A stretch of DNA of 59,545 bases from a virus (Duplodnaviria; Caudoviricetes). The notes under the pieces are model-generated. The model worked only from the letters and a program-made list of their open reading frames with translations. It searched no databases and was not told where the DNA came from. Shown here piece by piece: positions 1-59,545 of this stretch (positions within the stretch are counted from its first letter, which is position 1; each line of letters opens with the position of its first letter). The DNA lies in the IMG/VR virus record IMGVR_UViG_3300045284_000044, positions 1 through 59,545 of that record. One strand, given 5' to 3'. The translations under genes were made by a program, and so were the position numbers.

Positions 1-44
1 GCACCGGGGGCTAGCAAGCACAGCTAGCCCCCCACGGTGTCTAC
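1..44 (+). repeat. G.G-mismatch hairpin A, completed across the circular join (5' arm starts at 59532)
   Basis: GTAGATA-G-CACC-GGGGGCTAGC loop AAGCACA GCTAGCCCCC-CACG-G-TGTCTAC. Confidence 0.75.
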
Positions 45-96
45 AGCACCAGGGAGGGAACGAATGAGAGAAAAGCCCTGCAAGGTGATGCACAAA

Positions 97-234
97 GTGG
101 GTACCGGCTTGAAGTGTCATATCTACAAGTCCGGTGCTGCCTTTATCAAAGACAAGCACTCAACTCTCTCACACAGGCAATACACTTCCGCGACGGAAGC
201 ACAGGCCCAGCTACGTAAGTCTGGCTGGCGCTAG
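97..234 (+). CDS. Small basic early hypothetical protein
   Basis: Part of ORF 37..234; RBS-like AAGGTGA at 82-88 favours the GTG at 97. Confidence 0.55.
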   Translation: MGTGLKCHIYKSGAAFIKDKHSTLSHRQYTSATEAQAQLRKSGWR

Positions 235-259
235 TACCTGAAAGCCTTACAACTTCAAC

Positions 260-288
260 TTGACAAAGGGGTGAGAACCTGATAGGCT
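260..288 (+). promoter_or_regulatory. Sigma70/SigA-type promoter with extended -10
   Basis: TTGACA(260-265)-17 bp-TAGGCT(283-288), with TG-N before the -10. Confidence 0.8.
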
Positions 289-294
289 ACAGCC

Positions 295-378
295 ATGATA
301 CTTCTGATTACCTCACTCGTCGGGGCTGGAGCTATTGCAGGCATCGCAGCCCCAATCATCAAGCTGCTTAACCCGTAA
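295..378 (+). CDS. 27-aa hydrophobic peptide, probably leaderless
   Basis: MILLITSLVGAGAIAGIAAPIIKLLNP; the ATG sits at the expected +1 of the 260-288 promoter. Confidence 0.6.
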   Translation: MILLITSLVGAGAIAGIAAPIIKLLNP

Positions 379-391
379 GCCCTGCAAGACC

Positions 392-449
392 GTAGCAGCG
401 CCGAGGGTTACTAAGCCGCACAGGGCTTAGTAACCCTCCACGGTGCTAC
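392..449 (+). repeat. G.G-mismatch hairpin B
   Basis: GTAGCA-G-CG...AGGGTTACTAAGCC loop GCACAG GGCTTAGTAACCCT...CG-G-TGCTAC. Confidence 0.8.
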
Positions 450-505
450 CGCATTAGCGGAAACACTAGCACCCGAAAGAGGGGTGATGCACAAAGAGTA
501 ACATT

Positions 506-973
506 GTGACTTCAACCGAAACCCCTGAGAAAGTGGATGATCGCATTACGGATTATCAGGCAGACTTGGCAAAGGCCCGCAATCGCTTCGATACGATTAC
601 GCAATGGCACATTGAAGCAATGATGGCGGTTCCTGAGCTTCCTCTGCCTTACGTGGACGCTAACACGGTTTACTGTAACGTGGAGGACGAGGACGGTAAG
701 ATTGACGTTCCTGCTACCAAGTCCTTGCTTCGCAAGGTGTCCAAGTTCGCGCTTTCAAAGGGATACGAAGTCAAGAAAGATTACTCGTATGACTTCAGTG
801 TCAAGGTGATTCTGAAGGACGAGTATCCGCGCATTAGCGTTAGCTACAGCGTTGATCGCGCAGCGGTCTGCACCAAAAGGGTTGTGGATACAAAGGTTGT
901 TCCTGCTCGCACGATTCCCGAAAAGATCGAAGAGGTCGTGGAGTGGGATTGCGGTACCCTGCTCGGAGACTAA
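506..973 (+). CDS. Early hypothetical protein (155 aa)
   Basis: Long ORF with purine-rich GAAAGAGGGGTGA element upstream. Confidence 0.8.
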   Translation: MTSTETPEKVDDRITDYQADLAKARNRFDTITQWHIEAMMAVPELPLPYVDANTVYCNVEDEDGKIDVPATKSLLRKVSKFALSKGYEVKKDYSYDFSVKVILKDEYPRISVSYSVDRAAVCTKRVVDTKVVPARTIPEKIEEVVEWDCGTLLGD

Positions 974-1042
974 GTAGCACGGACTAGCCTACAGCCATAC
1001 AAGCACAGCACAGCATAGGTAGGCTAGTCTACGGTACTTAGT
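969..1042 (+). repeat. G.G-mismatch hairpin C
   Basis: ACTAAGTA-G-CAC-GGACTAGCCTAC...GTAGGCTAGTCT-ACG-G-TACTTAGT; the loop contains GCACAGCACAG. Confidence 0.8.
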
Positions 1043-1045
1043 ACC

Positions 1046-1188
1046 AGTAGTTGCATAAGACAGAGACAAAGAAAAAGCCGTACCCCTCTAAAGGTGCCCA
1101 AAGGGCATCCGATTGTAACGTGCAATCAAGGCGGGTCTAATACAGAAACGGCCCTGACGAGGATAAGTCTCTGTCTTATGGAGCTACT
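1046..1188 (+). ncRNA. Putative structured RNA cassette D (long closing stem plus multi-hairpin cargo)
   Basis: AGTAGTT-G-CATAAGACAGAGAC ... GTCTCTGTCTTATG-G-AGCTACT; internal stems GCCGT/ACGGC, TGCCC/GGGCA, GATTG/CAATC; no ORF of 60 aa or more. Confidence 0.7.
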
Positions 1189-1193
1189 TACAA

Positions 1194-1432
1194 AGTAGTT
1201 GCATAAGGTAGTAGACGAAATCCACGTGAGAATGGTGGATGCGAGAAGATAGAGGCGGCAAAGGCCTACCGGCATCTATCATAAGCATAGCGTGTAAAAC
1301 CGTGGCCCTGCAAGCTGGTTGAGCACTGATACTTGGAGAGTGCAAAAGAGCCAGTAGGTAAGGCGGTAGCGTAAACCATTCAATAGGCGCCGTGGCCCTG
1401 CAAAGATAAGTCTACTACCTTATGGAGCTACT
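1194..1432 (+). ncRNA. Putative structured RNA cassette E
   Basis: AGTAGTT-G-CATAAGGTAGTAGAC ... GTCTACTACCTTATG-G-AGCTACT; outer arms identical to cassette D, inner arms differ compensatorily; several internal hairpins. Confidence 0.7.
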
Positions 1433-1437
1433 AGCGA

Positions 1438-1466
1438 TTGACAGGTAGTTCTGTACGTGCTAAGCT
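1438..1466 (+). promoter_or_regulatory. Sigma70/SigA-type promoter with extended -10
   Basis: TTGACA(1438-1443)-17 bp-TAAGCT(1461-1466), with TG-N. Confidence 0.8.
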
Positions 1467-1513
1467 TTACCCGTACTTTGACAACCTAGAGCACCGAAAG
1501 GGGGTGAACTTTC

Positions 1514-1825
1514 ATGCCCAGCGAACTGAACCTTTCGGAGATTAAGGATCTGCTCAATTCTGGCAAGAGCCGGTTGTATAAGCCTTGCATCATTGAATTC
1601 GTCAAGTCCGACGAAATCTATGAGGATATGATGCAGAATCCTGCATTCACTGAGAAGAATGCTAGTTCCGTATTCCAGAGCTTCAAGAACAATCTGGATA
1701 AGCTCGTTCGTGACAACCCGGATTGGCCTCACATTGAGGTCAAGAAGGCAGAGAAGGATGGTAAGGAGCTTGTGCTTCTTATCAATATGACTCTGCTTGC
1801 CGGCGCTGTTGCCGACGAGGACTAG
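1514..1825 (+). CDS. Small early protein, paralog of 8623..8922 and probably 6007..6240 (possible DNA-binding)
   Basis: RBS GAAAGGGGGTGA; shares R-x(1-2)-Y...FVKS...V[LF][LV]IN pattern with 8623..8922. Confidence 0.8.
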   Translation: MPSELNLSEIKDLLNSGKSRLYKPCIIEFVKSDEIYEDMMQNPAFTEKNASSVFQSFKNNLDKLVRDNPDWPHIEVKKAEKDGKELVLLINMTLLAGAVADED

Positions 1826-1915
1826 CTCAGTGGAGTCTCCAATCTGCTCACAATAATGGTGGGCGGAGTGTACCTGAGCTTGTCAACAGAAATCAGGACT
1901 CTAGCACAGGTTTAC

Positions 1916-2009
1916 GAGCGAGCGTAAGATGATTTAGGGAATCTGGTGGCACAGCGGGTAACATAGATTACCGGGCCATCAATGTAGGTTCGAATCCTAC
2001 CGCCGCTCA
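1916..2009 (+). ncRNA. tRNA-like RNA 1 (acceptor helix and T-arm; D and anticodon arms replaced by one long irregular hairpin)
   Basis: GAGCG(A)GCG pairs with CGCCGCTC-A; T-arm GTAGG-TTCGAAT-CCTAC. Confidence 0.65.
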
Positions 2010-2017
2010 TTGTAAGT

Positions 2018-2141
2018 CTGTAGTTGCACCCCGCACAGATAGCGTGCTTAGCCTTGCGAGGCGGCCGTTCGTTACCACGGCGGGCAAAGGCCAAGTTACG
2101 TGGTTGCAACCTTTGCTTATCTGTGCGGAGTGGAGCTACAG
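2018..2141 (+). ncRNA. Putative structured RNA cassette F
   Basis: CTGTAGTT-G-CAC-C-CCGCACAGATA ... TATCTGTGCGG-A-GTG-G-AGCTACAG enclosing three hairpins (GCCT/AGGC, GCCGT/ACGGC, GGCAAAGG/CCTTTGCT). Confidence 0.7.
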
Positions 2142-2162
2142 TAGAATGGAGGTGAAAATCAA

Positions 2163-2336
2163 ATGGCATTCACATTGCGGAAGGCTTCCGTTACTCCCAA
2201 GGGAGACTTCATTTGCAAGGACTCGCAGTTCGCAACTAAGCGGGAACTGAAGGCGGAAATCGCGCGATCCTCATACAGCGATATCCGGTGGATTCCCGGT
2301 ACCAGAATCATGGCGATGCGCTTGAAGTCCAGATAA
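2163..2336 (+). CDS. 57-aa basic hypothetical protein (not in the ORF track)
   Basis: Strong RBS GGAGGTG; MAFTLRKASVTPKGDFICKDSQFATKRELKAEIARSS... Confidence 0.7.
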   Translation: MAFTLRKASVTPKGDFICKDSQFATKRELKAEIARSSYSDIRWIPGTRIMAMRLKSR

Positions 2337-2455
2337 TGCACCACTTGACTGGACTAGCATTGATGCATTACCTCATGCTCGCAATGAAGCAAGGTTACCA
2401 TTGTTGGGCTGAGTATCGCAATCACCGCTATGACTTTTACTGCGGTGACAAGTAG
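2336..2455 (+). CDS. 39-aa hypothetical protein
   Basis: TAATG stop/start coupling to the upstream ORF; MHHLTGLALMHYLMLAMKQGYHCWAEYRNHRYDFYCGDK. Confidence 0.5.
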   Translation: MHHLTGLALMHYLMLAMKQGYHCWAEYRNHRYDFYCGDK

Positions 2456-2512
2456 GGCATAGTAAGGGCCACGTTAAAGTACCAGTACCAGCACAAACAA
2501 ACTTAACAACGT

Positions 2513-2669
2513 GCCCCCGCTGCTGAGCTAATCCAGAGAATTAGCGAGAGTGGTAACGCAGAGCAGCTGGACAACGATTGGTACCACGGTATTAACTTTT
2601 CGGCTGGTACCCGAAAAACCAAGACCGCAATCATCCATATCGTCGCAGGTTCGAGTCCTGCCGGGGGCT
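2513..2669 (+). ncRNA. tRNA-like RNA 2 (157-nt expanded cloverleaf)
   Basis: 7-bp acceptor GCCCCCG/CGGGGGC; T-arm GCAGG-TTCGAGT-CCTGC; D-stem GCTG/CAGC with inserted GCTAAT/ATTAGC hairpin and AGTGGTAA; branched domain in place of the anticodon loop. Confidence 0.7.
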
Positions 2670-2993
2670 GCTTACTATCATAACGAGGCGTCAGAATTAG
2701 AGCCACAGGCCACGCCTACCTACTTTAGTGGTCTAGGACTAGATAAGAACCGTGTGAAGTGAGTTTCAGCGCTACGGTCGCCACTTACGAATAGCAACAG
2801 GGTCGAGTATACGGTAATGAGCAAACAGTCCGAGTGAGTATGCGAATCTCGCCTGCTAACCCTAACGCTTTGTGTAAAGTGCTCGCCCAGGAGGGCGTAA
2901 ACAAAACCGGCTAAAAGTAACCGAGTCGGTCTATAAATCTATAGGGTTACTCAGATGCTAGTATCAGATAAACTAGCTATCCACAATGGTGGC

Positions 2994-3042
2994 AGCCTGT
3001 GCGGTTTAGGCCGATTCCGGAGTTCAACTCTCTGGCAGGCTA
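2994..3042 (+). ncRNA. tRNA-like RNA 3 (49-nt mini-tRNA)
   Basis: Acceptor AGCCTGT/GCAGGCT-A; single hairpin CGGT-TTAG-GCCG; T-arm CGGAG-TTCAACT-CTCTG. Confidence 0.55.
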
Positions 3043-3211
3043 TCGACTACAGAAAAGAGGTCAAAGGTGAAATCGCATCAGGATTTCGCATATGATAGCG
3101 ACAGATATCTTCTGGCCTATCATTTCACTCGGCTGTGGCGCATTAGGCACGTAGCCGTAGCCAGAGATTCCCTGAGGCAAAACATCAGGGCACAACGGAA
3201 GGCAAAGCAAT

Positions 3212-3409
3212 ATGACCAATCTCACTAAAGCTAAAGTAACGTACATCAAGTGCCCAAATGTAACGTGTAAGCGTTACCCTGTAATCGCACAGATTCCAAC
3301 TGCGACGGGTGATCTTTACTGCACAGCTTGCGGTTGCGATCACAGTTCCGGCCTCGATGCTAGGGAGATTCTAGTAAAGATCAAGGCACATCTCAGACTA
3401 GCCGCCTGA
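3212..3409 (+). CDS. Small zinc-ribbon-like protein
   Basis: CPNVTC ... CTAC cysteine pairs. Confidence 0.65.
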   Translation: MTNLTKAKVTYIKCPNVTCKRYPVIAQIPTATGDLYCTACGCDHSSGLDAREILVKIKAHLRLAA

Positions 3410-3431
3410 GTAAACAAAGCGGCTACAAAAC

Positions 3432-3576
3432 TTAGTTCGATAATGGAGCTAATCGGCCACTACATAGTCATACGATTAGGTCGGCCATAGATACGGGTCG
3501 AAAGCCCTATGGGTCTATGCGAACCCTCTGAAAGTCACTGGCATGATAGCGCCGGTTAGCTCCATTATCCAACTAA
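3432..3576 (+). ncRNA. Putative structured RNA cassette G
   Basis: TTAGTT-C-GATAATGGAGCTAATCGGC ... GCCGGTTAGCTCCATTATC-C-AACTAA (about 25 bp, one C.C mismatch) enclosing nested stems with a GAAA loop. Confidence 0.7.
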
Positions 3577-3586
3577 AGGGGTTCAC

Positions 3587-3748
3587 GTGAATTTAGTATT
3601 GAAGTTGGACGATAATGTTGTGTACGCTGTGCTTGCTGCGATTGCATTTATCACAGTAACTATAGCGACGTACAAGACCCTGACGTTTAGGGATTACGGT
3701 ACGCAGCCGCAACAGCACGAACAGCCGGGTGATACCTGGCACAAGTAA
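3587..3748 (+). CDS. 53-aa single-pass membrane protein (not in the ORF track)
   Basis: RBS AAAGGGG, GTG start; hydrophobic stretch VVYAVLAAIAFITVTIA. Confidence 0.55.
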   Translation: MNLVLKLDDNVVYAVLAAIAFITVTIATYKTLTFRDYGTQPQQHEQPGDTWHK

Positions 3749-3759
3749 AGGGAAAGGAG

Positions 3760-4143
3760 GTGATTACTATCAGCCTCAAGAGGGGGATACCCCATGACAT
3801 CACAAAACTTGGTGAATGGTGTCCGGTATGTGGACAACTTACCGACGAACATACGACCGCAAAATTGCGCGACATTTATGACAGACTCAGAGACGGTCGT
3901 AGCACCTATGAAGCACTAGTCTTTACGTCTGATTGGCTGCAAGAAAACATTCATGACGAAGAAGATGAAGAATCGGTAATGCTTGCAATGGAACGTGACA
4001 TGGCATATCGCGGTCTTTGTACCGGCTGTGCGCGTCCTGACCTACGTAACATTAAGCCCTCTGACGTAATGTCAGAAGAAGAAGCCCAAGATCTACATGA
4101 AATGTGGGCAGAACAAGCAGCCGAGCGTAGAGCAGGTTGTTAG
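3760..4143 (+). CDS. Acidic Cys-containing hypothetical protein
   Basis: RBS GGGAAAGGAG; CPVC and CTGC motifs. Confidence 0.75.
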   Translation: MITISLKRGIPHDITKLGEWCPVCGQLTDEHTTAKLRDIYDRLRDGRSTYEALVFTSDWLQENIHDEEDEESVMLAMERDMAYRGLCTGCARPDLRNIKPSDVMSEEEAQDLHEMWAEQAAERRAGC

Positions 4144-4212
4144 CATCGTGGTTAGGGTGAAGTAGCCCAGTGCAGAGTGGACTAAAGCCCTAATAAATCC
4201 ACTCAAATTTTT

Positions 4213-4283
4213 GGCCCGTTCGTCTAATGGCAGGACGTCGCACTTTCCATGCGATGGCGTGAGTTCGATTCTCACACGGGCTA
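4213..4283 (+). tRNA. tRNA-Glu(TTC), atypical C at position 37
   Basis: Acceptor GGCCCGT/ACGGGCT-A; D-arm GTC..GAC; anticodon arm TCGCA-CTTTCCA-TGCGA; T-arm GTGAG-TTCGATT-CTCAC; no encoded CCA. Confidence 0.85.
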
Positions 4284-4359
4284 TTGCTAACTCGGCTTAA
4301 AACCAGTAAGTATTTCTGGCGCCGACGGATTCTAGATCGTTAGCGAAGGAGGTGATAAA

Positions 4360-4719
4360 ATGAGTGAGTTCGGTTCGGGTGTTGTCGTGTGTCTGGCAAA
4401 GTTCAGTCAGCACTTGGACAATATCCACCGTTTCAAGGAAACGTATACCAGCATTGGCAAGGATGAAACTTCAGTTTTGTATGACGCGATCACAATGGCG
4501 ATGAACGGTGCCTCAGATCACTTCTATGATTTGGATAGGGATAAGGCACCTGAGTCGCTTATCAAGCTTGCCGATCTAACACTTGAAATCGGCCACGGTT
4601 TTCGTGGAGGTGTAGTCTACACACAAGACACAGTTGATGAAATCTTCAAGCTTTGGGAAGAGTCGTGTCTTGCCGTAGACAAAATGCTTGGTGTCGATGG
4701 TGATTGGGGTACGTGGTAG
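4360..4719 (+). CDS. Hypothetical protein
   Basis: RBS AAGGAGGTG, 119 aa. Confidence 0.8.
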   Translation: MSEFGSGVVVCLAKFSQHLDNIHRFKETYTSIGKDETSVLYDAITMAMNGASDHFYDLDRDKAPESLIKLADLTLEIGHGFRGGVVYTQDTVDEIFKLWEESCLAVDKMLGVDGDWGTW

Positions 4720-4734
4720 TAAAGGAGGTGAAAT

Positions 4735-4986
4735 ATGAACACAACCCAAGATGGCAGAGAATGCCTAGACTTTTACAACGATCATAAGGGGCCTTGTGAT
4801 AATGGGCCTGTTATGTATCATCCATCAATCGCTGGAACAGGCACAATGATTCCGCGATGCGAAAAGCACTATCAAATGCTTTTGGATGAGCATGACGAGT
4901 ACAGTAAAGTCATGCCCGATAGTCCAATGGCGCCGGCGTGGTTTGATCCAACAGCCATAGGCGAACATTGGAATGAGGATTACTAA
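4735..4986 (+). CDS. Hypothetical Cys/His protein
   Basis: RBS AAGGAGGTG; C..H..C..RCxxH pattern. Confidence 0.8.
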   Translation: MNTTQDGRECLDFYNDHKGPCDNGPVMYHPSIAGTGTMIPRCEKHYQMLLDEHDEYSKVMPDSPMAPAWFDPTAIGEHWNEDY

Positions 4987-5225
4987 TGGATTACCAAATA
5001 GAGTTTGTCTTTCGTGATCTTACGGAGGATGAAGCAGAAAAGAAAGCTGGAGAAATTCATGATTTTCTTTTCATGTCCGACCCAAACTCAGAGTTCGAAC
5101 AGTTTGTAATGAGGATTCATTTAGATGACGACGGTGATAGTTTTAGGCTAGAGCACGTTTCTCATTGGCCTGAAGATGCCACCGGCCCATTTAATGATAG
5201 AGTATGGGAAGGAGGTGATGACTAA
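4986..5225 (+). CDS. Small acidic hypothetical protein
   Basis: TAATG coupling; D/E-rich. Confidence 0.75.
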   Translation: MDYQIEFVFRDLTEDEAEKKAGEIHDFLFMSDPNSEFEQFVMRIHLDDDGDSFRLEHVSHWPEDATGPFNDRVWEGGDD

Positions 5226-5480
5226 ATGGCAGAACTAAACTACACAGTCAAAGTTAACTCAGGTGATCCAGAAAATGACGCTAAGTATTGTCTAGAACTT
5301 TTCAAGATTTTTTCTGGAGTAACTGAGGGCATCAAGTCTTTTGGCTATACGGATGACGAATGTATTTGCACGTCAGACTTCAAGCCAACAGGATATGATG
5401 ACGATGGTGAAAAGAGATTTGATGCAAACCTCGAAGTACAGCACATAATCGAGGATCATGGCACACGAGAAATCGAATAA
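5226..5480 (+). CDS. Small acidic hypothetical protein
   Basis: RBS GGAGGTG; D/E-rich. Confidence 0.75.
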   Translation: MAELNYTVKVNSGDPENDAKYCLELFKIFSGVTEGIKSFGYTDDECICTSDFKPTGYDDDGEKRFDANLEVQHIIEDHGTREIE

Positions 5481-5784
5481 AAAGAAGCACACTACAATCA
5501 TCCATGGTGTCTTGCTACCAAGATCCATCGAAAAAAGACAACTCAGTTTTCGATGTGACATTACACATCAGAATGATTTGTTCGACGATTTCTACCGCTA
5601 TAACGAGGTATTATTTCCAGAGTTTGAACCACCCAGCATTCTCAACGTGGATGGTTTGATTTACACGCACAGTCCATGGGGAAAAGCAGAATGCTCAATA
5701 GAACTTGCGATTGACATAGCGATTGATAAATATGTCGAACACAACCCAGGCCCTTTCAAACCTAATGTAAAGAGTTGGAGATAG
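5458..5784 (+). CDS. Hypothetical protein
   Basis: ORF tiles the operon; GAGG upstream. Confidence 0.6.
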   Translation: MAHEKSNKKKHTTIIHGVLLPRSIEKRQLSFRCDITHQNDLFDDFYRYNEVLFPEFEPPSILNVDGLIYTHSPWGKAECSIELAIDIAIDKYVEHNPGPFKPNVKSWR

Positions 5785-5791
5785 CACAAGA

Positions 5792-6004
5792 ATGAAGATC
5801 ATAGCATTTGGCGTTTTCGTAGTGGTGTGGATTTCGATTTTGAGCCATATCCATGTATCGAAAAGCCAGTCACATTCAAAACCGCACAGCAGCCATAGCA
5901 CAGGCTACTGTCAGACGTTGTACGACTTGGATGTTCAATCGAATTTGCTTTACGCCGATGATTCATTCAAGCGGGGTGGCGCCTGCTATAACTTTAAGGG
6001 GTAA
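5792..6004 (+). CDS. Small membrane-anchored or secreted protein
   Basis: N-terminal hydrophobic helix; RBS GGAG. Confidence 0.6.
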   Translation: MKIIAFGVFVVVWISILSHIHVSKSQSHSKPHSSHSTGYCQTLYDLDVQSNLLYADDSFKRGGACYNFKG

Positions 6005-6006
6005 CG

Positions 6007-6240
6007 TTGGGAAAAGATTTCAAGCTTGTACCAGTACCTGAACTACCAGATTTCAAAGCTAAGGCAAGGCGATTGATCGACGAGTTTTTAGAGATGGATA
6101 CTCCCTTTGCTGAGATACAAGAAGCGAGCGCAACAGACTTGAGTATGTTACGGGTCTATATAAATAATCGTCGCCATAGAGAAGAATTGCCCGTAACAAT
6201 CAAACAACTTGACGATAAGGCTTTTCTAGTTAGGATCTAA
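6007..6240 (+). CDS. Small protein, distant paralog of 1514..1825 and 8623..8922
   Basis: LIDEFL...AEI...VTIKQLDDKAFLVRI resembles the EFVKS...V..KDDHVFVIN pattern. Confidence 0.65.
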   Translation: MGKDFKLVPVPELPDFKAKARRLIDEFLEMDTPFAEIQEASATDLSMLRVYINNRRHREELPVTIKQLDDKAFLVRI

Positions 6241-6245
6241 AGGCT

Positions 6246-6331
6246 GCCCCGATGGCGAAATTGGTAGACGCGACAGGCTTAAAACTTGTTGTCCTTTACA
6301 GGGCGTGTCGGTTCAAGTCCGACTCGGGGCA
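6246..6331 (+). tRNA. tRNA-Leu(TAA)
   Basis: GCCCCGA/TCGGGGC-A acceptor; anticodon arm ACAGG-CTTAAAA-CTTGT; long variable arm; T-arm GTCGG-TTCAAGT-CCGAC. Confidence 0.95.
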
Positions 6332-6371
6332 TTGGCTGTAATATTTTACAGTCAGCACAGAAAGGTGAACT

Positions 6372-6968
6372 ATGAATGTGAATAATATTTACCCAGGATC
6401 AGAGTACGCCGTATTCCCTAACGGTAAGTCTAGGGGTGGCGGATTTGAACCCGGCGCCATACGAATTCGGGTATACCGAACATTCAAGAAGCCGCCTGAA
6501 TACGGACAGAAGCGTAGCACAGCGTATGTAACTGCAATCCGTCTAACCCGCGATGGTGAAGTTTACCCCGGTGATAACGGAAACATGCGTGAATATCGCG
6601 CTTATGACGTGGCAGACTTCTGGGATGAGTATGAGGATCAACTTCAGCATTACGAAGTTGAAGAAGAAGCACGCCAAGAAAAGCGACGTCTCCAACGTGA
6701 GGAATACGATCGCCAATGGCGTGAAAGACGAGAGCGCGAAGAGCGTGAGCGAATCGAACGCGAACGCCTAAAGCTTGAAAAAAGAGCTAGAGTTGTAGAG
6801 GGTTTACAAAAGCTCGGGTTTACCGAGGATCCAGAGGACGTAATAGCATTTGAAAAAGAAGTCCGGCTAACATTCGATCAGTTCTTGAATTGGCTTAACC
6901 AATTCGAAAAGCAGGACTGTGTTGTTTGCGGCCGTGAAATTACAATAGTTCGACTTCCGGGAGCGTAA
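6372..6968 (+). CDS. Hypothetical protein with E/R-rich charged helix
   Basis: RBS GAAAGGTGA; ERREREERERIERER tract. Confidence 0.8.
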   Translation: MNVNNIYPGSEYAVFPNGKSRGGGFEPGAIRIRVYRTFKKPPEYGQKRSTAYVTAIRLTRDGEVYPGDNGNMREYRAYDVADFWDEYEDQLQHYEVEEEARQEKRRLQREEYDRQWRERREREERERIERERLKLEKRARVVEGLQKLGFTEDPEDVIAFEKEVRLTFDQFLNWLNQFEKQDCVVCGREITIVRLPGA

Positions 6969-6974
6969 ACAATA

Positions 6975-7283
6975 ATGAGCGGATACGAGTTGAAGCGCAA
7001 GCAATTAAGCGCAGATCAAATCGCAAATCTGCTCAAGAGTAAAACTTCGACTGACCAAAAGCACGAACCAAAGGTCAGGCCGTCTTTCACTCTTGAGCAG
7101 TACGAGGCGATGGCTGATGCATATCAGAATGGTAAGACTTCTTTTGATATGCCAGGACTAGGTGAGTATACAGTCACCCTTCAAACTACTAGAAGCGGTG
7201 ATTGGGTAGTCGTTATGCCGGTTAAAGGCCACGTCCCGATGGGATGTTACAATGCAAAAACGTTGGCCGACCGCAGCAAGTAA
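6975..7283 (+). CDS. Hypothetical protein carrying the LSADQIANLL motif
   Basis: RBS GGAG; ORF tiles the operon. Confidence 0.75.
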   Translation: MSGYELKRKQLSADQIANLLKSKTSTDQKHEPKVRPSFTLEQYEAMADAYQNGKTSFDMPGLGEYTVTLQTTRSGDWVVVMPVKGHVPMGCYNAKTLADRSK

Positions 7284-7758
7284 TGTTACTGATACTGGGA
7301 TTGGCGACGATAGCAATTCTAGTGGTAGCACTAGTTCTCATGAAGCTGTATGTATTTCTCCAAATACACAAGATGTAAACGTAAACGTCGGCATGATTAA
7401 GTCAACGTATCACTTATCAGGAAAGCCGAACGAACGGTTAATCCTGATCCATTTGTGTGAGAGAGTAGGAGCACAGTTCAAGTATGATGCAGAGAATGAC
7501 TGGTGTGTAGTTACGGCGTTAGATCCAAAGCACTTACAGCAAGTCCGATCAGAATTCGACAGTGTTATCCAGTACGGAATTCGAAATCTTGTGTGGTTAC
7601 AAGCAGACCCAAGATACACAGGAGTGTCTGTAAAAACACTACACTCGGAATTCATGCGAGGTTTTGCTAATGGTATCATTGGTGAGGGCAACTACGTCCG
7701 ATCCAAAACCGCAATCGAACGAAAAGGATTGAGAGCGGGGTTAGCTTATGGGAAGTGA
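7252..7758 (+). CDS. Hypothetical protein (true start probably downstream)
   Basis: ORF tiles the operon. Confidence 0.6.
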   Translation: MQKRWPTAASNVTDTGIGDDSNSSGSTSSHEAVCISPNTQDVNVNVGMIKSTYHLSGKPNERLILIHLCERVGAQFKYDAENDWCVVTALDPKHLQQVRSEFDSVIQYGIRNLVWLQADPRYTGVSVKTLHSEFMRGFANGIIGEGNYVRSKTAIERKGLRAGLAYGK

Positions 7759-8032
7759 ACTGAGTATTGACACAATCAAGGAACTACTGGCAAGTAAGCC
7801 TAAGCGTGGCGGTAGTCCTCGTAAAGACGTAACAGAGCCACGGACTATCGAAAACTGGTGGAAACAACAGCAACACTTTGTTAATGCTGAGGATACAGGA
7901 CTTGTTTGCATGAATGTAAACTGTCTCGATCCAAAACCAGGTAGAGTTAGAGTTTTGGCTGATATTAAAGGCCGAATGTGTTGTAGGTATTGTTTCCTCG
8001 ATGGTTGGCTGAGTGGTAAAGAGTATGACTGA
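7748..8032 (+). CDS. Zinc-finger-like protein carrying the LSIDTIKELL motif
   Basis: CMNVNC ... CCRYC. Confidence 0.7.
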   Translation: MGSELSIDTIKELLASKPKRGGSPRKDVTEPRTIENWWKQQQHFVNAEDTGLVCMNVNCLDPKPGRVRVLADIKGRMCCRYCFLDGWLSGKEYD

Positions 8033-8555
8033 TATTCAGGACACTCAGGAAGGCCCTAGTGACTTAGATGGGCCTAACGGGGATATCCCGGCTCACGTCC
8101 GTACCAGGTTTGCGGGGAATGATACCCTTCTTAGCCTTACCACCAAACTTTACGACGGAATGGAGGAACGCGCGAATAAGGGTGTTTATGTCGGAAGTAT
8201 CACTAAGCTGTTTGACGAGCTGAGACTACCGCAAGCGTATTACTCGCGGATTACGCAGCAGTTGAAGAAGTTAGGCTATGCCGAGCAGATTGAGCGCGGC
8301 GCACCCGGCCGCCCGTCAGTCTGGAAACTATGGCACCGTCCAGACCCGGACACCTGGAAACTTCTATACGTCCGGCGGGGCGAAGGGTTGACACCCCCGC
8401 CCGGACGTGATACGCTTACGAGTGTAAGCAACCGGGTAGAGGCACTAGAGAAAAGGCTTGGCGGATTAAATGTAGTAACGGCAATAGCCGAACTAAGCAA
8501 AGAAATCCAAAAAGCACAGGAGAGAATAGATGGCCTCTCGACAGCAACAGAGTAA
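8013..8555 (+). CDS. Putative winged-helix DNA-binding protein with C-terminal coiled coil
   Basis: ITKLFDELRLPQAYYSRITQQLKKLGYAEQIERG...SVWKL resembles a wHTH. Confidence 0.6.
   Translation: MVKSMTDIQDTQEGPSDLDGPNGDIPAHVRTRFAGNDTLLSLTTKLYDGMEERANKGVYVGSITKLFDELRLPQAYYSRITQQLKKLGYAEQIERGAPGRPSVWKLWHRPDPDTWKLLYVRRGEGLTPPPGRDTLTSVSNRVEALEKRLGGLNVVTAIAELSKEIQKAQERIDGLSTATE
8388..8416 (+). promoter_or_regulatory. Intragenic sigma70/SigA-type promoter
   Basis: TTGACA(8388-8393)-17 bp-TACGCT(8411-8416), with TG-N. Confidence 0.75.
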
Positions 8556-8622
8556 GTCAAGAACAACAGCAACAAGTAAGTCAACAACAAGCACAGCGAC
8601 AGTAACAAAGGAGAAAAAGAAT

Positions 8623-8922
8623 ATGGCACTTACGCCAGATCAGATCAATCAGCTGCTTTCGGATCAGCGTGGTCGTGGAGACTATGGTGTTTACCTCGAT
8701 ACGTTCGTAAAGTCCGGTAGTGCTGGTGAGGAAGTCGATCTTAAGGGTGGACTTCTTGCAGGTAAGACTCCCGATAAGGTTAAGACGGGTATCGGGAATG
8801 CAATCAAGTCCCGCGATAAGGATGGCAACCTTCGTCATCCCGAAGCACAGAACGTTGTGGTTATCTCTAAGGATGACCATGTGTTCGTGATTAACCGCGA
8901 CGTTGTTGCGGGCCAGGGCTAG
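8623..8922 (+). CDS. Small protein, paralog of 1514..1825, starts MALTPDQINQLL
   Basis: RBS AAGGAG before ATG 8623, in frame with ORF 8530..8922. Confidence 0.8.
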   Translation: MALTPDQINQLLSDQRGRGDYGVYLDTFVKSGSAGEEVDLKGGLLAGKTPDKVKTGIGNAIKSRDKDGNLRHPEAQNVVVISKDDHVFVINRDVVAGQG

Positions 8923-8941
8923 TATTAATTAGCCAAGTATG

Positions 8942-8969
8942 GGGGAGGGTTACCACAAGTAACCCTCCC
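8942..8969 (+). terminator. GC-rich hairpin after 8623..8922
   Basis: GGGAGGGTTAC-CACAA-GTAACCCTCCC; no U-tract, so may be a processing or stability hairpin. Confidence 0.45.
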
Positions 8970-8970
8970 T

Positions 8971-9125
8971 CATAAAAGGGTGCAATTACATACCTAGGAC
9001 TGCTGTTATACAGTTACCGAGATTAAGGTACGTACTAACTGTTTAAGGCGCCATACGCAGCTAGTAAGGAACTTGTCCCGATTAACTGAAACAGTAGGAA
9101 CAAAGTGTAATTGCACCCTTTTATG
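8971..9125 (+). ncRNA. Putative structured RNA cassette H
   Basis: 21-bp closing stem CATAAAAGGGTGCAATTACAT/GTGTAATTGCACCCTTTTATG around about 113 nt with nested stems (CTGC/GCAG, ACAGTTA/TAACTGT). Confidence 0.65.
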
Positions 9126-9172
9126 GGACACTCAACCCATACACAGTAACACTACATAGGAGCTAGATTCAA

Positions 9173-9355
9173 ATGCAGCGCCATTACAATACCGAAAACG
9201 AATTCATCAATGCTGAGGTTACTCGTCTTGGTTGGGATGAAGTTGAGCGGCTTTTGGATATTGGCTTTGAACCTAAGCTCACTAACGAAGGCTGGCGTTG
9301 GATTCAAGTTCCTCTTATTACTGTAAACCCTACGAAGCGGAGGGTTAGGGTTTAA
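9173..9355 (+). CDS. Small hypothetical protein
   Basis: RBS AGGAG. Confidence 0.7.
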   Translation: MQRHYNTENEFINAEVTRLGWDEVERLLDIGFEPKLTNEGWRWIQVPLITVNPTKRRVRV

Positions 9356-9369
9356 GTAAAACAAAATGT

Positions 9370-9445
9370 GCGGGTTCAAATCCTGCCCGTGGCCGTAGAC
9401 TACGGAAACGCTACATGGCAGTAGCGAAAGAGGTTGGCTTCCTCT
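9370..9445 (+). ncRNA. tRNA-like RNA 4, circularly permuted arm order
   Basis: T-arm GCGGG-TTCAAAT-CCTGC, then loop-closed helix CCGTGG/CTACGG, then CGCTAC-ATGGCA-GTAGCG, then AGAGG-TTGGCTT-CCTCT. Confidence 0.6.
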
Positions 9446-9485
9446 ATCTACTTTTAATTTAGTTGTAACAGTATTAGTTATGCAC

Positions 9486-9514
9486 TTGACACCGCTCCCA
9501 GCGTGTGCTACGCT
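9486..9514 (+). promoter_or_regulatory. Sigma70/SigA-type promoter with extended -10
   Basis: TTGACA(9486-9491)-17 bp-TACGCT(9509-9514), with TG-N. Confidence 0.8.
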
Positions 9515-9655
9515 ACTAAAGCTGGTCGAGCGCGCTTCCGGCATCCGGCGCAATAACCGGATCAAAGGGGGTTAGCGCGTTAAGGTGCCTGTGCTCACTT
9601 TGACCGTTAACCCCCTTAAAAATGTTTTCACTTCTGAAAACAGCTTGAAAATGCT

Positions 9656-9679
9656 TGCCCCACTAAAGGGGCATTTTTT
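9656..9679 (+). terminator. Rho-independent terminator
   Basis: TGCCCC-ACTAAA-GGGGCA followed by TTTTTT. Confidence 0.75.
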
Positions 9680-9777
9680 GTATTAACAAATAGAAAGGGG
9701 TGATACAGCTAGACAACTAGCAATCCCACCGCATATACTCGGTGGAATCTAGTAAACTACACAGGAGATTTAACCTT

Positions 9778-10134
9778 ATGAAGCGTAAGCTGTCACTTAC
9801 CGTTGCCCTACTAGCCGTAGGGCTAGCGGGACAAACAGCCCAAGCTGATTCAAGTAAGTCGAACTATAACACAGCACAAAAAGCAGTTTGTTATTACTTT
9901 GGCCCGAACTGTACGCAAGCAATGAAGATTGTTAACTGTGAAACAGGTGGGTCATACAGTCCGTGGGCATCGAATGGTCAATATCTTGGAATGTTTCAGA
10001 TGGGATCATATGCCAGAAGTAGGTACGGTCACGGTAATAATGTTTGGGCACAGGCAAAGGCTGCATATGCATACTTTAAGGATGCAGGCTGGGCACCGTG
10101 GCTAAACTACGAACCTCCGGGATGCGGCAGTTGA
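9778..10134 (+). CDS. Secreted lysozyme-fold lytic transglycosylase (SLT/Rpf-like)
   Basis: Signal peptide ending AQA; catalytic IVNCETGG; GQYLGMFQM; GWAPW; RBS AGGAG. Confidence 0.8.
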   Translation: MKRKLSLTVALLAVGLAGQTAQADSSKSNYNTAQKAVCYYFGPNCTQAMKIVNCETGGSYSPWASNGQYLGMFQMGSYARSRYGHGNNVWAQAKAAYAYFKDAGWAPWLNYEPPGCGS

Positions 10135-10212
10135 GGGTGCGATCCTATTTCAGTAGATCCAAATTCGAGTACGGAGTTTTGCCCATCTTGTGGTAAATAC
10201 GTAGAGATAATA

Positions 10213-10641
10213 ATGCCGGATACAGGATGGTGCGAGTCCTGTTCCGGCATTACTTCTAGGATTTGCGTGAGATGTGGTGACGAATTTATGTCCAAAACAC
10301 TGGGCTACGTTTGTGAACCCTGCCTTAACATAACGTATAATGACATAGAAATTCTGTTGTTCAATGGCTTTAGCCTCACTAGAGCTAAGGTAATAATTGC
10401 GGAGAACAATCGTGCTTATTGCCTTTGCTGTGGTGACTATATGCCAAGAGCACTTAAAGGGCGTCATCACTTTTGCACAAAGAAACCTAACTGCCGGCGA
10501 TCAGCACGTCGATTAAAGTATTACCGGCAAATGTTAGCGATGGACAAAGAGGCAGCACTAGAACGTGTGTTGCAATCTTTGGAATTCGAACAGCAACAAG
10601 CAGCAATAATAGAAAGTCTACTAACCCAGCACAGGGAGTAA
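10213..10641 (+). CDS. Cys-rich zinc-finger protein
   Basis: Multiple CxxC pairs. Confidence 0.7.
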   Translation: MPDTGWCESCSGITSRICVRCGDEFMSKTLGYVCEPCLNITYNDIEILLFNGFSLTRAKVIIAENNRAYCLCCGDYMPRALKGRHHFCTKKPNCRRSARRLKYYRQMLAMDKEAALERVLQSLEFEQQQAAIIESLLTQHRE

Positions 10642-10645
10642 TAAC

Positions 10646-12214
10646 ATGGAGATCAAGCCACCTGAACCGTGGCAAGAAACAGATATCAACTATCTCCTAG
10701 AGCGACCCATCGCAAAGGGATCAGCTAACTGGTCACAAATGGGTGGGAAGAAAACCAGCACAGGATTGTGGTTTGCATCCCAGCTTGCGGAGAACTTGGG
10801 GATTGTTAATCCCAAGATTCTAATCATCACCACTCGTTCCGGTAAGGGGACATACTTTCAGTTGGCCCCTGGATTGCTGCCTGGATGGACAATCTTTAAC
10901 ATCGGAACTCAGAGTGTGCATGTTTTGCTGAACGGCTTGGAGCTAAAGCTGCCGCTTGAGACTATCGGTAGTGATTATTCAATGCCAGTTCTAGCGGTGA
11001 CACATTACAATGTATTCACCAAGTCCAATCTTGGTGTACCCGAAGTCGATGACGAGGGATATCCTAAGACTGACGAGAGCGGTAAGATTATCTTCAAGCC
11101 TCTACAGCAGGCTGATTATCTTCTGGACATTGATTGGGACATTGTAATCCTTGATGAGGCCCATCGTATTAAGAACCGTAAGGGTAAGTGGGTCAAGAAC
11201 ATCAAGCGTCTTAAGGCCAAGCACCGTCACATCATGACGGGTACGGGATTCATTAATCGTCCCGATGAAATCTGGTCGCTGTTCAACTTCCTGGATCGAC
11301 GCGAATACAATAACTACTGGAAGTTTCGCAAAGAGTTCTGCTACGAGGAATCTGCGTTCGATGAAAACTCAGAGGACAATGGTTACACTAAGGTAGCAGG
11401 AATCAAGCCAGAGAAGTTGGCAGAGTTTAGAGCACTCGTTAGGGCATTTGGCCCACGTCGAGAACTCAGAGAGGTAATGCCTCATCTCAAAGAACCGATT
11501 AAGGTTCGTCGTGATGTAGAACTTTCTCTACCTCAGCGGCGAATGTTCAATGAGATCCAAGCGTTTCTTGAAACTTTGGACAGAGAGGGTAAGCCACTCT
11601 CTACACCTGGTGCTCTCGCTGCGTTACAGCGATTGCGAATGGTTACAGTCGCAACTCCTATCGTCGTCGGTGATTACTACGATGAAAAGGAAGAACGACG
11701 GGTAATCAAGATCGAGCTGGAGGAACCTTCTTCTAAGCTGGACGCTGTAATGGACGTTCTTGATGAACTTGAATGGGACGATGAATCGAAACAACAGGTT
11801 GTAATCTTTTCAAATTTCACTGATCCTTTGAAGTTGCTTGAGGTAAGATTACAGAATGCTGATATCCCATATCTCTGGATGAAAGCATCGCATAGTGACC
11901 AAGAGCGGTTCCAAATGTGGGCAGAAGAATGGCCTAAGAAGGAACACAGGGTATTCATGTCTACTGTAGCACTAGGTGGAGAGTCAATCAACTTGACGTC
12001 GGCTCAATACTTGATCTTTTTGGATCGTAGTTGGAGTCCAAAGGATAACAATCAGGCCATCGGTCGTATTGATAGGCCAGGTCAAACAGGCCAGCCGGTT
12101 GTTATCAACATCGAAGCAGAGGATACAACCGACCAAGTTGTCGAGGATAAGGTAAACATGAAGGAAGGTTGGTTCCGTCAGATATTCGGACGCGAACCTT
12201 CCTCGTTGGTATGA
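10646..12214 (+). CDS. SNF2-family (superfamily 2) helicase
   Basis: ILDEAH, MTGT, VVIFS, GESINLT, QAIGRIDRPGQ motifs; Walker A variant MGGKKT. Confidence 0.9.
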   Translation: MEIKPPEPWQETDINYLLERPIAKGSANWSQMGGKKTSTGLWFASQLAENLGIVNPKILIITTRSGKGTYFQLAPGLLPGWTIFNIGTQSVHVLLNGLELKLPLETIGSDYSMPVLAVTHYNVFTKSNLGVPEVDDEGYPKTDESGKIIFKPLQQADYLLDIDWDIVILDEAHRIKNRKGKWVKNIKRLKAKHRHIMTGTGFINRPDEIWSLFNFLDRREYNNYWKFRKEFCYEESAFDENSEDNGYTKVAGIKPEKLAEFRALVRAFGPRRELREVMPHLKEPIKVRRDVELSLPQRRMFNEIQAFLETLDREGKPLSTPGALAALQRLRMVTVATPIVVGDYYDEKEERRVIKIELEEPSSKLDAVMDVLDELEWDDESKQQVVIFSNFTDPLKLLEVRLQNADIPYLWMKASHSDQERFQMWAEEWPKKEHRVFMSTVALGGESINLTSAQYLIFLDRSWSPKDNNQAIGRIDRPGQTGQPVVINIEAEDTTDQVVEDKVNMKEGWFRQIFGREPSSLV

Positions 12215-12639
12215 CCAAGCACAATAAAGAACTTCAAAGAATAAGCAGAGAGCTTGCCTCCATACAACGGAGGCAAGCTAATCTGCAAGAGATTAACGAT
12301 CTAATTCGCTGGATGCAGTTTCGTTTTGATGATCCTGACACTCCGGCTACCTTAATCAGAGCCAATCTAGCTCGCATTATTCGTTTGGCTAAGAAGGAAG
12401 GTTTGAAGATCGATCCTGAATTCCTTAAAGACATCAAACGAGTTGATAACATAGGTGATATTATGACTCAACTCGACCGGGCATTCAGGAAGTATGCTAA
12501 ACGAAAGCCCGAGCCGGAGGTCATTAAACGCGAGCCGCATATTTGTGCTTACTGTAACAAACGTGAAGCACACTTCGGCGATCTATGTAAGCGGTGCGCC
12601 AATGAACTAGGTGTCAGGCCAACCGGAAAAGTAACATGA
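12211..12639 (+). CDS. Hypothetical protein with C-terminal zinc finger
   Basis: ATGA overlap with the helicase stop; CAYC..CKRC. Confidence 0.7.
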   Translation: MTKHNKELQRISRELASIQRRQANLQEINDLIRWMQFRFDDPDTPATLIRANLARIIRLAKKEGLKIDPEFLKDIKRVDNIGDIMTQLDRAFRKYAKRKPEPEVIKREPHICAYCNKREAHFGDLCKRCANELGVRPTGKVT

Positions 12640-12890
12640 TAAAAAGAATTGTCTATGGGCCACCGAACTGGCTCGTCGATAAGTTTACTACGGAAGATCG
12701 ACGAGCCTTTGGCTTTTGGACAATCATATTCTCAATGGTCGGTGCTATATTCTTCGGACGTCAAGTATTATACGTGACGATCCTAAGCATAGTTGCCCTC
12801 ATCCCGAACTACGCAAGTGAAACACCTGTTGAAATAGAAACGGGAGAAGGAGAGGAGTCAGCACAGAATGAGCAAGAACAAGACAGCTAG
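12636..12890 (+). CDS. Small membrane protein
   Basis: Two hydrophobic segments. Confidence 0.65.
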   Translation: MIKRIVYGPPNWLVDKFTTEDRRAFGFWTIIFSMVGAIFFGRQVLYVTILSIVALIPNYASETPVEIETGEGEESAQNEQEQDS

Positions 12891-13170
12891 TCTACGAGTG
12901 AGATATGCGCTAGATCATCATGCACAGGTGCTAAAGCCCCTTTTTGAAGGTCTACAACACGCACTCGATTTTAGTGGAGTTATGCAGTCATTCGGTTCAC
13001 GTTTAGGCGGGGCTAATAGCAACTACTTTGATACCCCACAGCGCAGATATCACATTAAGGGTATCGTGCGTCCCACACCGGGTATTGAAGTACGATATTC
13101 TCCGCGTGGGCCTGTAGTTGTGAAGCTCAAGAATGAACGTGATGCAATCAGGTTCGTGGAAGGACTGTAA
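12868..13170 (+). CDS. Hypothetical protein
   Basis: RBS GAGGAG. Confidence 0.7.
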   Translation: MSKNKTASLRVRYALDHHAQVLKPLFEGLQHALDFSGVMQSFGSRLGGANSNYFDTPQRRYHIKGIVRPTPGIEVRYSPRGPVVVKLKNERDAIRFVEGL

Positions 13171-13394
13171 TGGCATACAGTAACGTTTCAATTCACAGAA
13201 AGTTGATTCGCATTAGCGGCCCTTCAATGGAGAAGTATGTCAGTGAAGAAACAGAACAGGGAGTAAGGGCCGGTCGAGCACAGTTCGATGATGCGAATCA
13301 AGAAGTAGTTGATGGTATTAACTGGAGCGAAGTCGAAGAAGCACTTAATGACCAGCTCCCCGAGGGATACAAGGCTAAGGTGGTGGACTTTTAG
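13170..13394 (+). CDS. Hypothetical acidic protein
   Basis: TAATG coupling; RBS AAGGA. Confidence 0.7.
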   Translation: MAYSNVSIHRKLIRISGPSMEKYVSEETEQGVRAGRAQFDDANQEVVDGINWSEVEEALNDQLPEGYKAKVVDF

Positions 13395-13547
13395 CCATGA
13401 TTATCGGCGAGTTGATTGTCTTGTTAGGTAAGCATAACATCAACGACGAAGTCGTTATGGAAGTCAACGGCCAGTTAACACAGATCCATTCAGTAGATCA
13501 CATGGTTCTGGAAAACTTACAAACCAAGATAATCATCTCGGACTACC

Positions 13548-13994
13548 ATGAATCAACTGACAGCTGAACAAATAGCTGAGTTGCTTAAACCCAAACGGGG
13601 CAAGCGCCGAGGTCAAACCCGCACAGCCGAAGAACTACAGACTGATCTATTTGATGTCCGTATTGAGGTCGAACCTATGCCTTGCTCCGGCTGTGGGGTT
13701 TTGAGGAATCAAGATGGCTACTGCGTTAACCCCAATTGTGAAGTTGATGCAGCTATTCCAACCTATGCGTGTCACTACTGCGGCCATTGTTCAACTCCGA
13801 ATAAGTGCGTGTCATCGGTTGAGTGTCCACTTTGCATAAGTCCCCCTGGGGAGCTATGTAGAGCGCGTGGTACGTTTACTTCTTACCACGAAGATAGGTG
13901 GCTTGTAGTCAAAAAGCTGCATGGTACCTATTATAAGCGCGAGAGTAATGAAAATGTTAGGATTTTACAACAGCTTGGGCTTTGGCCTGAGTAA
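13548..13994 (+). CDS. Cys-rich zinc-finger protein, starts MNQLTAEQIAELL
   Basis: Several CxxC motifs; CPLC..PGELC..YHEDR. Confidence 0.75.
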   Translation: MNQLTAEQIAELLKPKRGKRRGQTRTAEELQTDLFDVRIEVEPMPCSGCGVLRNQDGYCVNPNCEVDAAIPTYACHYCGHCSTPNKCVSSVECPLCISPPGELCRARGTFTSYHEDRWLVVKKLHGTYYKRESNENVRILQQLGLWPE

Positions 13995-14032
13995 GTTAGT
14001 GCCCACTACGGGCCTTGCTGCCGTAAATGGGC

Positions 14033-14061
14033 TTGACAAGCGGAACGCTTTGTGCTATGCT
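14033..14061 (+). promoter_or_regulatory. Sigma70/SigA-type promoter for the recombination/replication operon
   Basis: TTGACA(14033-14038)-17 bp-TATGCT(14056-14061), with TG-N. Confidence 0.8.
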
Positions 14062-14213
14062 GTTCCCTCGTCTAGTCCTCCCGAGGCCCTAGACGAGCCA
14101 CAGTACCGCAGGCAGGATTAGCCCATAGTCTCTCGAACTGTGGGCTATCCTGTTTTATCAAGCACAGTAGGAACTTCGCGGTGTTAGATAACACCAGACA
14201 GGAGTTGTGATAA

Positions 14214-15542
14214 ATGTCGTTAGACCTTTCTAGGGCTTTAGTTAAGCCGCCTATTGCTCCCAGCAAGTGGGATATAATTCCCTTGCATACGAGTGATAGA
14301 GGTACATTCAAACAATGTAGACGTAAATGGAACTGGAGTAGTCCCGCAAGGAACAACCTAGTTCCAAGGGCAAGTATTCACGGTATCGTAGAGCCGTTAT
14401 GGTTCGGTACTGGTATTCATTACGCGCTAGAGCGTGGATACAACCCCGAACTTCCCGAGGATTTTGTTGTAGCTTGGGAAACGTGGTTTGATTTACAGTT
14501 GCATGGCGGCCTCGTAACTGAGGCCGAACTGTCTGAATTTGAAGATCGTTCACCTGAGCCAATCCGCGATGATACGTCTGGCCCTGATCGTATTTATAGG
14601 GTCAAAGGGTTGGACGAGATTCAACCGGACTTTGACCCGGATCATTTTGCCGAGGTAAAGGATTTAGGAATCGGCATGATGAAGTTTTACAAAGACTATG
14701 CCCGTGAGCACGATAACTTCTCGGTTATCGCAACCGAGCATACGTTTAGTGTTCCAATCTTAGACGAATCGGGTCAAGCAATCTATATGCTTGATACTCG
14801 AAGGATGCCTGAATCGTGGCTAGACCAATGGGAAAACGATATTCCAGAAAACAAGTATGGCCCATTGGTTAAGCCGGGAGCGGGTGGATATTACAAGCAA
14901 GTCCATGCCCGAGGTCGAATGGACTTAATCATTCAGGATAATGATTCGGGTAGGTACGGACTTAAGGACTACAAAACTGCAAAGACTATAGGTGAGGATT
15001 ACTTTAGGCACATTGAACTTGATGAGCAAGTAACTACTTATGCCTTTGCAGCAGAGCGTGAAGCTGAGGACTTTGATCTGCCTTATCAGGACATTGACTT
15101 CATTGTATATGAGGCAATCCTAAAGGCGTTCCCTCGGCCTCCGACAATCACGACGCGAGGTATGCCTAGTATCAATCGTCAGGAAGAAGCTACCACAGCT
15201 GAGTTGTTCGCTGAGACTATCGACGTATTGGGAATTCGCTTTATCTACGATCACGATACGAAGATGCAAGCGTACTACGCATGGCTGTTGGAATCAGGCG
15301 ATGAGCGATTCGTTAATCGTTATATTGCTAGGCGCAATAAGTATCAAAAGGCTAGTGCGGGCCGGCGTCTGTTTCTTGAAGCACAGGATATGTGTGACCC
15401 AGGCTTGCGAATCTACCCGAATCCAACTAAGGATTATAGTTGCCTTAACTGTGCGTTCCGTGCTCCTTGTATTGCTATGGAGGACGGTAGTGACTGGCAA
15501 TCAATGATTGATGATGGATTCGAGACTAACCATGATCGCTAA
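14214..15542 (+). CDS. PD-(D/E)xK exonuclease, Cas4/AddB-like phage recombination nuclease
   Basis: FKQCRRKW, GTGIHYALE, GRMDLI, DYKT, QVTTY, C-terminal CLNCAFRAPC (four-Cys Fe-S pattern). Confidence 0.85.
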   Translation: MSLDLSRALVKPPIAPSKWDIIPLHTSDRGTFKQCRRKWNWSSPARNNLVPRASIHGIVEPLWFGTGIHYALERGYNPELPEDFVVAWETWFDLQLHGGLVTEAELSEFEDRSPEPIRDDTSGPDRIYRVKGLDEIQPDFDPDHFAEVKDLGIGMMKFYKDYAREHDNFSVIATEHTFSVPILDESGQAIYMLDTRRMPESWLDQWENDIPENKYGPLVKPGAGGYYKQVHARGRMDLIIQDNDSGRYGLKDYKTAKTIGEDYFRHIELDEQVTTYAFAAEREAEDFDLPYQDIDFIVYEAILKAFPRPPTITTRGMPSINRQEEATTAELFAETIDVLGIRFIYDHDTKMQAYYAWLLESGDERFVNRYIARRNKYQKASAGRRLFLEAQDMCDPGLRIYPNPTKDYSCLNCAFRAPCIAMEDGSDWQSMIDDGFETNHDR

Positions 15543-15822
15543 CTTAGACTTACGTGAAGGCGATGAATACAATAAGGCAGTTGAAACTATTGCGTTGGTG
15601 TTATCAGGCGTAGTTCCTACTGCTGAAGCTGCTCGTGATGCAGTTGAAGCACAATACGAGCAGGCACTCGAGACTGTCTATCCGATTGATGAATCATGAT
15701 CGCTAGCCTAGACTTGGGATTAGCATTCGGATTCGGCCTGGGCTTCTGTGCTGGAATCCTGTTCCTTTGGATAGTGGCCTGGGCGTTAGTATTGCAACCC
15801 ATCAAGAGGAATCGCAACCGAT

Positions 15823-16125
15823 ATGACCGTTGATGAGAACGATCTGAATCGTCTTTGCGCAGAAATGAATATGTTGGATGCAAAGCACCCCGATGATACT
15901 CTCGATCGTTGGTTAGACAGAGAGGACATTGATCGTGAGTCGATGAAGATTTACCTGAGTATGTCTTTGTCCACATTTCTTGATGCTTTAACTTCGATGG
16001 AGGACGCAGACTTATCAGACGAAAGTGAACGGCACAAGTTCGCTACATCGTTTGTTACTCAGGTAGGTCAATCGTTTCGTTTGGGATGGGAGGGACACAA
16101 ACAGTATGGCCGTTCAAGAAGTTAA
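15823..16125 (+). CDS. Acidic hypothetical protein
   Basis: RBS GAGGA. Confidence 0.7.
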   Translation: MTVDENDLNRLCAEMNMLDAKHPDDTLDRWLDREDIDRESMKIYLSMSLSTFLDALTSMEDADLSDESERHKFATSFVTQVGQSFRLGWEGHKQYGRSRS

Positions 16126-16894
16126 GATAGCTCCAACGCTAGCTGAACGGTTGGGTGCTGTCCACCCATCGCAGAATGTTCAGTTTATCAAGCAACTTAT
16201 TTACGGAGAACCCGGTGCTGGCAAGACGTTCTTTCTTGGTAGTGCTGGGCAATCTCCGTTAACAAGTCCCGCAATCATTGTGGACATTGAAGGCGGCACT
16301 TTGTCAATCAGGCATATGCCTGGTGTCGAGGTAGTCCCTGTCCGTTCGTTAAAGAAGGCACAGGAAATCATTAACGAGATTGCGATGGACACAAGCGACT
16401 ACTACAAGACGTTCTGCCTAGATAGCATAACAGAGATGCAGAAGCTTGACATGCAGTATATCATGGCAGAGCAGTATAAGAAGAAGCCTGAGACTACTGA
16501 CGTTGATGTTCCGTCGCAGCGTGAGTGGGGTAAGTCAAGTAATCATATGCGTCAGGTTCTACGTCTTGCACGCGACTTACCCATGCACGTTGTAGTCACA
16601 GCATTGGAGGCATCAGATTACGATGAGCAGACCAATCTCAAAAACTACTACCCCTCCATCCCCGGAAAACTCAGAATGGAAATTCCGGGATTTTTTGACA
16701 TCGTGGGCCGACTGGAAGCGAAGGTGGGCAGCGACAAAGCCATCATGCGACAACTTCAAACCGCCAAAACAAACAGAGTCATAGCGAAGGATAGAACTTC
16801 ATGCCTCCCGCCGGTATTGGAACATCCGTCAATACCTTTGATGTGGGAACTGATTGGCATGGACGGTGCAACACCACAAAGCCACGAAAGCTAA
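16106..16894 (+). CDS. Sak4-like (AAA_24-type) ATPase / annealing recombinase
   Basis: LIYGEPGAGKT, DIEGG, LDSITE, AKDR; lies between the nuclease and SSB. Confidence 0.85.
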   Translation: MAVQEVKIAPTLAERLGAVHPSQNVQFIKQLIYGEPGAGKTFFLGSAGQSPLTSPAIIVDIEGGTLSIRHMPGVEVVPVRSLKKAQEIINEIAMDTSDYYKTFCLDSITEMQKLDMQYIMAEQYKKKPETTDVDVPSQREWGKSSNHMRQVLRLARDLPMHVVVTALEASDYDEQTNLKNYYPSIPGKLRMEIPGFFDIVGRLEAKVGSDKAIMRQLQTAKTNRVIAKDRTSCLPPVLEHPSIPLMWELIGMDGATPQSHES

Positions 16895-16913
16895 AGCCAA
16901 GGAGACAATCAGT

Positions 16914-17423
16914 ATGGTTAATGCACTTAACCTCACCGGCGCCGATATGAGTGCAGGGGACTTCGATCCTATTCCTAGTGGGACGTACCCTGCAACTGTA
17001 ACTCGCTTCGAGGAAAACTTCACTAAGGGTGGAGAGGATGCAAAGCTCCCGGCAGGTACCGCTATGTTCAATGTTGGTTTTTGCATCAATGAAGGTACTA
17101 CCGACAAGGAAGGCAATAACGTCGGTGGTCGGTGGGTATGGCGTAACTATATCGTCGCTCCTGCAAAGGTCGATGGTAAGCCTTACGAGCACAAGAAGCG
17201 CATGGATGGACAGCTCGCACGTTTCTTCACAGCAGTAGGGTATACTGATGAGCAGGTTACGTCAGGTGACTTCGCTGTAGATGCCGACGATATTGTTGGC
17301 CGTGAGTGCGCGGTTGTTGTCCAGAAGTACCACAATAGCTACAAGGACGAGATGGACAACAAGGTCAATGGTGTTAAGCCCATTGGTTCAATCGAAACCG
17401 CCGGTACTATCGGCCTGACGTAG
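16914..17423 (+). CDS. Single-stranded DNA-binding protein (DUF669-like)
   Basis: FDPIPSGTYPATV...DDIVGRECAVVV...NKVNGVKP; RBS AGGAG before ATG 16914; synteny. Confidence 0.75.
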   Translation: MVNALNLTGADMSAGDFDPIPSGTYPATVTRFEENFTKGGEDAKLPAGTAMFNVGFCINEGTTDKEGNNVGGRWVWRNYIVAPAKVDGKPYEHKKRMDGQLARFFTAVGYTDEQVTSGDFAVDADDIVGRECAVVVQKYHNSYKDEMDNKVNGVKPIGSIETAGTIGLT

Positions 17424-17440
17424 AGGGGATAAAAGAAAAT

Positions 17441-17548
17441 ATGCATAACGAGACTGAAACTCCCGAGCCTGATGCTCCCGAGCCGGAGCCGGTACCGGAC
17501 GACGATGATGACGTCGAGCAAGACGACGACGAAACAGAGGACGAGTAA
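17441..17548 (+). CDS. 35-aa extremely acidic peptide (not in the ORF track)
   Basis: MHNETETPEPDAPEPEPVPDDDDDVEQDDDETEDE; GAGGGG upstream. Confidence 0.55.
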   Translation: MHNETETPEPDAPEPEPVPDDDDDVEQDDDETEDE

Positions 17549-17552
17549 GTAA

Positions 17553-17585
17553 CTAAGTCCTAAGTCCTAAGTCCTAAGTCCTAAG
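17553..17585. repeat. Tandem heptamer repeat (CTAAGTC)x4 plus CTAAG
   Basis: Read directly from the sequence. Confidence 0.95.
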
Positions 17586-17809
17586 CAATGTATCATCCGA
17601 GGACACTTGTTAGAGTGTTGAAGTGATGGATGGGAAGGGTGGTTCAAACTAGGGAAAGTGCACAAGTACCTAGGGCGAGGTAGGATGATACGTTTTCCTA
17701 GTAGCGAGAGATGCCAACTAGGTGGGGTGGATGCAAAGTACGGGGGTTGGGTGCGTGTCCACGCGATAACAGACTCTCGCATTATAATAGCACATTACAA
17801 AGGAGAGTA

Positions 17810-18052
17810 ATGTCCGACAGCACAGATATCCAGTCGGTTAGAGTTAAGGCTTCACACCTCATGAAAATCTTTAAGGCACTTGGCCCTGAGTTTGTTGATG
17901 ATGTTATCATTGCACAGACCACGGATGGTAAGGTTCGTGTCTACACCGAGGAAACAGTCACTAGACTCAGGCCGCTTCGCATGACACCTAGAAGCAAGAA
18001 GGAGCAGGAGAGTGAGATTTTCACTAAATACAAGAACGGAATTCATACCTGA
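17810..18052 (+). CDS. Hypothetical protein
   Basis: RBS AAGGAG before ATG 17810, inside ORF 17711..18052. Confidence 0.65.
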   Translation: MSDSTDIQSVRVKASHLMKIFKALGPEFVDDVIIAQTTDGKVRVYTEETVTRLRPLRMTPRSKKEQESEIFTKYKNGIHT

Positions 18053-18245
18053 ACCCGATGAAACTAAGCCGTGTGCCCAATGCGGCGGGATGCGGCCTGA
18101 AATGGCAATCAAGCACCAAGATCCTTATTGTTCTGCTAAGTGTTGCCGTGAAGCATACGGCGTAGATGTAGTAAACAGTTCGTATAGTGATGTTCGACGG
18201 GCCAAGCCCAGCACAGCCAAGCCCACTATAGTAAAGGAGAAGTAA
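18012..18245 (+). CDS. Small zinc-finger protein
   Basis: CAQC...YCSAKC; RBS AGGAG. Confidence 0.6.
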   Translation: MRFSLNTRTEFIPEPDETKPCAQCGGMRPEMAIKHQDPYCSAKCCREAYGVDVVNSSYSDVRRAKPSTAKPTIVKEK

Positions 18246-18384
18246 TGGGGTACAGCAAATCGCGTGAATTGCGTGCTGCCAATAACCTAACGAAGCGGCA
18301 AGCAAAGGATGAGACTTTGCGACCGCGCGGTTCTAAGAAGGGATCAAAAAAGCGCAAGCATGGCCGCCAGAGTTTTTAGTTGGT

Positions 18385-20577
18385 TTGCCCATGCCTTCTA
18401 GCGCAGTTTCTCCGGTTCAGTTACGAGTTACATTCTTTGATTACCTGTTCAGCGATAGCAATGGGTATCTTTACATAGCTACCGCCGCGCCTAGTGCGCC
18501 TAGAACTTCTTTTAAGCAATACTTCTTTCAATGGCCGCAGGGCAGGACGCAAGCTGCTCAGTTTATTCAGCAGCAATCGGTACACAATAATGTGTGGTTC
18601 GGCGTCTGTCTCTACAGCCAACAAATAGCACAGAAGGAATACTGTCTGCCTGGTTCGTTCTTGTGGGCAGACTTGGACGAGGTATCCCCTGGAGATTGTG
18701 CGGAAAAGGGGTATGCTCCTACCTGTGCGGTTTTATCTAGCCCTGGTCGTTACCAGGGCTTTTGGCGTTTAACCCAAAAATTACCTCCTGATGTATTGGA
18801 GGACTTTTCAAAGAAGTTAGCGTACCATATTGGTGCAGACAAGTCAGGCTGGGATAGGACACAGTTATTACGTGTTCCGTTTACTCCTAACCACAAGTAC
18901 GAGGGAAAGCCGGTAGTCGAGATCCTCGATGTTTATGAAACACTACTGCCAGTCGAGGAACTAGATAGGCTGCCGGCCGTCCCTCTGTCTGAGGGGCAAG
19001 CACCAGAACTTGAAATGCCTAGTCTAGAACAGCTTGCGAAAGCTGAGCATATAATCTACAAGTATGCGTACAACCTACAAGGGACAGCTTTCGTCCCTCT
19101 ATACTCAGAGGAACCACGGGATACCGATGATTGGTCAAAGAGAATGTGGCGGCTTATCAACTTGTTACTTGAAGTTGGAATGTCGGCCGAAGAAACATTC
19201 ACAATCTGCATCGACGCGAAGTGCAACAAATACATACGAGACAACAGACCCAACTCATATTTGTGGAAAGAAGTTCTCAAAGCAAATGGGATGCATACAC
19301 GATCAATTACTTTGCTCGGAGAAGTTAAGCCTCTTTCCATGCCCGAACTGGTAGATCCAAGTCTCCAGTTCGATAACTTCGTAACTGAGTATACAGAGTG
19401 GGCTAGTTCTGCCACCGACGCAGTACCCGAATACCATGAGCTGTGCGGTTTTATACTGTTAAGCGCGCTCATGGCTTCGGGATTGAAGTTGGAGGCATCA
19501 TTCGGTAGACTCGTTCCAAATTTGTGGGGGTTGATCTTAGGTGACTCTACACTTACTAGGAAAACTACTGCAATGGAAATGGCAATGGCTTTCGTTAAAG
19601 ATGTTGACGATTCAATCATCATCGCTACCGATGGCTCACCCGAAGGTGTTGTTAACACTCTTAGTAATCGTCCTGATATGGTGTCTGTATTCTACAAGGA
19701 TGAGATAAGTGGGCTCTTTGACGCCATCAACAAGAAAAGTTATCTGGCTGACATGCCTGAAATACTTACTAAGATGTATGATGTTCCTACACACTACACT
19801 CGAACGTTGGCGAAGGGGCCGATATCGGTAAACAATCCCTACTTCATATTCTTTGGTGGTGGGATTCGCGATAACGTATACTCCCTTCTAAATGAAAGCT
19901 ACGTTCTGTCGGGTTTCCTACCAAGATTCATGGTGATTAATGGCAAGGCAGACCTAGATAAGCTTAGGCCCACAGGCCCGCCGAGTGAAGCGGTCAGCAC
20001 AGGCCGCCTTCATATTGTCAACAAAGTCAACAAGATGTATGCACAGTTCAATGGAACCACATCAATAAAGATCGGCACACAAGATGTAGAGATTCCCACG
20101 ACAACAGAGGTCAAGTTAACTACTGCTGCGTGGGAACTGTTCGCAGAGATTGAAGGCAAACTCTGGAGATATGCAGACGGTGTACCGAACTCTATGTTGG
20201 CTTTGCCTACGTTTACACGCTTGGCATTTAGCACACTCAAAATGTCGATACTGTTGGCTGCAACACGCGGCCCAGACTCAGCTAATAGAGTCATTGTTAA
20301 CGAGGATGATCTCTCACAAGCAGCCTGGTACACTCAACGGTGGGGACGCCATAGCGTAGACCTAGTTAACAATGCCGGGATTGGTAAGGACGAGAGGACT
20401 ACTGAACGTATCCTCAATGGAATCAAGAAGAATCCTGGTATCACAAAGACTGCATTGATGCAAACTCACACAGTTCGCACAGCACAGATGCAGGAAATCA
20501 TACAGACTTTACACGATCGTGGCCTTATCGAGTTCAGAAAGGAAGGCCGCGGCTTAAAGTTCTGGGCAATTGAATGA
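18385..20577 (+). CDS. Primase (RepB/AEP-like) fused to a DUF3987-like helicase domain
   Basis: LWADLD, SSPGRYQGFW, LLRVPFTPNHKY; C-terminal GDSTLTRKTT, DEISG, SGFLPRF. Confidence 0.85.
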   Translation: MPMPSSAVSPVQLRVTFFDYLFSDSNGYLYIATAAPSAPRTSFKQYFFQWPQGRTQAAQFIQQQSVHNNVWFGVCLYSQQIAQKEYCLPGSFLWADLDEVSPGDCAEKGYAPTCAVLSSPGRYQGFWRLTQKLPPDVLEDFSKKLAYHIGADKSGWDRTQLLRVPFTPNHKYEGKPVVEILDVYETLLPVEELDRLPAVPLSEGQAPELEMPSLEQLAKAEHIIYKYAYNLQGTAFVPLYSEEPRDTDDWSKRMWRLINLLLEVGMSAEETFTICIDAKCNKYIRDNRPNSYLWKEVLKANGMHTRSITLLGEVKPLSMPELVDPSLQFDNFVTEYTEWASSATDAVPEYHELCGFILLSALMASGLKLEASFGRLVPNLWGLILGDSTLTRKTTAMEMAMAFVKDVDDSIIIATDGSPEGVVNTLSNRPDMVSVFYKDEISGLFDAINKKSYLADMPEILTKMYDVPTHYTRTLAKGPISVNNPYFIFFGGGIRDNVYSLLNESYVLSGFLPRFMVINGKADLDKLRPTGPPSEAVSTGRLHIVNKVNKMYAQFNGTTSIKIGTQDVEIPTTTEVKLTTAAWELFAEIEGKLWRYADGVPNSMLALPTFTRLAFSTLKMSILLAATRGPDSANRVIVNEDDLSQAAWYTQRWGRHSVDLVNNAGIGKDERTTERILNGIKKNPGITKTALMQTHTVRTAQMQEIIQTLHDRGLIEFRKEGRGLKFWAIE

Positions 20578-21038
20578 AAGACAAATGCCCTGCGTGCGAA
20601 TACCATAACAAGCACCCAGCTCGCCCCTATTGTGAATACTGTACCCGTAAGTTGAATAAGCCTGTGCCGCCTGTTCCACCTCCTAATGAAAACTGGTCGC
20701 CAGAGGTGGTTAGAACAGACGAACTCGCACAGATATTGAAAAGATGGATCAGGACATACGAGCTTGAGATAGGTTATGTAAACAATACGATTAAAGATAT
20801 AGCAGCTGGAGTTTCAGTTATATCTGATAGATCAGGACTTAACCAGCGAGTTGTTCATCGCGTAATAACAGTAGAAACCGTGCACACATCAGTAGCCATT
20901 GCTGATAAACTATTGATAGCAATAGATCAGCACTACGTTCTTATGACGGGTGAGCTTCAAGTGATCGCTAACCCTAAAATGTCCCAAGAACGTTGGATGG
21001 ATATAATGAAAGAACGTGGTTGTATTTATGATACGTAA
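20574..21038 (+). CDS. Hypothetical protein (N-terminal CxxC pairs, possible HTH)
   Basis: ATGA coupling with the primase gene. Confidence 0.7.
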   Translation: MKDKCPACEYHNKHPARPYCEYCTRKLNKPVPPVPPPNENWSPEVVRTDELAQILKRWIRTYELEIGYVNNTIKDIAAGVSVISDRSGLNQRVVHRVITVETVHTSVAIADKLLIAIDQHYVLMTGELQVIANPKMSQERWMDIMKERGCIYDT

Positions 21039-21053
21039 TGGGTCGTCTGATAC

Positions 21054-21245
21054 GTGATGGGTCGTAAACACACTCCCGAATCTCGACACAATATGTCAAT
21101 AGCACAGAAAGGTGTGGCGAAAACGTATGAGCACAGAGTCAAAGTCAGCAAAGGACTCAAAGGAAACCAGAATCGAAACAAACAACTTAGACTTTTCAAA
21201 GGTAGTGGAGAGGATACCTCTACTTATTGGTTTGAATGGCTATAA
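21054..21245 (+). CDS. Stand-alone NUMOD3-like DNA-binding peptide
   Basis: GRKHTPESRHNMSIAQKG followed by a second degenerate repeat. Confidence 0.5.
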   Translation: MMGRKHTPESRHNMSIAQKGVAKTYEHRVKVSKGLKGNQNRNKQLRLFKGSGEDTSTYWFEWL

Positions 21246-21783
21246 GGGAGTAGGCAAAGATGCCGCTGCCGATTATCTAGTACGTGAGTACGGGTATCGC
21301 AAGGTAGCATTTGCCAATAAGTTGAAGGAATCCGTGGCTGCTCTGTTTGATATCTCACTCCATGAAATGGACAAACTCAAGAACGATCCTGAATGTGATG
21401 TTAGTCTCAGTCCGTTAGTAGCCATGACGTTCCGTGAGTTCATACAGCGCTACGGTACTGAGTCGCATCGTGATGTGTTCGGTGAGGACTTCTGGGTTAA
21501 TCAGTTGTTGCCTAAGGACTACATAGAAGGCAAGGTATTTCCTACGGTAGTATCCGATGCAAGATTTGAGAACGAATTACAACGTATCAAAGATCTAGGC
21601 GGTATCAACATTAGGATCGCTAGGCCAGGTTATGAAGGCGAAGCACATGCATCAGAACAGGCACCTCCTGATGGACTGATTTATACGTTGATCCAAAATG
21701 ATGGATCATTTGATCTATTGTGCAATAGAGTTGATCTAGCTTTAATTCAATGGGCCCATATTGACGATGGCATATGGGATTAA
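21112..21783 (+). CDS. Deoxynucleoside monophosphate kinase
   Basis: IGLNGYKGVGKD, FANKLK, REFIQRYGTE, SDARFENE, HASE; start may be downstream. Confidence 0.9.
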   Translation: MWRKRMSTESKSAKDSKETRIETNNLDFSKVVERIPLLIGLNGYKGVGKDAAADYLVREYGYRKVAFANKLKESVAALFDISLHEMDKLKNDPECDVSLSPLVAMTFREFIQRYGTESHRDVFGEDFWVNQLLPKDYIEGKVFPTVVSDARFENELQRIKDLGGINIRIARPGYEGEAHASEQAPPDGLIYTLIQNDGSFDLLCNRVDLALIQWAHIDDGIWD

Positions 21784-24185
21784 CATCAGATCAGATTGAT
21801 TCGCTTCTTGGGCTGGGCTTACAAACCGCACAGGAGGGGGAATCTAAGGCAACAGGCGCACGTTGCTGGGAATGTCCACTTAAGGACAGCAAGTACGTAC
21901 CGTCAAGCCTGCCGCCCCATGCCGAAGTAGCATTAGTATCACGAAGTCCAGGTCGTAATGATACAACTGCTCCATTTACTGGCCCGTCCCAGCCCATAGT
22001 CGATCACCTACTGGAGCGTAATGGTTTCTCGCGTAAGAACGTGGTGCTTACTAATGTGGTGCTCTGCCAAACTGACAATCCGTCTCCGAAAGCAATTGAA
22101 GCCTGTAGACCTAGACTTCTGGATGAAGTCAAAGGATGTTCAACTATTATTGCTGGTGGGACGGAAGCCGTACAATCATTTACCAAATACAGGAGCGTAC
22201 AAGCTGCAAGGGGTTTCGTTATCAAGGGACTACGAGGGGAACGAATCATTGCAGCTAATAATCCTGCCCTTGTCCTCAGAGACTCAGATACATTCCCAAC
22301 TTTAATCACCGACTTCAAGCTAGCATTAGATCCGTTACCCAATCCTGAGTTTCCGAAGGTCGAGATTATCAATGACCCTGATGTGGCTAAAGATAGATTA
22401 CTATCATCGTACATCGGTTACCGTGGAAATATCTCAACCGACCTTGAGTGGAATGGAACTAGCATTTATTGTGCAGGCTTTTCTAGGGACGGTAGAAGGG
22501 CAACAGTCTTTGGACGAGGCGCTCTTGCGGATACTGAAGTATTTGGACTCATCAAACGATTCTATGAGTCTGATGAGGTTAGTGCCTGTTGGCATAACGG
22601 TAAAAGCGATACGTCTGTGCTGTGGCGAAATGATATCAGAGGAAGAGTAGACAATGATACGTTCCTTCTTTCATATGCTCTCGACGAAGAACCCGGTCGC
22701 CATTCATTGGACTACTTACTCCAGACAGAACTCGGATGGCCTGACTACGAGCCGGAGAGTGTTAAGCATTTCAAGAAAACCGGCAGGCTGGACTATTACG
22801 GGGATTCGCCAGAGGCAACCCAACGATCAGAGTTTGAGCTATACGAGTATAACGGTTGGGATGCGGCCGGAACCCAACAGCTATTCGATATATTGGTTCA
22901 ACGAGCTAAAGACGATGATGTGTACGAAAGGCCGTACAGGTCTATTCTTCAACCCGCGGCTAATGCGTTTCGCACGATTGAGCTACGTGGATTTCGATTT
23001 GATGCCGAGGGTTCCGCCAATGTAATGGAAGCGTATGTGTTGCCTAAGTTGAACGAGTTAACTAAACAGATGCAGGAAGTGTCCCATTCAGCATTACTTA
23101 ACCCAAGGTCTACACAGCAAATGGCCGCACTATACTACGACGTGTGGGGTCTCAAACATACACTACGTAATAAAGCTAAGGTAAGTTACACACGTTCAAC
23201 TGGCAAAGAGGTAAGGGAGGAAATTCAAGGTGGAAGATTTTCATGCAGACCTGAGTATACAGATGTCATTACAAAATTTTCCACACTCCACAGAACTTTT
23301 GCAAAGATTGAACGCCAGCGCGGTAACTATTTCCAATCCCTCATCGAGTGGGTTGACGAAAACGGATATATCCATCCGTGGTTTAACATTGGAGGAACTG
23401 TCTCAGGTCGTACAAGTGCTACAAAGCCTAACTTCCAAAACATTACAAGATCAGGAGTAGAAGGAATACCCAGTGTCAGAGAGTTGTTCCTGCCTAGCCC
23501 AGGCAATGTCCTGATTTCATGTGACTACAGCCAAGCTGAGTTAAGAACTATGGCTCAACTGTCAGGTGATTCTCAGTTGGTTGGTATTTATATGGACAAC
23601 AAGCGTTCTCTGCACAAGGAACGAGCTGCCGCATTTTATGGCACCAATTATACCTACGAGGAATACGTAAGATCTAAGAACATTAACTTCGGTGTGTCGT
23701 ATGGACAGGCCGCTGATGCATTCGCACAAATGTATCACATGGATAAGCGTGAAGCACAGGCATATATTGATGCATGGTGGAGAGAGTTCCCGCAGCTAAA
23801 GCTGTGGACTAAAGCCATCCAGATTCTAGCACGCACAGGTGAAATCGTAAGCCCGTTAGGTTACAAACGCCGCTTCCATCTAATCACTAAAGACAACCTT
23901 GCGAATGTTGAACGCGAAGCGGTTAACTTTGTACCGCAAAATTCTGCTGGTGGCTTTACTATTCTTGCTATCATTGAGTTGGTGGAAGCCGGGGTTCCCA
24001 TTGTTAATACCGTTCACGATTCTATTATCGCTGACGTTCCTACTGGAGATGCTACAAGAATAGCACGCTTGATGAAATCTGTAATGGAAAGCATTCCAGG
24101 TAAGTACCTGGGTTGGCAATTACCCTTCACCGTAGACGTTAGTATAGGAACCAATTGGGCACAAGTTAAGGAGATCGAACTGTGA
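21774..24185 (+). CDS. Family A DNA polymerase with N-terminal uracil-DNA glycosylase-like domain and 3'-5' exonuclease
   Basis: CWECPL/TNVVLC/ACRPRL (family-4 UDG); DLE, HNGKSD, YNGWD (exonuclease); SGRTS..PNFQN, DYSQAELR, KNINFGVSYG, VHDS (PolA motifs). Confidence 0.93.
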   Translation: MGLTSDQIDSLLGLGLQTAQEGESKATGARCWECPLKDSKYVPSSLPPHAEVALVSRSPGRNDTTAPFTGPSQPIVDHLLERNGFSRKNVVLTNVVLCQTDNPSPKAIEACRPRLLDEVKGCSTIIAGGTEAVQSFTKYRSVQAARGFVIKGLRGERIIAANNPALVLRDSDTFPTLITDFKLALDPLPNPEFPKVEIINDPDVAKDRLLSSYIGYRGNISTDLEWNGTSIYCAGFSRDGRRATVFGRGALADTEVFGLIKRFYESDEVSACWHNGKSDTSVLWRNDIRGRVDNDTFLLSYALDEEPGRHSLDYLLQTELGWPDYEPESVKHFKKTGRLDYYGDSPEATQRSEFELYEYNGWDAAGTQQLFDILVQRAKDDDVYERPYRSILQPAANAFRTIELRGFRFDAEGSANVMEAYVLPKLNELTKQMQEVSHSALLNPRSTQQMAALYYDVWGLKHTLRNKAKVSYTRSTGKEVREEIQGGRFSCRPEYTDVITKFSTLHRTFAKIERQRGNYFQSLIEWVDENGYIHPWFNIGGTVSGRTSATKPNFQNITRSGVEGIPSVRELFLPSPGNVLISCDYSQAELRTMAQLSGDSQLVGIYMDNKRSLHKERAAAFYGTNYTYEEYVRSKNINFGVSYGQAADAFAQMYHMDKREAQAYIDAWWREFPQLKLWTKAIQILARTGEIVSPLGYKRRFHLITKDNLANVEREAVNFVPQNSAGGFTILAIIELVEAGVPIVNTVHDSIIADVPTGDATRIARLMKSVMESIPGKYLGWQLPFTVDVSIGTNWAQVKEIEL

Positions 24186-24529
24186 GAAGTCTGCATTGGA
24201 ATACACCAGACGGTTATAGAGTTAATTCGTACTGTACTACATGCGGAAAGGATTTTCATTCGAATAGATTGTTTGCTCAACATTTTACTGGCAAACACGA
24301 ATACACTTACAGCGAAGGTTTAAAGCTTGATCCTCCTGAAGAAAATGGACGTAGATGTAAAACCAGCGTAGAACTAATTATCAACGATGGTATGCGTCCC
24401 ATGACAGACGATGAGATGGCAGCAACAAAACGCCATGCTCATAGAGTCGGGTTCGGTATTGAAATGTGGTTTGATCCGATCGAACATGCTAAAGCACAGG
24501 AAAGAGCTATTACTCTTGGACGAAGTTAA
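24182..24529 (+). CDS. Zinc-binding phage protein (FDXHR-like)
   Basis: CTTCGKDFHSNRLFAQHFTG...RRC. Confidence 0.6.
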   Translation: MRSLHWNTPDGYRVNSYCTTCGKDFHSNRLFAQHFTGKHEYTYSEGLKLDPPEENGRRCKTSVELIINDGMRPMTDDEMAATKRHAHRVGFGIEMWFDPIEHAKAQERAITLGRS

Positions 24530-24833
24530 AGTAGTGGTTACCACTAATGCGGTTAGTGGATTTAGGCGTGTCGTCCAGGGCGATTCGGACAACCTGACAC
24601 CGCTTGAAATCCCCGGAGGCGATCCTACGCGACACGCTAAAGCTTCTGGGCGGTCGAGGCCCGCTCCCGCCCTGGCAGGCGCACAGTTGCCTAACGTGAA
24701 TACGTGGCCTAAGCAGGCTAAATGCCTTTACTGCGATAAACCGTTTGAATGGTCTAAGCGTTCCCATGCTAAGTTTTGCGATAATAAATGTCGTGCTCGT
24801 TATTGGAAGGAGCACAATGTCGGGCGAGTTTGA
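24411..24833 (+). CDS. Hypothetical protein with C-terminal zinc finger (start uncertain)
   Basis: CLYCDKPF...FCDNKCR. Confidence 0.5.
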   Translation: MRWQQQNAMLIESGSVLKCGLIRSNMLKHRKELLLLDEVKVVVTTNAVSGFRRVVQGDSDNLTPLEIPGGDPTRHAKASGRSRPAPALAGAQLPNVNTWPKQAKCLYCDKPFEWSKRSHAKFCDNKCRARYWKEHNVGRV

Positions 24834-25011
24834 TGAAGAATTTAAAGCTGACTTAGTAGATTTTGTAGGTGATCTGGCTGTGGAGATTGTAGCAGCAGGA
24901 CGATTAATCACAGGTGTCGTCCCGTTTCAAGAAGATTCACGAAAACGTATCAAGTATAGGTGGGGAGAACTAGCTACTAAGTTCCTGAACCTAATGGAGA
25001 AGTACGACTGA
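24817..25011 (+). CDS. Small hypothetical protein
   Basis: RBS AAGGAG before ATG (MSGEFDEEF...). Confidence 0.6.
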   Translation: MSGEFDEEFKADLVDFVGDLAVEIVAAGRLITGVVPFQEDSRKRIKYRWGELATKFLNLMEKYD

Positions 25012-25526
25012 TGATTAAAGTTATCGCTTTCGATCCAGGAGTAACTACTGGCTTTGCTATGGGTGAAATAACAGAAGTTGAAGGTGATATACTTGACGGA
25101 ACTCTAGTGGGCCAAATGTTAGTACAAACCGCACAGGCGGAGTTCACGAAGGCTGAGCTGTTCACTTACCTTAACACGATAGCTCCTAACCATATAGTTT
25201 GTGAGAGCTTCGAGTACCGGAATCAAGCCCGCACAGGGCTAATCCTTGAATCACGCGAACTCATTGGTATAATAAATCTATATGTTGAGTTGAATCCACC
25301 ATGCACATTGAAGATGCAGCCTCCTGGTATGGTAATAGGTAAGACAGCGTACTACACGGACGCGAGGCTCAAGCTCTCGGGCATTTACCGTCGTGGGCAA
25401 ATTCACGCTAACGAGGCTGCGAAACATTTGCTTTATTGGTTTAAGTTCGGTCCGGGATTCAAGTATAACAAGGCAGGCTTTAAGTTAAAGCAGGCAGTAA
25501 CAGAGAATAGCCCCGGCGGAGAGTAA
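25011..25526 (+). CDS. RuvC-like Holliday junction resolvase
   Basis: IAFDPGVTTGFA, IVCESF, HANEAAKH. Confidence 0.8.
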   Translation: MIKVIAFDPGVTTGFAMGEITEVEGDILDGTLVGQMLVQTAQAEFTKAELFTYLNTIAPNHIVCESFEYRNQARTGLILESRELIGIINLYVELNPPCTLKMQPPGMVIGKTAYYTDARLKLSGIYRRGQIHANEAAKHLLYWFKFGPGFKYNKAGFKLKQAVTENSPGGE

Positions 25527-25539
25527 ACCGGGGCTATTC
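25505..25539 (+). terminator. Hairpin at the end of the replication operon
   Basis: GAATAGCCCCGG...CCGGGGCTATTC. Confidence 0.5.
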
Positions 25540-25602
25540 CTGTGGTGCCCTTAGTCACCACAAACTTACGGGGATCGTGGTAACTAAGCTTTATGTAACA
25601 TC

Positions 25603-25676
25603 GGGCCTGTAGCTCAGTTGGTTAGAGCACCGCGCTCATAACGCGATGGCCGTTGGTTCGAGTCCAACCAGGCCCA
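25603..25676 (+). tRNA. tRNA with CAT anticodon (Ile2-like body, or Met)
   Basis: GGGCCTG/CAGGCCC-A acceptor; TAGCTCAGTTGGTTAGAGC; CTCATAA loop; T-arm GTTGG-TTCGAGT-CCAAC. Confidence 0.93.
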
Positions 25677-25787
25677 TGTCAACTAAGGGGGAACGATGTT
25701 AGGTGTTACAATCATACTAAGCTGGCTAGACTTCTTGATTATCTTTCTGTTGGTACTAGCCGCTTTAATCGTATTCAAACGTTATAC

Positions 25788-25970
25788 TTAGTCCTTACTA
25801 AATTCGCCTGAGTTCTTTCCACGAGGAACATTGTGGTACACGTTATACTGTGAACCAGGCTCGGGGAAAACAGTAACCTTAAGACCTTCACCCTCTGCTT
25901 CGGGAGAGGCCATTGCGTGGTCGAACTCGTCATTACCCTTCCATAGCTTGCCTACTTCAACTGACATCAT
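25788..25970 (-). CDS. Small hypothetical protein at the end of the late operon
   Basis: ATGA coupling; RBS AAGGGAG. Confidence 0.6.
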   Translation of the reverse strand: MMSVEVGKLWKGNDEFDHAMASPEAEGEGLKVTVFPEPGSQYNVYHNVPRGKNSGEFSKD

Positions 25971-26296
25971 GCTCCCTTCGGTTTAATAGGTGGCTTGCGT
26001 GGTGGCGGTGGCGGTGGCGGTGTGGGCGGTGGTATGGGTGTAGGTGTTACAGTTACAGACGCAGACATAACTTCGGGTGCAGGAGCTACAGGCATAACCT
26101 CGGGTACAATTGGAGAGCCGTTACTGATCCCGTAGACACCGAAACCTGCGATGAGTGTGGCTAGTGCGATTGTGAGCCAAGTGCGGGTACTTAATTCCGA
26201 GAATGTTTGGTCGCCTGACAACGCAGTTATTAGTGTTCCGAGAAACGTTGCTAAAACTGCAAAGATTGCCTTTGCTATTTTGCGTGCGTGACTCAT
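25967..26296 (-). CDS. Holin
   Basis: Two TM helices, GVYGISN motif, Pro-rich tail; directly follows the endolysin. Confidence 0.8.
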   Translation of the reverse strand: MSHARKIAKAIFAVLATFLGTLITALSGDQTFSELSTRTWLTIALATLIAGFGVYGISNGSPIVPEVMPVAPAPEVMSASVTVTPTPIPPPTPPPPPPPRKPPIKPKGA

Positions 26297-26323
26297 TAGA
26301 CTTCACTCTCCTTATAGTCAACA

Positions 26324-27103
26324 TTACACACCCACCCTTATGAAGTGCGTTACCGGAAAATTCCCGTGGACATAGCGCGTGTTACGTGCAACCTCGCCTC
26401 CGTTGCTATAGCTACCATCGTGCGATGACGTGTTGCCTCCTATAGCACTAAAGGTAGTACCGGGGGAAGTCCATCGTTCGAAAAATTCGATGTGCTCTCC
26501 GTTATTGTAGTCTACTAAATCACCGGGTTGAGGATTGCTAGTTAAGGCCAAGTGTCTGTGGCCCAGTCGTGCTTCTTCTACGACAGCATTGACATAACTA
26601 GCGAATCTTCCCCTCTGGAAATCGGTGTTGAAAGCGTTTGCCTCACAGTAGGTAACGAAGATACAACACCAGGCAACGCCATTGTAGCCGTACCATTCAC
26701 CAAACATTTGGTTGTTACTTTCCGCAGGTGATTCCTTTGTACCTATAAAGTTCGCGGCTAGCTTCATAGCTGCTAACTTTTTAGGCACTACCGCATGGAG
26801 CGCGTCCTCCCGCTTCTTACGATTAGCGGCGTATGCCTTGGGCAGCACCTTCTTGTGCGTTAGATAATCATCAATGATCTGACCGTAAGCATGATTATCT
26901 TTTGAGACAGGGAAGCCTAGCAGGTACTTAGCTCTGTATGCTGCGCCGGCTGTCTGTAAACCGTACACCCCGTCAATATTACCGGGATGAAAATTCTCCT
27001 TGAAGTGGTTCTGTCCTGCAAGCCGCTTCTGTGCGGTTTTGACTATATCAGGATCAAACTTTGTCGGCGGTGAAGTCATGATTAATGCTTTCTCAAACAT
27101 CAT
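26324..27103 (-). CDS. Endolysin: peptidoglycan-binding domain plus CHAP domain
   Basis: IDGVYGLQT; AWCCIFV, PQPGDLV, HIEF, IGGNT. Confidence 0.88.
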   Translation of the reverse strand: MMFEKALIMTSPPTKFDPDIVKTAQKRLAGQNHFKENFHPGNIDGVYGLQTAGAAYRAKYLLGFPVSKDNHAYGQIIDDYLTHKKVLPKAYAANRKKREDALHAVVPKKLAAMKLAANFIGTKESPAESNNQMFGEWYGYNGVAWCCIFVTYCEANAFNTDFQRGRFASYVNAVVEEARLGHRHLALTSNPQPGDLVDYNNGEHIEFFERWTSPGTTFSAIGGNTSSHDGSYSNGGEVARNTRYVHGNFPVTHFIRVGV

Positions 27104-27235
27104 CTACTCTCCTTTACTACCATTGCCGTTTTTATTACGGCGCTGCCACGCAGCCATCCCGCCCAATGCACTACCAACTCCTGCCAAGAACGCGCCTATG
27201 CCCACGAATGCACCTGATAATGAATAACCAATCAC
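27104..27235 (-). CDS. 43-aa membrane peptide (lysis accessory?)
   Basis: MIGYSLSGAFVGIGAFLAGVGSALGGMAAWQRRNKNG...; exactly fills the gap, GTGA overlap. Confidence 0.6.
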   Translation of the reverse strand: MIGYSLSGAFVGIGAFLAGVGSALGGMAAWQRRNKNGNGSKGE

Positions 27236-28347
27236 GTCAGCTTGATTACATTGCGCATTACGGGTGCGATATACGGAGCCGTAGGAGTGTATGGTGCAGT
27301 TGTAAGGCGGACATTCCAGGGATAATTATCTTCAGTCCCACTAACGAAAATCATTCCCAGATCAGGCACGTAGGTAATTGGATACCCGCCCCAATTTCCT
27401 GTGTTCGAATCATAGATAGTGGGTTCTATAGTCCATGTTACACCATCTGTGCTGGTTAAAAGTGTTGGTGCTCCACTTGTATCGAAGTTAGTATAACCCG
27501 CCAAGAGAGTATCGGGCGCTCCGGGTAGATCTAGAATTAGACCCATCTCGTTTGCAGCACCGGATACATCATAGGATGTATTCCCGAGCGTTAATGTTGA
27601 TAGATCTGGCCCCGTCATAAATGAATAACTATAAGAACTATCGGTCCCGGATATAACCCAGAGACCTAGACTTGGAACCCATTTTATATCATCTATAACA
27701 CCGCCATCAAACGGAGTGGATATAGCAGTCCAAGTATCAGCATCTGCTGACGAATATAAACAAGGCCCACTGCCAGAAGCATCTCCCCATGCATACCACA
27801 AACCTGTATTTACGGCATCATACATTGTGCCGAATCCAGTATTATAACCTAAAGTTGTAGTAGATTCAGTCCATGTTATTCCATCGGTTGATCTTAATAC
27901 TTTCTGACCAGCAAAACTAGTTCCCACTATTTTGTTTATCGTAACAGTAGCCATCCCATAATCGGGCGACCAATAAACAGTGTCTGCTTGTCCATTGGCA
28001 TGTCTAACCGTCCATGTTACACCATCAGGTGATGTGTAGATGCTAGGAAGAGTATCCACTACTGCTCCAGTAACTTCACCACAAACAATAAATAAGCCTA
28101 GCGAATCAGCCCATACAACTTTCGTGGCAAGGTAGAATAATTGAGCACCAATGTCAGTCCACGTTACACCATCAGGGCTTGTCAGAACATTGGAGCTTTG
28201 GTACTGGTTCGAACCGACTGAGACAGTATTTCCATCTCCGCCAACGCCAACCAGAAGTCCTAGCGATGGTGACCAGGCAACGCTACCCATCCGACTCTGG
28301 AAGGTAGAAGAATCCCACGGTGTGGATTGTGTTGTCCAGGTAAACAT
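27232..28347 (-). CDS. Beta-propeller (BNR/Asp-box) virion or receptor-binding protein
   Basis: Repeated TSPDGVTWT Asp-boxes and WSPSLGL blades. Confidence 0.8.
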   Translation of the reverse strand: MFTWTTQSTPWDSSTFQSRMGSVAWSPSLGLLVGVGGDGNTVSVGSNQYQSSNVLTSPDGVTWTDIGAQLFYLATKVVWADSLGLFIVCGEVTGAVVDTLPSIYTSPDGVTWTVRHANGQADTVYWSPDYGMATVTINKIVGTSFAGQKVLRSTDGITWTESTTTLGYNTGFGTMYDAVNTGLWYAWGDASGSGPCLYSSADADTWTAISTPFDGGVIDDIKWVPSLGLWVISGTDSSYSYSFMTGPDLSTLTLGNTSYDVSGAANEMGLILDLPGAPDTLLAGYTNFDTSGAPTLLTSTDGVTWTIEPTIYDSNTGNWGGYPITYVPDLGMIFVSGTEDNYPWNVRLTTAPYTPTAPYIAPVMRNVIKLT

Positions 28348-29414
28348 TATGCTAGCTTAACGATGTGGTGGAATTGCGGGTAGCTAGCTACTGATGCTAC
28401 TGTAGCTGTAGCAATTGAATGAGCCGAATCCGTGAATCTGTTTCCAACTGCGACTAATTGACCAAGTTCTGGGGAATAACAAAGTGAGTCTACTTGCCCA
28501 TCTATCGGACAATTCTCATCAGTGAATGTAGATAGATCGGTAGTAGAAAAAACTGTATGTTGAATACTACTGGTGTTGTAACCACCAAAATAAATTTTCC
28601 CGTTGGCTTCGCATAGACAAAGACATTCTCCGGGATTGTAAGGGCTTGTGGATACATCAGACCATGTTATACCATCAGATGAATACCCTATTGATTTAGT
28701 ATTGGATATATTACTTCCTACGACAATGAATTTGCTTAAGATTGTTGACCATATCACACAATATGCGAATCCACCATTCATTCCATTGCCACTTGCATCG
28801 CGGCTAGTCCATGTTACACCATCAGGAGAGGTTTGAATACTATCAAAGTTAGGTGTTATCGCACTATCTCCACAGGCGACGAAAATACCTGCTGTACTAG
28901 ACCATGCAATATCCCAAATAGCTGAAAATGCGCTTGCACTCCATGCATTAGTTTGAAGTGTCCATGTTGCACCATCGTCTGATGATGTCTTTATAATTGG
29001 ACCCGGTGTATTCTTTTGATTACCTGCAACCCATATACCAAGATCAGGAGAATACTCAAATCCGGTAGGTCTGTGTGCATTCCAATCTGTATCTGATATT
29101 TTTGTCCAAAGAATACCAGATGTTCCATTGTTCCTGTAAAGACCTGTTCCTGCATTACCACCACCACCATGCAGAACAGTAGGAACAGAATCTCTTAGGG
29201 CAAGACGGCCATATCCACCATCGCCGCTAGCGTTCGAAGAACCATGACCTGACCAACTCAAACCATCAGTCGAGAGAAGATGTTGGTCACCAGCACCACC
29301 AACTGATAGTAGCAGAAGAATGAACAAACCCATATTGGCAGACCAACAAGTTTTAGCATCACTGATGCTGTAACTATCTAATGCCGTGGCTGGCATTGTC
29401 CAGGTAAGTGGCAT
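28347..29414 (-). CDS. Beta-propeller (BNR/Asp-box) virion or receptor-binding protein
   Basis: SxDGxTW repeats. Confidence 0.8.
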   Translation of the reverse strand: MPLTWTMPATALDSYSISDAKTCWSANMGLFILLLLSVGGAGDQHLLSTDGLSWSGHGSSNASGDGGYGRLALRDSVPTVLHGGGGNAGTGLYRNNGTSGILWTKISDTDWNAHRPTGFEYSPDLGIWVAGNQKNTPGPIIKTSSDDGATWTLQTNAWSASAFSAIWDIAWSSTAGIFVACGDSAITPNFDSIQTSPDGVTWTSRDASGNGMNGGFAYCVIWSTILSKFIVVGSNISNTKSIGYSSDGITWSDVSTSPYNPGECLCLCEANGKIYFGGYNTSSIQHTVFSTTDLSTFTDENCPIDGQVDSLCYSPELGQLVAVGNRFTDSAHSIATATVASVASYPQFHHIVKLA

Positions 29415-30367
29415 TAGACCAGTGAGATTTCGTTATTCATCACAGGATAGTTTGTACTGATTGGGGTACATGAGAACGTCCAAGTCTCGGAGAAGAAGGT
29501 ACTAGAATCCTGTCCTATGAAATAAAGGATTCGACCAGTAACTACGTCTCTGCAACTTTTACCTGCACCTACTGTGGGGTTGTTAGTCGGAGTTAACTGC
29601 GTCCAATCTGTTCCATCCCATTCCCAAGTCTCATCCATAAAAGCAAGACTACCGGTTTCGCGTCCTCCTACACCTACAACAAATCCACAGTTGGACGAAT
29701 CGGCCATGGAAAAAAGGTTTCTTGATGATGGAGCATGGGCTGTACTTATATGTGTCCAGTCTGTGCCGTCCCAAACCCATGTTTCTTGGACATCTGTGCC
29801 GCTAGAATTAACTCCACCCCACATAACTATATTGTTATTCGTGTAATCAAAACACATCGAGGTTGTATCACCGCGAAGTGCTGGGCTGTGGGTAGGACTT
29901 TCCTGGTGCCAATCAGTACCATTCCAAGTCCATGTATCAAAAAGGAATGATCCGTCAAATCCACCGAATAGAACTATCTTACTATTGGCTGCATCATAAG
30001 CCATGAATCCGATCGCTCTAGCAGAAGGATGATGGGTCGGAGTAAGTTGAGTCCAGTTTGATCCGTCCCACTTCCACGTATCACTTAGAGTAGTCAGCGA
30101 CGCATTGATTCCACCGAATAAGATTGAATGTCCTCTTGCAGTATCATAAGCAAATCCAGGAGAATTTCTCTTTGAGGGTGGTGATGCAGGACTCATATCA
30201 GTCCAATCAGTACCATCCCATTCCCACGTATCTTGTAGGTAATCGGTAGTTGAAACCTTACCACCGCCCCACAGAACTACTCTATTTCTTGACTCATCGA
30301 GAACTAACCCACCAGGATATCTGATGGATGGAGTATGGGTAGGAAACTGTTGGGTCCAGTCACTCAT
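29414..30367 (-). CDS. Kelch-like beta-propeller protein
   Basis: Repeats of AYD...VLFGG...DTWxWDGTDW. Confidence 0.85.
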   Translation of the reverse strand: MSDWTQQFPTHTPSIRYPGGLVLDESRNRVVLWGGGKVSTTDYLQDTWEWDGTDWTDMSPASPPSKRNSPGFAYDTARGHSILFGGINASLTTLSDTWKWDGSNWTQLTPTHHPSARAIGFMAYDAANSKIVLFGGFDGSFLFDTWTWNGTDWHQESPTHSPALRGDTTSMCFDYTNNNIVMWGGVNSSGTDVQETWVWDGTDWTHISTAHAPSSRNLFSMADSSNCGFVVGVGGRETGSLAFMDETWEWDGTDWTQLTPTNNPTVGAGKSCRDVVTGRILYFIGQDSSTFFSETWTFSCTPISTNYPVMNNEISLV

Positions 30368-30969
30368 GTGAATGTGATAACAGAGGAACCCATATATAAT
30401 ACCTGACTGTCTGCCTGAACATTAGCTGCCGCGAGGGCGCTAAAGTCATTAAACATATACTGTATGGGCTGATCTTTAGCTGGAGTGTAACTGGACGGCA
30501 ACGAAAAGATTGATTGGAAAATAGTCTGCCCTGTATGGCCTCCGCCTAACAGTAATGCCTTATCGAGTTTGGCAAAAGCTAATGGATTCGCAGGGATTGT
30601 GGTGCCGTTGTCAAATGGGACAGGGCCAGGTGTATCGCCTGTTGCATATGGATGAGGGTTAGCAGCAAGTAATGAATCAATACCATCAACTCCTGTAGTA
30701 CCTACGTAGATCCAGTCAATGTTTATTCCTGCAAGCTGCCACCAGCCGTTAGTATCATCGTAAGCCCATGCTGTCTTAGGCTTACCTGTAGCTGGATCGG
30801 CTATCGCTAACTGACCCTGCACAGCCTCAGTAGGCAAGTTGTCTGGATCATATGATGGGGTTGTCAATATCTTGTTTGACTCAATACTATGTATTCTACG
30901 TTCGTGTTCTTTGATTCTCCAATGGAGGAATTCTTCGGGGGAACTGGGAGTTTTCTTGTTGTATGGCAT
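30364..30969 (-). CDS. Minor tail protein
   Basis: Position after the hub gene; IFSLPSSYTP motif. Confidence 0.65.
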   Translation of the reverse strand: MPYNKKTPSSPEEFLHWRIKEHERRIHSIESNKILTTPSYDPDNLPTEAVQGQLAIADPATGKPKTAWAYDDTNGWWQLAGINIDWIYVGTTGVDGIDSLLAANPHPYATGDTPGPVPFDNGTTIPANPLAFAKLDKALLLGGGHTGQTIFQSIFSLPSSYTPAKDQPIQYMFNDFSALAAANVQADSQVLYMGSSVITFT

Positions 30970-30974
30970 GTTGA

Positions 30975-32168
30975 TTAACCTTCGTCGACGAACGCCTCAC
31001 CGGACGTATCGTAAATTTGATTTTGTTGTATGCTAACTCTACAGCCACCCTGGTTATCGAACTGACAGTCCATGGCAGCTATGTGGTGTGCTGATTGGAT
31101 ATGATGGAATCCATTTCCCAAGACGAGATCAATCCAAATAGCTCTACCAGGTTTGAAATTGGTCCAGAAGTACCCATCGCTGATTATGGTATCAACAACG
31201 TGAGGATCTGCTACCAGTGGGATTTGATGTATGGGATTTAAGTCAAAGGCAAACTTTTCCTCAACTCTATCGTCGGTCTGAGTTCTAGTTATGGCATCGT
31301 CAAATTGATATGCTTCGTCTAGACGCCAGAATACTTCCTGATTTTCTATGTTCCCCTTGCATACTACGTTACGACCAGTAGTTCCATCACCCTCACCCTG
31401 TATATGAGTCTCAGCAGGGCCGCTGTTCGTGAAGTCTAGTTGAAGCGGCGGGCCTGCGTCATCGAACGTATAAATGAGATTGCCATCAGCTGGGTTATTC
31501 GCAATGGCATCAGGGTCGCCGTACCAAGTCGGTGTTGCAATCCTAAATATCCGATCGTGAGTTATCTCGAATGCAGTACCAGCGCCGAGAGAACATACAT
31601 TCTTCACGATGTCTAATATCTTGGTGTTGTCAGCAAGAGAAAGCTGGAAGTTTTTGACTATACCTGTGGGAGCTAGAGTGTACGTCAATGGAACTGAATT
31701 AGGGCGAGCAAGCACAATGTCCAACATGGTAGTGAGAATGTCAGCTACATCGGCATGGTCGGAGTATGAGAAACCTAGTGGTGGCGTATGTCCTGTATCA
31801 CAGTAGTCCAACCAGTGAGGTCTACGTCCATCGAATGGCCAGAACCTACGGTTTAAATATCCCAACCAGTCTACACCTGAGATTGCCAGGAATGGCCTTC
31901 CATACGCTAGATTAACTGATGATATCAGGCCGGATGCTATAACTATAAAAGGGCCATAGCGTAAGCGCCAGCCATTTTCCCAGGGACTAAAGTAGTTGAA
32001 CCCCTGAATAACAGGGTTACCTGAGGTATCTAGTGCTGTGTCAGTCAGTTCAAAATCAATTGTGCTAACTTCACCGTCATTGAGAACCAGGTGTAAGTTC
32101 TCAGGATTGACAGTTTGAATTACTGTCGTTAAGTCATGGTCTAGTATATCAACAAAGTATTCCTGCAT
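30975..32168 (-). CDS. Minor tail / baseplate hub protein
   Basis: Second gene after the tape measure; DWLGYLNRR. Confidence 0.7.
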   Translation of the reverse strand: MQEYFVDILDHDLTTVIQTVNPENLHLVLNDGEVSTIDFELTDTALDTSGNPVIQGFNYFSPWENGWRLRYGPFIVIASGLISSVNLAYGRPFLAISGVDWLGYLNRRFWPFDGRRPHWLDYCDTGHTPPLGFSYSDHADVADILTTMLDIVLARPNSVPLTYTLAPTGIVKNFQLSLADNTKILDIVKNVCSLGAGTAFEITHDRIFRIATPTWYGDPDAIANNPADGNLIYTFDDAGPPLQLDFTNSGPAETHIQGEGDGTTGRNVVCKGNIENQEVFWRLDEAYQFDDAITRTQTDDRVEEKFAFDLNPIHQIPLVADPHVVDTIISDGYFWTNFKPGRAIWIDLVLGNGFHHIQSAHHIAAMDCQFDNQGGCRVSIQQNQIYDTSGEAFVDEG

Positions 32169-32182
32169 ACCGTGTTCCTAAT

Positions 32183-32665
32183 CTACGCCCAACGGTATGT
32201 ATTAGTGGGTGTAGTAGCTCCTGTGAAGTAGGGCTGGAAGCAAAAGAGAGTAACTTGGAACAATGAGTAAGCTCCCTGTGTCCACGTTAACGGGGCATCA
32301 AAGTCCTGAGTCACGTAGCCGACTTCCCATACCTCGCTTTGTCCTATAGGCTGCATACGGAACGTGCCCATAGTCTCGACGCTAACGAGATCGTTGTAGT
32401 TGTCGCCAAACAGAGCACGAACCATTTGATTGCGGTGAATGACATAGTTGGTACGACTATCCGCCAGTATTGATCCTGACATGGTGATAGTCATTCCACC
32501 GCGATATACGAAAGTCGGCCACAGCCCGTGGGTCTGCATCTTTTCACGAGACGTATCAATACGTTCGTCTACGTGAACATCGAAATCAGATAACGGGCTG
32601 ATATCCTGATTGAACTGGTAAATAACTGAATCGTTGTTTTCAATGAGGGGGTCAGTAGTCCACAT
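32183..32665 (-). CDS. Distal tail (Dit)-like protein
   Basis: Directly after the tape measure; ITMSGSI...FQVTLFCFQPYF. Confidence 0.7.
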   Translation of the reverse strand: MWTTDPLIENNDSVIYQFNQDISPLSDFDVHVDERIDTSREKMQTHGLWPTFVYRGGMTITMSGSILADSRTNYVIHRNQMVRALFGDNYNDLVSVETMGTFRMQPIGQSEVWEVGYVTQDFDAPLTWTQGAYSLFQVTLFCFQPYFTGATTPTNTYRWA

Positions 32666-32667
32666 GA

Positions 32668-35600
32668 TTACCCGTTTTGCAATCTAAATAGGACTTTCTT
32701 AACAGCAGCTTTGTCATCTGCGCTAACACCCTTGCCGTTGAAATGGAAGTGAAGATGATCTGCAACCTTGCGGGGCTGGTTGACGTTTTGTGTTCCTCCA
32801 CCACCGCCATGTGGATTAGCCTGTCTCTCTAATCCAGGGAACATCTTTCTAATCATCTGCTCAAACACACCAGTTAGTTTTACGTTCTCGCTCTTGATTC
32901 CGCGAATGATAGCATTGGCGATCTTCTTACCGTGAGATTCGTAGATCGTCAATTGAGCATTCAACTGCTTCATGGTCGTGGTCTTGATGATGTGCTGTCT
33001 GGCATTCCAAGTCCTGACATATTCATCCCACTTAGCGGGATGCAGCTTTATTAGTGCTTCGATATTAGCCTTTTCCGATGGCCCCATCGCCCGGAACGCG
33101 TCAATCATGGCCTTAGGCGCACCACGCTTACGCAACTTGTCTAAATCACTGTTGAACCTTCTGAACTGGAACAACTGTGCTTTGGCATCTTTGAGTATGT
33201 CTACACCTCTAGGGGCAAATCCAAACTGTATACCAGTCTGCACCATCCTGCCCTGCATCCACGGCCCCTGGAACAAGTCTCCCATATTCTGCTGATTCTG
33301 CTGAAGGAAGTTATCATAGATCTGCTGAATACCCGAGACTAGATCCTTCTGCTGCGAGATGGCATTCTGCTTATTCTGCTTCATTAGATCTAGACGCTTC
33401 TTATCAGCATTGTTTACCTTGTCCAGGTACTTGCTGATGTAGTCCTGCGAGGCTTCAGAAGCATAATCTGTATTGAGTTTATCAAGGGCGGCAAAATAGG
33501 CTCTAGCATTAGTGAGTGTACCATGAAGGCTGTATGCCTTCTGTAACTTTGCTACAGCTTTGATACGAGAGTCGATCAGTTTATCCGAAGCCTTATCTAC
33601 AACTGTGCTTGTATCAGTAAGCTTACTGATACGGTCGTTAATATACATCTGTGATGCATCGGAAGCATAAAGTTTATTAAGTTGGTCCATACCGGCCTGA
33701 TACTTCTTAGCATCAGCAAGTGTACCACTAAGATCATACGCTTTCTTAAGCTTCACGACAACATCAATGTAAGAATCAATCTGTGACGCGGCTCCCTTAT
33801 CCATACTCTTAGCAGCCTTTTCAGCTGCTTTGCTAGTCTTGGTCCAACCCTGTTCTAGTGCGCTAAGATATTCCATAGCCGCAGCATATTGATTGCCCTT
33901 ACTAGCTTTTTGAAGCGCGTCTTGAGCATCCAAAAGTTTTTGAAGTTCTCCTCTTGAAGGCATCTTCTCGCCCTTAATAACCTTGTCAAGAGAAACTACC
34001 TTCTCCCAAAGTTTATTCCAATTGGCGGTAAGGGTAGCTGTGTGTGTAGTTGCAGTAGCAGCAGCAGTAGCCATGCCCCTAATATCAGCTGCGCCCTTAC
34101 GAATACTTTGGTCGGTCCTCTTTGGAATGACTTCAGCTACACCAACAGACTTCCCGTATGCCCTATTTAAGAATGCAGAAGCATAATAATAGGTTCTTAG
34201 TAATTTAGCCGCGTCGGTATCTCCGGCTTTAGCCATTTGCTTAAGATCTGATAATTTGGGGGTAACTGTCTTAACAGTTTTTTGCATATCGGATATAATC
34301 TGCCTAGAAAAATCACCCCCGATACCAGAAGATTTAAAATCAGGCCCAGCTTTCTTAACTACATCAGACCATGACATTTTATTGGTGCCGCCACCACCCA
34401 TCCATGATGGCAATTTATCAATTTGATGGCTAATCCACTTATCAATGGCGCCCTTGTGCGTGAAGATTTCCGTAACTACAATTGCTACAGCAATAGGGCC
34501 CATTCTCTGAATTGACAGAAGCATGAGTCTCAACAATCCAACTTCTTTAGTAGCAACTTGTGCCGCAGTTGCTACTTTCCCTAGCCCAGTTACTAGCTTT
34601 AAAAGACCCCATGCAGTTAAAGCAGTACCAATCATCGTGACAACATTCTTTAAACCACCTAGGGCATTGACCACTTGCATAGCCTGCTTATGCCAATGGA
34701 TAAATGCCGCAACAATAGCCACGATAACAGTTAGCCATATTGAGAATTTGGCTGTCGCAGAACCCGTTTCTTCACCAAGCTTTGCAATATTCAGGGCCTT
34801 CACGTTAATTACAAGTTTTAGAATAGATCCAGCAAGAACAGCAATCGTGCCGCCGATAACCGCCGCAGCAGAACCAAAGACACCCCAGACTGCTATAGTC
34901 TTTTTAGTCCCCTCACTTAGACCGTTGAACCAATGTAAGAGTTGAACTATAGGCTTACCTAGCCTGATGAAAGCGGGAATAGCTTCACGTCCAACAACAA
35001 TAACAGCGGCCTTGATCTGGTTCAACATGATCTGCCATGCAACGCCAGGCGACTTACTTAGGGCCTTGAACGATTGATCTAATTCATTGTTGTCGGAGTT
35101 AACCTGCTTTGATACTGTCTGGTATTCCTTGAAGTTGTTAATCAGGAAGGCGAATGCGCGCTGTGCTTGAACTGTGCCTTTGTTACCCTTGCCGTCGCCA
35201 CCCAGCGCAGTTATTGTTTTGAAAAAGTTTAACGCATTGACGCCGCGAAGATCAGCCTTCTGCTTGATTTGTCCAATGATATTAAGCAGCGGCTTCATCT
35301 TCATAGTAAGAGGATCTATCGCCTGAATACCTAACTGCTTCATCCCTTCAATAGCATCGGGATTGGCAAACTGCTGGATTAAGCGACCTAAGCCCTGTGC
35401 ATCGCGTGTCGTACCGCGTGCGCCGGTTTGGCGTGTCAGTACCGCCATAGCATCGGCAACATCGGTAAAGCCTAACCCTGCTTCCTTAGCCATACCTGCA
35501 ACGTAAGAAAGCGAACCAGCGAACTGGCCCGCATTCATACGTCCAAACCGCACAGCCGCAAAGAAACGTTCCATTGCGGGATTCAAGGTCTTGAACTCGT

Positions 35601-36660
35601 TATTAGTTCCTACGAAGTTGTTAAGCAGGGTAATACCTGCATCAGTCATAGACTTAAGATCTGTTCCACCGGCAACTGCTGCCTGGTTGAACAGTGTTAA
35701 CAACTTCGTGGCCTGTGGTATACCTTGGATCTTTGTGCTGGAGAATATCTGATACAACGAGTCGGCCATATCTTGACTGGCCGCCGGGAATTTCTGCATC
35801 TGCGCTAAGACTACATTCTGTAGTCTACCTGAGATACGTGCTGTAGCCGCAGCGCCAGCACCAGAAGGCCGCGCCTGTGACGCAGCCAAAGTTAGTTCGG
35901 TTTGGAAAGAAGCGGCTTTGTGTGCGGCGTATGCTAAAGACGCACCGGCAGCTAGACCAAATAATCTAACTGCACGCGCTGCACTTTGGAAGCCTGTGAT
36001 TATTTCACTAGTACGAATAAGCCGCTGTTGAGCCATCAACCGATCGTTAGCGGCTTTTTCTTCGTACGCGAGTTGTGTCGCTGCTGTCTGCGCTTCTCTA
36101 AGAACGGCATTAGTCTGAACTGCTTGTTCTTCTACTGCTCTTAGATTTCGTTCCATCGCAGCGGACGCTGCGGTCGAACTTCGCTCAACCTCAGCTAACT
36201 TCCCTTGCAGTAATTCAGTCTCACGATTTAGGGTGGCTAAGTTCTCAGCCGCTATCTGCCATTGTGGATTAGCAACTCTTGTGTACGCTCCCATAGGAGT
36301 TTTGCCAGCAATAGTCCTTGGCGTAACTGCTAATGCATCCTCGGCCTTCTGGACAGAGGTTAGATTTCTGCGTAGCGCTTGTTGTCTTGCGCCTATCTTA
36401 TCAAGATTTTTTATTCGTGTGTCATGTAACGCCTGTTCAGCAGCAGCTATCTTCTGCGTGCCAGCGAGTTCACCAGCCGTTACAGCATCTCTCGCTGCTT
36501 GGATCTTTTGAATATTCTGTAGATTACTTTTATCTATTTGGGTTTGAAGGCCTCTTAAATTCGTCATGCCGCGCATGTTTGCAGCGGCGCGTTTAACCAC
36601 CCGAGAAGCCTGATCCTCGGCTCTAATGTAGAATACTAATTCGCGTGCTGTGATTGCCAT
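32668..36660 (-). CDS. Tape measure protein
   Basis: 1330 aa, Ala-rich helical, TP901-like core, hydrophobic segments; follows the tail chaperones. Confidence 0.92.
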   Translation of the reverse strand: MAITARELVFYIRAEDQASRVVKRAAANMRGMTNLRGLQTQIDKSNLQNIQKIQAARDAVTAGELAGTQKIAAAEQALHDTRIKNLDKIGARQQALRRNLTSVQKAEDALAVTPRTIAGKTPMGAYTRVANPQWQIAAENLATLNRETELLQGKLAEVERSSTAASAAMERNLRAVEEQAVQTNAVLREAQTAATQLAYEEKAANDRLMAQQRLIRTSEIITGFQSAARAVRLFGLAAGASLAYAAHKAASFQTELTLAASQARPSGAGAAATARISGRLQNVVLAQMQKFPAASQDMADSLYQIFSSTKIQGIPQATKLLTLFNQAAVAGGTDLKSMTDAGITLLNNFVGTNNEFKTLNPAMERFFAAVRFGRMNAGQFAGSLSYVAGMAKEAGLGFTDVADAMAVLTRQTGARGTTRDAQGLGRLIQQFANPDAIEGMKQLGIQAIDPLTMKMKPLLNIIGQIKQKADLRGVNALNFFKTITALGGDGKGNKGTVQAQRAFAFLINNFKEYQTVSKQVNSDNNELDQSFKALSKSPGVAWQIMLNQIKAAVIVVGREAIPAFIRLGKPIVQLLHWFNGLSEGTKKTIAVWGVFGSAAAVIGGTIAVLAGSILKLVINVKALNIAKLGEETGSATAKFSIWLTVIVAIVAAFIHWHKQAMQVVNALGGLKNVVTMIGTALTAWGLLKLVTGLGKVATAAQVATKEVGLLRLMLLSIQRMGPIAVAIVVTEIFTHKGAIDKWISHQIDKLPSWMGGGGTNKMSWSDVVKKAGPDFKSSGIGGDFSRQIISDMQKTVKTVTPKLSDLKQMAKAGDTDAAKLLRTYYYASAFLNRAYGKSVGVAEVIPKRTDQSIRKGAADIRGMATAAATATTHTATLTANWNKLWEKVVSLDKVIKGEKMPSRGELQKLLDAQDALQKASKGNQYAAAMEYLSALEQGWTKTSKAAEKAAKSMDKGAASQIDSYIDVVVKLKKAYDLSGTLADAKKYQAGMDQLNKLYASDASQMYINDRISKLTDTSTVVDKASDKLIDSRIKAVAKLQKAYSLHGTLTNARAYFAALDKLNTDYASEASQDYISKYLDKVNNADKKRLDLMKQNKQNAISQQKDLVSGIQQIYDNFLQQNQQNMGDLFQGPWMQGRMVQTGIQFGFAPRGVDILKDAKAQLFQFRRFNSDLDKLRKRGAPKAMIDAFRAMGPSEKANIEALIKLHPAKWDEYVRTWNARQHIIKTTTMKQLNAQLTIYESHGKKIANAIIRGIKSENVKLTGVFEQMIRKMFPGLERQANPHGGGGGTQNVNQPRKVADHLHFHFNGKGVSADDKAAVKKVLFRLQNG

Positions 36661-36986
36661 TAATTGTTGTTCATTCGCTGCTGTGCGTGCTCTGCCTTTG
36701 ATCTGTTACTGGAATCATCTAGCTCAGCTTGATCTAGCGCCTTGAGTGCCTTGAGTAATTTAAGCATCGTGACACTCCGTTGATTAGATAGACTACCAGG
36801 TTCGGGTAAACACTTTAGACGGTCACATATCCCAGCTGTAGTGATCCAACGTTGCGCGTCCAATATAGTATCGTACGTCACCCACGTTGGATCACCAGTG
36901 TCGGGATCATTATAAAGAAAGCCCCCGTCCTCTAAACCGAACTCGGTTCTTCCTCTTGCGACGAAGTAGCACGCTTGATAAAATCC
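36660..36986 (-). CDS. Tail assembly chaperone -1 frameshift extension (gpGT-like)
   Basis: The -1 frame from G-GAT-TTT (36980-36986) reads YQACYFVARGRTEFG... without a stop into ORF 36660..36881. Confidence 0.85.
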   Translation of the reverse strand, partial: GFYQACYFVARGRTEFGLEDGGFLYNDPDTGDPTWVTYDTILDAQRWITTAGICDRLKCLPEPGSLSNQRSVTMLKLLKALKALDQAELDDSSNRSKAEHAQQRMNNN

Positions 36987-37390
36987 TCAGCGTTTTCCAT
37001 ATCCTCCGGGTTGTTTAGGTCGTCAATGTATCCTTCAATTTCCTGAGCAATCCGAGGATTTAAGACCTTAAAGGTCAGGGGATTCGTGAAGTCAAGAGCA
37101 TTACCTTGCTGATCGGTTAAGTTAGTCTCACCGACACAGTAAGCAAAGTCAAACATCTGTCCTACTTCGGACATAGTCTGCAAATCTACTTCGGGTAGCT
37201 CGTCCTGCTGACCTTTACGTCTGCGATCCTGCGGCCTCCGAGCTTGCATCCTCATCTTAAGAGTCTTGTCTTGCCGCTCCAAGAGTTGGCCATAGCTCAA
37301 AGGCCGCAACATCACATATCCATCAGGCGGTGCTGTCTTTAGATTATACCGCGTATACTCAGAGGGATCAACAACTGCGACTGGACTCAT
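36932..37390 (-). CDS. Tail assembly chaperone (gpG-like)
   Basis: Between tail tube and tape measure; RBS AAGGAG before ATG 37390; slippery site near the 3' end. Confidence 0.85.
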   Translation of the reverse strand: MSPVAVVDPSEYTRYNLKTAPPDGYVMLRPLSYGQLLERQDKTLKMRMQARRPQDRRRKGQQDELPEVDLQTMSEVGQMFDFAYCVGETNLTDQQGNALDFTNPLTFKVLNPRIAQEIEGYIDDLNNPEDMENAEDFIKRATSSQEEEPSSV

Positions 37391-37413
37391 ATCACTACTC
37401 TCCTTTGAATTAA

Positions 37414-38427
37414 TTACGTGATGTTTGTGGGCGACTTGCAAGTGATGTTATAAGCGTCCCCACCAGCAACACCAACACCGCGTCCCGTAACGCGGGCAGC
37501 AACTAGATCGCCCATACCAGGAGTATCAACTTCGTAAGTCTCGTAGAACGAGTTATTGAAGTCAACCCGAACCGCGGCAGTTGAAGCGGCATACGTACCG
37601 GAAACACCGCCCGGACGGAGTGCTTCAAGTCTCATCGCCATAGGAGTGTTGTTAACCATCTTGGCGTATTCGACCTTATCCAAGAAGTCCAGAGTCGTGT
37701 CATAGGTAGCCATAGTCTCACCATAGCTAATGAACGACGCTGATCTATCTGGCCTGATGCGATTCTGAGCAGCGGCATTATAGTTAAACGTAGCCGTGTA
37801 CCCATCGAAGTTATTGATACGGGTTCCTGCGAATGCAGGAGTAGGTCCAGCACTATCAAGGTAAATCGAACTTGCATCTGCACCAAATAGAGCAGGAGCA
37901 AGCCAAGCAGAAGTACCAAGGCCAACAGGATCTTGCTCCGCTAGACCAAGGATACTCATAGTGCATTCAAGGATTCCGGTGTTAATCGTAAATGCAAACT
38001 GCCCAACTACGCAGCCCGAATAACCGAATCCCACACCATTACGAACAATGGTAATTGACAGTCCTGGTGCGCTGCCTCCTGGATATGCCGAACCAAAGTT
38101 ACTCGGAACTGCCTTATACACATAAGGCCCAGTTCCTGTTTTAGTAACAGTATGCCTCGACGCATACAGGAAGTACGGCAAGAACGTAGCATCTACCTCG
38201 AATTGGATATCACCCTCTACGTGGTAGAAAGACTGCTTTGCATCGCTAACGATAGTGGTCTCACGAATCTGCGGTGAGAAATACTTGGCTTCATTGTATA
38301 CTAAGGTTTCCGATAGTACAGGAATCCAGGCTCCTACTCCAGAAGTCGGATCAATGTACGTACCGTAGACCGCTTCTTTAACAACATAAATCTTGTTGAG
38401 ACCACCTAAACCAGCAGTTGTAGGCAT
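37414..38427 (-). CDS. Major tail tube protein
   Basis: 337 aa; KEAVYGT, VEGDIQFE, YSGCVVGQFAF; synteny. Confidence 0.85.
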   Translation of the reverse strand: MPTTAGLGGLNKIYVVKEAVYGTYIDPTSGVGAWIPVLSETLVYNEAKYFSPQIRETTIVSDAKQSFYHVEGDIQFEVDATFLPYFLYASRHTVTKTGTGPYVYKAVPSNFGSAYPGGSAPGLSITIVRNGVGFGYSGCVVGQFAFTINTGILECTMSILGLAEQDPVGLGTSAWLAPALFGADASSIYLDSAGPTPAFAGTRINNFDGYTATFNYNAAAQNRIRPDRSASFISYGETMATYDTTLDFLDKVEYAKMVNNTPMAMRLEALRPGGVSGTYAASTAAVRVDFNNSFYETYEVDTPGMGDLVAARVTGRGVGVAGGDAYNITCKSPTNIT

Positions 38428-38774
38428 TAGCTGTCCTCACCTTCCGTGGTGGTCTTATTCTTCGCTGCTGACTTATTTCCTTGTGATCCAGTATCTTCTT
38501 GCTGTGTTTCTACTTCAGGCTCAGGATGCGCGTCAACCTCAGCATCAGGTTGCTTCGACGCTTCTGCTGCTTCCTCAGGAGTAGGAAACTTGCCTGTAAA
38601 GTTGGGGCTTTTACTAACGTCGTCAAAAGAATTACCAGTCCGTGACTCGTACTCGTCGATAACCTCCTGGTCTACATCGACAGCCTCGTTATTAGTCAAC
38701 ACGGCGTTGAGGCCCGGAATGGTAAATCCTTCTCCATCTGGTAAAGCTGGGTGAACATATTTAATCTTAGCCAT
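38427..38774 (-). CDS. Hypothetical virion-associated protein
   Basis: Coupled within the tail operon. Confidence 0.65.
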   Translation of the reverse strand: MAKIKYVHPALPDGEGFTIPGLNAVLTNNEAVDVDQEVIDEYESRTGNSFDDVSKSPNFTGKFPTPEEAAEASKQPDAEVDAHPEPEVETQQEDTGSQGNKSAAKNKTTTEGEDS

Positions 38775-39226
38775 TAGAACGGAACCTCCGCCGTCGCTTG
38801 ATACGTTAGGAGGGTACTTACCACGAATGCACTTGGTTTCATCTGTGGCCTGATAACGCCGGCCCTTTCGTTAATCACATAACCAAATATGATTCGGTTC
38901 TGTATCTCTTTGTCTGACTCTAGAAAATTAACGAGACTAGTAACTAGAGCCAGCATTTCCTTCGAACGAACTCGGTGACTCTCTGTTGCCTCCGCGTGCA
39001 TTACATAGAAGTCCAAAGTCCATTGGACTAGAAACATATGTGTTGCATGTACGGTCTTGCTTGTGGCGCCGGTCGAAACCTGCACAGCCGGATAATACAC
39101 GGTCAGCGGATCATCGTACGCGCCAACAAACTTAAACCCAAGTTCTTCAATATTATCATCGAGAGCGGCGACCCAATAGTCAGCCAGATCCTCGATGCGA
39201 GTAAATATGTCAGTTGCAACAGGCAT
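38774..39226 (-). CDS. Tail terminator-like protein
   Basis: Size, YPAVQV motif, position upstream of the tail tube. Confidence 0.65.
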   Translation of the reverse strand: MPVATDIFTRIEDLADYWVAALDDNIEELGFKFVGAYDDPLTVYYPAVQVSTGATSKTVHATHMFLVQWTLDFYVMHAEATESHRVRSKEMLALVTSLVNFLESDKEIQNRIIFGYVINERAGVIRPQMKPSAFVVSTLLTYQATAEVPF

Positions 39227-39981
39227 TAGCCAACCTTAGGCCCGAACCGGCCACCAATACGTTGCTGAACAGTACCCGAAGGACGAACATAGAACTTAGT
39301 GGGATCGGAGAAATCTCTGGTAGTTGAAGAAGATGCTGGGGGTGGAGTGTAATGGTATTCTTCTTCAACAAAGTCGAAGCCTGTGTGCGTAGCTTCTTCG
39401 AACCACTTATCAAATACCGCAATAACCTCTACTTCGGCATCTTGGGATAGTCCGATAAACGCACGACGTGGTAGAGCCATACCTCTACCAATACCCATGC
39501 TATCGTGCGCGCTTTCACCTTTACTAGTCGCTCCGGCAGACTTCATTGCTGCAAATCTTTCGCGGTAGTCCCGTGCATTACCTACGTTTTCTGTGCCAGA
39601 TCCAGTTTGATGATATAACCCGTAGAATGGCAACCCCGACGTGTCAAAGTAAACTGAATCTCCAACAACTTTGAATGCTTCTGGATTGGTAGCCGCTGTC
39701 TCCAGAGGAAACCCTTCCGTCCTACGCAATATGTCTGCTGGATAACCAAGTGATATTTTGCTCGCTAGATATTCAGGATCAAGTGCAACCCATTGGTCAC
39801 CATCAGGATCAGTCTCAGTATCAAACCGCCGCTTCATATCGTTTCTGGCGATCACAGCTGATTCCTCTAACGGTACACCTATAGCCCCTAATGCATCAGC
39901 TATACTAAAGAGTTCCTGTTCAGCTTCAACCGCACCCTCTAGGCCAATATCAACTATGGGGAGTACGGCAAACTCTGACAT
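39226..39981 (-). CDS. Tail completion / virion morphogenesis protein (Mu gpG-like)
   Basis: RFDTETDPDGDQW..L, YGLYHQTG, LPRRAFIGLS. Confidence 0.8.
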   Translation of the reverse strand: MSEFAVLPIVDIGLEGAVEAEQELFSIADALGAIGVPLEESAVIARNDMKRRFDTETDPDGDQWVALDPEYLASKISLGYPADILRRTEGFPLETAATNPEAFKVVGDSVYFDTSGLPFYGLYHQTGSGTENVGNARDYRERFAAMKSAGATSKGESAHDSMGIGRGMALPRRAFIGLSQDAEVEVIAVFDKWFEEATHTGFDFVEEEYHYTPPPASSSTTRDFSDPTKFYVRPSGTVQQRIGGRFGPKVG

Positions 39982-40442
39982 TAAAGTCCCTGGTGCCCGA
40001 ATTCCCTAACCATAGTGAATACAGGAATACCGTCATTAGGGAAGACGTCAAGAGAAGGATCTAAATCAGTGCTGTTCCCAATGATCGGATCACCATTAAC
40101 ATCTACTACAATGAGAGATCCGTCCTTGATACTCGCGAGCATCATTATTGCTTCGGTATAAAGAGAGAGTGCATAGCCGGGAACCTCATCGCCAGATTCT
40201 TGGCTGATTAGTTCAGCGTAGTATCTGGCCGCAATCAGTCTCCCGGCTATCGCTCTTATTAACTCTGGCGTACTATCAGGATTAACCCATAACGCCAGAG
40301 TTGTGGGAGGATACACAGCTGCTAGCTGAGCACGAATCAGACGTTGAGCATCAACTTGAAGTTGTGCACTACTATCCTGTACCTGTACGTTCGGAGGCAG
40401 GAAAGTGTTAACGTCCTCGATGCTAGCTAGTAGCTGTGTCAT
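39981..40442 (-). CDS. Head-tail adaptor (Mu gp36/DUF1320-like)
   Basis: ASIEDV, TPELIRAIA, AIMMLASIKDG. Confidence 0.75.
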   Translation of the reverse strand: MTQLLASIEDVNTFLPPNVQVQDSSAQLQVDAQRLIRAQLAAVYPPTTLALWVNPDSTPELIRAIAGRLIAARYYAELISQESGDEVPGYALSLYTEAIMMLASIKDGSLIVVDVNGDPIIGNSTDLDPSLDVFPNDGIPVFTMVREFGHQGL

Positions 40443-40815
40443 CCTCGTCCACGTCCTCGTCCTCTACAACTACAACTTCGTCCTCGTCCTCATCCTCGTC
40501 CTGGTCATACGCATCAGGATTGTACCCTTCGTCCAGTTCCCTCTGCATTTCACGAATTGCTCTTAATGCAGCTCTCCGTGGTGATTCGTCACTTCTTGTT
40601 TCAGGGTATTCCGTTGGGCGAATAGAACCTACTTCGATCAGGTTTTTATATTCGTCCTCCGAGGTAAACATACCCGGAGAAACTTCGGTGCCAGGCTTAA
40701 GTGTAGTCATAGCACCGATTTGTTTTGGATCTTGGATACGAATATTAGACCATGCGTAATAGGTTCTATCCGCCCTTGGAGTTCTGCGAGTTCGTGTAGT
40801 ACGTGTACGAGCCAT
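40423..40815 (-). CDS. Hypothetical protein with basic N-terminus and acidic C-terminus
   Basis: RBS AAGGAG; directly after the capsid gene. Confidence 0.7.
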   Translation of the reverse strand: MARTRTTRTRRTPRADRTYYAWSNIRIQDPKQIGAMTTLKPGTEVSPGMFTSEDEYKNLIEVGSIRPTEYPETRSDESPRRAALRAIREMQRELDEGYNPDAYDQDEDEDEDEVVVVEDEDVDEDDTATS

Positions 40816-40833
40816 AACTCTCCTTTGACTACC

Positions 40834-41874
40834 TTACGAAACCTGAGCGACGGCTGTCTTGATAAGGAAACCGGCGACAGGAGAAACGATCTTCACGTCG
40901 TACTTGTATGAGTTACGAACGACGTCAGTCTTTCTTTCGATCTCAGTCCAACGCTCGGTAGGACGAGTTGCACCACCAGCACCCGTATACTGCTGAGCAA
41001 ATGTCTTAGCGAATGTCTTAGTCTTTTGACCAGGCTGCGGATCGACAAGACCGATCCAAACATCCTGTCCCCAAAGAGACACAATGTTCTCAGGATCGTC
41101 AACAGAAGAAGCATTATTGATACGAGAATCTGTAACAATAACGTTCATCGGCCCAGCCTCGGGCGGAAGCTGCATAAGCGTACGCCAAGCATCAGGCTGG
41201 TTCAGCGAGAAGTTCTTGAACCTATCCACTACCCGCGGATGGTTCTCGATAATACCAATCGCGTCGAATGGAATCGTGAGAGTATTAGGCCAACGCAACG
41301 TAGCCAGGTAAATCACCTGTGCCGCGTGCCTAATGTCTGCCACGGGATTCGATACGATCGAATAAGGATCGAGAGGCGTAACGAATGCGTAGTTATTCCA
41401 CTGAGAAGTACCCGTTAGCGTGGTAGTGTTACTTGCCGGGTACTGAGAAGTGTCGCGGAAGATAGTGCTAATCTTAACTTCCAACTCACGTAAGATAGCA
41501 CCCGCAACATCGTCTGCTGCATCAGCATGAGGGTCGATCTGCAAGTCCCCACCGAACACGGGATTAGCAAGTCCACCCAACGAATGCAACTGCTGCATCT
41601 CTTCCCAATAAACATCAGCGGCAAGGCTGTGCTCTTGGGTGTGGAACTGATCCTCACTCCACTTGCGTCCCTGGATCTTGTTAGCAACTGCACCAGGCTC
41701 GCGGCGAGAACGATAAACAAGCCAATGGCTTCTATCGTAAACGCGGTAACGACCTGACTGTGTATTAACAGGAGTTTCGGGAGCAAGCCTTAGACCATAG
41801 AGCTGTTGATCCGGCATACCAATCGAAAGATTGGTGAGGATAGGATCATAGTAAAGACCACTAGGATCATACAT
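40834..41874 (-). CDS. Major capsid protein
   Basis: YDPILTNLSIG..., NPVADI, PNTLTI, VAGFLIKTAV; follows the protease and cement genes. Confidence 0.88.
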   Translation of the reverse strand: MYDPSGLYYDPILTNLSIGMPDQQLYGLRLAPETPVNTQSGRYRVYDRSHWLVYRSRREPGAVANKIQGRKWSEDQFHTQEHSLAADVYWEEMQQLHSLGGLANPVFGGDLQIDPHADAADDVAGAILRELEVKISTIFRDTSQYPASNTTTLTGTSQWNNYAFVTPLDPYSIVSNPVADIRHAAQVIYLATLRWPNTLTIPFDAIGIIENHPRVVDRFKNFSLNQPDAWRTLMQLPPEAGPMNVIVTDSRINNASSVDDPENIVSLWGQDVWIGLVDPQPGQKTKTFAKTFAQQYTGAGGATRPTERWTEIERKTDVVRNSYKYDVKIVSPVAGFLIKTAVAQVS

Positions 41875-41894
41875 GGTTAGTTTTTCACCTACCC

Positions 41895-42305
41895 CTAACT
41901 GAACTTAGTACCAGGATCGGTAAGGAACACTGAGCACATACTACCAGCACCAGCAGCCGGTTCGTTAACATAGCCGCAAACCCAGTTACCAGCTACAGCA
42001 ACAACAGCGCGGCCAGAAGAATCAACAGTAACAACCTGTCCTTCTGTCAACGCTGAGCCAGCTTCGACGAGTGCAATTCCGTCCATAACAACGGAACAAC
42101 CCTTACCCTTACCGATTTCAGTTGTCGAAACACTAAACTTCGACACACCGATAGGGGGAGTCGGGCCGGTGGGGCTACTTGCCTGTAAAACAGATTCACC
42201 ATCAGCGGCAGTCGTATCAATTACAACGAAACGACCCTTGCTAATAGCAGAACTAGCATTGCGGCCCTTAGTAAGACCGTCATTGAAAGTCGGAGCAGGC
42301 GACAT
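41895..42305 (-). CDS. Capsid cement / decoration protein (DUF2190-like)
   Basis: GIALVEAGSALTEGQVVTVDSSGRAV. Confidence 0.8.
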   Translation of the reverse strand: MSPAPTFNDGLTKGRNASSAISKGRFVVIDTTAADGESVLQASSPTGPTPPIGVSKFSVSTTEIGKGKGCSVVMDGIALVEAGSALTEGQVVTVDSSGRAVVAVAGNWVCGYVNEPAAGAGSMCSVFLTDPGTKFS

Positions 42306-43789
42306 TATGACCTAACCTCCATGTACGCCTCGAACAATTGAGGATTCCGCTTGGCTGCCATAGTAGTAGCCTCACGGAAATCGTGCCCATCATCTTCCTT
42401 CTGAATTGCAGATACCAACTCAGCGAACTGCTGACGAACCTGCTGAATACCACCAGTAGGAACTCCACCATTAGGAGCAGGATCAGTCAACTGAGTTGCT
42501 CCACCTGTAGTACCAACTTCACCGTAATCGACAATACCACTTTCGAAGATAGACTTCATGGTAGTCTCGAAATCGGTAGGAGTAGCCCTTCCCTCGTTCA
42601 GCTTGATATGAAGTTCCTGAACCTCGGAAAGACACTTGCCACTAAGACCCTTAGAAGTTTCGATAGTAACAGTCTCTTCCTTACCATCGACTTCCTTTGT
42701 AGTCCAGTCGCTAAAGCGCATACGACCAATGTTCTCCGCGAATTCCTTGGAATCGCGTGTGCGCTCCTTGTCCTCTAATGCACGCATACGAGCAAATTCC
42801 TCGGGGAACTGTTCCGCGAAAACAACATTACCCTTCACGTCCTGCTTAAGCTGACGCAAGGGCTGTAACTCGTCCATGTTCTTGGTTAGCTCGGTGAAAC
42901 ACTTCTCACTAAGCTCCGTCTCATCGTCGCCCTCGGCAAACTGAATACCGAGACTTTCGGCAAGACGCTTTAGGTACTCATTCATTTGACCACCCTTTTG
43001 CCGAGACAACATTGCGCGAGCCTTGGCAAGTAATGAACTACGTAAAGAATCACTAAGCCAAGACTTACCACCAACAGTACCAGTTCCCTTTTGACTCAAT
43101 CGTGAAATTGCTGCACGAATATGAGCCGTGTCGTTAACAGGTAAATGCTTGGTACCGTCGGCTTCGACGTATAAAAACTTAGAACTAGGTAATGATTTCC
43201 TAGCCTTGCTAGTTAGAGTGGCAAATTCATACCCCTCACTCAGGGCGATGGCCTCTAACTCTAGTTCCTCGTCGTCGACTTCGATTTCGATTTCGACTTC
43301 GTCGTACAACTCACTAAAATTGACGGGAAGTGGATTGAGTCCTTTTGCAGCCGGACGGTTGGTAAGTCCACCACCAAGTAAGACGTTGGTATGAACTACT
43401 CCATCATCATGTTCGTATTCGTCCATCCAGTCACTAGAAAAGTATTTCCACTCTCCATCTTGTATTTCCTTCTTTGCTGTGGGGGTGAAAGCTACGTTAA
43501 GAAGTAGCTTGTCATTCTCCACCTTGGCATCACGAATTGATCCCGATGCCTTCTTGCCCTTAGACGTATCACGTCCGTGTTCGTAGTCGGTTGTCAGCTC
43601 GATACCACGAACATTCTGTTTGACGGAATCGGCAAGAGCTTCCAGCTTGCTTCTATCAACTGGAATTACGCCATACTGGGCTGTATGATAGTCCTTAACG
43701 CCCAATGCCTCGATCCATACTCCATCGTCGGCAAACGTAAAACCCCGCACAGGGGCAAGACTGAACAACATCTTGTCTAGATCACTCAT
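42305..43789 (-). CDS. Mu-like prohead protease / scaffold
   Basis: DYEH, WKYFSS, GGGLTNRPA; C-terminal helical scaffold. Confidence 0.88.
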   Translation of the reverse strand: MSDLDKMLFSLAPVRGFTFADDGVWIEALGVKDYHTAQYGVIPVDRSKLEALADSVKQNVRGIELTTDYEHGRDTSKGKKASGSIRDAKVENDKLLLNVAFTPTAKKEIQDGEWKYFSSDWMDEYEHDDGVVHTNVLLGGGLTNRPAAKGLNPLPVNFSELYDEVEIEIEVDDEELELEAIALSEGYEFATLTSKARKSLPSSKFLYVEADGTKHLPVNDTAHIRAAISRLSQKGTGTVGGKSWLSDSLRSSLLAKARAMLSRQKGGQMNEYLKRLAESLGIQFAEGDDETELSEKCFTELTKNMDELQPLRQLKQDVKGNVVFAEQFPEEFARMRALEDKERTRDSKEFAENIGRMRFSDWTTKEVDGKEETVTIETSKGLSGKCLSEVQELHIKLNEGRATPTDFETTMKSIFESGIVDYGEVGTTGGATQLTDPAPNGGVPTGGIQQVRQQFAELVSAIQKEDDGHDFREATTMAAKRNPQLFEAYMEVRS

Positions 43790-43958
43790 GCTGGAGTCAC
43801 CGTATCAATCCATTGTTTATCAATTGAACCGTCATCTCCAGGAGGCAGAGTAGGCCAACGATAGTTCTTAGGAGGCCCGCTATCGTCGTATACATACGAA
43901 GCGTAGTCAGGGTTCTGAGACTGACCTGCGGGAGTAAATTCTTCTAAGGGTATGTTAA

Positions 43959-44201
43959 TCACTCCACAAACACCCCTCTCACTCTTACTCGCTTTTCTTC
44001 ATGGAAATCTAGTTTAGACCAGCAGCCAAAGATCATTTCACATGGAACGTGTGCTGAGAAAAGTGTATCACAATTCTCTACGTGCGCTGTGCCTTCCTCC
44101 GAATCAATTCCTAAAACGTAGTACAGACTTCTACCGTCTGTGAAATAGTCTCCCTCAACAATCGCGCCGTAAACCTGCAATTCAGTTTTAACTGCTCCCA
44201 T
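43959..44201 (-). CDS. Small hypothetical protein
   Basis: 3' part of ORF 43959..44480; ATG just after the portal stop. Confidence 0.55.
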   Translation of the reverse strand: MGAVKTELQVYGAIVEGDYFTDGRSLYYVLGIDSEEGTAHVENCDTLFSAHVPCEMIFGCWSKLDFHEEKRVRVRGVFVE

Positions 44202-44202
44202 C

Positions 44203-45744
44203 TCATACTGCCCCGCTATTTGGACTCTTGCCGACGTTACCTGTTGAGACTTGGCCTCCGGTCGCTCCTGTGGCTGGTTTAGCTCTTGATGCCTGTTTAA
44301 CGCCATTACCTTTAGTTCTAACAGATCCGTTACCGACTGTCCCTCCAGTTGGGCCACCTTGCATTCCATCAATGTTACCCTGCAATAGTTCCCTAACGTC
44401 CGTAATCGGAGTCTCAGGACGCGGAGTAGTCCTCTTGGGAAAGTCAACCTGTTCACGAATGAAGTCCTCTGTATCTTCATCTACCGCAATTGCACCACGG
44501 CCAATAAGATTAGCCATAGCAGCGGCCCACATTTGCAGGTCTTTAGTTTCACCGATGTTACGAACCTTGAGCTTAGGAAAGTTGTCTGTGTTAAAGTTGT
44601 ATGCTACGATCTGTGGAATCAGGTATGTGTTGAGCTGATCGCAAATGGATTCGCCAACATACCTCATGGCCTTTAGGAACATATCCATTGAGGTCGCGCC
44701 AGTAGAACGGCCGCCACCGCCTGCTTCCATGATACCCATATTAAGGAACTGAAGCATGATGCTCTTGAGTATCATAGTATCATGATACTCAGCAGACTTG
44801 ATCGCGTCGATTAACAGTCCACTCGGCTTCAGAAATTCGATTTCTACACGAGGGTTAGTTACGACGTATGCGCGCTCATTAGTTCTCAGGTTAGAACCGA
44901 CGACGTGTGCGTACTTTTTGTCGTCCTGAGTATAACCTGCTAAGAGCCTTATGTTTGGTATTCCAATACCGTGCCTCTCCTTTTGAATTCCGTCTATTTT
45001 GTAGAGAGGCGATATGTAAGTCCAATGCTCAAAGGCGGGTTCTAGCAAACTGTTACCCAATAAGTCTCCGTCATCTTCTTCGAATGAGAAAATGACTGAC
45101 TTAACTATCGGTATTGTTTGCTCACTAACGGTGAAGTCCGTTGGATCAATCGTATTCTGAACTACAGCAACCGGACCACCATTTACATCGTATGTGATTT
45201 CCTTGATAGTGCTTGAAGGCCGCACAGCCAGCTTCTTGAGGACTGTGTATTGTTTGCGATTCGCGCCGGCTGTTACTTGTGATGGTGCCCATTCCTGTAA
45301 CTGCCATACGATTTCACGTACAGCATTTCCATTGCGGTACAGGCTGTTGCAAATGCCTCTGATTGTACGTTTGAACGGGACTGTTGGACTCTCAAACAAA
45401 TTAAATCGCACGAATTCTGCGATTTGTACGTCAAGAGGATCTTGTGAGCACGGGTCGATGTAATAGTCACCACCGACTACAGGTGCTTCAGCTGCCCTAA
45501 TTCCCATGCGAACGCTTACCGACGAGCGATACATCTTGGTGAACGTCTGGTTCTTCTGGAACCTGTTACTTAGTTCAGGAACAGGATTGAAGATAACGCC
45601 AGCTGTGCTTGATCCGTGCTCTTGATAATCAGCAGCGGATAGAGGCACATAGCCCTTACTACTGTAAGTAGTGCCTGTAGTTTTAGCTCTCGGTGAGCTA
45701 ACAGGCTTAGGCGCGGGCTGACGTTTGCGGGGAAATAAAGGCAT
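44203..45744 (-). CDS. Portal protein (Mu gp29/DUF935-like)
   Basis: GNSLL, ERHGIGIP, YHDTMILKSIMLQFL, LIPQIVAYNF; follows TerL. Confidence 0.9.
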   Translation of the reverse strand: MPLFPRKRQPAPKPVSSPRAKTTGTTYSSKGYVPLSAADYQEHGSSTAGVIFNPVPELSNRFQKNQTFTKMYRSSVSVRMGIRAAEAPVVGGDYYIDPCSQDPLDVQIAEFVRFNLFESPTVPFKRTIRGICNSLYRNGNAVREIVWQLQEWAPSQVTAGANRKQYTVLKKLAVRPSSTIKEITYDVNGGPVAVVQNTIDPTDFTVSEQTIPIVKSVIFSFEEDDGDLLGNSLLEPAFEHWTYISPLYKIDGIQKERHGIGIPNIRLLAGYTQDDKKYAHVVGSNLRTNERAYVVTNPRVEIEFLKPSGLLIDAIKSAEYHDTMILKSIMLQFLNMGIMEAGGGGRSTGATSMDMFLKAMRYVGESICDQLNTYLIPQIVAYNFNTDNFPKLKVRNIGETKDLQMWAAAMANLIGRGAIAVDEDTEDFIREQVDFPKRTTPRPETPITDVRELLQGNIDGMQGGPTGGTVGNGSVRTKGNGVKQASRAKPATGATGGQVSTGNVGKSPNSGAV

Positions 45745-45771
45745 TTAGCAGTTTTAGCGACTTAGATGGGG

Positions 45772-47160
45772 CTATGCCCTAAAGTAAGATTCTTGGGCTA
45801 TTAGCTCGTTACCGTACTTAAAGAAAGTGTCGGCTTCGGTCGCTGTACGCACATTATAGAGGTCCGCTAGTCCATCTGCGCCTCCTATAATGAACCTCTC
45901 ATTGAAGAAATAACGTAGAGCATCAGGGCCATGATCGTCACCCTGCATGACAAAGTTACCTGTTTTTTCTGTTCCGGGCTTTGCGTGAACCGACTGCATT
46001 TGGTTAATTAATCTACGACAGGAAGGGTGAATTATCAGTCCGGGTAATCCATCTGGTCGAACTCGAAGCGCTTGACTTACTGCCTCGACACCTAATACAA
46101 CACCAAGACCATTAGCTGATATCGATCCGAAGAGCATTTGCAGCGTCGCAATTTCCTCGGCTCCACGTGGGTCTGCATATATACCATCAATATGAAAGCC
46201 ATCGGGATTCTCACGAGTTTTTAGTGCCACACCATGTTCACTTGTTATCTTCTGAGGGACTTGATATTCTCTCCAGACGTAGGCACGCTGATCCAAGGGA
46301 TTAACCATAATGTCGAGACACACAAATGGATCTTTGAATCCGAAGTCCAAGGCCCAGTAGTTCTCCCACATAGGATTGTATTCGAATGGCTTAACGTGAA
46401 TCTGCGGATCGAAGTCCGAGTAAATCAAGCCCTCGTAGGCCGTGAACAATGCAGCATATTCCTGATCCCAGAACATTCTAGATACAGTCTCCCGAATCTG
46501 TACTAGTTCCTCGTCGTCATAACCATCAGGGAATGCAGCTAAATTGGTCCAAGTGGGGAAGTGCCAGGATTCATACATTGCGTTGTTTGGGTCAAGACCC
46601 AAGTCGTATAGGCCCTTAAACCAATTGAATCCCTGAGGCGTCGATGGAAAGTCAGCAGAGCCTCGTTTGTCTGCAAGGGCTGGCTGAATATACATTTCCC
46701 AGGTTGACATTCTGTGCTTTGCAGCCTCGGACATAATAACGTGGTCAAGTCCCTCTCCTACTAGAGATTCCGGTTTGTCTGCTGATACAACTTCGCATAA
46801 ACTGTCCATTGGCTCGAAGTAGATTCGCATGTCACCAGTCTTAGGACTGTTGCGTATCTTACACTTCGACAGTAGGCCCAGCTTCTTGAAGTCATAGTGG
46901 ACTACCCTGAATTCCTTTTCGCCCAGCTTATATGATGGGCCGCAAATCCAGTTGATTGTTTCGGGCATGAACATTTTGAGCGTCATTTCATGGCCCGCCC
47001 ATTGCGACTTACCCCAACGACGGCCACAGTTAGTTACTCGGTAACGAGCCTGACTCTCGTGTGCTGATCTTTGCCCATCTGAATGCGGATGATAATTAAG
47101 CTGCTCGAAAACAGCATCACGATCAACTGTTAGTGGGCGTCTGCGTGTGTTGTCAGCCAT
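45772..47160 (-). CDS. terL: Terminase large subunit
   Basis: CGRRWGKS, IMSEAA (Walker B variant), STPQGFNWF, LDFGFKDP, DDHGPDALRY. Confidence 0.93.
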   Translation of the reverse strand: MADNTRRRPLTVDRDAVFEQLNYHPHSDGQRSAHESQARYRVTNCGRRWGKSQWAGHEMTLKMFMPETINWICGPSYKLGEKEFRVVHYDFKKLGLLSKCKIRNSPKTGDMRIYFEPMDSLCEVVSADKPESLVGEGLDHVIMSEAAKHRMSTWEMYIQPALADKRGSADFPSTPQGFNWFKGLYDLGLDPNNAMYESWHFPTWTNLAAFPDGYDDEELVQIRETVSRMFWDQEYAALFTAYEGLIYSDFDPQIHVKPFEYNPMWENYWALDFGFKDPFVCLDIMVNPLDQRAYVWREYQVPQKITSEHGVALKTRENPDGFHIDGIYADPRGAEEIATLQMLFGSISANGLGVVLGVEAVSQALRVRPDGLPGLIIHPSCRRLINQMQSVHAKPGTEKTGNFVMQGDDHGPDALRYFFNERFIIGGADGLADLYNVRTATEADTFFKYGNELIAQESYFRA

Positions 47161-47477
47161 TAAGTAACTCTTAACAATCCAGCACGCAGTACCGGAATTT
47201 CCGGAGTCGCGCCAACTTTAACAAGTATATCGTAATCGCCGGCTACTAAGGTTACTGCACCACCAGGGCCGACTAACAAGCGCGCAAAGTAATCATCATC
47301 GACTGTTTCCCACGTTGCATCATTCCAGTCATCAGTAACGGGTTCTATATCTGTAACTGGTAATGCAACTTTAACTGTATCAGTTGTTGGATTGTATACC
47401 TCGCCGGCGCGGAAGCCCGTAACCCGCACAGGCAGATACTCTAGCGAGTCATGCCTTATTACGAATGTTGAACTCAT
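47160..47477 (-). CDS. Small Ig/BppU-like virion protein
   Basis: LLVGPGGAVTLVAGDYDILVKV...PEIPV; ATGA overlap with the upstream gene. Confidence 0.6.
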   Translation of the reverse strand: MSSTFVIRHDSLEYLPVRVTGFRAGEVYNPTTDTVKVALPVTDIEPVTDDWNDATWETVDDDYFARLLVGPGGAVTLVAGDYDILVKVGATPEIPVLRAGLLRVT

Positions 47478-50400
47478 ACTCCAGAACCTACCTTTATGTT
47501 GTTTGAAACGTCTCCATCGAAATCCCAATCCTCAGGTTCAGGTCTAGCAAACCAGCCTTGTCGGTTTTGTGGTTCGATGTTAGCACTCCAATTAACAAGC
47601 TCAGGTCTAGCAGACCAACCCTGGTTAAGAGATACTATATCGGCGTTCCATAGTCGTTCAGCTACCTCAGCTGTAACGAACGCAATGACTGGCGGTCTAA
47701 TGTAACCGGAGCCAATGCAACCTACTCTCCCGAATCCGGACTTGAGATAAATAGCTTGCCGGTAACCGGAACCGGCACCAATTGTTCCAATTACTCCATG
47801 CCCAGACCTACTGTGATCTATGTGCCTACTACCAGTACCGACTGTCCCGGCTACTGCATATCCAGAACGCGGGTGCTCAGTTATCCTTGCGCCTGAACCG
47901 ATTAAACCGCCAGCTACACCGTGACCGGACTTTATTACAAGTTTAGCTTGTGCTGTAGAACCGGCAGCAGTAAGGCCAGCAGTAGCAAATCCAGACTCAA
48001 CGAATACGGAGGCCGATGCACCTGTTCCTACGCCGGATACAGTTGCATAGCCTGCCTTGGTATACGTAACCTGTTTGCTACCACTTGCAACACCACTAAC
48101 TGTGGCGTATCCGGTCTTACCACCACGCGATATGGTCTTTGAGCCGGAACCTACAAGACCAACGATACCCGAGCCGAGTTCGTTGGAATATGCGCTGTGT
48201 GTAGACGAGCCAGAACCAATAGTTCCTATTACTGCGTGGCCTGACCTGGTAAAGGTGGCTGTATCGGTACCCGATCCGATGCCACCGGCGGTAGCGTAGC
48301 CTGACTTTGTGTGCGTAGTCTGCTTAGAACCCGAACCAATAAGACCTACTGCACCTAATCCTGTCTTATTGATCTGTCCAGCGCGGAAAACTGGCCCTGA
48401 ACCGATAGTGCCTGCAATACCATAGCCCGATCTACTGTGCTCAGTAGCCTTGAATCCTGATCCAATACCACCAACTGTGCTGAAACCTGACTTTACGAAT
48501 ACTGAGGCACTTGCGCCGCTACCAATGCTTCCGGCTACACCGAATCCTGAGCGGTTATGGTCTGTTTGTCGAACACCGGAGCCAATACTACCGGCGATTG
48601 CGTTACCCGATTCGACAAATACCGAGGCAGACGCGCCTGCGCCAATACTACCAGCGATACCGAAGCCCGAACGATTGTGATCGGTCTGTTTGGTACCAGA
48701 CGCTACACCGCCAACTGTTGCAAATCCTGTATCGACTTCTACGGTAGCACTTGGGCCTGAACCGATACCGCCTACTGTTGCATAGCCCGACTTATTGTGA
48801 TCGACTTCACGTGAACCAGTAGCAGTAAGACCAGTTGTCGCGTAACCCGACTTCGTATGAGTTACTGCCCGTGATCCTGTGCCAATTAGACCACCAACAA
48901 CACCATTACCAGTCCTCTGTACGGTACTTTCACTTGGGCCGGAACCAATAAGACCAGCAGCACCCAATCCGAGCTTACTGATAAAGCCGCTACGTGACGA
49001 CGCACCCGAACCAACAGTACCAACTACTGCATAACCTGACTTGTTTAGGAAGTCTGCATCGGGGCCTGATCCAATACCCCCCACAGTGGCATAACCCGAG
49101 CGTGTATGTGTTGTTTGTTTCGACCCAGATGCTACACCACCAGCAGTACCGAAACCAGATCTATTGTGGTCTGTTTGCTTGGCACCCGAACCTATCCCGC
49201 CGACTGTAGCGAACCCCGATTTAACAAAAACGGAGGCCGATGGGCCTGAGCCAATTAGACCGCCAGCTACACCAAAGCCGGATCGGTTATGGTCTGTTTG
49301 TTTACTGCCTGATCCAACAAGGCCACCAGCTATTGCATTGCCAGTTCTAATGTGATCGGTTTGTCGAACACCAGAACCTATTAGTCCAGCTGTACTAAAC
49401 CCTGATTTCGTGTAAACGTTGAAGCCAGCTTTAGTCTCGCTACCGGAGCCTATGCCTCCAACGGTCGCGAAACCGGACTCGACAAATATAGACTCACTTG
49501 GGCCTGCACCGTTACAACCAGCTACACCAAACCCGGACTTGACGTGGGTCGTCTGCTTGGAGCCTGAACCTATACCACCTATTGTGGCAAAGCCAGTCTC
49601 GACAAAGACAGATTCACTTGGGCCTGCGCCGTTACAGCCAACTGTCGCGAAGCCCGATTTAGTATGCGTAGTTTGTTTAGCACCTGAGCCTATACCACCA
49701 ACTGTGGCAAACCCTGACTCTACAAAGATTGATGCGCTTGGGCCTGCTCCTATGCCTCCAACAGTTGCGAAGCCTGAGCGGTTATGGTCAATCTGTTTAG
49801 GGCCTGAGCCTATACTTCCGGCAATTGCATTACCAGTTCTAATGTGATCTGTCTGTCTAACACCAGAACCGATTAGGCCATCAATTACACCGAATCCTGA
49901 TTTAGTGTAGACATTAGCGCCAGAAGATTTTTGCGATGCACCTGAACCGACTGTACCTACAACACCATTGCCTGTCTTAACTACAGCCGGAGAGAACGAT
50001 GCAATAGCCGCCCATGACTCATCATTGGGCGACATGTTGTACGTCGCTGGGCCATACGTGCCAAGCGACGATACAATTAGGTACTTGCTCTGGTTAGAGT
50101 CGAAAGCCGCGGTGTCTACTGCTACTGTGAATCCGTCACCACTAGACCCGCTGCCCAGTGTAGAGAAAGTAGCAGCAAACGAAAAGACTAGTTCAGAGGG
50201 AGATCGTGTTGTATCAACGGTGTCAGTAGATACTGGAGTTGTATTGTCAAATTGGTAGTGAACAATATCAAGAGGATCAATCGTCCCGAATCCAGTAAAC
50301 TCATGGACAGCCATGTCCAGGTTACTACCGCCAGATGACGTTGCTGTGACAACTGTAGTACCTGGAAGAGCATTCCAAGCATAGACGATATAAGCTCTGC

Positions 50401-51850
50401 GGCTGAGGCTACCTACTGTCTCACCAGACCAAGTACCAGCAATTTGCCAGGTATTTCCAGAAACACCATTAACGGTACTTGTGACAGATGGTAGAGTAAG
50501 ATCTCTTACATAGACCGCTGCAATTAAGAGGCTACCTTGGAGTACGTCTCGAGGATATGTGGCAACAATAGGATGAGTGTTAGGAGTACCTGCGCCTGCT
50601 GCTTGACGGAACCTGATTCCTGATGCAGAAAATGCACCTGAGCCAATGTCACCGACTGTTGCAAAACCGGATTTGGTGTGAGTAACTTGCTTAGGCCCAG
50701 AGCCTACTCCACCAGCAGTTGCGAACCCGGATTTAGTATGAGTTACTTGTTTGGAAGCTGAACCTACTCCACCAACTGTAGCAAAGCCAGTATTGACGTC
50801 TACTGATGCAGATGTACCTGCACCAATTAGACCGCCAGCCTGACCGAAGCCAGTATTAACGTCTATTGAGGCACTCGATCCTGAACCAATCAGACCGCCA
50901 GCAATAGCATTACCCGACCTGATATGATCGACTTGCTTAAAGCCAAGTAATGCTGTGCCAGTTAGTGCTACATTACCACCGCCGAAGTCATCCCACGAAC
51001 TTGAGTTAGAATCACTATCCATACCAATTCGACCGGATACATTCCCAGACGAATCAGTACGCTGTAAGATATTAGTCCATGTACCTGATGACCCTGAACG
51101 ATACCAAGCCGATATCGTCGAGCCGACAGCTCTAAGTCCAACACCATCGCCAGGACTTATTGTCTGTGAAACGAAACCTATTGAGTGGCCACCAACACCT
51201 GCTGAGAAGATATCTATACCAATCCCAGAAACAGCAATCCAGAATGGGTTTTGGGTTACAAGGTTGGGGCCACCACGTACATAGAGCCGCATAGTAGAAG
51301 ATACGGTTTTTACGGTTCCATAATTCTCACAGTCGGCATTGAAGGTTGACGGGTTCCACCATGAGACAGCGTAGCTTGATCCCGAAGGTATTGCGGCATT
51401 GCTTGCGAGAACAAGTCCCGGATTGGTACCGTCAGTTATCCAGTTTGATCCAAGCGCACCATTGGCACGATTGAAATCGTCTAGTATACCTCCTGCTGCA
51501 AATGAAGCATTACCAGGGATACCACCACTGGCTACAGCATAACCGGACTTAGTGTAGACATTACCACCAGGCGTGTATACCTTTGCACCTGAACCTAAAG
51601 TACCAGCTACACCGTTACCTGTCTTATTGTAGACACTAGGGCCACCGACTGTTCCGCCAACTCGAACACCGGAACCAATCATACCATCAACTACACCCCA
51701 ACCCATCTTGGGCCAGGTACGAGGCATACCGGCAATACCGTAACCTGACTTAGTAAAGGTTACCGGAACATGCGGTATTAAGGTGCCCGTCCACGCACGA
51801 CGCAATTGTGCCCGACGTGGATGTAGTTTACGGTAGACGTTGCCAGCCAT
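47474..51850 (-). CDS. 1458-aa Gly/Ser/Thr-rich repeat protein (putative fibre) with two inserted globular domains
   Basis: About 20-aa repeats [KR]SGFATVGGIGSG; DDFNRANGALGSNW lectin-like domain. Confidence 0.8.
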   Translation of the reverse strand: MAGNVYRKLHPRRAQLRRAWTGTLIPHVPVTFTKSGYGIAGMPRTWPKMGWGVVDGMIGSGVRVGGTVGGPSVYNKTGNGVAGTLGSGAKVYTPGGNVYTKSGYAVASGGIPGNASFAAGGILDDFNRANGALGSNWITDGTNPGLVLASNAAIPSGSSYAVSWWNPSTFNADCENYGTVKTVSSTMRLYVRGGPNLVTQNPFWIAVSGIGIDIFSAGVGGHSIGFVSQTISPGDGVGLRAVGSTISAWYRSGSSGTWTNILQRTDSSGNVSGRIGMDSDSNSSSWDDFGGGNVALTGTALLGFKQVDHIRSGNAIAGGLIGSGSSASIDVNTGFGQAGGLIGAGTSASVDVNTGFATVGGVGSASKQVTHTKSGFATAGGVGSGPKQVTHTKSGFATVGDIGSGAFSASGIRFRQAAGAGTPNTHPIVATYPRDVLQGSLLIAAVYVRDLTLPSVTSTVNGVSGNTWQIAGTWSGETVGSLSRRAYIVYAWNALPGTTVVTATSSGGSNLDMAVHEFTGFGTIDPLDIVHYQFDNTTPVSTDTVDTTRSPSELVFSFAATFSTLGSGSSGDGFTVAVDTAAFDSNQSKYLIVSSLGTYGPATYNMSPNDESWAAIASFSPAVVKTGNGVVGTVGSGASQKSSGANVYTKSGFGVIDGLIGSGVRQTDHIRTGNAIAGSIGSGPKQIDHNRSGFATVGGIGAGPSASIFVESGFATVGGIGSGAKQTTHTKSGFATVGCNGAGPSESVFVETGFATIGGIGSGSKQTTHVKSGFGVAGCNGAGPSESIFVESGFATVGGIGSGSETKAGFNVYTKSGFSTAGLIGSGVRQTDHIRTGNAIAGGLVGSGSKQTDHNRSGFGVAGGLIGSGPSASVFVKSGFATVGGIGSGAKQTDHNRSGFGTAGGVASGSKQTTHTRSGYATVGGIGSGPDADFLNKSGYAVVGTVGSGASSRSGFISKLGLGAAGLIGSGPSESTVQRTGNGVVGGLIGTGSRAVTHTKSGYATTGLTATGSREVDHNKSGYATVGGIGSGPSATVEVDTGFATVGGVASGTKQTDHNRSGFGIAGSIGAGASASVFVESGNAIAGSIGSGVRQTDHNRSGFGVAGSIGSGASASVFVKSGFSTVGGIGSGFKATEHSRSGYGIAGTIGSGPVFRAGQINKTGLGAVGLIGSGSKQTTHTKSGYATAGGIGSGTDTATFTRSGHAVIGTIGSGSSTHSAYSNELGSGIVGLVGSGSKTISRGGKTGYATVSGVASGSKQVTYTKAGYATVSGVGTGASASVFVESGFATAGLTAAGSTAQAKLVIKSGHGVAGGLIGSGARITEHPRSGYAVAGTVGTGSRHIDHSRSGHGVIGTIGAGSGYRQAIYLKSGFGRVGCIGSGYIRPPVIAFVTAEVAERLWNADIVSLNQGWSARPELVNWSANIEPQNRQGWFARPEPEDWDFDGDVSNNIKVGSGV

Positions 51851-52551
51851 CAGCCAATGATCCCTGTACCCGTCTTGGTGAGTCTAGGTATAATACCATT
51901 TCCCTGATTGAAGTGATCCAAAATCTGTGTCGGTGATAATGCAGTAGGATACATAGCAAACATCGTGCATGTTGCGTTAAGTGCAGCTCCGATGTCATTT
52001 GAAACACCAAAGAACCAGATATTCTGATTAATAATCGTTTGATTCGAGAAAGTTCCATCAGATACCGTACCGTCAACATAGGTATGGTTCGTAGAAGTAG
52101 CCTTTGTCCAAACTAGATGATGGAATGTAGTTGTGTCGGAGATAGTCGCGACGGACTTTCCGATCTGTGCGAATCCCTTTGACCAGACAGTAAGATGGCC
52201 TGTAGAATCGACTCCTATTGATGGCCCCTGACCACTGTTGGAGTTGTAGATACCATAGGCTGTACTGGCAGTAGCCAGTTTAATCCAGACTTCGATGGTA
52301 AACGTATCACCAAAGTGCTGCGCTGCTATATCAGCGGCAGATACATTACCGCTACTCGCGCCGATAAATCTACATGCTGTCGCTCCGCCGCTTCCGGCAA
52401 TACTCGCCTGACCTAAAGAGATACCTGCTGAGTTGCCGTAGGTAGCAGTCCTTATTCCAGCTTCATCTGCTGCTGGACTGGCAAACGCCGACTCGCCAAA
52501 TGCATATAAACCAACAGCACCATCAGCGAGACACGTAGATATGTAGGTCAA
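51850..52551 (-). CDS. LamG / concanavalin A-like domain protein
   Basis: FTIEVWIK, FHHLVWT, YVDG, YPTALSPTQILDHF. Confidence 0.85.
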   Translation of the reverse strand: MTYISTCLADGAVGLYAFGESAFASPAADEAGIRTATYGNSAGISLGQASIAGSGGATACRFIGASSGNVSAADIAAQHFGDTFTIEVWIKLATASTAYGIYNSNSGQGPSIGVDSTGHLTVWSKGFAQIGKSVATISDTTTFHHLVWTKATSTNHTYVDGTVSDGTFSNQTIINQNIWFFGVSNDIGAALNATCTMFAMYPTALSPTQILDHFNQGNGIIPRLTKTGTGIIG

Positions 52552-53666
52552 GCCCTACCCACGAAGTATGGATTAGCGATAACTGACTTGAAATGTGTCA
52601 ATGCCGAAGCACTTGACTGAATTGGCCAGTCCCAGAAACCCTGACCTTCATCAATGCGCCAGTTAAACCAACAGAACGCTTTAACCTGTTGGTACTTAGT
52701 TCCATTCGCCATTGCGCCGAGTAGATCATCGATAAACTTAATCCTATCGCCGGGGTAGTTGGTATCAACAGAACCGATCTCACCTAACATGATAGGTAGT
52801 TTACTCATGGCTGTCACACGATTATAAGTAGTATCGAATGTCCAGGCTACTGACTCACCGCCGTGGTTATATCCTGTAATACCAGTCCAATCAACATAGG
52901 CGTCGCCTGGGTACAATTGTTCTAAAGGCGTCTGTGAGTTCTCGGGATCAACATTAGGACACCAATGCCAGGATACATTCTTCGCGCCTGCGGCTACGAA
53001 TAGATCGTGGAAGTGCTTCCACATGGCAGTAAACTGAGTAGGGTTACTACGTGCCTGAGAGCCATAGTTGTACCAGGTGCCATTCATTTCGCAGTTCAAG
53101 CGAAATACAAATGGCTTACCCCAGGCTGCTGCACCTTTAGCCCATGCTGTAATCTGTGTGTCTTGCTTTCCTGATGTGTAATCAGTGAGTAATGTGCTAC
53201 CCGTGGATACGTCAAGTACAGGGATAGCTCCACGGGCTACTACAAGATCAAGATATACCTGTTGGGCAGCAAACGGTTTCAACCAAGGATCAGGGCCACC
53301 GCCACCGAACATCAGCAATGCAACCTTTTTACCCGCATCGCTCTCGAACTTTGCCCATGAATCAGATGTACCAGCATCGACCATAGGTGCATTAGACCAA
53401 GGCCCAGGTGGGTAGTAGAAAGCGTTTGTTTTGGCGCCTTCGATGTAACTACCCCACAGCGCGCCAACTTTGGGCGGTGGTACTGGATTAGTTGTTGTTT
53501 GAACTGGCGGTTGTGTAGGCGGGGGTTGTGTAGGTGACGGCGTTGCAGCCATGGCGTGCAAAACCTTAGTAGCCTCAGCTGCAAAGACCTTGACAGTTTT
53601 TGCTGCTTTAGCGTCAGCTTGTAGAGCCTTGTTTGCTGCGTCAAGCGCTGTAAGATCAATCGCCAT
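52548..53666 (-). CDS. Glycoside hydrolase family 26-like protein
   Basis: FRLNCEMNGTWY (acid/base Glu), YPGDAYVDWTGITGYN, PIMLGEIG (nucleophile Glu). Confidence 0.85.
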   Translation of the reverse strand: MAIDLTALDAANKALQADAKAAKTVKVFAAEATKVLHAMAATPSPTQPPPTQPPVQTTTNPVPPPKVGALWGSYIEGAKTNAFYYPPGPWSNAPMVDAGTSDSWAKFESDAGKKVALLMFGGGGPDPWLKPFAAQQVYLDLVVARGAIPVLDVSTGSTLLTDYTSGKQDTQITAWAKGAAAWGKPFVFRLNCEMNGTWYNYGSQARSNPTQFTAMWKHFHDLFVAAGAKNVSWHWCPNVDPENSQTPLEQLYPGDAYVDWTGITGYNHGGESVAWTFDTTYNRVTAMSKLPIMLGEIGSVDTNYPGDRIKFIDDLLGAMANGTKYQQVKAFCWFNWRIDEGQGFWDWPIQSSASALTHFKSVIANPYFVGRA

Positions 53667-54160
53667 TACGGTATCTCTCTGATTAGGCAGGTACCGTTAA
53701 AGAGAATTGCATCAGCAGGTGTGGTATTCAGGTTGCAAATCCACGCTTGTGCGTTAGCTACAAGGTGCCTATGTTCAGGCGGCGGCAACCACACGTAGGG
53801 AATCCTTACGTTCATGCCATCCGGGTGCATAAGGGCTGCTGTACCGCTTGTGGTTGCTTTAGTTGTATCATTGACACGTCCCGTAAAACCTGCGGCTGCA
53901 TCGTTAGTAGCTACTGGTTGCGGCGTAGGTGCTGTACCACCGCTTCCTACTGTAACAGTTGCAGGAAGCCTGAACATTCCGAGGTCATACAACTCTTCCT
54001 GTGCATCGCCGGCATCGGCAGCACCACCAACGTTAGAAAGGTAAACACCCTCGATAATACATATCTTATCAGCAGCAGGCTTGACATAGAACAACGTTTG
54101 CTGCACTGTGATAGATACGTTCTCGAAGGCTAACGTATATAAGCGACCGATACCAATCAT
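53666..54160 (-). CDS. Hypothetical virion-associated protein
   Basis: Coupled ORF in the accessory block. Confidence 0.7.
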   Translation of the reverse strand: MIGIGRLYTLAFENVSITVQQTLFYVKPAADKICIIEGVYLSNVGGAADAGDAQEELYDLGMFRLPATVTVGSGGTAPTPQPVATNDAAAGFTGRVNDTTKATTSGTAALMHPDGMNVRIPYVWLPPPEHRHLVANAQAWICNLNTTPADAILFNGTCLIREIP

Positions 54161-54393
54161 GACTGAACTTCCGCTTCTCTGACTTCTTCGACTAACGATT
54201 CCACAAGAACCCCCACAGTCTTGGCCACAGCTTCAACTGCTGGAGCTACTACTGTGGTAGCATGATCTGCCGCACTTTCTCTTGACTCATATACTTCTGG
54301 GTCATTGTCTACGTTGGGGTCATTATTGAGTTCCACTACATCGAAGTCAAAGGGAACATCAACCACAACTCTGACCCTTGCAATCATTTGCAT
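54157..54393 (-). CDS. Small acidic hypothetical protein
   Basis: RBS AAGGTGAG; ATGA overlap. Confidence 0.65.
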   Translation of the reverse strand: MQMIARVRVVVDVPFDFDVVELNNDPNVDNDPEVYESRESAADHATTVVAPAVEAVAKTVGVLVESLVEEVREAEVQS

Positions 54394-54397
54394 AATC

Positions 54398-55086
54398 TCA
54401 CCTTCTTAGTAACGAGTTGCGATTGACACGACGGGTTTCGGGAAGTAAGGATGGAGTTCCAACGATCGTCTCGGTAAATGAAAAGAATGTATCTCCGGTA
54501 GCGCCGGCTGCTCCATTCCAGAATCCTGTATTAGTACGTCCTGATGTACTCGTACTACCTGATGGTGAACAGAAGTATAACAATGCACCAATTCGATCGC
54601 TGACAGCAAATGCTGTTGATGTAGGTGTCAGAGTAATTGAGGTTGCAGCTTCGGCTGTTCCTATCTCAGTTATGTTTGATCCCTGAGCAAAAGCTACTGT
54701 TACGGCATTTCCGACGACCTTATAGAGCTTACATCCTACAGCGATATTTGCTGCTACTGCTGATTCAGCTGCTCTGATGTTTGCTGTGATTGATCCAGAG
54801 ATCGTAATAGCTTTAATAGTTGGTGATACCCAGAACAATGAAGCACCGATTACTGCACCAGTTTCAACTGTTCCAGCAGCAGCTAAAGTAATACCAGCTG
54901 CAACTTCCAAGGCGCGACAAGACCTGTACCCTGTGGGTTAGCGGCAGTCACAAGAGACGCAACAGTGTTATCTACCGTAGAAAGGACTGATGCACCTTGC
55001 GCAAAATCCATCAGCCTTGTATCAGCAGTAGTGAACGTCGATGTTGCTGGCATAACTGCCGACTTCGGGAACAGTTTTGTTGCCAT
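54398..55086 (-). pseudogene. Virion protein gene split by a 1-nt frameshift (ORFs 54883..55086 and 54398..54910)
   Basis: Overlapping ORFs of the same Ala/Thr/Ser-rich style; the downstream ORF has only a TTG start without an RBS. Confidence 0.55.
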
Positions 55087-55102
55087 GCGGGGTTATTACT
55101 GA

Positions 55103-55594
55103 CTACCCTGTATAGATCCAGCTAGGCGTAACCTTGATGACGTCGTTGGTGTTAATGGCTACTGCGGTAACATCGTCGAAGTTGGCGCCGAACCATGCGT
55201 TACCTGCATTTGTCGTAAGCGAGTTCGTGATAATAAACCCGTTGACAGTACCCCAAACGGCAGTAGCGGTCTGGAACGTAACCTGTGCGGCAGCAGAACC
55301 TCGACCACTCTGCGTAGTACCGACTGTACCCCAGGATGCCGACGAGATAGTCTGCCTAGTGTAAGCACCCGCGGCCGTTACTTCAGTCCATGAAGCTACA
55401 GTGGAGTTTGATGCACTTACAGTTGATGCTGTAAAAGCTGTGAACAAACCGATCCATGTATTCGCCGGCCCAGTACCTCCCTTGGGGAAGCCAGCATAAA
55501 TGAGGTCTAGTCCCTCATTCGGGAAAATCTCAGCCATGTACCTTACGTCGGGATCGGCTTCGAGTACAGGGTAGTGCAAATGCTGCTTTAGCAT
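55103..55594 (-). CDS. Putative fibre-base / virion structural protein
   Basis: WIGLFT, EVTAAGAYTRQ, VTFQTATAVWGTV pattern common in phage fibre-associated proteins. Confidence 0.7.
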   Translation of the reverse strand: MLKQHLHYPVLEADPDVRYMAEIFPNEGLDLIYAGFPKGGTGPANTWIGLFTAFTASTVSASNSTVASWTEVTAAGAYTRQTISSASWGTVGTTQSGRGSAAAQVTFQTATAVWGTVNGFIITNSLTTNAGNAWFGANFDDVTAVAINTNDVIKVTPSWIYTG

Positions 55595-55604
55595 TGTAAC
55601 TCCT

Positions 55605-55802
55605 TTATGCTACGGGGTACAGATTAGGTGCGGTTGCACCTTCTGTTCTACATTTAGTACAAAACCACCGGTCATTATCTAGGAACAGTATGCTTTTGAC
55701 TTGACCACAACTAGCACATACTGTTATAAGAGTCGGCGGCGCGCCTACGCGCGTAAAAACCTCCACAGCAGGATGACCGTGTATGATTGGGTCAACGGCC
55801 AT
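55605..55802 (-). CDS. Small zinc-ribbon protein
   Basis: CASC...CTKC. Confidence 0.65.
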   Translation of the reverse strand: MAVDPIIHGHPAVEVFTRVGAPPTLITVCASCGQVKSILFLDNDRWFCTKCRTEGATAPNLYPVA

Positions 55803-56532
55803 TTTTAACCGTGGCTGTAACTAACTCAGGCTCAGGAGGCATAAATATTTCCCTGAATTGTTCTTCGGGGGAACTAAATTCAGTCATGGCACCCCAGCGG
55901 CCATCGCGCTGCATGGGCCTAACGTTGAAGATGCCAATATGCCCCATTACTACATCAGCTGTGGCGTGAATACTAAAGCCTAACTTAGTGGCTTTCTGAC
56001 AAAACACCACGTCCTCGTTTAAGTAGGTTCCATTGGTGCTATGAAACCACGGCTCACCCATTGTGTCGAGGACTTGGCGACGTACTAACATACCCGCTGA
56101 ACCTGCTGCGTCAATTTCAAATGTACCGGATTCTGGTACATCCTCCCAGGGAATTGGTTGCCATTGTGGTACGTCCCTAATGGGATCGTGGCCCGCATTT
56201 TTAAATACTACCAGGTGCCACGGTGGGTTACGCTTAGTTACCAGTGGCACCAGGATATCAATATCGGGATTTGCGTCTAAAATACGCAATAAACGCAGTA
56301 AGCAATCAGGCTGCCACGTATGGTCATCACCGATAATCCACACCCACTCGTCTTGTGGCCGTAAGCCCCTGATGATCTCGTTCATGTTCTCTACTACGGA
56401 GGCTGAAGCACTAATGCCTAGGTTACTATCAAGCGGCTGTTGAGTTGATGCCAGGCACACCGTAAACAAAGTAAACCGACCGATTTCTGCGGTCGGTAAA
56501 CAGATTGTGCCTGGTGCGTTAGCTAATGTCAT
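55792..56532 (-). CDS. GT-A fold (GT2-like) glycosyltransferase
   Basis: WIIGDDH (DxD-like), AGSAGMLVRRQVL, NEDVVFCQKA..GF, GHI. Confidence 0.8.
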   Translation of the reverse strand: MTLANAPGTICLPTAEIGRFTLFTVCLASTQQPLDSNLGISASASVVENMNEIIRGLRPQDEWVWIIGDDHTWQPDCLLRLLRILDANPDIDILVPLVTKRNPPWHLVVFKNAGHDPIRDVPQWQPIPWEDVPESGTFEIDAAGSAGMLVRRQVLDTMGEPWFHSTNGTYLNEDVVFCQKATKLGFSIHATADVVMGHIGIFNVRPMQRDGRWGAMTEFSSPEEQFREIFMPPEPELVTATVKNGR

Positions 56533-56905
56533 GCCAGTCCATAAGTAATTCCTTCGATGTACCCAGGCGCATTACGAACTGATTGGCCGTGGAGATTACC
56601 TTACGACACTCGTTGTACATTTGTAAGAGATCCTCGCCATGGGAGTCAGGCGGAATTATGTCATTGTCGAGTAAACATTGTCTGTAAAGAATTAATTGCA
56701 TATCGCGTTTAGCGAGTTCCAGTCTAAACACTTCGATTTGGGACTCCAATACCTCGACTGATACCATTGGTATTGTATTAAGGGGACACACGGAATACTT
56801 GGACTGTATCAGGATCAGTAACTCCAGATGCATCGCGGCCAACGCAAGTGTAAACACCCGGCCGCAAAGCGCGTAAACCCCCCACAGCAGCAAAGCTACC
56901 TGCAC
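56519..56905 (-). CDS. Hypothetical protein (true start likely near MVSVEVLE)
   Basis: The 3' part fills the gap between neighbouring genes. Confidence 0.55.
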   Translation of the reverse strand: MQVALLLWGVYALCGRVFTLALAAMHLELLILIQSKYSVCPLNTIPMVSVEVLESQIEVFRLELAKRDMQLILYRQCLLDNDIIPPDSHGEDLLQMYNECRKVISTANQFVMRLGTSKELLMDWHDIS

Positions 56906-57077
56906 CGCCGGCTAATGCGGCCAACGAAAACGTAGCCTCAGTATCCGGGCCTGAGATTACAAGAGTTGCTGCATTAGTACCAGTGAAACCTGCGAGACTC
57001 GCCGAAATAATGTCGCCAACTTTGGCGTACCCGCTTGCTGCATTACCGTTCCTTAGTGTTGTAGTTACGGGCGGCAT
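56778..57077 (-). CDS. Small Ig-like hypothetical protein
   Basis: RBS AAGGAG; PGVYTC. Confidence 0.65.
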   Translation of the reverse strand: MPPVTTTLRNGNAASGYAKVGDIISASLAGFTGTNAATLVISGPDTEATFSLAALAGGAGSFAAVGGLRALRPGVYTCVGRDASGVTDPDTVQVFRVSP

Positions 57078-57082
57078 ATTAT

Positions 57083-57442
57083 TTACTCCTTAGTGTTGAC
57101 GGGTACCTGTATTTTCTTAAGGAAATCGCGAAACTCGTCGTCATTGGAGACGTTTCTGGGGCCGTACTCTACAATATACTTGGCGGCGGAAAGTCGTACT
57201 GACTCTGATTCCGCTGATTCAGCTAACATTATAATGCTAGCTATTGCCTGTGGTACATGCGGAACGAAACAACTGCGTATGGTACCAAGGTCGTCGTCAC
57301 TATTGTCTAGTGCGTCTTGAGCTAATTCCTCTTGGAGAGCCTTATTATCGAGCTTAAGCTGCGAAACCTCGGCAGCTAGCTTGGCGGCGTAAGAGCTATT
57401 AGCTGCCGAGCCGTCTGATTCACCGTTAGCGTCCATTGCCAT
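57083..57442 (-). CDS. Possible terminase small subunit
   Basis: First gene of the late arm; AIASIIMLAESAESESVRLSAAKYIVE helical motif. Confidence 0.5.
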   Translation of the reverse strand: MAMDANGESDGSAANSSYAAKLAAEVSQLKLDNKALQEELAQDALDNSDDDLGTIRSCFVPHVPQAIASIIMLAESAESESVRLSAAKYIVEYGPRNVSNDDEFRDFLKKIQVPVNTKE

Positions 57443-57698
57443 AGTTTAGCAGGCAGGTGGTGGAGTGGAACATGTAGCGGTATTAGCGGTACTAATTATA
57501 TAACTTTAACTTGAATTTTCATCACCGAGTTTTTGACCTATAAAACCCGTCAGGGCCACTTGACGCGCTACACTTCGTCTTGCAAGTGTAGTTGATAGCC
57601 GATGGCTCGCGCGACGCGCGCGCGTGCCGGAGGCGCACTGTATAGGCTCTTGTGCCGCGTCGCGAACACGCGGGCAACCCTCACCCAACGGAGGCGAC

Positions 57699-58061
57699 AT
57701 GCAACCTTCTAACCCTTCCGAGTGGAACCTACGCTACCTATTGTCGGAGGCTATCCGCAACGGCAGTAAGCTTAGTCTAGACTCGACTGGTCAGATTCTG
57801 GTTCAACTGCCCAACGGTGGATTCCAACTGCTTACTGAGCAATCTCACAATCGCGAGGTTAGCGACGGCAAGCGGCGGGGATACAACGGAAAGCAGCCGC
57901 GCACGTCCGATGGTATCAAGCATACGTGCTACGTCACTACTGCCGACGGCCGCACCTATGACTTCAACCACAAGACTCGCACCAACGCTACCGCCAGGCT
58001 TGATCGTAGTTCGATCATCGGCAAGCTTGACCCGTCCAACGACTACAACCCTGACGCCTAG
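57699..58061 (+). CDS. Early hypothetical protein
   Basis: RBS GGAGG before ATG 57699. Confidence 0.65.
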   Translation: MQPSNPSEWNLRYLLSEAIRNGSKLSLDSTGQILVQLPNGGFQLLTEQSHNREVSDGKRRGYNGKQPRTSDGIKHTCYVTTADGRTYDFNHKTRTNATARLDRSSIIGKLDPSNDYNPDA

Positions 58062-58075
58062 GCGTCAGGGTTGTA
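58044..58075. repeat. Perfect 32-bp palindrome with no spacer
   Basis: TACAACCCTGACGCCTAGGCGTCAGGGTTGTA equals its own reverse complement. Confidence 0.95.
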
Positions 58076-58138
58076 CTACCCTCCGAGTCACATAGACTAT
58101 CCGCGAGTAGTGGTACTCACTACTGACGGATGTTCTAC

Positions 58139-58167
58139 TTGACAGTAAGTATAGCATCAGCTATGAT
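58139..58167 (+). promoter_or_regulatory. Sigma70/SigA-type promoter
   Basis: TTGACA(58139-58144)-17 bp-TATGAT(58162-58167). Confidence 0.8.
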
Positions 58168-58193
58168 TTAGCTAATCAAGCGAAAGGATCGAA

Positions 58194-58394
58194 ATGCAAA
58201 GCAAGTACGATCCTGCATTTACCGCAGCACTTGCTCAGAGCAAGTCAAAGAATCCTGACGAAGCTCTGACTGGTCACCGGGAATGCAATCGGATTCGGCG
58301 CGAGGTGGGTATCACGGTCTACATCAAAGAGCGCCGGCTGGACATGCGCGAGCACCAAGAGTACCAAGAGTTGTTCCTAGCTCCAATCGGCTAG
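58194..58394 (+). CDS. Early hypothetical protein
   Basis: RBS GAAAGGA; downstream of a promoter. Confidence 0.75.
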   Translation: MQSKYDPAFTAALAQSKSKNPDEALTGHRECNRIRREVGITVYIKERRLDMREHQEYQELFLAPIG

Positions 58395-58497
58395 GCAGTA
58401 ATGCACAGCACAGAGTTTATCTGGGCATGGATAGGATTCTGGACACCAATCTGTCTAGCAATCGGTATCTACGCCTACATAGGTAGCAGCAAGCGTA

Positions 58498-58556
58498 GGT
58501 AGTAGCACTGAGCACAGTCAGCAAGCATTATCGCTACTGTGCTCTACGGTACTACT
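58498..58556 (+). repeat. G.G-mismatch hairpin I
   Basis: GGTAGTA-G-CACT-GAGCACAGT...ACTGTGCTC-TACG-G-TACTACT. Confidence 0.8.
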
Positions 58557-58594
58557 GTCCGAAACGGTCACCTATGACACTAAACTAGGGTGAG

Positions 58595-58639
58595 ACTACC
58601 GCGTTAGCCCGACCGCGTGGTAGTGAAAGCAGGTCGGGC
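58595..58639 (+). ncRNA. Predicted H-type pseudoknot in a 5' leader
   Basis: Stem 1 ACTACCGCG/CGTGGTAGT interleaved with stem 2 GCCCGACC/GGTCGGGC. Confidence 0.6.
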
Positions 58640-58665
58640 ACTACTACATAGGAGAGTGACTTCAA

Positions 58666-58947
58666 GTGGAGTATCTGTCACCTGAACTCATTACTTCGCT
58701 TATCGCCGAATCGGACGCTCGCGCGGCTAGCAAGGTAAAGTCGCGCAACCGCAATAAGAACATGTTTTGCATTGACGGTACTATCTACAACGGAAAGCCG
58801 TCAAGCGAGATTGCGGGTAGGTTTGAGTCAAGAGTCGGCAGTAAGCGTCGTAGTAGGAAGGGTCGCACCGTAACCCTTCCTAACGGATTCGCGCACTACG
58901 GTAGCTATAGCAGCCCATCTGCTAGCTACTACCGCGTTACACAGTAA
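58666..58947 (+). CDS. Basic early protein, starts MEYLSPELITSLI
   Basis: RBS AGGAG. Confidence 0.7.
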   Translation: MEYLSPELITSLIAESDARAASKVKSRNRNKNMFCIDGTIYNGKPSSEIAGRFESRVGSKRRSRKGRTVTLPNGFAHYGSYSSPSASYYRVTQ

Positions 58948-59272
58948 TAACCGTAACAAGCAGGAGTAGCATGGAATGGTTGACAATTGTTGACCATTCT
59001 ACGGTATTCCTGACCAATACAAAAGGTATACCGGGCATTAAAAGACAGATTGTCTTTTGTTCTCGGCTAATAGTAAGCTAGGAAAGCTAGGAGTAGGAAT
59101 CAGGAAGCCCCAATATACCGTGCTCTGAACCTGGGGTTTGGTATATAGTATAGTATATATATTCCTATATATATTATACTCTTAAGTATCATAGATAAGT
59201 TAGTGTCCACTACGCCTTTTAAGTGCGAACAAAAGTCAAGCCGGGCCGAATCGCTTTTAGTGACCTTCTGAC

Positions 59273-59301
59273 TTGACAAATCGGCATAGGCGTGGTACGA
59301 T
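59273..59301 (+). promoter_or_regulatory. Sigma70/SigA-type promoter with extended -10
   Basis: TTGACA(59273-59278)-17 bp-TACGAT(59296-59301), with TG-N. Confidence 0.8.
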
Positions 59302-59331
59302 GCCCCTAACACTACGAAGGGGGGTGAGTAA

Positions 59332-59535
59332 ATGGCATACGTAGATCCTAGCTTCAAGACAAAAAAGGCCCTCAAAGAGGCCGTAGCACAGGGGGAAGAG
59401 GTAACAGTCTTTAGTCCTGGGCCTTTTGGAGTAGCACAGAATGGCCAAGTGGCAGTTGAAGGCCCTAACTACCAGATGCACACTTGGTACGCACAGGTAA
59501 CGGTAGAGAACGGCAGGGTACTAAAGGTGAAGTAG
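59332..59535 (+). CDS. Small early hypothetical protein
   Basis: RBS GAAGGGGGGTGA; downstream of a promoter. Confidence 0.8.
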   Translation: MAYVDPSFKTKKALKEAVAQGEEVTVFSPGPFGVAQNGQVAVEGPNYQMHTWYAQVTVENGRVLKVK

Positions 59536-59545
59536 ATAGCACCGG

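Follow-up and report, generated by a model that had tools for sequence, protein, structure and literature searches.

The window, meaning the whole 59,545-nucleotide stretch analysed, is the complete 59.5-kb record of an uncultured siphovirus of soil origin (IMG/VR record IMGVR_UViG_3300045284_000044). Its plus-strand early region carries nine related stems, eight with G opposite G (G.G) and one with C opposite C (C.C), all on the plus strand. Five short stems (S0–S4) lie near stop codons, and four long stems (L1–L4) close structured RNAs of 124–239 nt. The stems and the promoter-like and tRNA-like features among them are as follows.

58139–58167, + strand: sigma-70-like promoter (11 of 12 consensus positions), heading the rightward early unit that holds S3 and S4
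58498–58556, + strand: S3, short stem; 7-bp basal helix, G.G, C-G, 3×3 loop, upper helix
58961–59012, + strand: S4, short stem; 8 bp, G.G, C-G, A.C, 13-bp helix with four G-U pairs
59273–59301, + strand: sigma-70-like promoter (10 of 12, extended −10), preceding ORF 59332–59535 and S0
59532–59545, + strand: S0, 5′ arm; TAG (59533–59535) of ORF 59332–59535 inside the basal helix
1–44, + strand: S0, upper helix, loop and 3′ arm; 7 bp, G.G, C-G, 3×3 loop, 10 bp
260–288, + strand: promoter-like site (−35-like TTGACA, 17-nt spacer, TAGGCT), read from the sequence, under the scan threshold
392–449, + strand: S1, short stem; 6 bp, G.G, C-G, G-C, 2×2 loop, 15 bp
969–1042, + strand: S2, short stem; 8 bp, G.G, C-G, loop, 12 bp
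1046–1188, + strand: L1, 143-nt structured element; closing stem of 7 bp, G.G, 14 bp
1194–1432, + strand: L2, 239-nt structured RNA; closing stem of 7 bp, G.G, 15 bp
1438–1466, + strand: promoter-like site (−35-like TTGACA, 17-nt spacer, TAAGCT), read from the sequence, directly 3′ of L2
1916–2008, + strand: tRNA-like fold with T-arm and long acceptor stem, immediately 5′ of L3, below threshold
2018–2141, + strand: L3, 124-nt structured element; closing stem of 8 bp, G.G, 3 bp, C.A, 11 bp
3431–3577, + strand: L4, 147-nt structured element, C.C variant; closing stem of 6–7 bp, C.C, 19 bp

Seven of the G.G stems had been reported in an initial annotation of this DNA, and all seven are present and fold as it described. 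S4 is an eighth member that it missed; with S4 included, a basal helix of 6–8 bp followed by G opposite G and a C-G pair was found in 8/8 elements. The short stems share the words given for them, GC[AG]C on the 5′ side (GCAT in S4) and ACGG on the 3′ side, and lie at or just after stop codons: the stop is within the basal helix of S0, S2 (ORF 506–973) and S3 (33-codon ORF 58401–58502), S1 starts 13 nt 3′ of the stop of the 27-codon ORF 295–378, and S4 starts 14 nt 3′ of that of ORF 58666–58947. The C.C reported at the equivalent position of a "cassette G" is real and belongs to L4, which is followed by a ribosome-binding site and a GTG start at 3587. The last 7 bases of the window are identical to its first 7, and S0 matches the family only if this terminal repeat is counted once; with a plain join, its best fold differs from the family fold.

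Scans for intrinsic terminator-like sites found none on the plus strand in 1–7000 or 57400–59545, all such sites (7/7 and 4/4, respectively) being on the minus strand, so that long read-through transcripts are expected. The intergenic slots of the stems also hold tRNAs and tRNA-like folds, another type of processing signal; the fold at 1916–2008 scored 17.8 bits with the tRNA-Sec model against a cut-off of 47. Three tRNAs were the only features to pass the gathering cut-off in an Rfam scan of the window, and the stems gave no passing match, including when small regions were searched with E as high as 10. The enclosed RNAs, foremost the 239-nt L2 with its clear covariation, lie outside every catalogued family. 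Some resemblances were noticed by eye, of words in L1 to a hammerhead, of a stretch of L4 to 5S RNA and of closing stems to Y RNA, but none had an Rfam match and all were set aside. A 1458-aa ORF gave no match and an RNA polymerase was not recognised among the ORFs scanned, leaving N4-type hairpin promoters unsupported but conceivable. A host search with PolA against prokaryote genomes returned five weak matches in unrelated MAGs.

Fold stability, strand bias and covariation

Against dinucleotide shuffles, the fold z-scores were −9.05 for S1, −4.51 for S2, −7.60 for L1 and −4.60 for L3, with 0/200 shuffles folding as well in each case, −6.24 for L2, again with no shuffle as good, and −3.73 for S3 (1/200). 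A descriptor of the stem (outer helix of at least 6, G.G, C-G, inner helix of at least 9, span of at most 300) matched the window 7 times on the plus strand, all inside about 3.2 kb spanning the record ends, and once on the minus strand. The same descriptor gave a mean of 0.33 matches per strand and a maximum of 2 in sixty dinucleotide shuffles, and 27 matches in 729,730 nt of 80 unrelated phage loci, both strands counted. Matches of the family are restricted to the early region and greatly outnumber those expected by chance.

Total helix length is 21–27 steps, interrupted by the G.G alone or by the G.G plus a symmetric loop of 1–3 nt. Among S1–S4, the short stems that do not cross the join, 5/9 basal pairs retain pairing despite two-sided changes, the G.G column is unpaired in 4/4 and the C-G pair is retained in 4/4. 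The letters of the internal loop are conserved in sequence, beyond shape alone.

The plus strand gives clearly greater stability to the long stems and S4, because their G-U pairs become A.C mismatches on the other strand: predicted stabilities were −62.4 (+) versus −53.9 (−) kcal/mol for L1, −91.0 versus −75.7 kcal/mol for L2 and −28.9 versus −17.9 kcal/mol for S4. S1–S3 fold marginally better on the minus strand, since their conserved A.C/C.A loop turns into G.U/U.G there.

Relatives and the lineage-specific mismatch

Positions 1–2400 had no match in the GenBank phage collection, a helicase query gave no relative among four pattern matches, and a metagenome scan with ORF 1514–1825 found one distant relative at 31% identity. 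Related phages carry comparable closing stems with differing base sequences and mismatches (C.A, U.U, A.C, and G.G in only some); in one of them, G003, a G.G stem lies directly behind an early promoter. One orthologue of L2 was found, in the relative G004, where U-A occupies the G.G position and an A.C mismatch lies 4 bp further in; 13/51 predicted pairs are compensatory, and the inner part is conserved. An L2 model (R1) run against 50 of 80 PolA-related records matched 1/50, which was G004, itself a training sequence, and a search of IMG/VR with the L2 conserved word pattern also recovered only G004. The exact pattern of the long closing stem matched 39 stretches in IMG/VR, which were taken as chance, none of them carrying the helix on for 14–15 bp when folded. 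The gene preceding S0 (67 aa) occurs widely, with 163 relatives identified and 80 loci retained; a stable fold of some kind was present near its stop in 49/78 loci, and a descriptor match at most 100 nt after the gene in 0/80.

Conservation of the mismatch in homologues therefore fails, given the U-A in the sole orthologue found and the varied mismatches in relatives, and on the sequences compared the G.G is specific to this phage lineage. The proposal of the initial annotation that it is a shared recognition determinant gains partial support: it is plausible, as G.G and C-G recur in 8/8 paralogues and neighbouring pairs covary, but the orthologue lacks the G.G. Since relatives vary both base sequence and mismatch, the G.G cannot be a general requirement of a conserved host enzyme.

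RNase III reads mostly shape, so with a loop conserved in sequence a sequence-specific protein fits at least as well. It is conceivable, though rather improbable, that the stems are sites for a non-cutting, sequence-specific RNA-binding protein, perhaps a basic early protein of the phage acting as antiterminator or translational regulator, which would recognise the groove that the G.G opens and evolve in step with a base sequence particular to each genome. Consistent with this, the G.G, the adjoining C-G and the loop letters are conserved in sequence, base sequences vary between related genomes as co-evolution with a phage factor predicts, and the G.G stem of G003 is directly 3′ of an early promoter. 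The product of ORF 58666–58947, which lies between S3 and S4, is small and basic, with runs rich in arginine and lysine, but the ORF is linked to the stems by proximity only. A structural precedent, from an unrelated virus and protein, is stem IIB of the HIV-1 RRE, in which a G.G beside standard pairs in an internal loop widens the major groove into a recognition site for the arginine-rich helix of Rev (cited part of PMC4488727). Against such a protein, no RNA-binding domain was found in 30 early/middle ORFs scanned with Pfam or 20 scanned with PHROGs, the scans found no plus-strand terminators that antitermination would serve, and nine sites, some back to back (S2, L1, L2), would be unusual for nut-like sites.

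Cassette joints at or near the stems

In contigs from other soil samples, cassettes are gained, lost or moved, with most of the resolved breakpoints at or near stem bases. An X3 contig joins 1187 to 1438, so that L2 plus 5 nt on each side is absent and the promoter-like site at 1438 abuts the 3′ end of L1. At an X3 joint, a different upstream piece precedes the start of L3 (2017), and at an X3 loose end a 3′ arm of the S0 type lies about 13 nt from position 256 of the window, with gene 64–234 missing. In three of the four resolved events in 1–7000, a boundary lies no more than about 8 nt from a stem base, a count drawn from few events, short contigs and a stem-filled intergenic space; the fourth, which joins 4323 to 4721 (X4), coincides with no stem of the family.

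Cassette exchange at the stems had been a prediction of the alternative offered by the initial annotation, namely single-stranded DNA hairpin recombination sites analogous to integron attC, and imperfect hairpins at cassette borders, with cassette-like variant differences there, do resemble attC. The remark that no integrase is visible proved correct, with 0 matches to the tyrosine recombinase family PF00589 in the complete record (control search positive in 14/14 genomes), and no serine recombinase was found there either. The core-site consensus of integrons was present at either end of 0/8 stems, the irregularity is a symmetric mismatch and not extrahelical or bulged bases, the cassettes, which hold structured RNAs and promoters, fit in neither size nor content, and the RNA-type G-U pairs that stabilise the long stems on the sense strand point to RNA. 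The attC analogy is unsupported and extremely improbable; ordinary recombination at repeated or intergenic sequence explains the exchange better.

Recombination of that ordinary kind has a documented precedent in the promoter early stem-loops (PeSLs) of T4-like phages, repeated stem-loop motifs between the stop and start codons of small early genes that flank cassettes differing between close relatives (as described in the cited parts of PMC2839356 and PMC4122927). By analogy, the repeats at the stem bases could be DNA homology patches for swapping, deleting or inserting early cassettes through an annealing/exonuclease system of phage or host, the hairpin being incidental or an attenuator. The stems here likewise are stem-loop repeats between small early genes that border variable cassettes, the three contig events noted above (loss of L2, the joint at the L3 start, loss of gene 64–234) have boundaries at or near stems, and L1 and L2 have identical 14-nt words on both arms. 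In addition, the base sequence is genome-specific while the L2 interior is kept with G004, which looks like homogenisation within a genome, and a Sak4-like annealing protein and an exonuclease are among the products of the phage's own genes. PeSLs, however, are composites of about 100 bp that combine a strong promoter with a terminator-like stem, whereas most stems here lack a fused promoter (promoter-like sequence adjoins only L2, at 1438, and S4, as a −35-like hexamer in its loop) and share words of only 7–14 nt. The X3 deletion is not what a crossover between the 14-nt repeats would be expected to give, since 5 more bases are removed and only 2 bases are shared at the joint; breakpoints near stems are expected anyway where intergenic space consists largely of stems, and the X4 event involved none of the family. 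Homology patches would need no conserved mismatch, strand-specific G-U pairs or compensatory changes, and the conserved mismatch and covariation point instead to a constraint at the RNA level. This explanation is considered unlikely.

Mobility of the long elements themselves was also weighed. Correia/nemis and ERIC-type repeats are transcribed into RNase III or RNase E substrates, and occur in many near-identical copies in bacterial chromosomes with target duplications. The long elements resemble them as inverted-repeat-closed units of 100–250 bp within predicted transcripts, with stems that would be nuclease targets, and Correia elements are reported to be bound or cut by RNase III (in the cited part of PMC2649163). 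If they were miniature mobile DNA of the MITE, REPIN or Correia type, their closing stems would serve as terminal inverted repeats for a transposase that moves them in trans, and the RNA hairpins would be a by-product, possibly still cut by RNase III. The inverted ends of about 22 bp with a conserved tip, the same two left/right differences in L1, L2 and L3, and the behaviour of L2 as a discrete insertion/deletion would suit this. It is nevertheless very unlikely: flanking direct repeats of at least 4 nt, as left by target-site duplication, were found at 0/8 elements, many copies with homologous interiors are not seen, and the window has no gene for a Y1 transposase, a tyrosine recombinase or a serine recombinase. 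The interiors of L1–L4 are not mutual copies and, with the exception of L1 and L2, are unrelated; L2 is a structured RNA whose conservation includes compensatory changes, and the 39 IMG/VR stretches provide no copies elsewhere. Unlike Correia or ERIC repeats, these elements lie in a phage early region.

Proposed processing of early transcripts, and the genome ends

T7 and a few other phages have families of hairpins that punctuate their early transcripts. Our leading reading, a tentative one, is that the stems are transcribed punctuation of the early polycistronic RNA and would be cut or bound there by a nuclease specific for double strands, such as RNase III of the host, as in T7. The RNase III signals of T7 are related hairpins between early cistrons, about two turns long with an internal loop or mismatch, sense-strand specific and without a U-tract. 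The T7 early precursor has five such signals, and separate messages with 3′ hairpins are the expected outcome (cited passages of PMC3867540). The stems here are likewise specific to the sense strand and located between cistrons where the scans found no plus-strand terminators, nine of nine lying on the plus strand among plus-strand early ORFs, and each is a helix of about two turns broken by a loop or mismatch, the 21–27 steps comparing with 22 bp in an idealised E. coli RNase III substrate. They differ from the T7 signals in several ways: cleavage is putative, one G.G and a small symmetric loop close to the base make up the irregularity, four structured RNAs are closed by the same module, and the stems have a lineage-specific base sequence and fall at cassette joints.

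Under the punctuation reading, cis-acting RNA structures would sit in the sense strand of early polycistronic transcripts as one closure module (basal helix, G.G, C-G), present either alone after an ORF (the five short stems) or closing a small structured RNA (the four long stems). A double-strand-specific nuclease, most simply host RNase III, since no RNase III domain is encoded in the window, would dock on the two-turn helix, and the mismatch or internal loop would restrict or position the cut. Mismatches and loops in a target let RNase III cut one strand only, which can leave stabilising 3′ hairpins (cited passages of PMC3867540). Upstream messages would retain such a hairpin as 3′ protection, and cutting would set free the small RNAs that the long stems enclose, together with adjacent tRNA-like units. 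The stems would coincide with cassette joints because the same short sequences recur at many cassette borders; breakpoints at stems are, against this reading, also predicted by a purely DNA-level role in recombination. The slightly better minus-strand folding of S1–S3, the loop conserved in sequence and the mismatch that varies in relatives likewise count against it. The stems most likely show where cutting or protection of long early messages takes place, and would be a new form of a familiar type of phage signal.

One compact closure module serves both the 3′ sides of protein genes and small structured RNAs, and keeps a single mismatch under apparent selection while its base sequence shifts between related genomes and variants differ by whole cassettes where it is located. 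If cleavage were confirmed, the module would be a simple, portable insulator and processing signal, and an RNA-processing signal and the seams of genome mosaicism would be one sequence.

There is also a slim chance that the module is read at the DNA level, besides or instead of the RNA level, by a site-specific nicking or cutting enzyme. Nicks at stems could then start the recombination that moves gene and RNA cassettes, which would amount to a nick-driven cassette-shuffling system in a phage early region, and if the record ends were real cohesive ends, a genome-end motif would recur at eight other cassette borders. The two ends of the record fall within S0, at the very boundary of the basal helix with the G of the G.G, and their 7-base overlap equals two bases together with the 5′ half of the conserved loop. 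A contig built independently from the probable source run likewise begins at most 10 bases from that point.

Stem structure and probable transcribed strand

All seven stems with a G.G mismatch reported in the initial annotation fold as described there, with stabilities far above those of shuffled sequences. A stem-pattern scan recovered all six stems that lie within the window, together with an eighth member (S4); the positions of these stems, and of a C.C variant (L4), are as follows.

59532–44, across the record ends: short stem S0
392–449: short stem S1
969–1042: short stem S2
58498–58556: short stem S3
58961–59012: short stem S4
1046–1188, 1194–1432 and 2018–2141: long stems L1, L2 and L3, each closing a structured RNA
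3431–3577: long stem L4, of the same build, with C.C, as the annotation had noted, and then G-C

In the aligned modules, 6–8 basal pairs are followed by G opposite G and then by C-G in 8/8, with A after the C in 7/8; the 3′ side reads YACGG in the short stems, and UAUGG or AGUGG in the long ones. The scan gave 7 matches on the + strand and 1 on the − strand, whereas 60 dinucleotide shuffles averaged 0.33 per strand and never exceeded 2; 80 unrelated phage loci gave 27 matches in 729,730 nt on both strands, or ~1 per 54 kb of strand. The family is not due to chance. A comparison of four short paralogues shows changes on both sides, with pairing kept, at 5 of 9 basal pairs; the G.G column is unpaired throughout, and the C-G and the first two upper-helix pairs are invariant. 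The reported placement of short stems at or just after stop codons holds, the stop lying inside the basal helix in three and 13–14 nt upstream in the other two.

G-U pairs make the long stems and S4 clearly stabler on the + strand. S1–S3 are marginally stabler on the − strand, since a conserved A.C/C.A loop becomes G.U/U.G there, which counts against a simple reading; the balance of strand stabilities and gene orientation favours RNA transcribed from the + strand.

Early region and record ends

The 59,545-base virus record is rated complete and classed as linear by IMG/VR, and matches in the PHROG phage protein families show it to be a tailed phage whose tape-measure protein is long; the runs containing its DNA are soil metagenomes. 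Small + strand ORFs extend from ~58.1 kb through the record ends up to ~10 kb, and the other landmarks are listed below.

~10–24 kb, + strand: helicase, exonuclease, primase and family A DNA polymerase (PHROG matches)
− strand: terminase, portal, protease, major head and tape-measure genes (PHROG matches)
58139 and 59273: sigma-70-like promoters with good scores (promoter scan)
260 and 1438: promoter-like sites (TTGACA, 17-nt spacer, TAnnnT hexamer), read from the sequence, with scan scores below threshold

Two scans listed no + strand terminator-like sites in 1–7000 or 57400–59545. Pfam searches of 30 early and middle ORFs yielded no more than an AAA_24 (Sak4-like) protein, a dNMP kinase and a weak match to DUF294; PHROGs added the Sak4-like annealing protein and, at 57083–57442, a weak match to a small terminase.

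The same 7 bases occur at the record start (1–7) and end (59539–59545), inside S0 at the border of the basal helix and the G.G, and S0 is a regular family member only after one copy of this terminal repeat is removed. A separately built contig from the probable source run begins at window position 10. The repeat may represent filled-in cohesive ends, in which case the S0 stem would form only after circularisation, and the physical genome ends would possibly lie inside this one stem. The weak small-terminase match lies 2.1 kb from the record end.

Several minor features were seen in the same region. A strongly A+T-rich stretch with short TATA-type repeats (59140–59200), between S4 and the 59273 promoter, may be an origin or binding region. 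A possible H-type pseudoknot of two interleaved helices was noted by eye at 58590–58650, in the leader of ORF 58666–58947. The 9-mer GCCCTGCAA has exactly four copies (75, 379, 1305 and 1395), confined to 1.4 kb of the + strand: two in L2, one just upstream of S1, and one within ORF 64–234. Over the whole window, GCACAG is the top hexamer on the sense strand (59 on +, 35 on −, ~14.5 expected per strand); it tracks gene direction, occurs in each of the three frames as well as outside ORFs, and falls within loops or upper stems of 4/5 short stems, and its enrichment was absent from 5/6 related records checked.

Enclosed RNAs and related phages

L1–L4 are multi-branched folds of 124–239 nt, and none matched an Rfam family, even when small regions were searched at E up to 10. 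An 11-base word in L2 gives a match to the JUMPstart/ops model that is below threshold (15.7 bits, E = 1, where the cut-off is 35). Stem-junction words of L1 are common to L2 and to a second element in G004, a related phage record. The region also carries tRNA genes and below-threshold tRNA-like folds, and 2455–3200 seems largely non-coding. The following were not called by any tRNA finder.

1916–2008: weak tRNA-Sec-like match, abutting L3
2647–2663, within 2513–2672: second T-arm-like word, with a possible 7-bp acceptor stem
2994–3041: weak mascRNA-like match

No close relatives were found in the collections searched, and relatives were fetched whole via the polymerase (51–55% and ~40% identity). 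G004 has an L2 orthologue (locus L132, 5680–5930; 62.5% identity over 240 nt), and L2 is taken to be a conserved structured RNA because the two-sequence alignment shows compensatory changes at 13 of 51 predicted pairs. Its inner closing helix is conserved, the outer 8–10 bp follow G004's own pattern, and U-A stands at the position of the window's G.G, with A.C 4 bp further in.

The early regions of the relatives carry + strand stems of ~20–27 bp that close short loops or 100–270-nt elements; their base sequences, alike within any one genome, differ from those of the window, as do the mismatches. Clear cases in G004 are C.A, C.A, A.C, G.G and two U.U, those in G005 and G008 are mostly A.C, and the distant relative G003 has two G.G stems, one directly 3′ of its early promoter. 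With a general single-mismatch descriptor, G.G accounted for 11/67 + strand and 6/62 − strand matches in four relatives, where it is not specially favoured. The mismatch called invariant is thus so only within this genome and near variants, and mostly gives way to other mismatches in relatives, or to U-A in the L2 orthologue; it appears, from these comparisons, to be under selection within this lineage, and is not general. The recurring trait is one irregularity in a two-turn helix, ~6–9 bp up from its base. A sequence-specific protein that binds without cutting, for which the G.G pair of Rev-RRE is a structural precedent (PMC4488727), is the second rival reading and is regarded as improbable. 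G003 additionally carries a manA RNA (Rfam RF01745, 59.3 bits, above cut-off) in its early region (L046, 5568–5748).

Probable processing signals and possible cassette seams

The anatomy of the stems matches a known class, the hairpins between cistrons that process or stabilise phage early transcripts, for which the T7 RNase III signals are the model. RNase III substrates are described in PMC3867540 as an idealised 22-bp helix in which irregularities at the target lead to single-strand cuts and stabilising 3′ hairpins. Since both the anatomy and these properties fit, cutting of early RNA at the stems, as punctuation, by a nuclease specific for double strands (probably host RNase III) is tentatively put forward as the most likely mechanism, by analogy and at somewhat under even confidence; one module stands both downstream of ORFs and as closure of small RNAs. 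The stem family is real and the annotation described it well; it is a new form of a known kind of signal with a putative function.

Family searches with positive controls in reference genomes found no tyrosine integrase, serine recombinase, Y1 transposase or RNase III match in the complete record, and neither integron core sites nor flanking duplications of at least 4 nt were present at any of 8 stems. The proposed analogy to integron attC fails on the missing integrase and core sites, and both the attC and the mobile-DNA readings are weak.

Recombination seams like the promoter-early stem-loops (PeSLs) of T4-like phages (PMC2839356, PMC4122927) are the main rival, compatible with RNA punctuation and rather unlikely. 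Positions 1–7000 were compared with contigs of four soil runs, one of which is probably the source of the record; three contain parts of it. In run X3, one 227-nt contig joins 1187 to 1438, so that L2 and its 5-nt spacers are missing and L1 adjoins the promoter-like site, and this deletion is not a simple product of crossing over between two 14-nt repeats. Other X3 joints connect 2864, through 8 other letters, to 2017 at the base of L3, and 1898, through 26 letters, to 2795; a loose end places an S0-type 3′ arm, its upper helix being different, ~13 nt from position 256, and gene 64–234 is missing there. Loose ends at 64 and 230 in run X2 give that gene other flanks, and in run X4 31 letters replace gene 4360–4719 (difference 4323–4721), away from family stems. 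Cassette differences, for which the annotation had proposed looking, do therefore occur at stems, in short and shallow contigs and in few events; the stems occupy much of the intergenic space, which weighs against reading breakpoints there as special. Of the by-products, the uncatalogued structured RNAs, the cassette seams and the possible genome ends inside a stem are worth the most.

Strains in the other soil samples also differ at 2695–2880, where contigs of X3 and X4 have other sequence following a conserved hairpin (~2680–2720). The phage has its own exonuclease (14214–15542) and Sak4-like single-strand annealing protein (16106–16894), which bears on short-repeat recombination. At L132 2461–2700 in G004, a 16-nt word with a −35-like hexamer at its end occurs on either side of an 84-nt stem element whose mismatch is U.U; this combination of promoter and stem resembles PeSLs more closely than any arrangement in the window does.

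Follow-up and report, generated by a model that had tools for sequence, protein, structure and literature searches.

The complete genome of an uncultured soil phage (59.5 kb; 59,545 nt, all of which was analysed and is referred to as the window) contained in its early region, as did its relatives, long RNA stems that most likely mark units for excision from, or stabilization within, the early transcripts. On comparison with known systems, they are probably intercistronic processing stems with a modular RNA cargo. A scan of the whole 59.5-kb window for long-range stems with at least 20 Watson–Crick pairs and a loop of 30–420 nt returned five, cassettes D, E, F, G and H; all five inverted repeats of an initial annotation were recovered in place. 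Under the same rule, 50 dinucleotide shuffles contained on average 0.12 stems, and no shuffle had more than 2. When the rule was relaxed to arms of at least 22 with G.U pairs and 2–3 mismatches tolerated, D–H were again found, and 30 shuffles yielded 0–4 stems (mean about 0.6). Each stalk comprised 21–24 Watson–Crick pairs, in the range of helices cut by RNase III (about 20 bp and more).

The five cassettes folded with z-scores of −7.71 (D), −5.55 (E), −5.16 (F), −6.52 (G) and −6.90 (H), and none of 200 shuffles folded as well as the native sequence in any of them. The plus strand was the more stable one for D (−62.4 vs. −53.9 kcal/mol), F (−60.2 vs. −58.4 kcal/mol) and G (−60.7 vs. −56.2 kcal/mol). 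Each cassette occupied a gap between two ORFs, on the gene strand, and was not immediately preceded by a promoter-like site; a TTGACA-17-TAAGCT motif, found by eye, was present downstream of E at 1438. The longest complete sense ORFs within the cargos were 6 (D), 27 (E), 0 (F), 4 (G) and 0 aa (H), in line with the initial description of the cargos as non-coding.

Cassette D (1046–1188, plus strand) consisted of two arms of 22 nt (1046–1067 and 1167–1188, 91% match) around a multi-hairpin insert of 99 nt. Its stalk had the class I base, which is the base helix common to D, E and F: 5′-GUAGUU, next a U.G pair, next a G.G mismatch. The junction of stalk and insert started with AAA on the 5′ side and ended with GGAUAA on the 3′ side, and model R1 matched D in its stalk and junction (35.1 bits). 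Cassette E (1194–1432, plus strand; arms 1194–1216 and 1410–1432, 23 nt, 91% match; 193-nt insert) had a base identical in type to that of D, with inner arms that were compensatory relative to D. For the outer arms common to D, E and F, and for the full compensation between the inner arms of D and E, the description in the annotation was confirmed. Cassette F (2018–2141, plus strand; arms 2018–2041 and 2118–2141, 24 nt, 88% match) combined the class I base and a stalk of 24–25 bp with an insert of 74–76 nt, and was flanked by a tRNA-like element and ORF 2163–2336. Cassette G (3432–3576, plus strand; arms 3432–3457 and 3551–3576, 26 nt, 92% match; 93-nt insert), between ORF 3212–3409 and ORF 3587–3748, had a variant base with UAGUU, a C.C mismatch replacing G.G, and GAUAA. 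Cassette H (8966–9130, plus strand) was built on a perfect stem of 20 nt (8971–8990 and 9106–9125, 100% match), which reached 8966–9130 once G.U pairs were permitted and enclosed an insert of 113–115 nt. It was flanked by ORF 8530–8922 and ORF 9173–9355, a gene junction at which relatives had 1–3 long stems. The stem of H was unrelated in sequence to the D–G stalk. The idea of one stalk reused around different structured inserts therefore held for D, E and F, with G as a variant, and did not extend to H. Likewise, only D and E, 5 nt apart, formed an array, whereas F, G and H were dispersed among small ORFs.

Hairpins of the same family with short loops were also found. The hairpin at 392–449 (plus strand, z-score −8.47) was located 3′ of a small ORF and had a GUAGCA base, a G.G mismatch, a small internal loop, a 15-bp upper stem and a 6-nt loop. 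The hairpin at 969–1042 (plus strand, z-score −5.19; 8-bp base, G.G mismatch, internal loop and 12-bp upper stem) started with the stop codon of ORF 506–973 and ended 3 nt upstream of D. At 58499–58555 (plus strand), a GUAGUA base was again followed by a G.G mismatch. When the record ends were joined, 59526–59545 and 1–50 folded on the plus strand into an end-spanning hairpin (−39.5 kcal/mol). The former segment supplied the 5′ half and the latter the 3′ half together with the upper stem; the hairpin comprised a base of 7 bp, a mismatch, an internal loop and an upper stem of 10 bp. Since 7 nt were common to both ends, the record is either circular or terminally redundant.

The marked base, ACGUAGUUG(A/C)...(U/G)GAGCUACGU with the same U.G pair and G.G mismatch, closed stems with unrelated inner arms in five phages. 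There were three such stems in the window, one each in L244 and L283, and two each in L260 and L285; the SNF2 proteins of these four phages were 42–48% identical to that of the window. Besides D, E and F, the marked base closed plain hairpins 3′ of small ORFs in the window. A second base type (UAGRGUUARU.../...AYUAACYCUA) was found in lineages G001, G002, L228, L229 and L234. The AAA (5′)/GGAUAA (3′) junction was repeated in D, E, L076 (562–682), L234 (508–710) and L237 (2470–2601). RNase III does not require a conserved sequence and so does not by itself account for the conserved base with its G.G mismatch, which may be a sign of another factor.

Similar stems were present across the family, in about 40 relatives with SNF2 proteins 42–54% identical, and their loop sizes graded continuously from 3 to about 360 nt. 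A set of 79 sense-oriented sources was compiled from the window, G001–G003 and retrieved relative loci after removal of seven duplicate loci. A stem with at least 18 Watson–Crick pairs occurred in 41 of the 79, and one with a loop of at least 55 nt in 21; for the 47 sources of at least 10 kb, the numbers were 31 and 19, respectively. Read in gene sense with a finder treating the two strands alike, 124 unique stems contained 180 G.U against 72 A.C oppositions (binomial p = 7.6e-12), compared with a ratio of 1.04:1 expected from base composition. Without the window stems the count was 175:70, and for G002 alone it was mixed. The excess of G.U over A.C in gene sense indicates folding in sense RNA and not in DNA; together with many compensatory changes, it bore out the suggestion that selection acts on pairing. 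In two relatives, a long-range stem enclosed orthologous ORFs of 106 aa (G001) and 104 aa (G002), which were 26% identical (E = 3e-8). These two stems differed in sequence and had cores of 25 bp (G001) and 19 bp (G002), or 24–37 positions with G.U pairs and mismatches allowed. The initial term "delivery system" was too specific, since the same stems closed loops of 3–40 nt as well as a whole gene; the stalk appears to be a general bracket for transcript units and not a small-RNA device only.

On comparative sequence evidence, cargo E is a new conserved structured RNA family. The E-type RNA had three members, in the window and in the distant phages L076 (256.7 bits) and L234 (130 bits), and E was present in only 1 of 38 relative virus records. 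Its elements were the P1 stalk, an invariant P2 (CCACG/CGUGG), P3 and P5. In an alignment fitted to the model and comprising three sequences only, 143 of 143 cells paired and 24 of 49 pairs were altered on both sides. This level was reached by none of 500 shuffles, and slid controls gave 0–2 double-changed pairs. P1, P3 and P5 were recovered independently with MAFFT and RNAalifold. Long unpaired stretches were identical and helices co-varied across phages at saturated divergence, which argues that at least the E insert is under selection. The description of the cargos as structured RNAs was thus borne out by covariation in homologues for E, whereas no homologues of cargos D, F, G and H were detected in the relatives searched. 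Only 7 of 64 cargos with a loop of at least 40 nt grouped by similarity (three groups), so most inserts could be neutral filler. A second shared cargo, compared by eye, was found on different stalks in G003 (1325–1461) and L237 (2470–2601), and the cassette at 508–710 of L234 contained a T-arm-like hairpin. The Rfam search proposed by the annotation (Rfam 15 covariance models) matched only tRNAs in the window and no cargo, and the E-type loci of the relatives had no match at the gathering score; the cargos lay outside the known RNA families, as had been anticipated.

We hypothesized from the sequences that the stalks serve as a reusable closing helix in early transcripts and are cut by a double-strand-specific endoribonuclease, which would release the units (probability about 0.5). 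The stems would be sense-strand RNA elements, presumably transcribed within early operons, in the polycistronic early transcripts of an uncultured soil phage family. The insert would be exchangeable and could be a few nucleotides, a structured RNA of 70–200 nt or, in relatives, a whole small gene. A helix of at least 20 bp would be a substrate for an endoribonuclease of this type. Since no such enzyme was recognizable among the phage proteins, host RNase III is taken as the default candidate; searches for RNase III, dsRBD and other RNA-processing domains in the phage found none. Cleavage would split the early transcript into units, whose retained paired ends would protect them against exonucleases, as in T7 and SP82 early mRNAs, rRNA stalks and the B. 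subtilis scRNA precursor. In this way, those cargos that are structured (E for certain, and possibly D, F, G and H) would be freed as discrete stable RNAs early in infection, and they may act in trans. None of the eight sequencing runs listed as holding the stretch was recorded as RNA.

That cassettes are gained and lost as units was substantiated by a near-identical soil relative from another sample. In its contig, 1187 was joined directly to 1438, so E with its 5-nt flanks was absent, and the flanks differed from the window by one change per side. In the same run, F came after 2864 and not after 2016 and thus had changed neighbours. The gene neighbours of the E-type RNA also differed among the window, L076 and L234, and arms were common to copies. 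All this would suit DNA-level inverted repeats that act as recombination or mobility signals and shuffle modules, with RNA folding being incidental, which we nevertheless consider very unlikely. Neither a DNA hairpin nor a duplex site would be expected to show the G.U excess (180:72), the two half-sites consistently differed in the same manner, and the interiors of the copies were unrelated, unlike those of MITEs. The phage encoded no integrase, Y1 transposase or reverse transcriptase, with 0 matches to tyrosine recombinase/integrase (PF00589), to Y1 transposase (PF01797, the sole transposase family searched) and to reverse transcriptase (PF00078, E up to 1). Moreover, the E deletion was 250 nt, whereas recombination between the identical 14-nt 3′ arms predicts 244 nt. 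The shared arms may serve module exchange as a secondary effect. Even less plausible, and in our view highly improbable, is that the stems terminate or attenuate transcription or that the inserts encode micro-peptides, in spite of the strong hairpins at gene ends, the promoter-like motif 3′ of E and the 27-aa ORF in E. Intrinsic terminators were rejected since D–H were not among the terminator-like sites and no T run followed any of them, a canonical terminator being located elsewhere (9656–9683); the loops of 74–193 nt also far exceed those of terminators. As for micro-peptides, each of D, F, G and H had a longest ORF of 0–6 aa, and the conserved parts of E were shifted out of one reading frame by indels of 13 and about 30 nt.

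Two further explanations also place the stems at the RNA level. It is possible, but unlikely, that a dedicated sequence-specific factor, and not general RNase III, recognizes the U.G/G.G base and the AAA/GAUAA junction and processes, loads or regulates the units. The marked base was kept in five phages with core proteins less than 50% identical while the inner arms were free to change, the second base type in other lineages could reflect co-evolution with a lineage-specific partner, and the junction recurred as described above. Most early proteins, moreover, had no family. Candidates for such a factor would be an endoribonuclease or RNA-binding protein of the phage that belongs to no described family, or else one specific host protein. 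However, PDB sequence searches with four conserved early proteins gave nothing significant (best E-value 0.018). For the family of protein 506–973, which often adjoins a stem, model confidence was medium (pLDDT 69.5) and Pol-beta-nucleotidyltransferase-like matches were weak (E 0.03–0.4); conserved catalytic acidic residues were lacking. The likeness of copies within a genome may also stem merely from duplication and recombination. The stems might instead be uncut clamps that insulate the folding of units, block exonucleases or regulate the translation of neighbours, the inserts being mostly neutral loop expansions. We regard this as unlikely, although the continuous loop sizes, the lack of detectable relatives for most cargos and the frequent position of stems right after stop codons are compatible with it. 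A perfect helix of at least 20 bp is a standard RNase III substrate and would be one wherever the host has the enzyme, a pure clamp would have no need of the conserved mismatch, and the selection on insert E argues against a neutral loop.

As processing stems, the elements can be compared with several known systems. T7 sites have a layout of lower stem, internal loop and upper stem, and the short-loop members (392–449, 969–1042 and 58499–58555) and the end-spanning hairpin shared it. The R0.3–R1.3 sites of T7/T3 and those of SP82/SPO1 are likewise hairpins between early genes, with several copies of related sequence per genome. Unlike in those phages, the helix here may close a structured RNA of 70–360 nt or a gene and the conserved U.G and G.G mark was common to distant phages; cleavage is here only proposed. 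In one report (PMC4838370), the SP82 early-mRNA sites are described as RNase III targets in B. subtilis. It likewise describes rRNA operons and the scRNA precursor of B. subtilis, in which the flanking sequences form a long helix whose cleavage by RNase III frees the RNA. D, E, F and G resembled such a helix flanking a stable structured RNA. The rRNA and scRNA stalks, however, belong to single housekeeping RNAs, whereas here one stalk type carried several unrelated cargos exchanged among phages.

Y RNAs, including bacterial and phage YrlA, are about 100–200 nt long and often multicopy. Their 5′ and 3′ ends pair in a long helix that contains a conserved bulged protein-binding site, and their distal module is variable and at times tRNA-like. 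The cassettes shared the long end helix, and the T-arm-like hairpin of L234 (508–710) was a further likeness. This identity was rejected: there was no Rfam match at the gathering score, nor at E up to 5 (window 1–10500), the conserved helix sequence differed, and no TROVE/Ro gene was found in the phage (PF05731, E up to 1 over the whole record, 0 matches; control genomes matched; the host may still carry a copy). MITEs/Correia elements, attC sites and the promoter/stem-loop cassettes of T4-type phages, reportedly described by Arbiol et al. in 2010, are similarly units bounded by shared repeats, present or absent in close relatives and with varying neighbours. In contrast to these systems, pairing was here selected in sense RNA, interiors were unrelated and there was no recombinase. 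A MITE-like element was rejected on the unrelated D–H interiors and the 0 matches to PF01797. The attC consensus is R''(RYYYAAC)...R'(GTTRRRY); here the order was reversed (by eye), the 5′ arm containing GTT and the 3′ arm AAC, and with 0 matches to PF00589 an integron attC was dismissed. Retron msr-msd RNAs are structured, 150–250 nt long and closed by inverted repeats a1/a2, and the cassettes were also structured RNA closed by inverted repeats. Several unrelated cargos, 0 matches to PF00078 and no Rfam retron match excluded a retron.

A more far-reaching possibility, which we put forward tentatively and think unlikely, is that the marked stalk, with its U.G/G.G base and AAA/GAUAA junction, is a plug-and-play RNA adaptor, the RNA counterpart of a gene-cassette system, with a dedicated phage or host factor that excises or loads the insert. 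If so, these soil phages could take up, exchange and express structured RNAs from a changing repertoire within the first minutes after infection; the E-type RNA and the neighbouring tRNA mimics would belong to it, among others. Host proteins would be their targets, with the RNAs serving, for instance, as decoys for RNA-targeting defence or for translation factors.

The five long inverted repeats proposed in the initial annotation were all present, each closing a cassette on the + strand (D, 1046–1188; E, 1194–1432; F, 2018–2141; G, 3432–3576; H, 8971–9125, extending to 8966–9130 with G.U pairs). A strict rule (at least 20 Watson–Crick pairs, 30–420 nt between the arms) returned exactly these five stems, or stalks, in the window, while 50 dinucleotide shuffles contained a mean of 0.12 and a maximum of 2. 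The fold z-scores of the cassettes ranged from −5.2 to −7.7 relative to their own shuffles. The enclosed RNAs (cargoes) were indeed ORF-poor and held no credible ORF, the longest, of 27 aa, lying within E. All five cassettes were located in intergenic gaps on the gene strand, with no promoter-like site in front.

The outer arms common to D, E and F (5'-(A)GUAGUU-G-CA / UG-G-AGCUAC(U)-3') were also recovered, and the inner helices of D and E differed by compensatory changes only, as had been noted. The base, i.e. the outer end of the stalk, contained one U.G pair and one G.G mismatch in D, E and F. Cassette G had the same base layout with a C.C mismatch instead. The stem of H was perfect and unrelated in sequence to the other stalks; a contig of sequencing run X3 across H showed 8 differences and 3 gaps. 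Downstream of early ORFs, the D/E/F base also closed four hairpins with short loops (392–449, 969–1042, 58499–58555 and one spanning the record ends), in which a small internal loop and then an upper stem came above it.

The window comprises an entire IMG/VR virus record (59,545 bases, CheckV completeness 100) whose ends have 7 nt in common. The + strand carries the genes from 57.6 kb across the origin to about 26 kb, with many small ORFs without a known family, an SNF2 helicase, a PD-(D/E)XK nuclease, a RepB-type primase and a family A DNA polymerase with a UDG domain. On the − strand lie the structural genes, a Mu-like portal among them. Pfam assigned only replication and structural domains to 39 window proteins, and PHROGs gave a single match, of unknown function, for 10 early proteins. 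No close cultured phage was found by megablast of positions 900–9200 against cultured phages, and the DNA polymerase was at most 27.6% identical to those of deposited phages (tblastn). Eight runs, all of DNA, contained part of the window (seven labelled soil metagenome, one metagenome); parts of it lacked contig cover in runs X2–X5.

By inspection, a perfect TTGACA with TAnnnT 17 nt later preceded early ORFs at 260–290, 1438–1466, 9486–9514, 58139–58168 and 59273–59301, and strong GGAGG-type ribosome sites preceded the ORFs downstream. The early genes therefore seem to use host sigma-70/sigma-A-type promoters, although a consensus scan, taken as a whole, was not above shuffles (14 found, 13.5 expected). 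A TATA-type AT-rich repeat run at 59140–59200, upstream of the TTGACA at 59273, may be an origin or DNA-unwinding element. A perfect loopless palindrome of 32 nt (16+16; 58044–58075) overlaps the stop codon of ORF 57624–58061.

Relatives were gathered through searches with the DNA polymerase and with an alignment of SNF2 proteins; a single-protein SNF2 search of viral contigs had found none. A first search gave 12 loci, a metagenome search 80 loci (27 true relatives, best-segment identity 37–59%) and an IMG/VR search 64 loci (55 true relatives, identity 42–57%). Five records were retrieved in full. The early regions of relatives contained the same kind of stems, for example in the phage genomes G001 (11798–16257), G002 (4783–8889) and G003 (117–2354). 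An inventory of 79 sources oriented in gene sense, from which seven duplicate loci were removed, comprised 153 stems with at least 18 Watson–Crick pairs each, 124 of them unique. At least one stem occurred in 41 of the 79 sources, and one with a loop of at least 55 nt in 21. Loop sizes were continuous (counts per bin from 3–9 nt up to 300–460 nt: 13, 20, 27, 20, 12, 11, 11, 7, 1, 2). In two phages, long-range stems enclosed whole genes for orthologous basic proteins of 106 aa and 104 aa (G001, 12038–12449; G002, 8350–8772), of which the window has no homologue. These stems differed in sequence, with a 25-bp core in G001 and a 19-bp core in G002, and reached 24–37 positions once G.U pairs and mismatches were allowed. 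Given the loop-size continuum and the enclosed genes, the stem is the constant element and the insert the variable one.

The initial annotation had regarded the cargoes as structured RNAs. This held for E, which was conserved with covariation; for D, F, G and H no homologue was found in the relatives searched. With nhmmer and R1, a covariance model built around E, full-length E homologues were detected in two contigs, L076 from a metagenome (256.7 bits) and the one behind L234 from IMG/VR (130 bits); L234 was left out when R1 was built. In the alignment of the three sequences, which was itself fitted to R1, 143 of 143 cells paired and both sides had changed in 24 of 49 pairs. None of 500 shuffles reached this pairing and covariation, and slid controls gave 0–2 double-changed pairs. 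Independent alignment and folding (MAFFT, RNAalifold) recovered the stalk, P3 (4/7 pairs compensatory) and P5. Long unpaired stretches of E were identical across all three sequences. The annotation had recognised no known RNA family among the cargoes, and none matched an Rfam family. Judged from these alignments, the E-type RNA (about 190 nt) is a conserved, covarying RNA outside all described families. It was sporadic (1 of 38 relative virus records in an R1 scan), and its gene neighbours differed from phage to phage. Pattern searches with an E motif gave 2 stretches in viral contigs, both in one coding sequence of another virus, and 70 in genome contigs, about chance level by estimate; a second short motif lay at most 300 nt away in four of the 70, all in unrelated GC-rich sequence. 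A longer E pattern recovered nothing beyond the known L234 contig.

A second cargo, compared by eye, was common to G003 (1325–1461) and the locus L237 (2470–2601) within different stalks. Of the 64 cargoes with loops of at least 40 nt, only 7 fell into similarity groups, three in number. The junction of D, E and several cassettes of relatives had a 5'-side AAA and a 3'-side GGAUAA. Since D aligned poorly with L076 562–682 in MAFFT, no cargo homology is claimed for this pair beyond the common stalk and junction. By eye, the D/E junction was also considered as a hammerhead or a kink-turn; both were rejected because the order of core elements did not fit and Rfam gave no match. The exact outer-arm pattern with a 95–125-nt gap occurred in 39 stretches of viral contigs, none of which paired at more than two positions beyond it, so these were ascribed to chance.

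Cassettes also differed between samples. A contig of 227 nt, assembled from a different soil sample, joined position 1187 to 1438, with one difference in each flank; cassette E and its 5-nt flanks were thus absent there. In the same run, F was placed after position 2864. These contigs were assembled at low depth and document the presence, not the frequency, of the joined form. A contig of run X4 had ORF 4360–4719 (window 4323–4721) replaced by 31 other letters, one more early-region difference involving a whole unit. Between a tRNA-like element and ORF 3212–3409 lies a stretch of some 540 nt that is poor in ORFs (2676–3211; fold z only −2.4); in relatives, other sequence took the place of its left part (joints at 2695/2696, runs X3 and X4).

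Such tRNA-like elements occurred at 2513–2670, 1916–2010 and about 9369–9395. They had a clean acceptor stem, a canonical T-arm (GGUUCGAxUCC) and oversized D and anticodon arms, and were not called by ARAGORN, also with introns allowed, or by the Rfam tRNA model. Whole-element fold z-scores were only −1.7 and −1.9. G001 retained the 3' part of the 2513–2670 element (83% over 56 nt), and visual inspection of L076 and L234 showed a comparable T-arm region. Immediately after the tRNA-like element, three phages had a small conserved hairpin, AACGAGGCGUCA...CACGCCUACCU (window 2683–2722; L076, about 520–555; L234, about 472–500). A stalk cassette came next in L076 and L234, while D and E are elsewhere in the window, which indicates rearrangement of the same modules.

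Within polycistronic RNAs, helices of at least 20 bp are what RNase III classically cuts. We hypothesize, with a probability of about 0.5, that the stalks act as brackets for processing and stabilisation and that a double-strand-specific nuclease cuts them, host RNase III being the simplest candidate. Early transcripts would thereby be divided into units whose ends are paired, and E, and possibly the other cargoes, would be freed as stable RNAs. It is rather unlikely, though the main rival, that a dedicated factor reads the marked base. The conserved mark, which RNase III does not require, may point to such a reader, but no candidate protein was found. PDB sequence searches with four early proteins gave nothing significant (best E-value 0.018). 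A 198-aa protein (6372–6968) had an N-terminal domain, a charged region and a weak DUF294 match. For ORF 506–973, a homologous-protein search returned only the window's own protein. Its AlphaFold model (pLDDT 69.5) consistently retrieved Pol-beta-type nucleotidyltransferases in Foldseek (Pol mu, TdT, Cid1, TENT5), weakly (E 0.03–0.4, TM about 0.39), and the family alignment had no conserved catalytic Asp/Glu motif; this predicted likeness is a weak lead only. The family, with homologues in G001, G002 and L076, occurred in 14 of the 79 sources, in six of them with a stem within about 80 nt.

That the stems are clamps which remain uncut is unlikely, and that they are DNA-level shuffling signals is quite improbable. 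The marked base, ACGUAGUUG...GAGCUACGU, closed stems whose inner arms were unrelated, in the window and in four relative loci (L244, L283, and, as two abutting stems each, L260 and L285), always with U.G and G.G on the same side, an asymmetry that would not be expected of a DNA-level repeat. In other lineages the base was of a second type (UAGRGUUARU/AYUAACYCUA). Across the 124 unique stems, oriented in gene sense, 180 G.U and 72 A.C pairs were counted (p = 7.6e-12), where composition predicts about 1:1 and the stem finder scored G.T and A.C identically; the late region, transcribed the other way, is partly included in some loci and can only dilute this bias. G002 alone was mixed. The phage lacks genes for an integrase, a Y1 transposase and a reverse transcriptase, which also argues against signals in DNA. 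Very improbable is a role of the stems as terminators or of the inserts as micro-ORFs; none of the five cassettes was followed by a T run, and a canonical terminator of the phage lies at 9656–9683.

The proposed processing has precedents. RNase III is described as cutting SP82 early RNA and as excising the B. subtilis scRNA and rRNAs from the stalks that flank them (PMC4838370). The short-loop members would work in the manner of the intercistronic sites of T7 and SP82, and the long-range members in that of the rRNA and scRNA stalks. Neither stems nor cargoes belonged to Y RNAs, retrons, attC sites, MITEs, terminators or any Rfam family. To our knowledge, phage RNase III sites known so far are plain hairpins. 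Three features are new: a single marked stalk that serves exchangeable cargoes throughout a family of uncultured soil phages, the conservation of its U.G and G.G signature, and the E-type RNA. Full-text literature searches found no description of such cassettes; the list of PMC10690425, described as 8,495 candidate structured RNAs from IMG/VR, may contain stalk or cargo motifs.

Phage non-coding RNAs beyond tRNAs are poorly charted. If the stalks are processing signals, searching for stalks and reading their inserts would find new phage RNAs in metagenomes, and structured RNAs could be expressed on the stalk as a natural scaffold. What reads the conserved G.G and U.G mark is a testable question. 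Since RNA genes, both cassettes and tRNA-like elements, are dense in the earliest-expressed region, we conjecture that they may serve RNA-based takeover of the host or counter-defence.

Follow-up and report, generated by a model that had tools for sequence, protein, structure and literature searches.

A tRNA-mimicking phage RNA with a conserved partner motif and its apparent kinship with bacterial Y RNAs

The phage genome and its early region

The window (the whole stretch of DNA analysed here, 59,545 bases in length) is a complete IMG/VR virus record with a completeness rating of 100%. Its genes include an SNF2 helicase, an exonuclease, a primase, a family A DNA polymerase and a Sak4-like protein, together with a large terminase, a protease and a major head protein. 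The family A polymerase shares less than 30% identity with that of any cultured phage among the top matches listed, and stays below 60% identity throughout the 4405 matching records. Long open reading frames (ORFs) are sparse in the first 4.2 kb, and ARAGORN reports three ordinary tRNAs in the window, including a tRNA-Glu at 4212. The 157-nt element that is the subject of this work (2513–2669, + strand) lies in this early region, beside real phage tRNAs. Further tRNA-like pieces are scattered between 900 and 4400, namely a T loop at 1987–1997 and a mascRNA-like match at 2994–3041 (19.3 bits).

On the + strand of 900–4400, no sigma-70 promoter match was obtained near or upstream of the element, nor any terminator-like site. 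No Pfam domain scored above cut-off in the small ORFs that surround or overlap the element, and no defence-related genes were found among its neighbours. A blastn comparison of 2300–2900 with cultured phages returned no match, and an exact scan of viral contigs for the central hairpin of the element returned none.

Architecture of the 157-nt element

The frame of the element is that of a tRNA top half. The 5′ strand of the acceptor stem, GCCCCCG (2513–2519), forms seven of seven Watson-Crick pairs, all of them G:C, with 2662–2668; the 3′ strand CGGGGGC and the discriminator U occupy 2662–2669, and no CCA is encoded. The T arm, GCAGG-UUCGAGU-CCUGC (2645–2661), comprises the strands GCAGG (2645–2649) and CCTGC (2657–2661) around the loop TTCGAGT (2650–2656), and is separated from the preceding domain by UAUCGUC (2638–2644), the equivalent of the variable loop. 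The preliminary description of this DNA had announced a perfect 7-bp acceptor and a canonical T arm, and all of their pairs are indeed present. When the 355 nt upstream were shuffled 5000 times, a perfect Watson-Crick partner for the acceptor 3′ strand turned up in 92 cases.

Between acceptor and T arm, two regions depart from the tRNA plan. The expanded D region (2522–2567, 46 nt) is closed by an outer stem GCUG/CAGC (2522–2525 with 2564–2567) and holds the additional hairpin noted previously, GCUAAU-CCAGAGA-AUUAGC (2527–2545; GCTAAT 2527–2532 with ATTAGC 2540–2545), followed by a D-loop-like stretch, AGUGGUAA (DNA form AGTGGTAA), which contains GG and lies at 2549–2556. In the position of the anticodon arm there is a 70-nt rod (2568–2637), in which the helices UGGA/UCCA, GAUUG/CAAUC, CGGU/ACCG and UUUUCGG/CCGAAAA succeed one another with internal loops between them. 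Every helix previously listed for this arm was recovered at its position; what did not hold is the idea of a branched domain, since both minimum free energy (MFE) and constrained folds give an unbranched rod that ends in the 7-nt loop CUGGUAC (2604–2610). The element as a whole has an MFE of −54.2 kcal/mol (z −2.3), which was equalled or bettered in 2 of 200 shuffles. A bulge in the rod, GUACCA (2581–2586), is complementary to UGGUAC of the terminal loop (2605–2610), a 6-nt Watson-Crick match with p 0.017 against shuffled upstream sequence, and might form a loop-bulge pseudoknot or a dimerisation site.

Comparison with decoding tRNAs and intron-bearing genes

ARAGORN makes no tRNA or tmRNA call at 2513–2669. 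The Rfam tRNA model (RF00005) gives 16.4 bits against a cut-off of 29 (E 1.7), covers 2583–2669 only, and owes this score to the alignment of the rod tip as an anticodon arm. Among the features that define a tRNA, the element has the 7-bp acceptor stem and the 5-bp T stem with a UUCRANY loop; it lacks both a 5-bp anticodon stem that starts right after position 26 and carries a 7-nt loop and a 4-bp D stem with a loop of 7–11 nt, the D region being 46 nt long. A group I intron would take up some 200 nt at least and place its group I core within the anticodon loop. The extra RNA amounts here to about 80 nt split over two sites, and Intron_gpI has no Rfam match anywhere in the window, in agreement with the earlier opinion that the inserts are not such introns. 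The 2513–2669 element is best read as one half, the tRNA mimic, of a non-coding phage RNA in two parts, and not as a decoding tRNA.

A family of tRNA mimics in uncultured phages

Related phages were gathered by a helicase alignment search, which yielded 80 loci of related uncultured phages. In these loci, blastn with the element recovered its 3′ end in L012/L013, and also showed that the T arm region of the window is identical (19/19 nt) to that of the YrlA RNA in the sister phages L054/L055/L056/L076. The L012 homologue (165 nt, z −3.6) has the same acceptor, the T loop UUUGAAU and a wholly different interior, while that of L020 (154 nt, z −3.0) has the acceptor GGGGGCA/UGUCCUC and the T stem GUAGG/CCUAC, so that its acceptor and T stem covary with those of the window by compensatory changes. 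A first metagenome pattern, running from the T arm to UGCU, found 0 stretches; metagenomes nevertheless supplied eight further distinct homologues of 131–178 nt. The window, L012 and L020 share one order of parts: acceptor, U, GCU, 8–11 bases, UAACGAGGCGUCA, loop and ACGCCUAC. The window has the features by which the mimic class is defined, that is, a T arm and acceptor frame, no canonical anticodon arm, and UAACGAGGCGUCA...ACGCCUAC within about 30 nt of the discriminator.

The preliminary description had proposed a homologue search and had considered the RNA a natural tRNA-scaffolded, aptamer-like molecule. The search upholds the scaffold: the acceptor, T and D-loop frame is conserved, the acceptor and T stems covary, and additional structured domains occupy the D region and the place of the anticodon. 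Four homologues, namely the window, L012, L152 and L155, share the D-region layout of an outer stem plus an inner hairpin whose core is CUA(A)U...AUUAG. The rod, on the contrary, is not conserved, and the aptamer-like character found no support, as rod sequence and shape are wholly different in the closest homologues that share the acceptor and T arm. Since the rod differs completely between these closest homologues, it behaves like a variable module rather than a conserved ligand pocket.

A wider set was defined by a strict rule, requiring a T arm and a 7/7 acceptor partner (G:U pairs allowed) just upstream of the partner motif described below. Of 30 distinct sequence contexts preceding the motif, 18 satisfy this rule, with mimic lengths of 69–173 nt, although a 7-nt acceptor partner with G:U allowed occurs by chance in about 31% of 355-nt upstream stretches, and some of the 18 acceptors, e.g., that of L090, may be spurious. 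A canonical D arm at positions 10–25, a feature not used in the selection, is present in 9 of 17 distinct sequences; given that chance rate of the acceptor rule, the D-arm check carries more weight. Besides, 13 of the 17 distinct members have U and then GCU after the acceptor. Across the uncultured phages carrying mimic and motif, mimic size ranges from 69 to 178 nt, and the inserts replacing the anticodon loop range from 4 to 107 nt; outside L107 they measure 26–107 nt and take the form of rods or two-hairpin domains. In L156 and L163 an anticodon-like arm is retained and the extra RNA occupies the variable-arm position. The minimal form is L107, of 69 nt, whose 5-bp anticodon stem is capped by the tetraloop UGCG; as modelled, it shows that the anticodon loop is dispensable in the mimic family.

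Several members repeat the complementarity seen in the rod of the window. A loop matches a segment at most 40 nt upstream in the window (UGGUAC/GUACCA), L020 (UUGGAC/GUCCAA) and L166 (UGACUA/UAGUCA); the loop of L156 is the palindrome UGAUCA, and loop-segment matches of differing sequence also occur in L152, L164 and L088. Altogether, 7 of 31 loops reach p≤0.07 against shuffles (binomial tail 0.005), which suggests that the loop-upstream complementarity may serve as a pseudoknot or dimer contact.

The conserved partner motif

Immediately 3′ of the mimic lies the linker GCUUACUAUCA (2670–2680, + strand), whose equivalent in other phages supplies the 5′ strand of the helix that closes the partner; its pairing inside the window is uncertain. 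The linker leads, about 10 bases after the discriminator, into the conserved partner hairpin UAACG-AGGCGU-(20-nt loop)-ACGCCU-AC (2681–2719), and this into a divergent 3′ continuation, CUACUUUAG... (2720–2764), for which the MFE fold alone predicts a small hairpin UCUAG-GA-CUAGA and a possible closing strand GUGUGAAGUGAGU. A near-invariant hairpin UAACG-AGGCGU...ACGCCU-AC is found within about 30 bases 3′ of the discriminator in the window, L012, L020 and the eight metagenome homologues. This hairpin, the most conserved part of the RNA, varies hardly at all between phages that are otherwise unrelated; it was omitted from the preliminary description, as was the link with Y RNAs.

The exact hairpin pattern occurs in 35 stretches of IMG/VR, on contigs of 13 to 190 kb, and in 7 stretches of species-representative genomes, two of which are coding-sequence look-alikes and two the same sequence in different MAGs; the subtype ending ACGCCUACCU accounts for 18 stretches in metagenomes. 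In 21 of 33 distinct contexts the hairpin forms the middle arm of a three-way junction, which reads P1, three variable bases, UAACG, P2 (AGGCGU/ACGCCU), ACAA, the P3 hairpin, (A/G)GAG and the return strand of P1. The loop of P3 is often GAAA, and some contexts carry an extra hairpin after GUA.

A covariance model of this junction, R1, re-found the known copies. In the R1 alignment of 22 sequences, itself fitted to the model, 98.3% of the cells are paired versus 78.0% in shuffles, and 9 of the 15 pairs change on both sides. These nine are all of the P1 and P3 pairs, while P2 is invariant, in part through the way in which the sequences were collected. Covariation scored 0.431, compared with 0.094 for the shuffles (0 of 500 reaching it), with slid controls at or below 0.046. 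The copy in the window is divergent (R1 17.2 bits, E 0.61): it keeps the hairpin and diverges in the later part, and its closing helix and 3′ half, as modelled, are uncertain. The contig of a soil relative, from contigs of four soil DNA runs, is devoid of 2697–2790; none of these contigs extends over 2140–2595. A search of 13 motif loci against Rfam 15 at E≤10 returned tRNA hits only and nothing relevant; the partner three-way junction is absent from Rfam 15 and is supported by covariation.

The motif is also found without a mimic. In Tetrasphaera phage TJE1, an unannotated copy lies downstream of a −35-like TTGACA and is followed by a terminator; no tRNA mimic precedes it. Several other identities were considered for the motif and its surroundings. 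A riboswitch-type attenuator was set aside, convincing terminator-like hairpins following the motif soon after in only three of 37 contexts (L090, L115 and L117). A boxA/nut-like reading of UGCUCUUUA, after the L012 mimic, was rejected because this strand pairs and covaries as P1 in other members, and our literature search found no paper joining boxA, a tRNA-like element and antitermination in phages. A Shine-Dalgarno-like reading of UAACGAGG was unconvincing by eye.

Relation to Y RNAs and Ro60

In the bacterial Y RNA YrlA, the available part of the published description gives the order T arm, acceptor-like stem-loop and D arm, places the RNA no more than about 4 kb away from a same-strand Ro60 (TROVE) gene, and reports that the 7-bp acceptor of Mycobacterium smegmatis YrlA is cut by RNase P (Chen et al., 2014, RNA 20:1715, PMC4201824). 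Three members of the motif-bearing set, L100, L114 and L121, have this very order: T arm, closed acceptor stem-loop, D arm and then the motif, i.e., they are circularly permuted relative to a tRNA. A direct-repeat reading of GAAUUC...GAGCCGUAG in L121 was discarded, GAAUUC being palindromic and fitting a helix of the two ends. The RNA of L114 directly follows the stop codon of an ORF of 498 aa whose product combines TROVE and Ro60-vWA domains, and a canonical YrlA flanks this TROVE/Ro60 gene on the opposite side. In L114 the junction may close around the mimic, because the upstream strands can pair, by eye, with the P1 and P3 strands of the motif.

Canonical YrlA is present in six helicase-related loci (L038, L054–056, L076 and L072), TROVE is encoded in five of five sister-phage records tested, and cultured phages with Ro60 carry the same YrlA arrays. 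On the other hand, TROVE gave 0 matches in the window genome, which is rated complete, and none in L012 or L020; it is encoded in only 3 of 32 motif-bearing viral records and is adjacent to the motif only in L114. An R1 search beside the Ro60 genes of six cultured phages likewise gave 0 matches, and GNCGAAN0-1G, a motif that YrlA carries near its 5′ end, is absent from 2300–3200 of the window. The Ro60/YrlA cassette of the sister phages occupies another slot, between the homologue of the window ORF 8013–8555 and the helicase; because the slots differ, the cassette and the window RNA do not appear to be in a relation of simple replacement. Taken on sequence and predicted structure, the window RNA looks like a relative of bacterial Y RNAs.

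Proposed function and alternative explanations

The locus is best read as encoding a Y-RNA-like non-coding phage RNA of putative function, in which a tRNA mimic serves as the handle and a conserved partner is the second module. The main reading of how it works, to which we give about even chances, is that the RNA would be excised from a long early transcript and would then act as a two-module RNA of the Y RNA kind. The features conserved in the mimic are those recognised by RNase P, RNase Z, the CCA-adding enzyme and the enzymes that modify the T loop. Excision from a long early transcript is favoured because no + strand promoter or terminator match lies nearby and because these conserved features suit tRNA-processing enzymes. 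In such a scheme, the element would be carried within a long early transcript and cut out by host tRNA-processing enzymes, by RNase P at G2513 and, at the 3′ side after U2669, by RNase Z or another nuclease. Thereafter, proteins specific for the elbow and acceptor of tRNAs would bind the tRNA-like module, and a second, conserved factor would dock on the conserved hairpin/three-way junction. The rod, as a module peculiar to each lineage, might provide a loop-bulge pseudoknot or a site of dimerisation. Neighbouring proteins shared across motif loci were sought, and the largest cluster comprised 10 loci, all from one closely related group; since the RNA is thus accompanied by no protein family, it must work on its own or with the help of host factors. 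A broader proposal, more speculative and on balance not the outcome we would expect, is that mimic and invariant partner may constitute a widespread and new class of phage RNA, either a Y-RNA-like ribonucleoprotein adaptor or a catalyst, existing in normal and permuted tRNA topologies and needing no phage Ro60. In it, the junction would recruit a host factor shared by very different hosts or catalyse its own processing, and the hypervariable rod, through covarying loop-bulge or palindromic contacts, would set specificity or drive multimerisation.

Another explanation would have the mimic serve as processing punctuation only, that is, as an RNase P/RNase Z cleavage signal that frees neighbouring RNAs or mRNAs and has no later function. 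The paucity of long ORFs in 900–4400 and the lack of promoter and terminator matches there agree with this, as do the T loop, the mascRNA-like match and the tRNA-Glu of the same region. The motif of TJE1 starts at a promoter and has no mimic before it, which would make the 5′ end of the motif an RNA end in either arrangement, and the interior of the mimic is indeed free to vary. A cleavage signal, however, could do without a 70-nt rod, a conserved D-region hairpin or covarying loop-bulge matches, and the permuted L100, L114 and L121 have no free acceptor end to be cut in the normal manner, yet retain the motif. We hold punctuation to be unlikely, though with a share of the probability that should be kept in mind.

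Alternatively, the downstream motif could be a ribozyme whose self-cleavage trims the mimic at its 3′ end, comparable to the HDV-like theta ribozymes that act on phage tRNAs, and the pair would then amount to a tRNA-like RNA that brings along a processing device; the existence of tRNA-linked phage ribozymes is documented in the available part of PMC10879173. Strong conservation of the junction nucleotides UAACG, ACAA and AGAG, together with free covariation in P1 and P3, is what a ribozyme or aptamer core would show, and in canonical members the closing helix begins 2 nt past the discriminator. Viral contigs of widely differing origin carry the motif, as do MAGs whose labels are archaeal, CPR and proteobacterial, and no protein neighbour is common to them, which fits an RNA independent of its host. 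Against this, no Rfam ribozyme family matches it even at E≤10, and threading on the HDV double pseudoknot fails by eye. Theta ribozymes require a catalytic C at the first position of J4/2 according to the same source (PMC10879173), whereas the equivalent AGAG of the motif has no cytosine. TJE1 and other loci also carry the motif with no tRNA mimic upstream that could be trimmed, and we assign the ribozyme only a small probability.

A further suggestion is that of a decoy against host defences that attack tRNAs, in which the mimic would soak up toxins or enzymes recognising the acceptor/T-arm half; nucleotidyltransferase or acetyltransferase toxins of abortive-infection systems would be examples. 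Conservation restricted to the tRNA top half, the position of the gene in the early region beside real phage tRNAs, and the fast diversification of interiors among close relatives would all suit a decoy. Nonetheless, the 3′ end of the acceptor is not free unless processed, CCA is not encoded, the invariant partner motif is left unexplained, and the neighbours include no defence-related genes that were found. We rate this role as improbable, much as the ribozyme.

Far less credible is a real tRNA with inserts, either introns that are removed or a long arm that is tolerated, in which the CUGGUAC loop would read ACC (anticodon GGU, Thr). The terminal loop does have 7 nt with U before and A after GGU, the Rfam tRNA model aligns the anticodon arm there, and Lak megaphages have been reported with oversized tRNA genes bearing “enigmatic introns” (bioRxiv 10.1101/356790, available part). 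The low Rfam score and the silence of ARAGORN speak against it, and deletion of the listed inserts leaves no 5-bp anticodon stem after position 26; moreover, the arms of L012 and L020 finish in the unrelated loops AGUAG and UUGGAC, L107 carries a tetraloop, and Rfam finds no group I intron. Finally, a decaying tRNA pseudogene or a chance fold, which would account for the failure of tRNA finders to recognise the element, was already disfavoured and is hardly tenable given covarying homologues on at least 10 further contigs, a conserved partner motif and significant folding in three homologues (window, L012 and L020).

Significance

Codon usage and evasion of anticodon nucleases are the customary explanations for tRNA genes in phages. 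The mimic RNAs would be unable to decode, yet they are conserved and widespread, and the core of their partner motif barely changes across phages of soil, marine and other samples. The permuted forms tie the mimics to the Y RNAs, whose bacterial and phage role is poorly understood. All of these genes are at present overlooked by genome annotators, and our literature search did not find the pair of mimic and motif described, although the sequence supplements of PMC10690425 and 10.1101/356790 might hold such RNAs; the available part of PMC10690425 presents 10,006 candidate viral RNAs, and the motif may be among them. Identifying the partner factor would open a way to the role of Y-RNA-like tRNA mimics during infection, and would perhaps explain the fifty-year-old puzzle of the T4 RNAs C and D, besides providing a natural counterpart of the tRNA-scaffold trick of RNA engineers.

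Comparison with known systems

The HDV-like theta ribozymes resemble the partner motif in being small structured RNAs a few bases from the 3′ end of a phage tRNA-type gene, as presented in the available part of Kienbeck et al. (2024; PMC10879173); they differ in their nested double pseudoknot, as against the three-way junction here, in the catalytic cytosine, for which there is none in the equivalent strand of the phage motif, and in the upstream partner, which in our case has no anticodon. The tRNAs of Lak megaphages (Devoto et al., bioRxiv 10.1101/356790) are likewise oversized tRNA-like phage genes left unclassified by bacterial tRNA finders, but are read in the available part of that report as intron-bearing genes with assignable anticodons, and no partner motif is described in that part.

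YrlA shares with the window RNA its modular, non-coding and phage-borne nature, in which a tRNA-like module (T arm, D arm and acceptor-like stem) is combined with a second conserved module. The window RNA, however, keeps the normal strand order of a tRNA, and the second module of the phage RNA is another, undescribed hairpin/three-way junction 3′ of the acceptor. The tRNA-like domain of tmRNA also retains the acceptor and T arm with the anticodon arm swapped for other RNA; the phage element differs in lacking G3:U70, its 3:70 pair being C3:G70. A tmRNA measures about 250 nt or more, versus the 157 nt of the phage element, and neither ARAGORN nor Rfam reports one in the window.

T4 RNA C (species 1 RNA, rnaC) is a further phage-encoded RNA of comparable size (about 140 nt; 139 nt), lies among tRNA genes and has the T arm CCGGG-UUCGAAU-CCCGG. 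It is, alongside RNA D, one of the stable RNAs of the T4 tRNA cluster, and to our knowledge has no known function. It differs from the phage element in having no partner motif (an R1 search of T4 68000–75000 gave nothing) and no sequence similarity that we could see. Lastly, mascRNA at the end of MALAT1 and the tRNAs of mitochondrial transcripts are examples of tRNA-like folds used as RNase P/RNase Z processing handles, and engineered tRNA scaffolds provide a stabilising frame with cargo in the anticodon position. These are eukaryotic or man-made, whereas the phage frame is natural and is tied to a conserved partner motif.

Hairpin-Closed Elements and tRNA-Like Pieces in the Window

Three large hairpin-closed elements are situated in the early region of the window (1040-1190, 1196-1432 and 2021-2142), and one closing helix, GUAGUUGCA...UGGAGCUAC, is common to all of them, enclosing 100-200 nt of structured-looking RNA. 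The second element is a movable module, since the contig of a soil relative skips positions 1188-1437. A similar hairpin-closed element lies directly 3' of the near-invariant hairpin motif in L020, the relative carrying a 154-nt homologue of the tRNA mimic, and blastn returned a 50-nt match between L020 and window positions 1203-1252. The ORF-poor early region also includes a long hairpin (3440-3570), closed by GAUAAUGGAGCUAA...UUAGCUCCAUUAUC.

Further tRNA-like pieces are found in the same record. A second, small one (about 1946-2008) comprises an acceptor-like helix GGUGGC/GCCGCU, a single hairpin (GGUAA...UUACC) and a T arm (GUAGG-UUCGAAU-CCUAC), and received no ARAGORN call. A mini tRNA-like fold at 2994-3041, composed of an acceptor-like AGCCUG/CAGGCU helix and a hairpin resembling a T arm, matched the mascRNA family weakly (19.3 bits; cut-off, 42.5). 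Between ORFs, a long inverted repeat (8935-9130; GGGAGGGUUAC..., AAAGGGUGCAAUUAC...GUAAUUGCACCCUUUU) stands upstream of an isolated T-arm-like stretch, GCGGG-UUCAAAU-CCUGC (9363-9395), for which no tRNA was called.

Contigs of 31 letters that match the anticodon-less tRNA mimic over its T arm and 3' acceptor strand (2641-2668), with one mismatch, occur in four soil DNA runs at depths of 9-30, far above the 2-4 of the phage itself; an abundant bacterial tRNA probably has this stretch in common with the mimic.

Structured RNAs in Other Phages

The motif, which forms the core of a three-way junction in other phages, has an unannotated copy in the cultured Tetrasphaera phage TJE1 (NC_019930 37778-37834; L117 1503-1559). 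The -35-like TTGACA and the strong terminator-like hairpin flanking this copy delimit a likely sRNA of about 180 nt. A tmRNA of 333 nt that encodes a tag peptide (7556-7888) was called by ARAGORN in L040 and L066, two related phage contigs, and a 108-nt tRNA-like frame (7337-7444) is located just upstream of it.

Canonical Y RNAs of the YrlA type are present in helicase-related sister phages, namely L055 (5100-5240), L054, L056, L076, L038 (about 6040-6150) and L072 (about 780-900), and a TROVE/Ro60 gene follows about 1-2 kb downstream of YrlA in all five sister-phage records tested. In L114 (4458-6135), a phage Ro60 gene is situated between a canonical YrlA (about 4031) and a permuted tRNA mimic (T arm, closed acceptor stem-loop, D arm) bearing the conserved hairpin motif, directly after which a tRNA-Asn is encoded.
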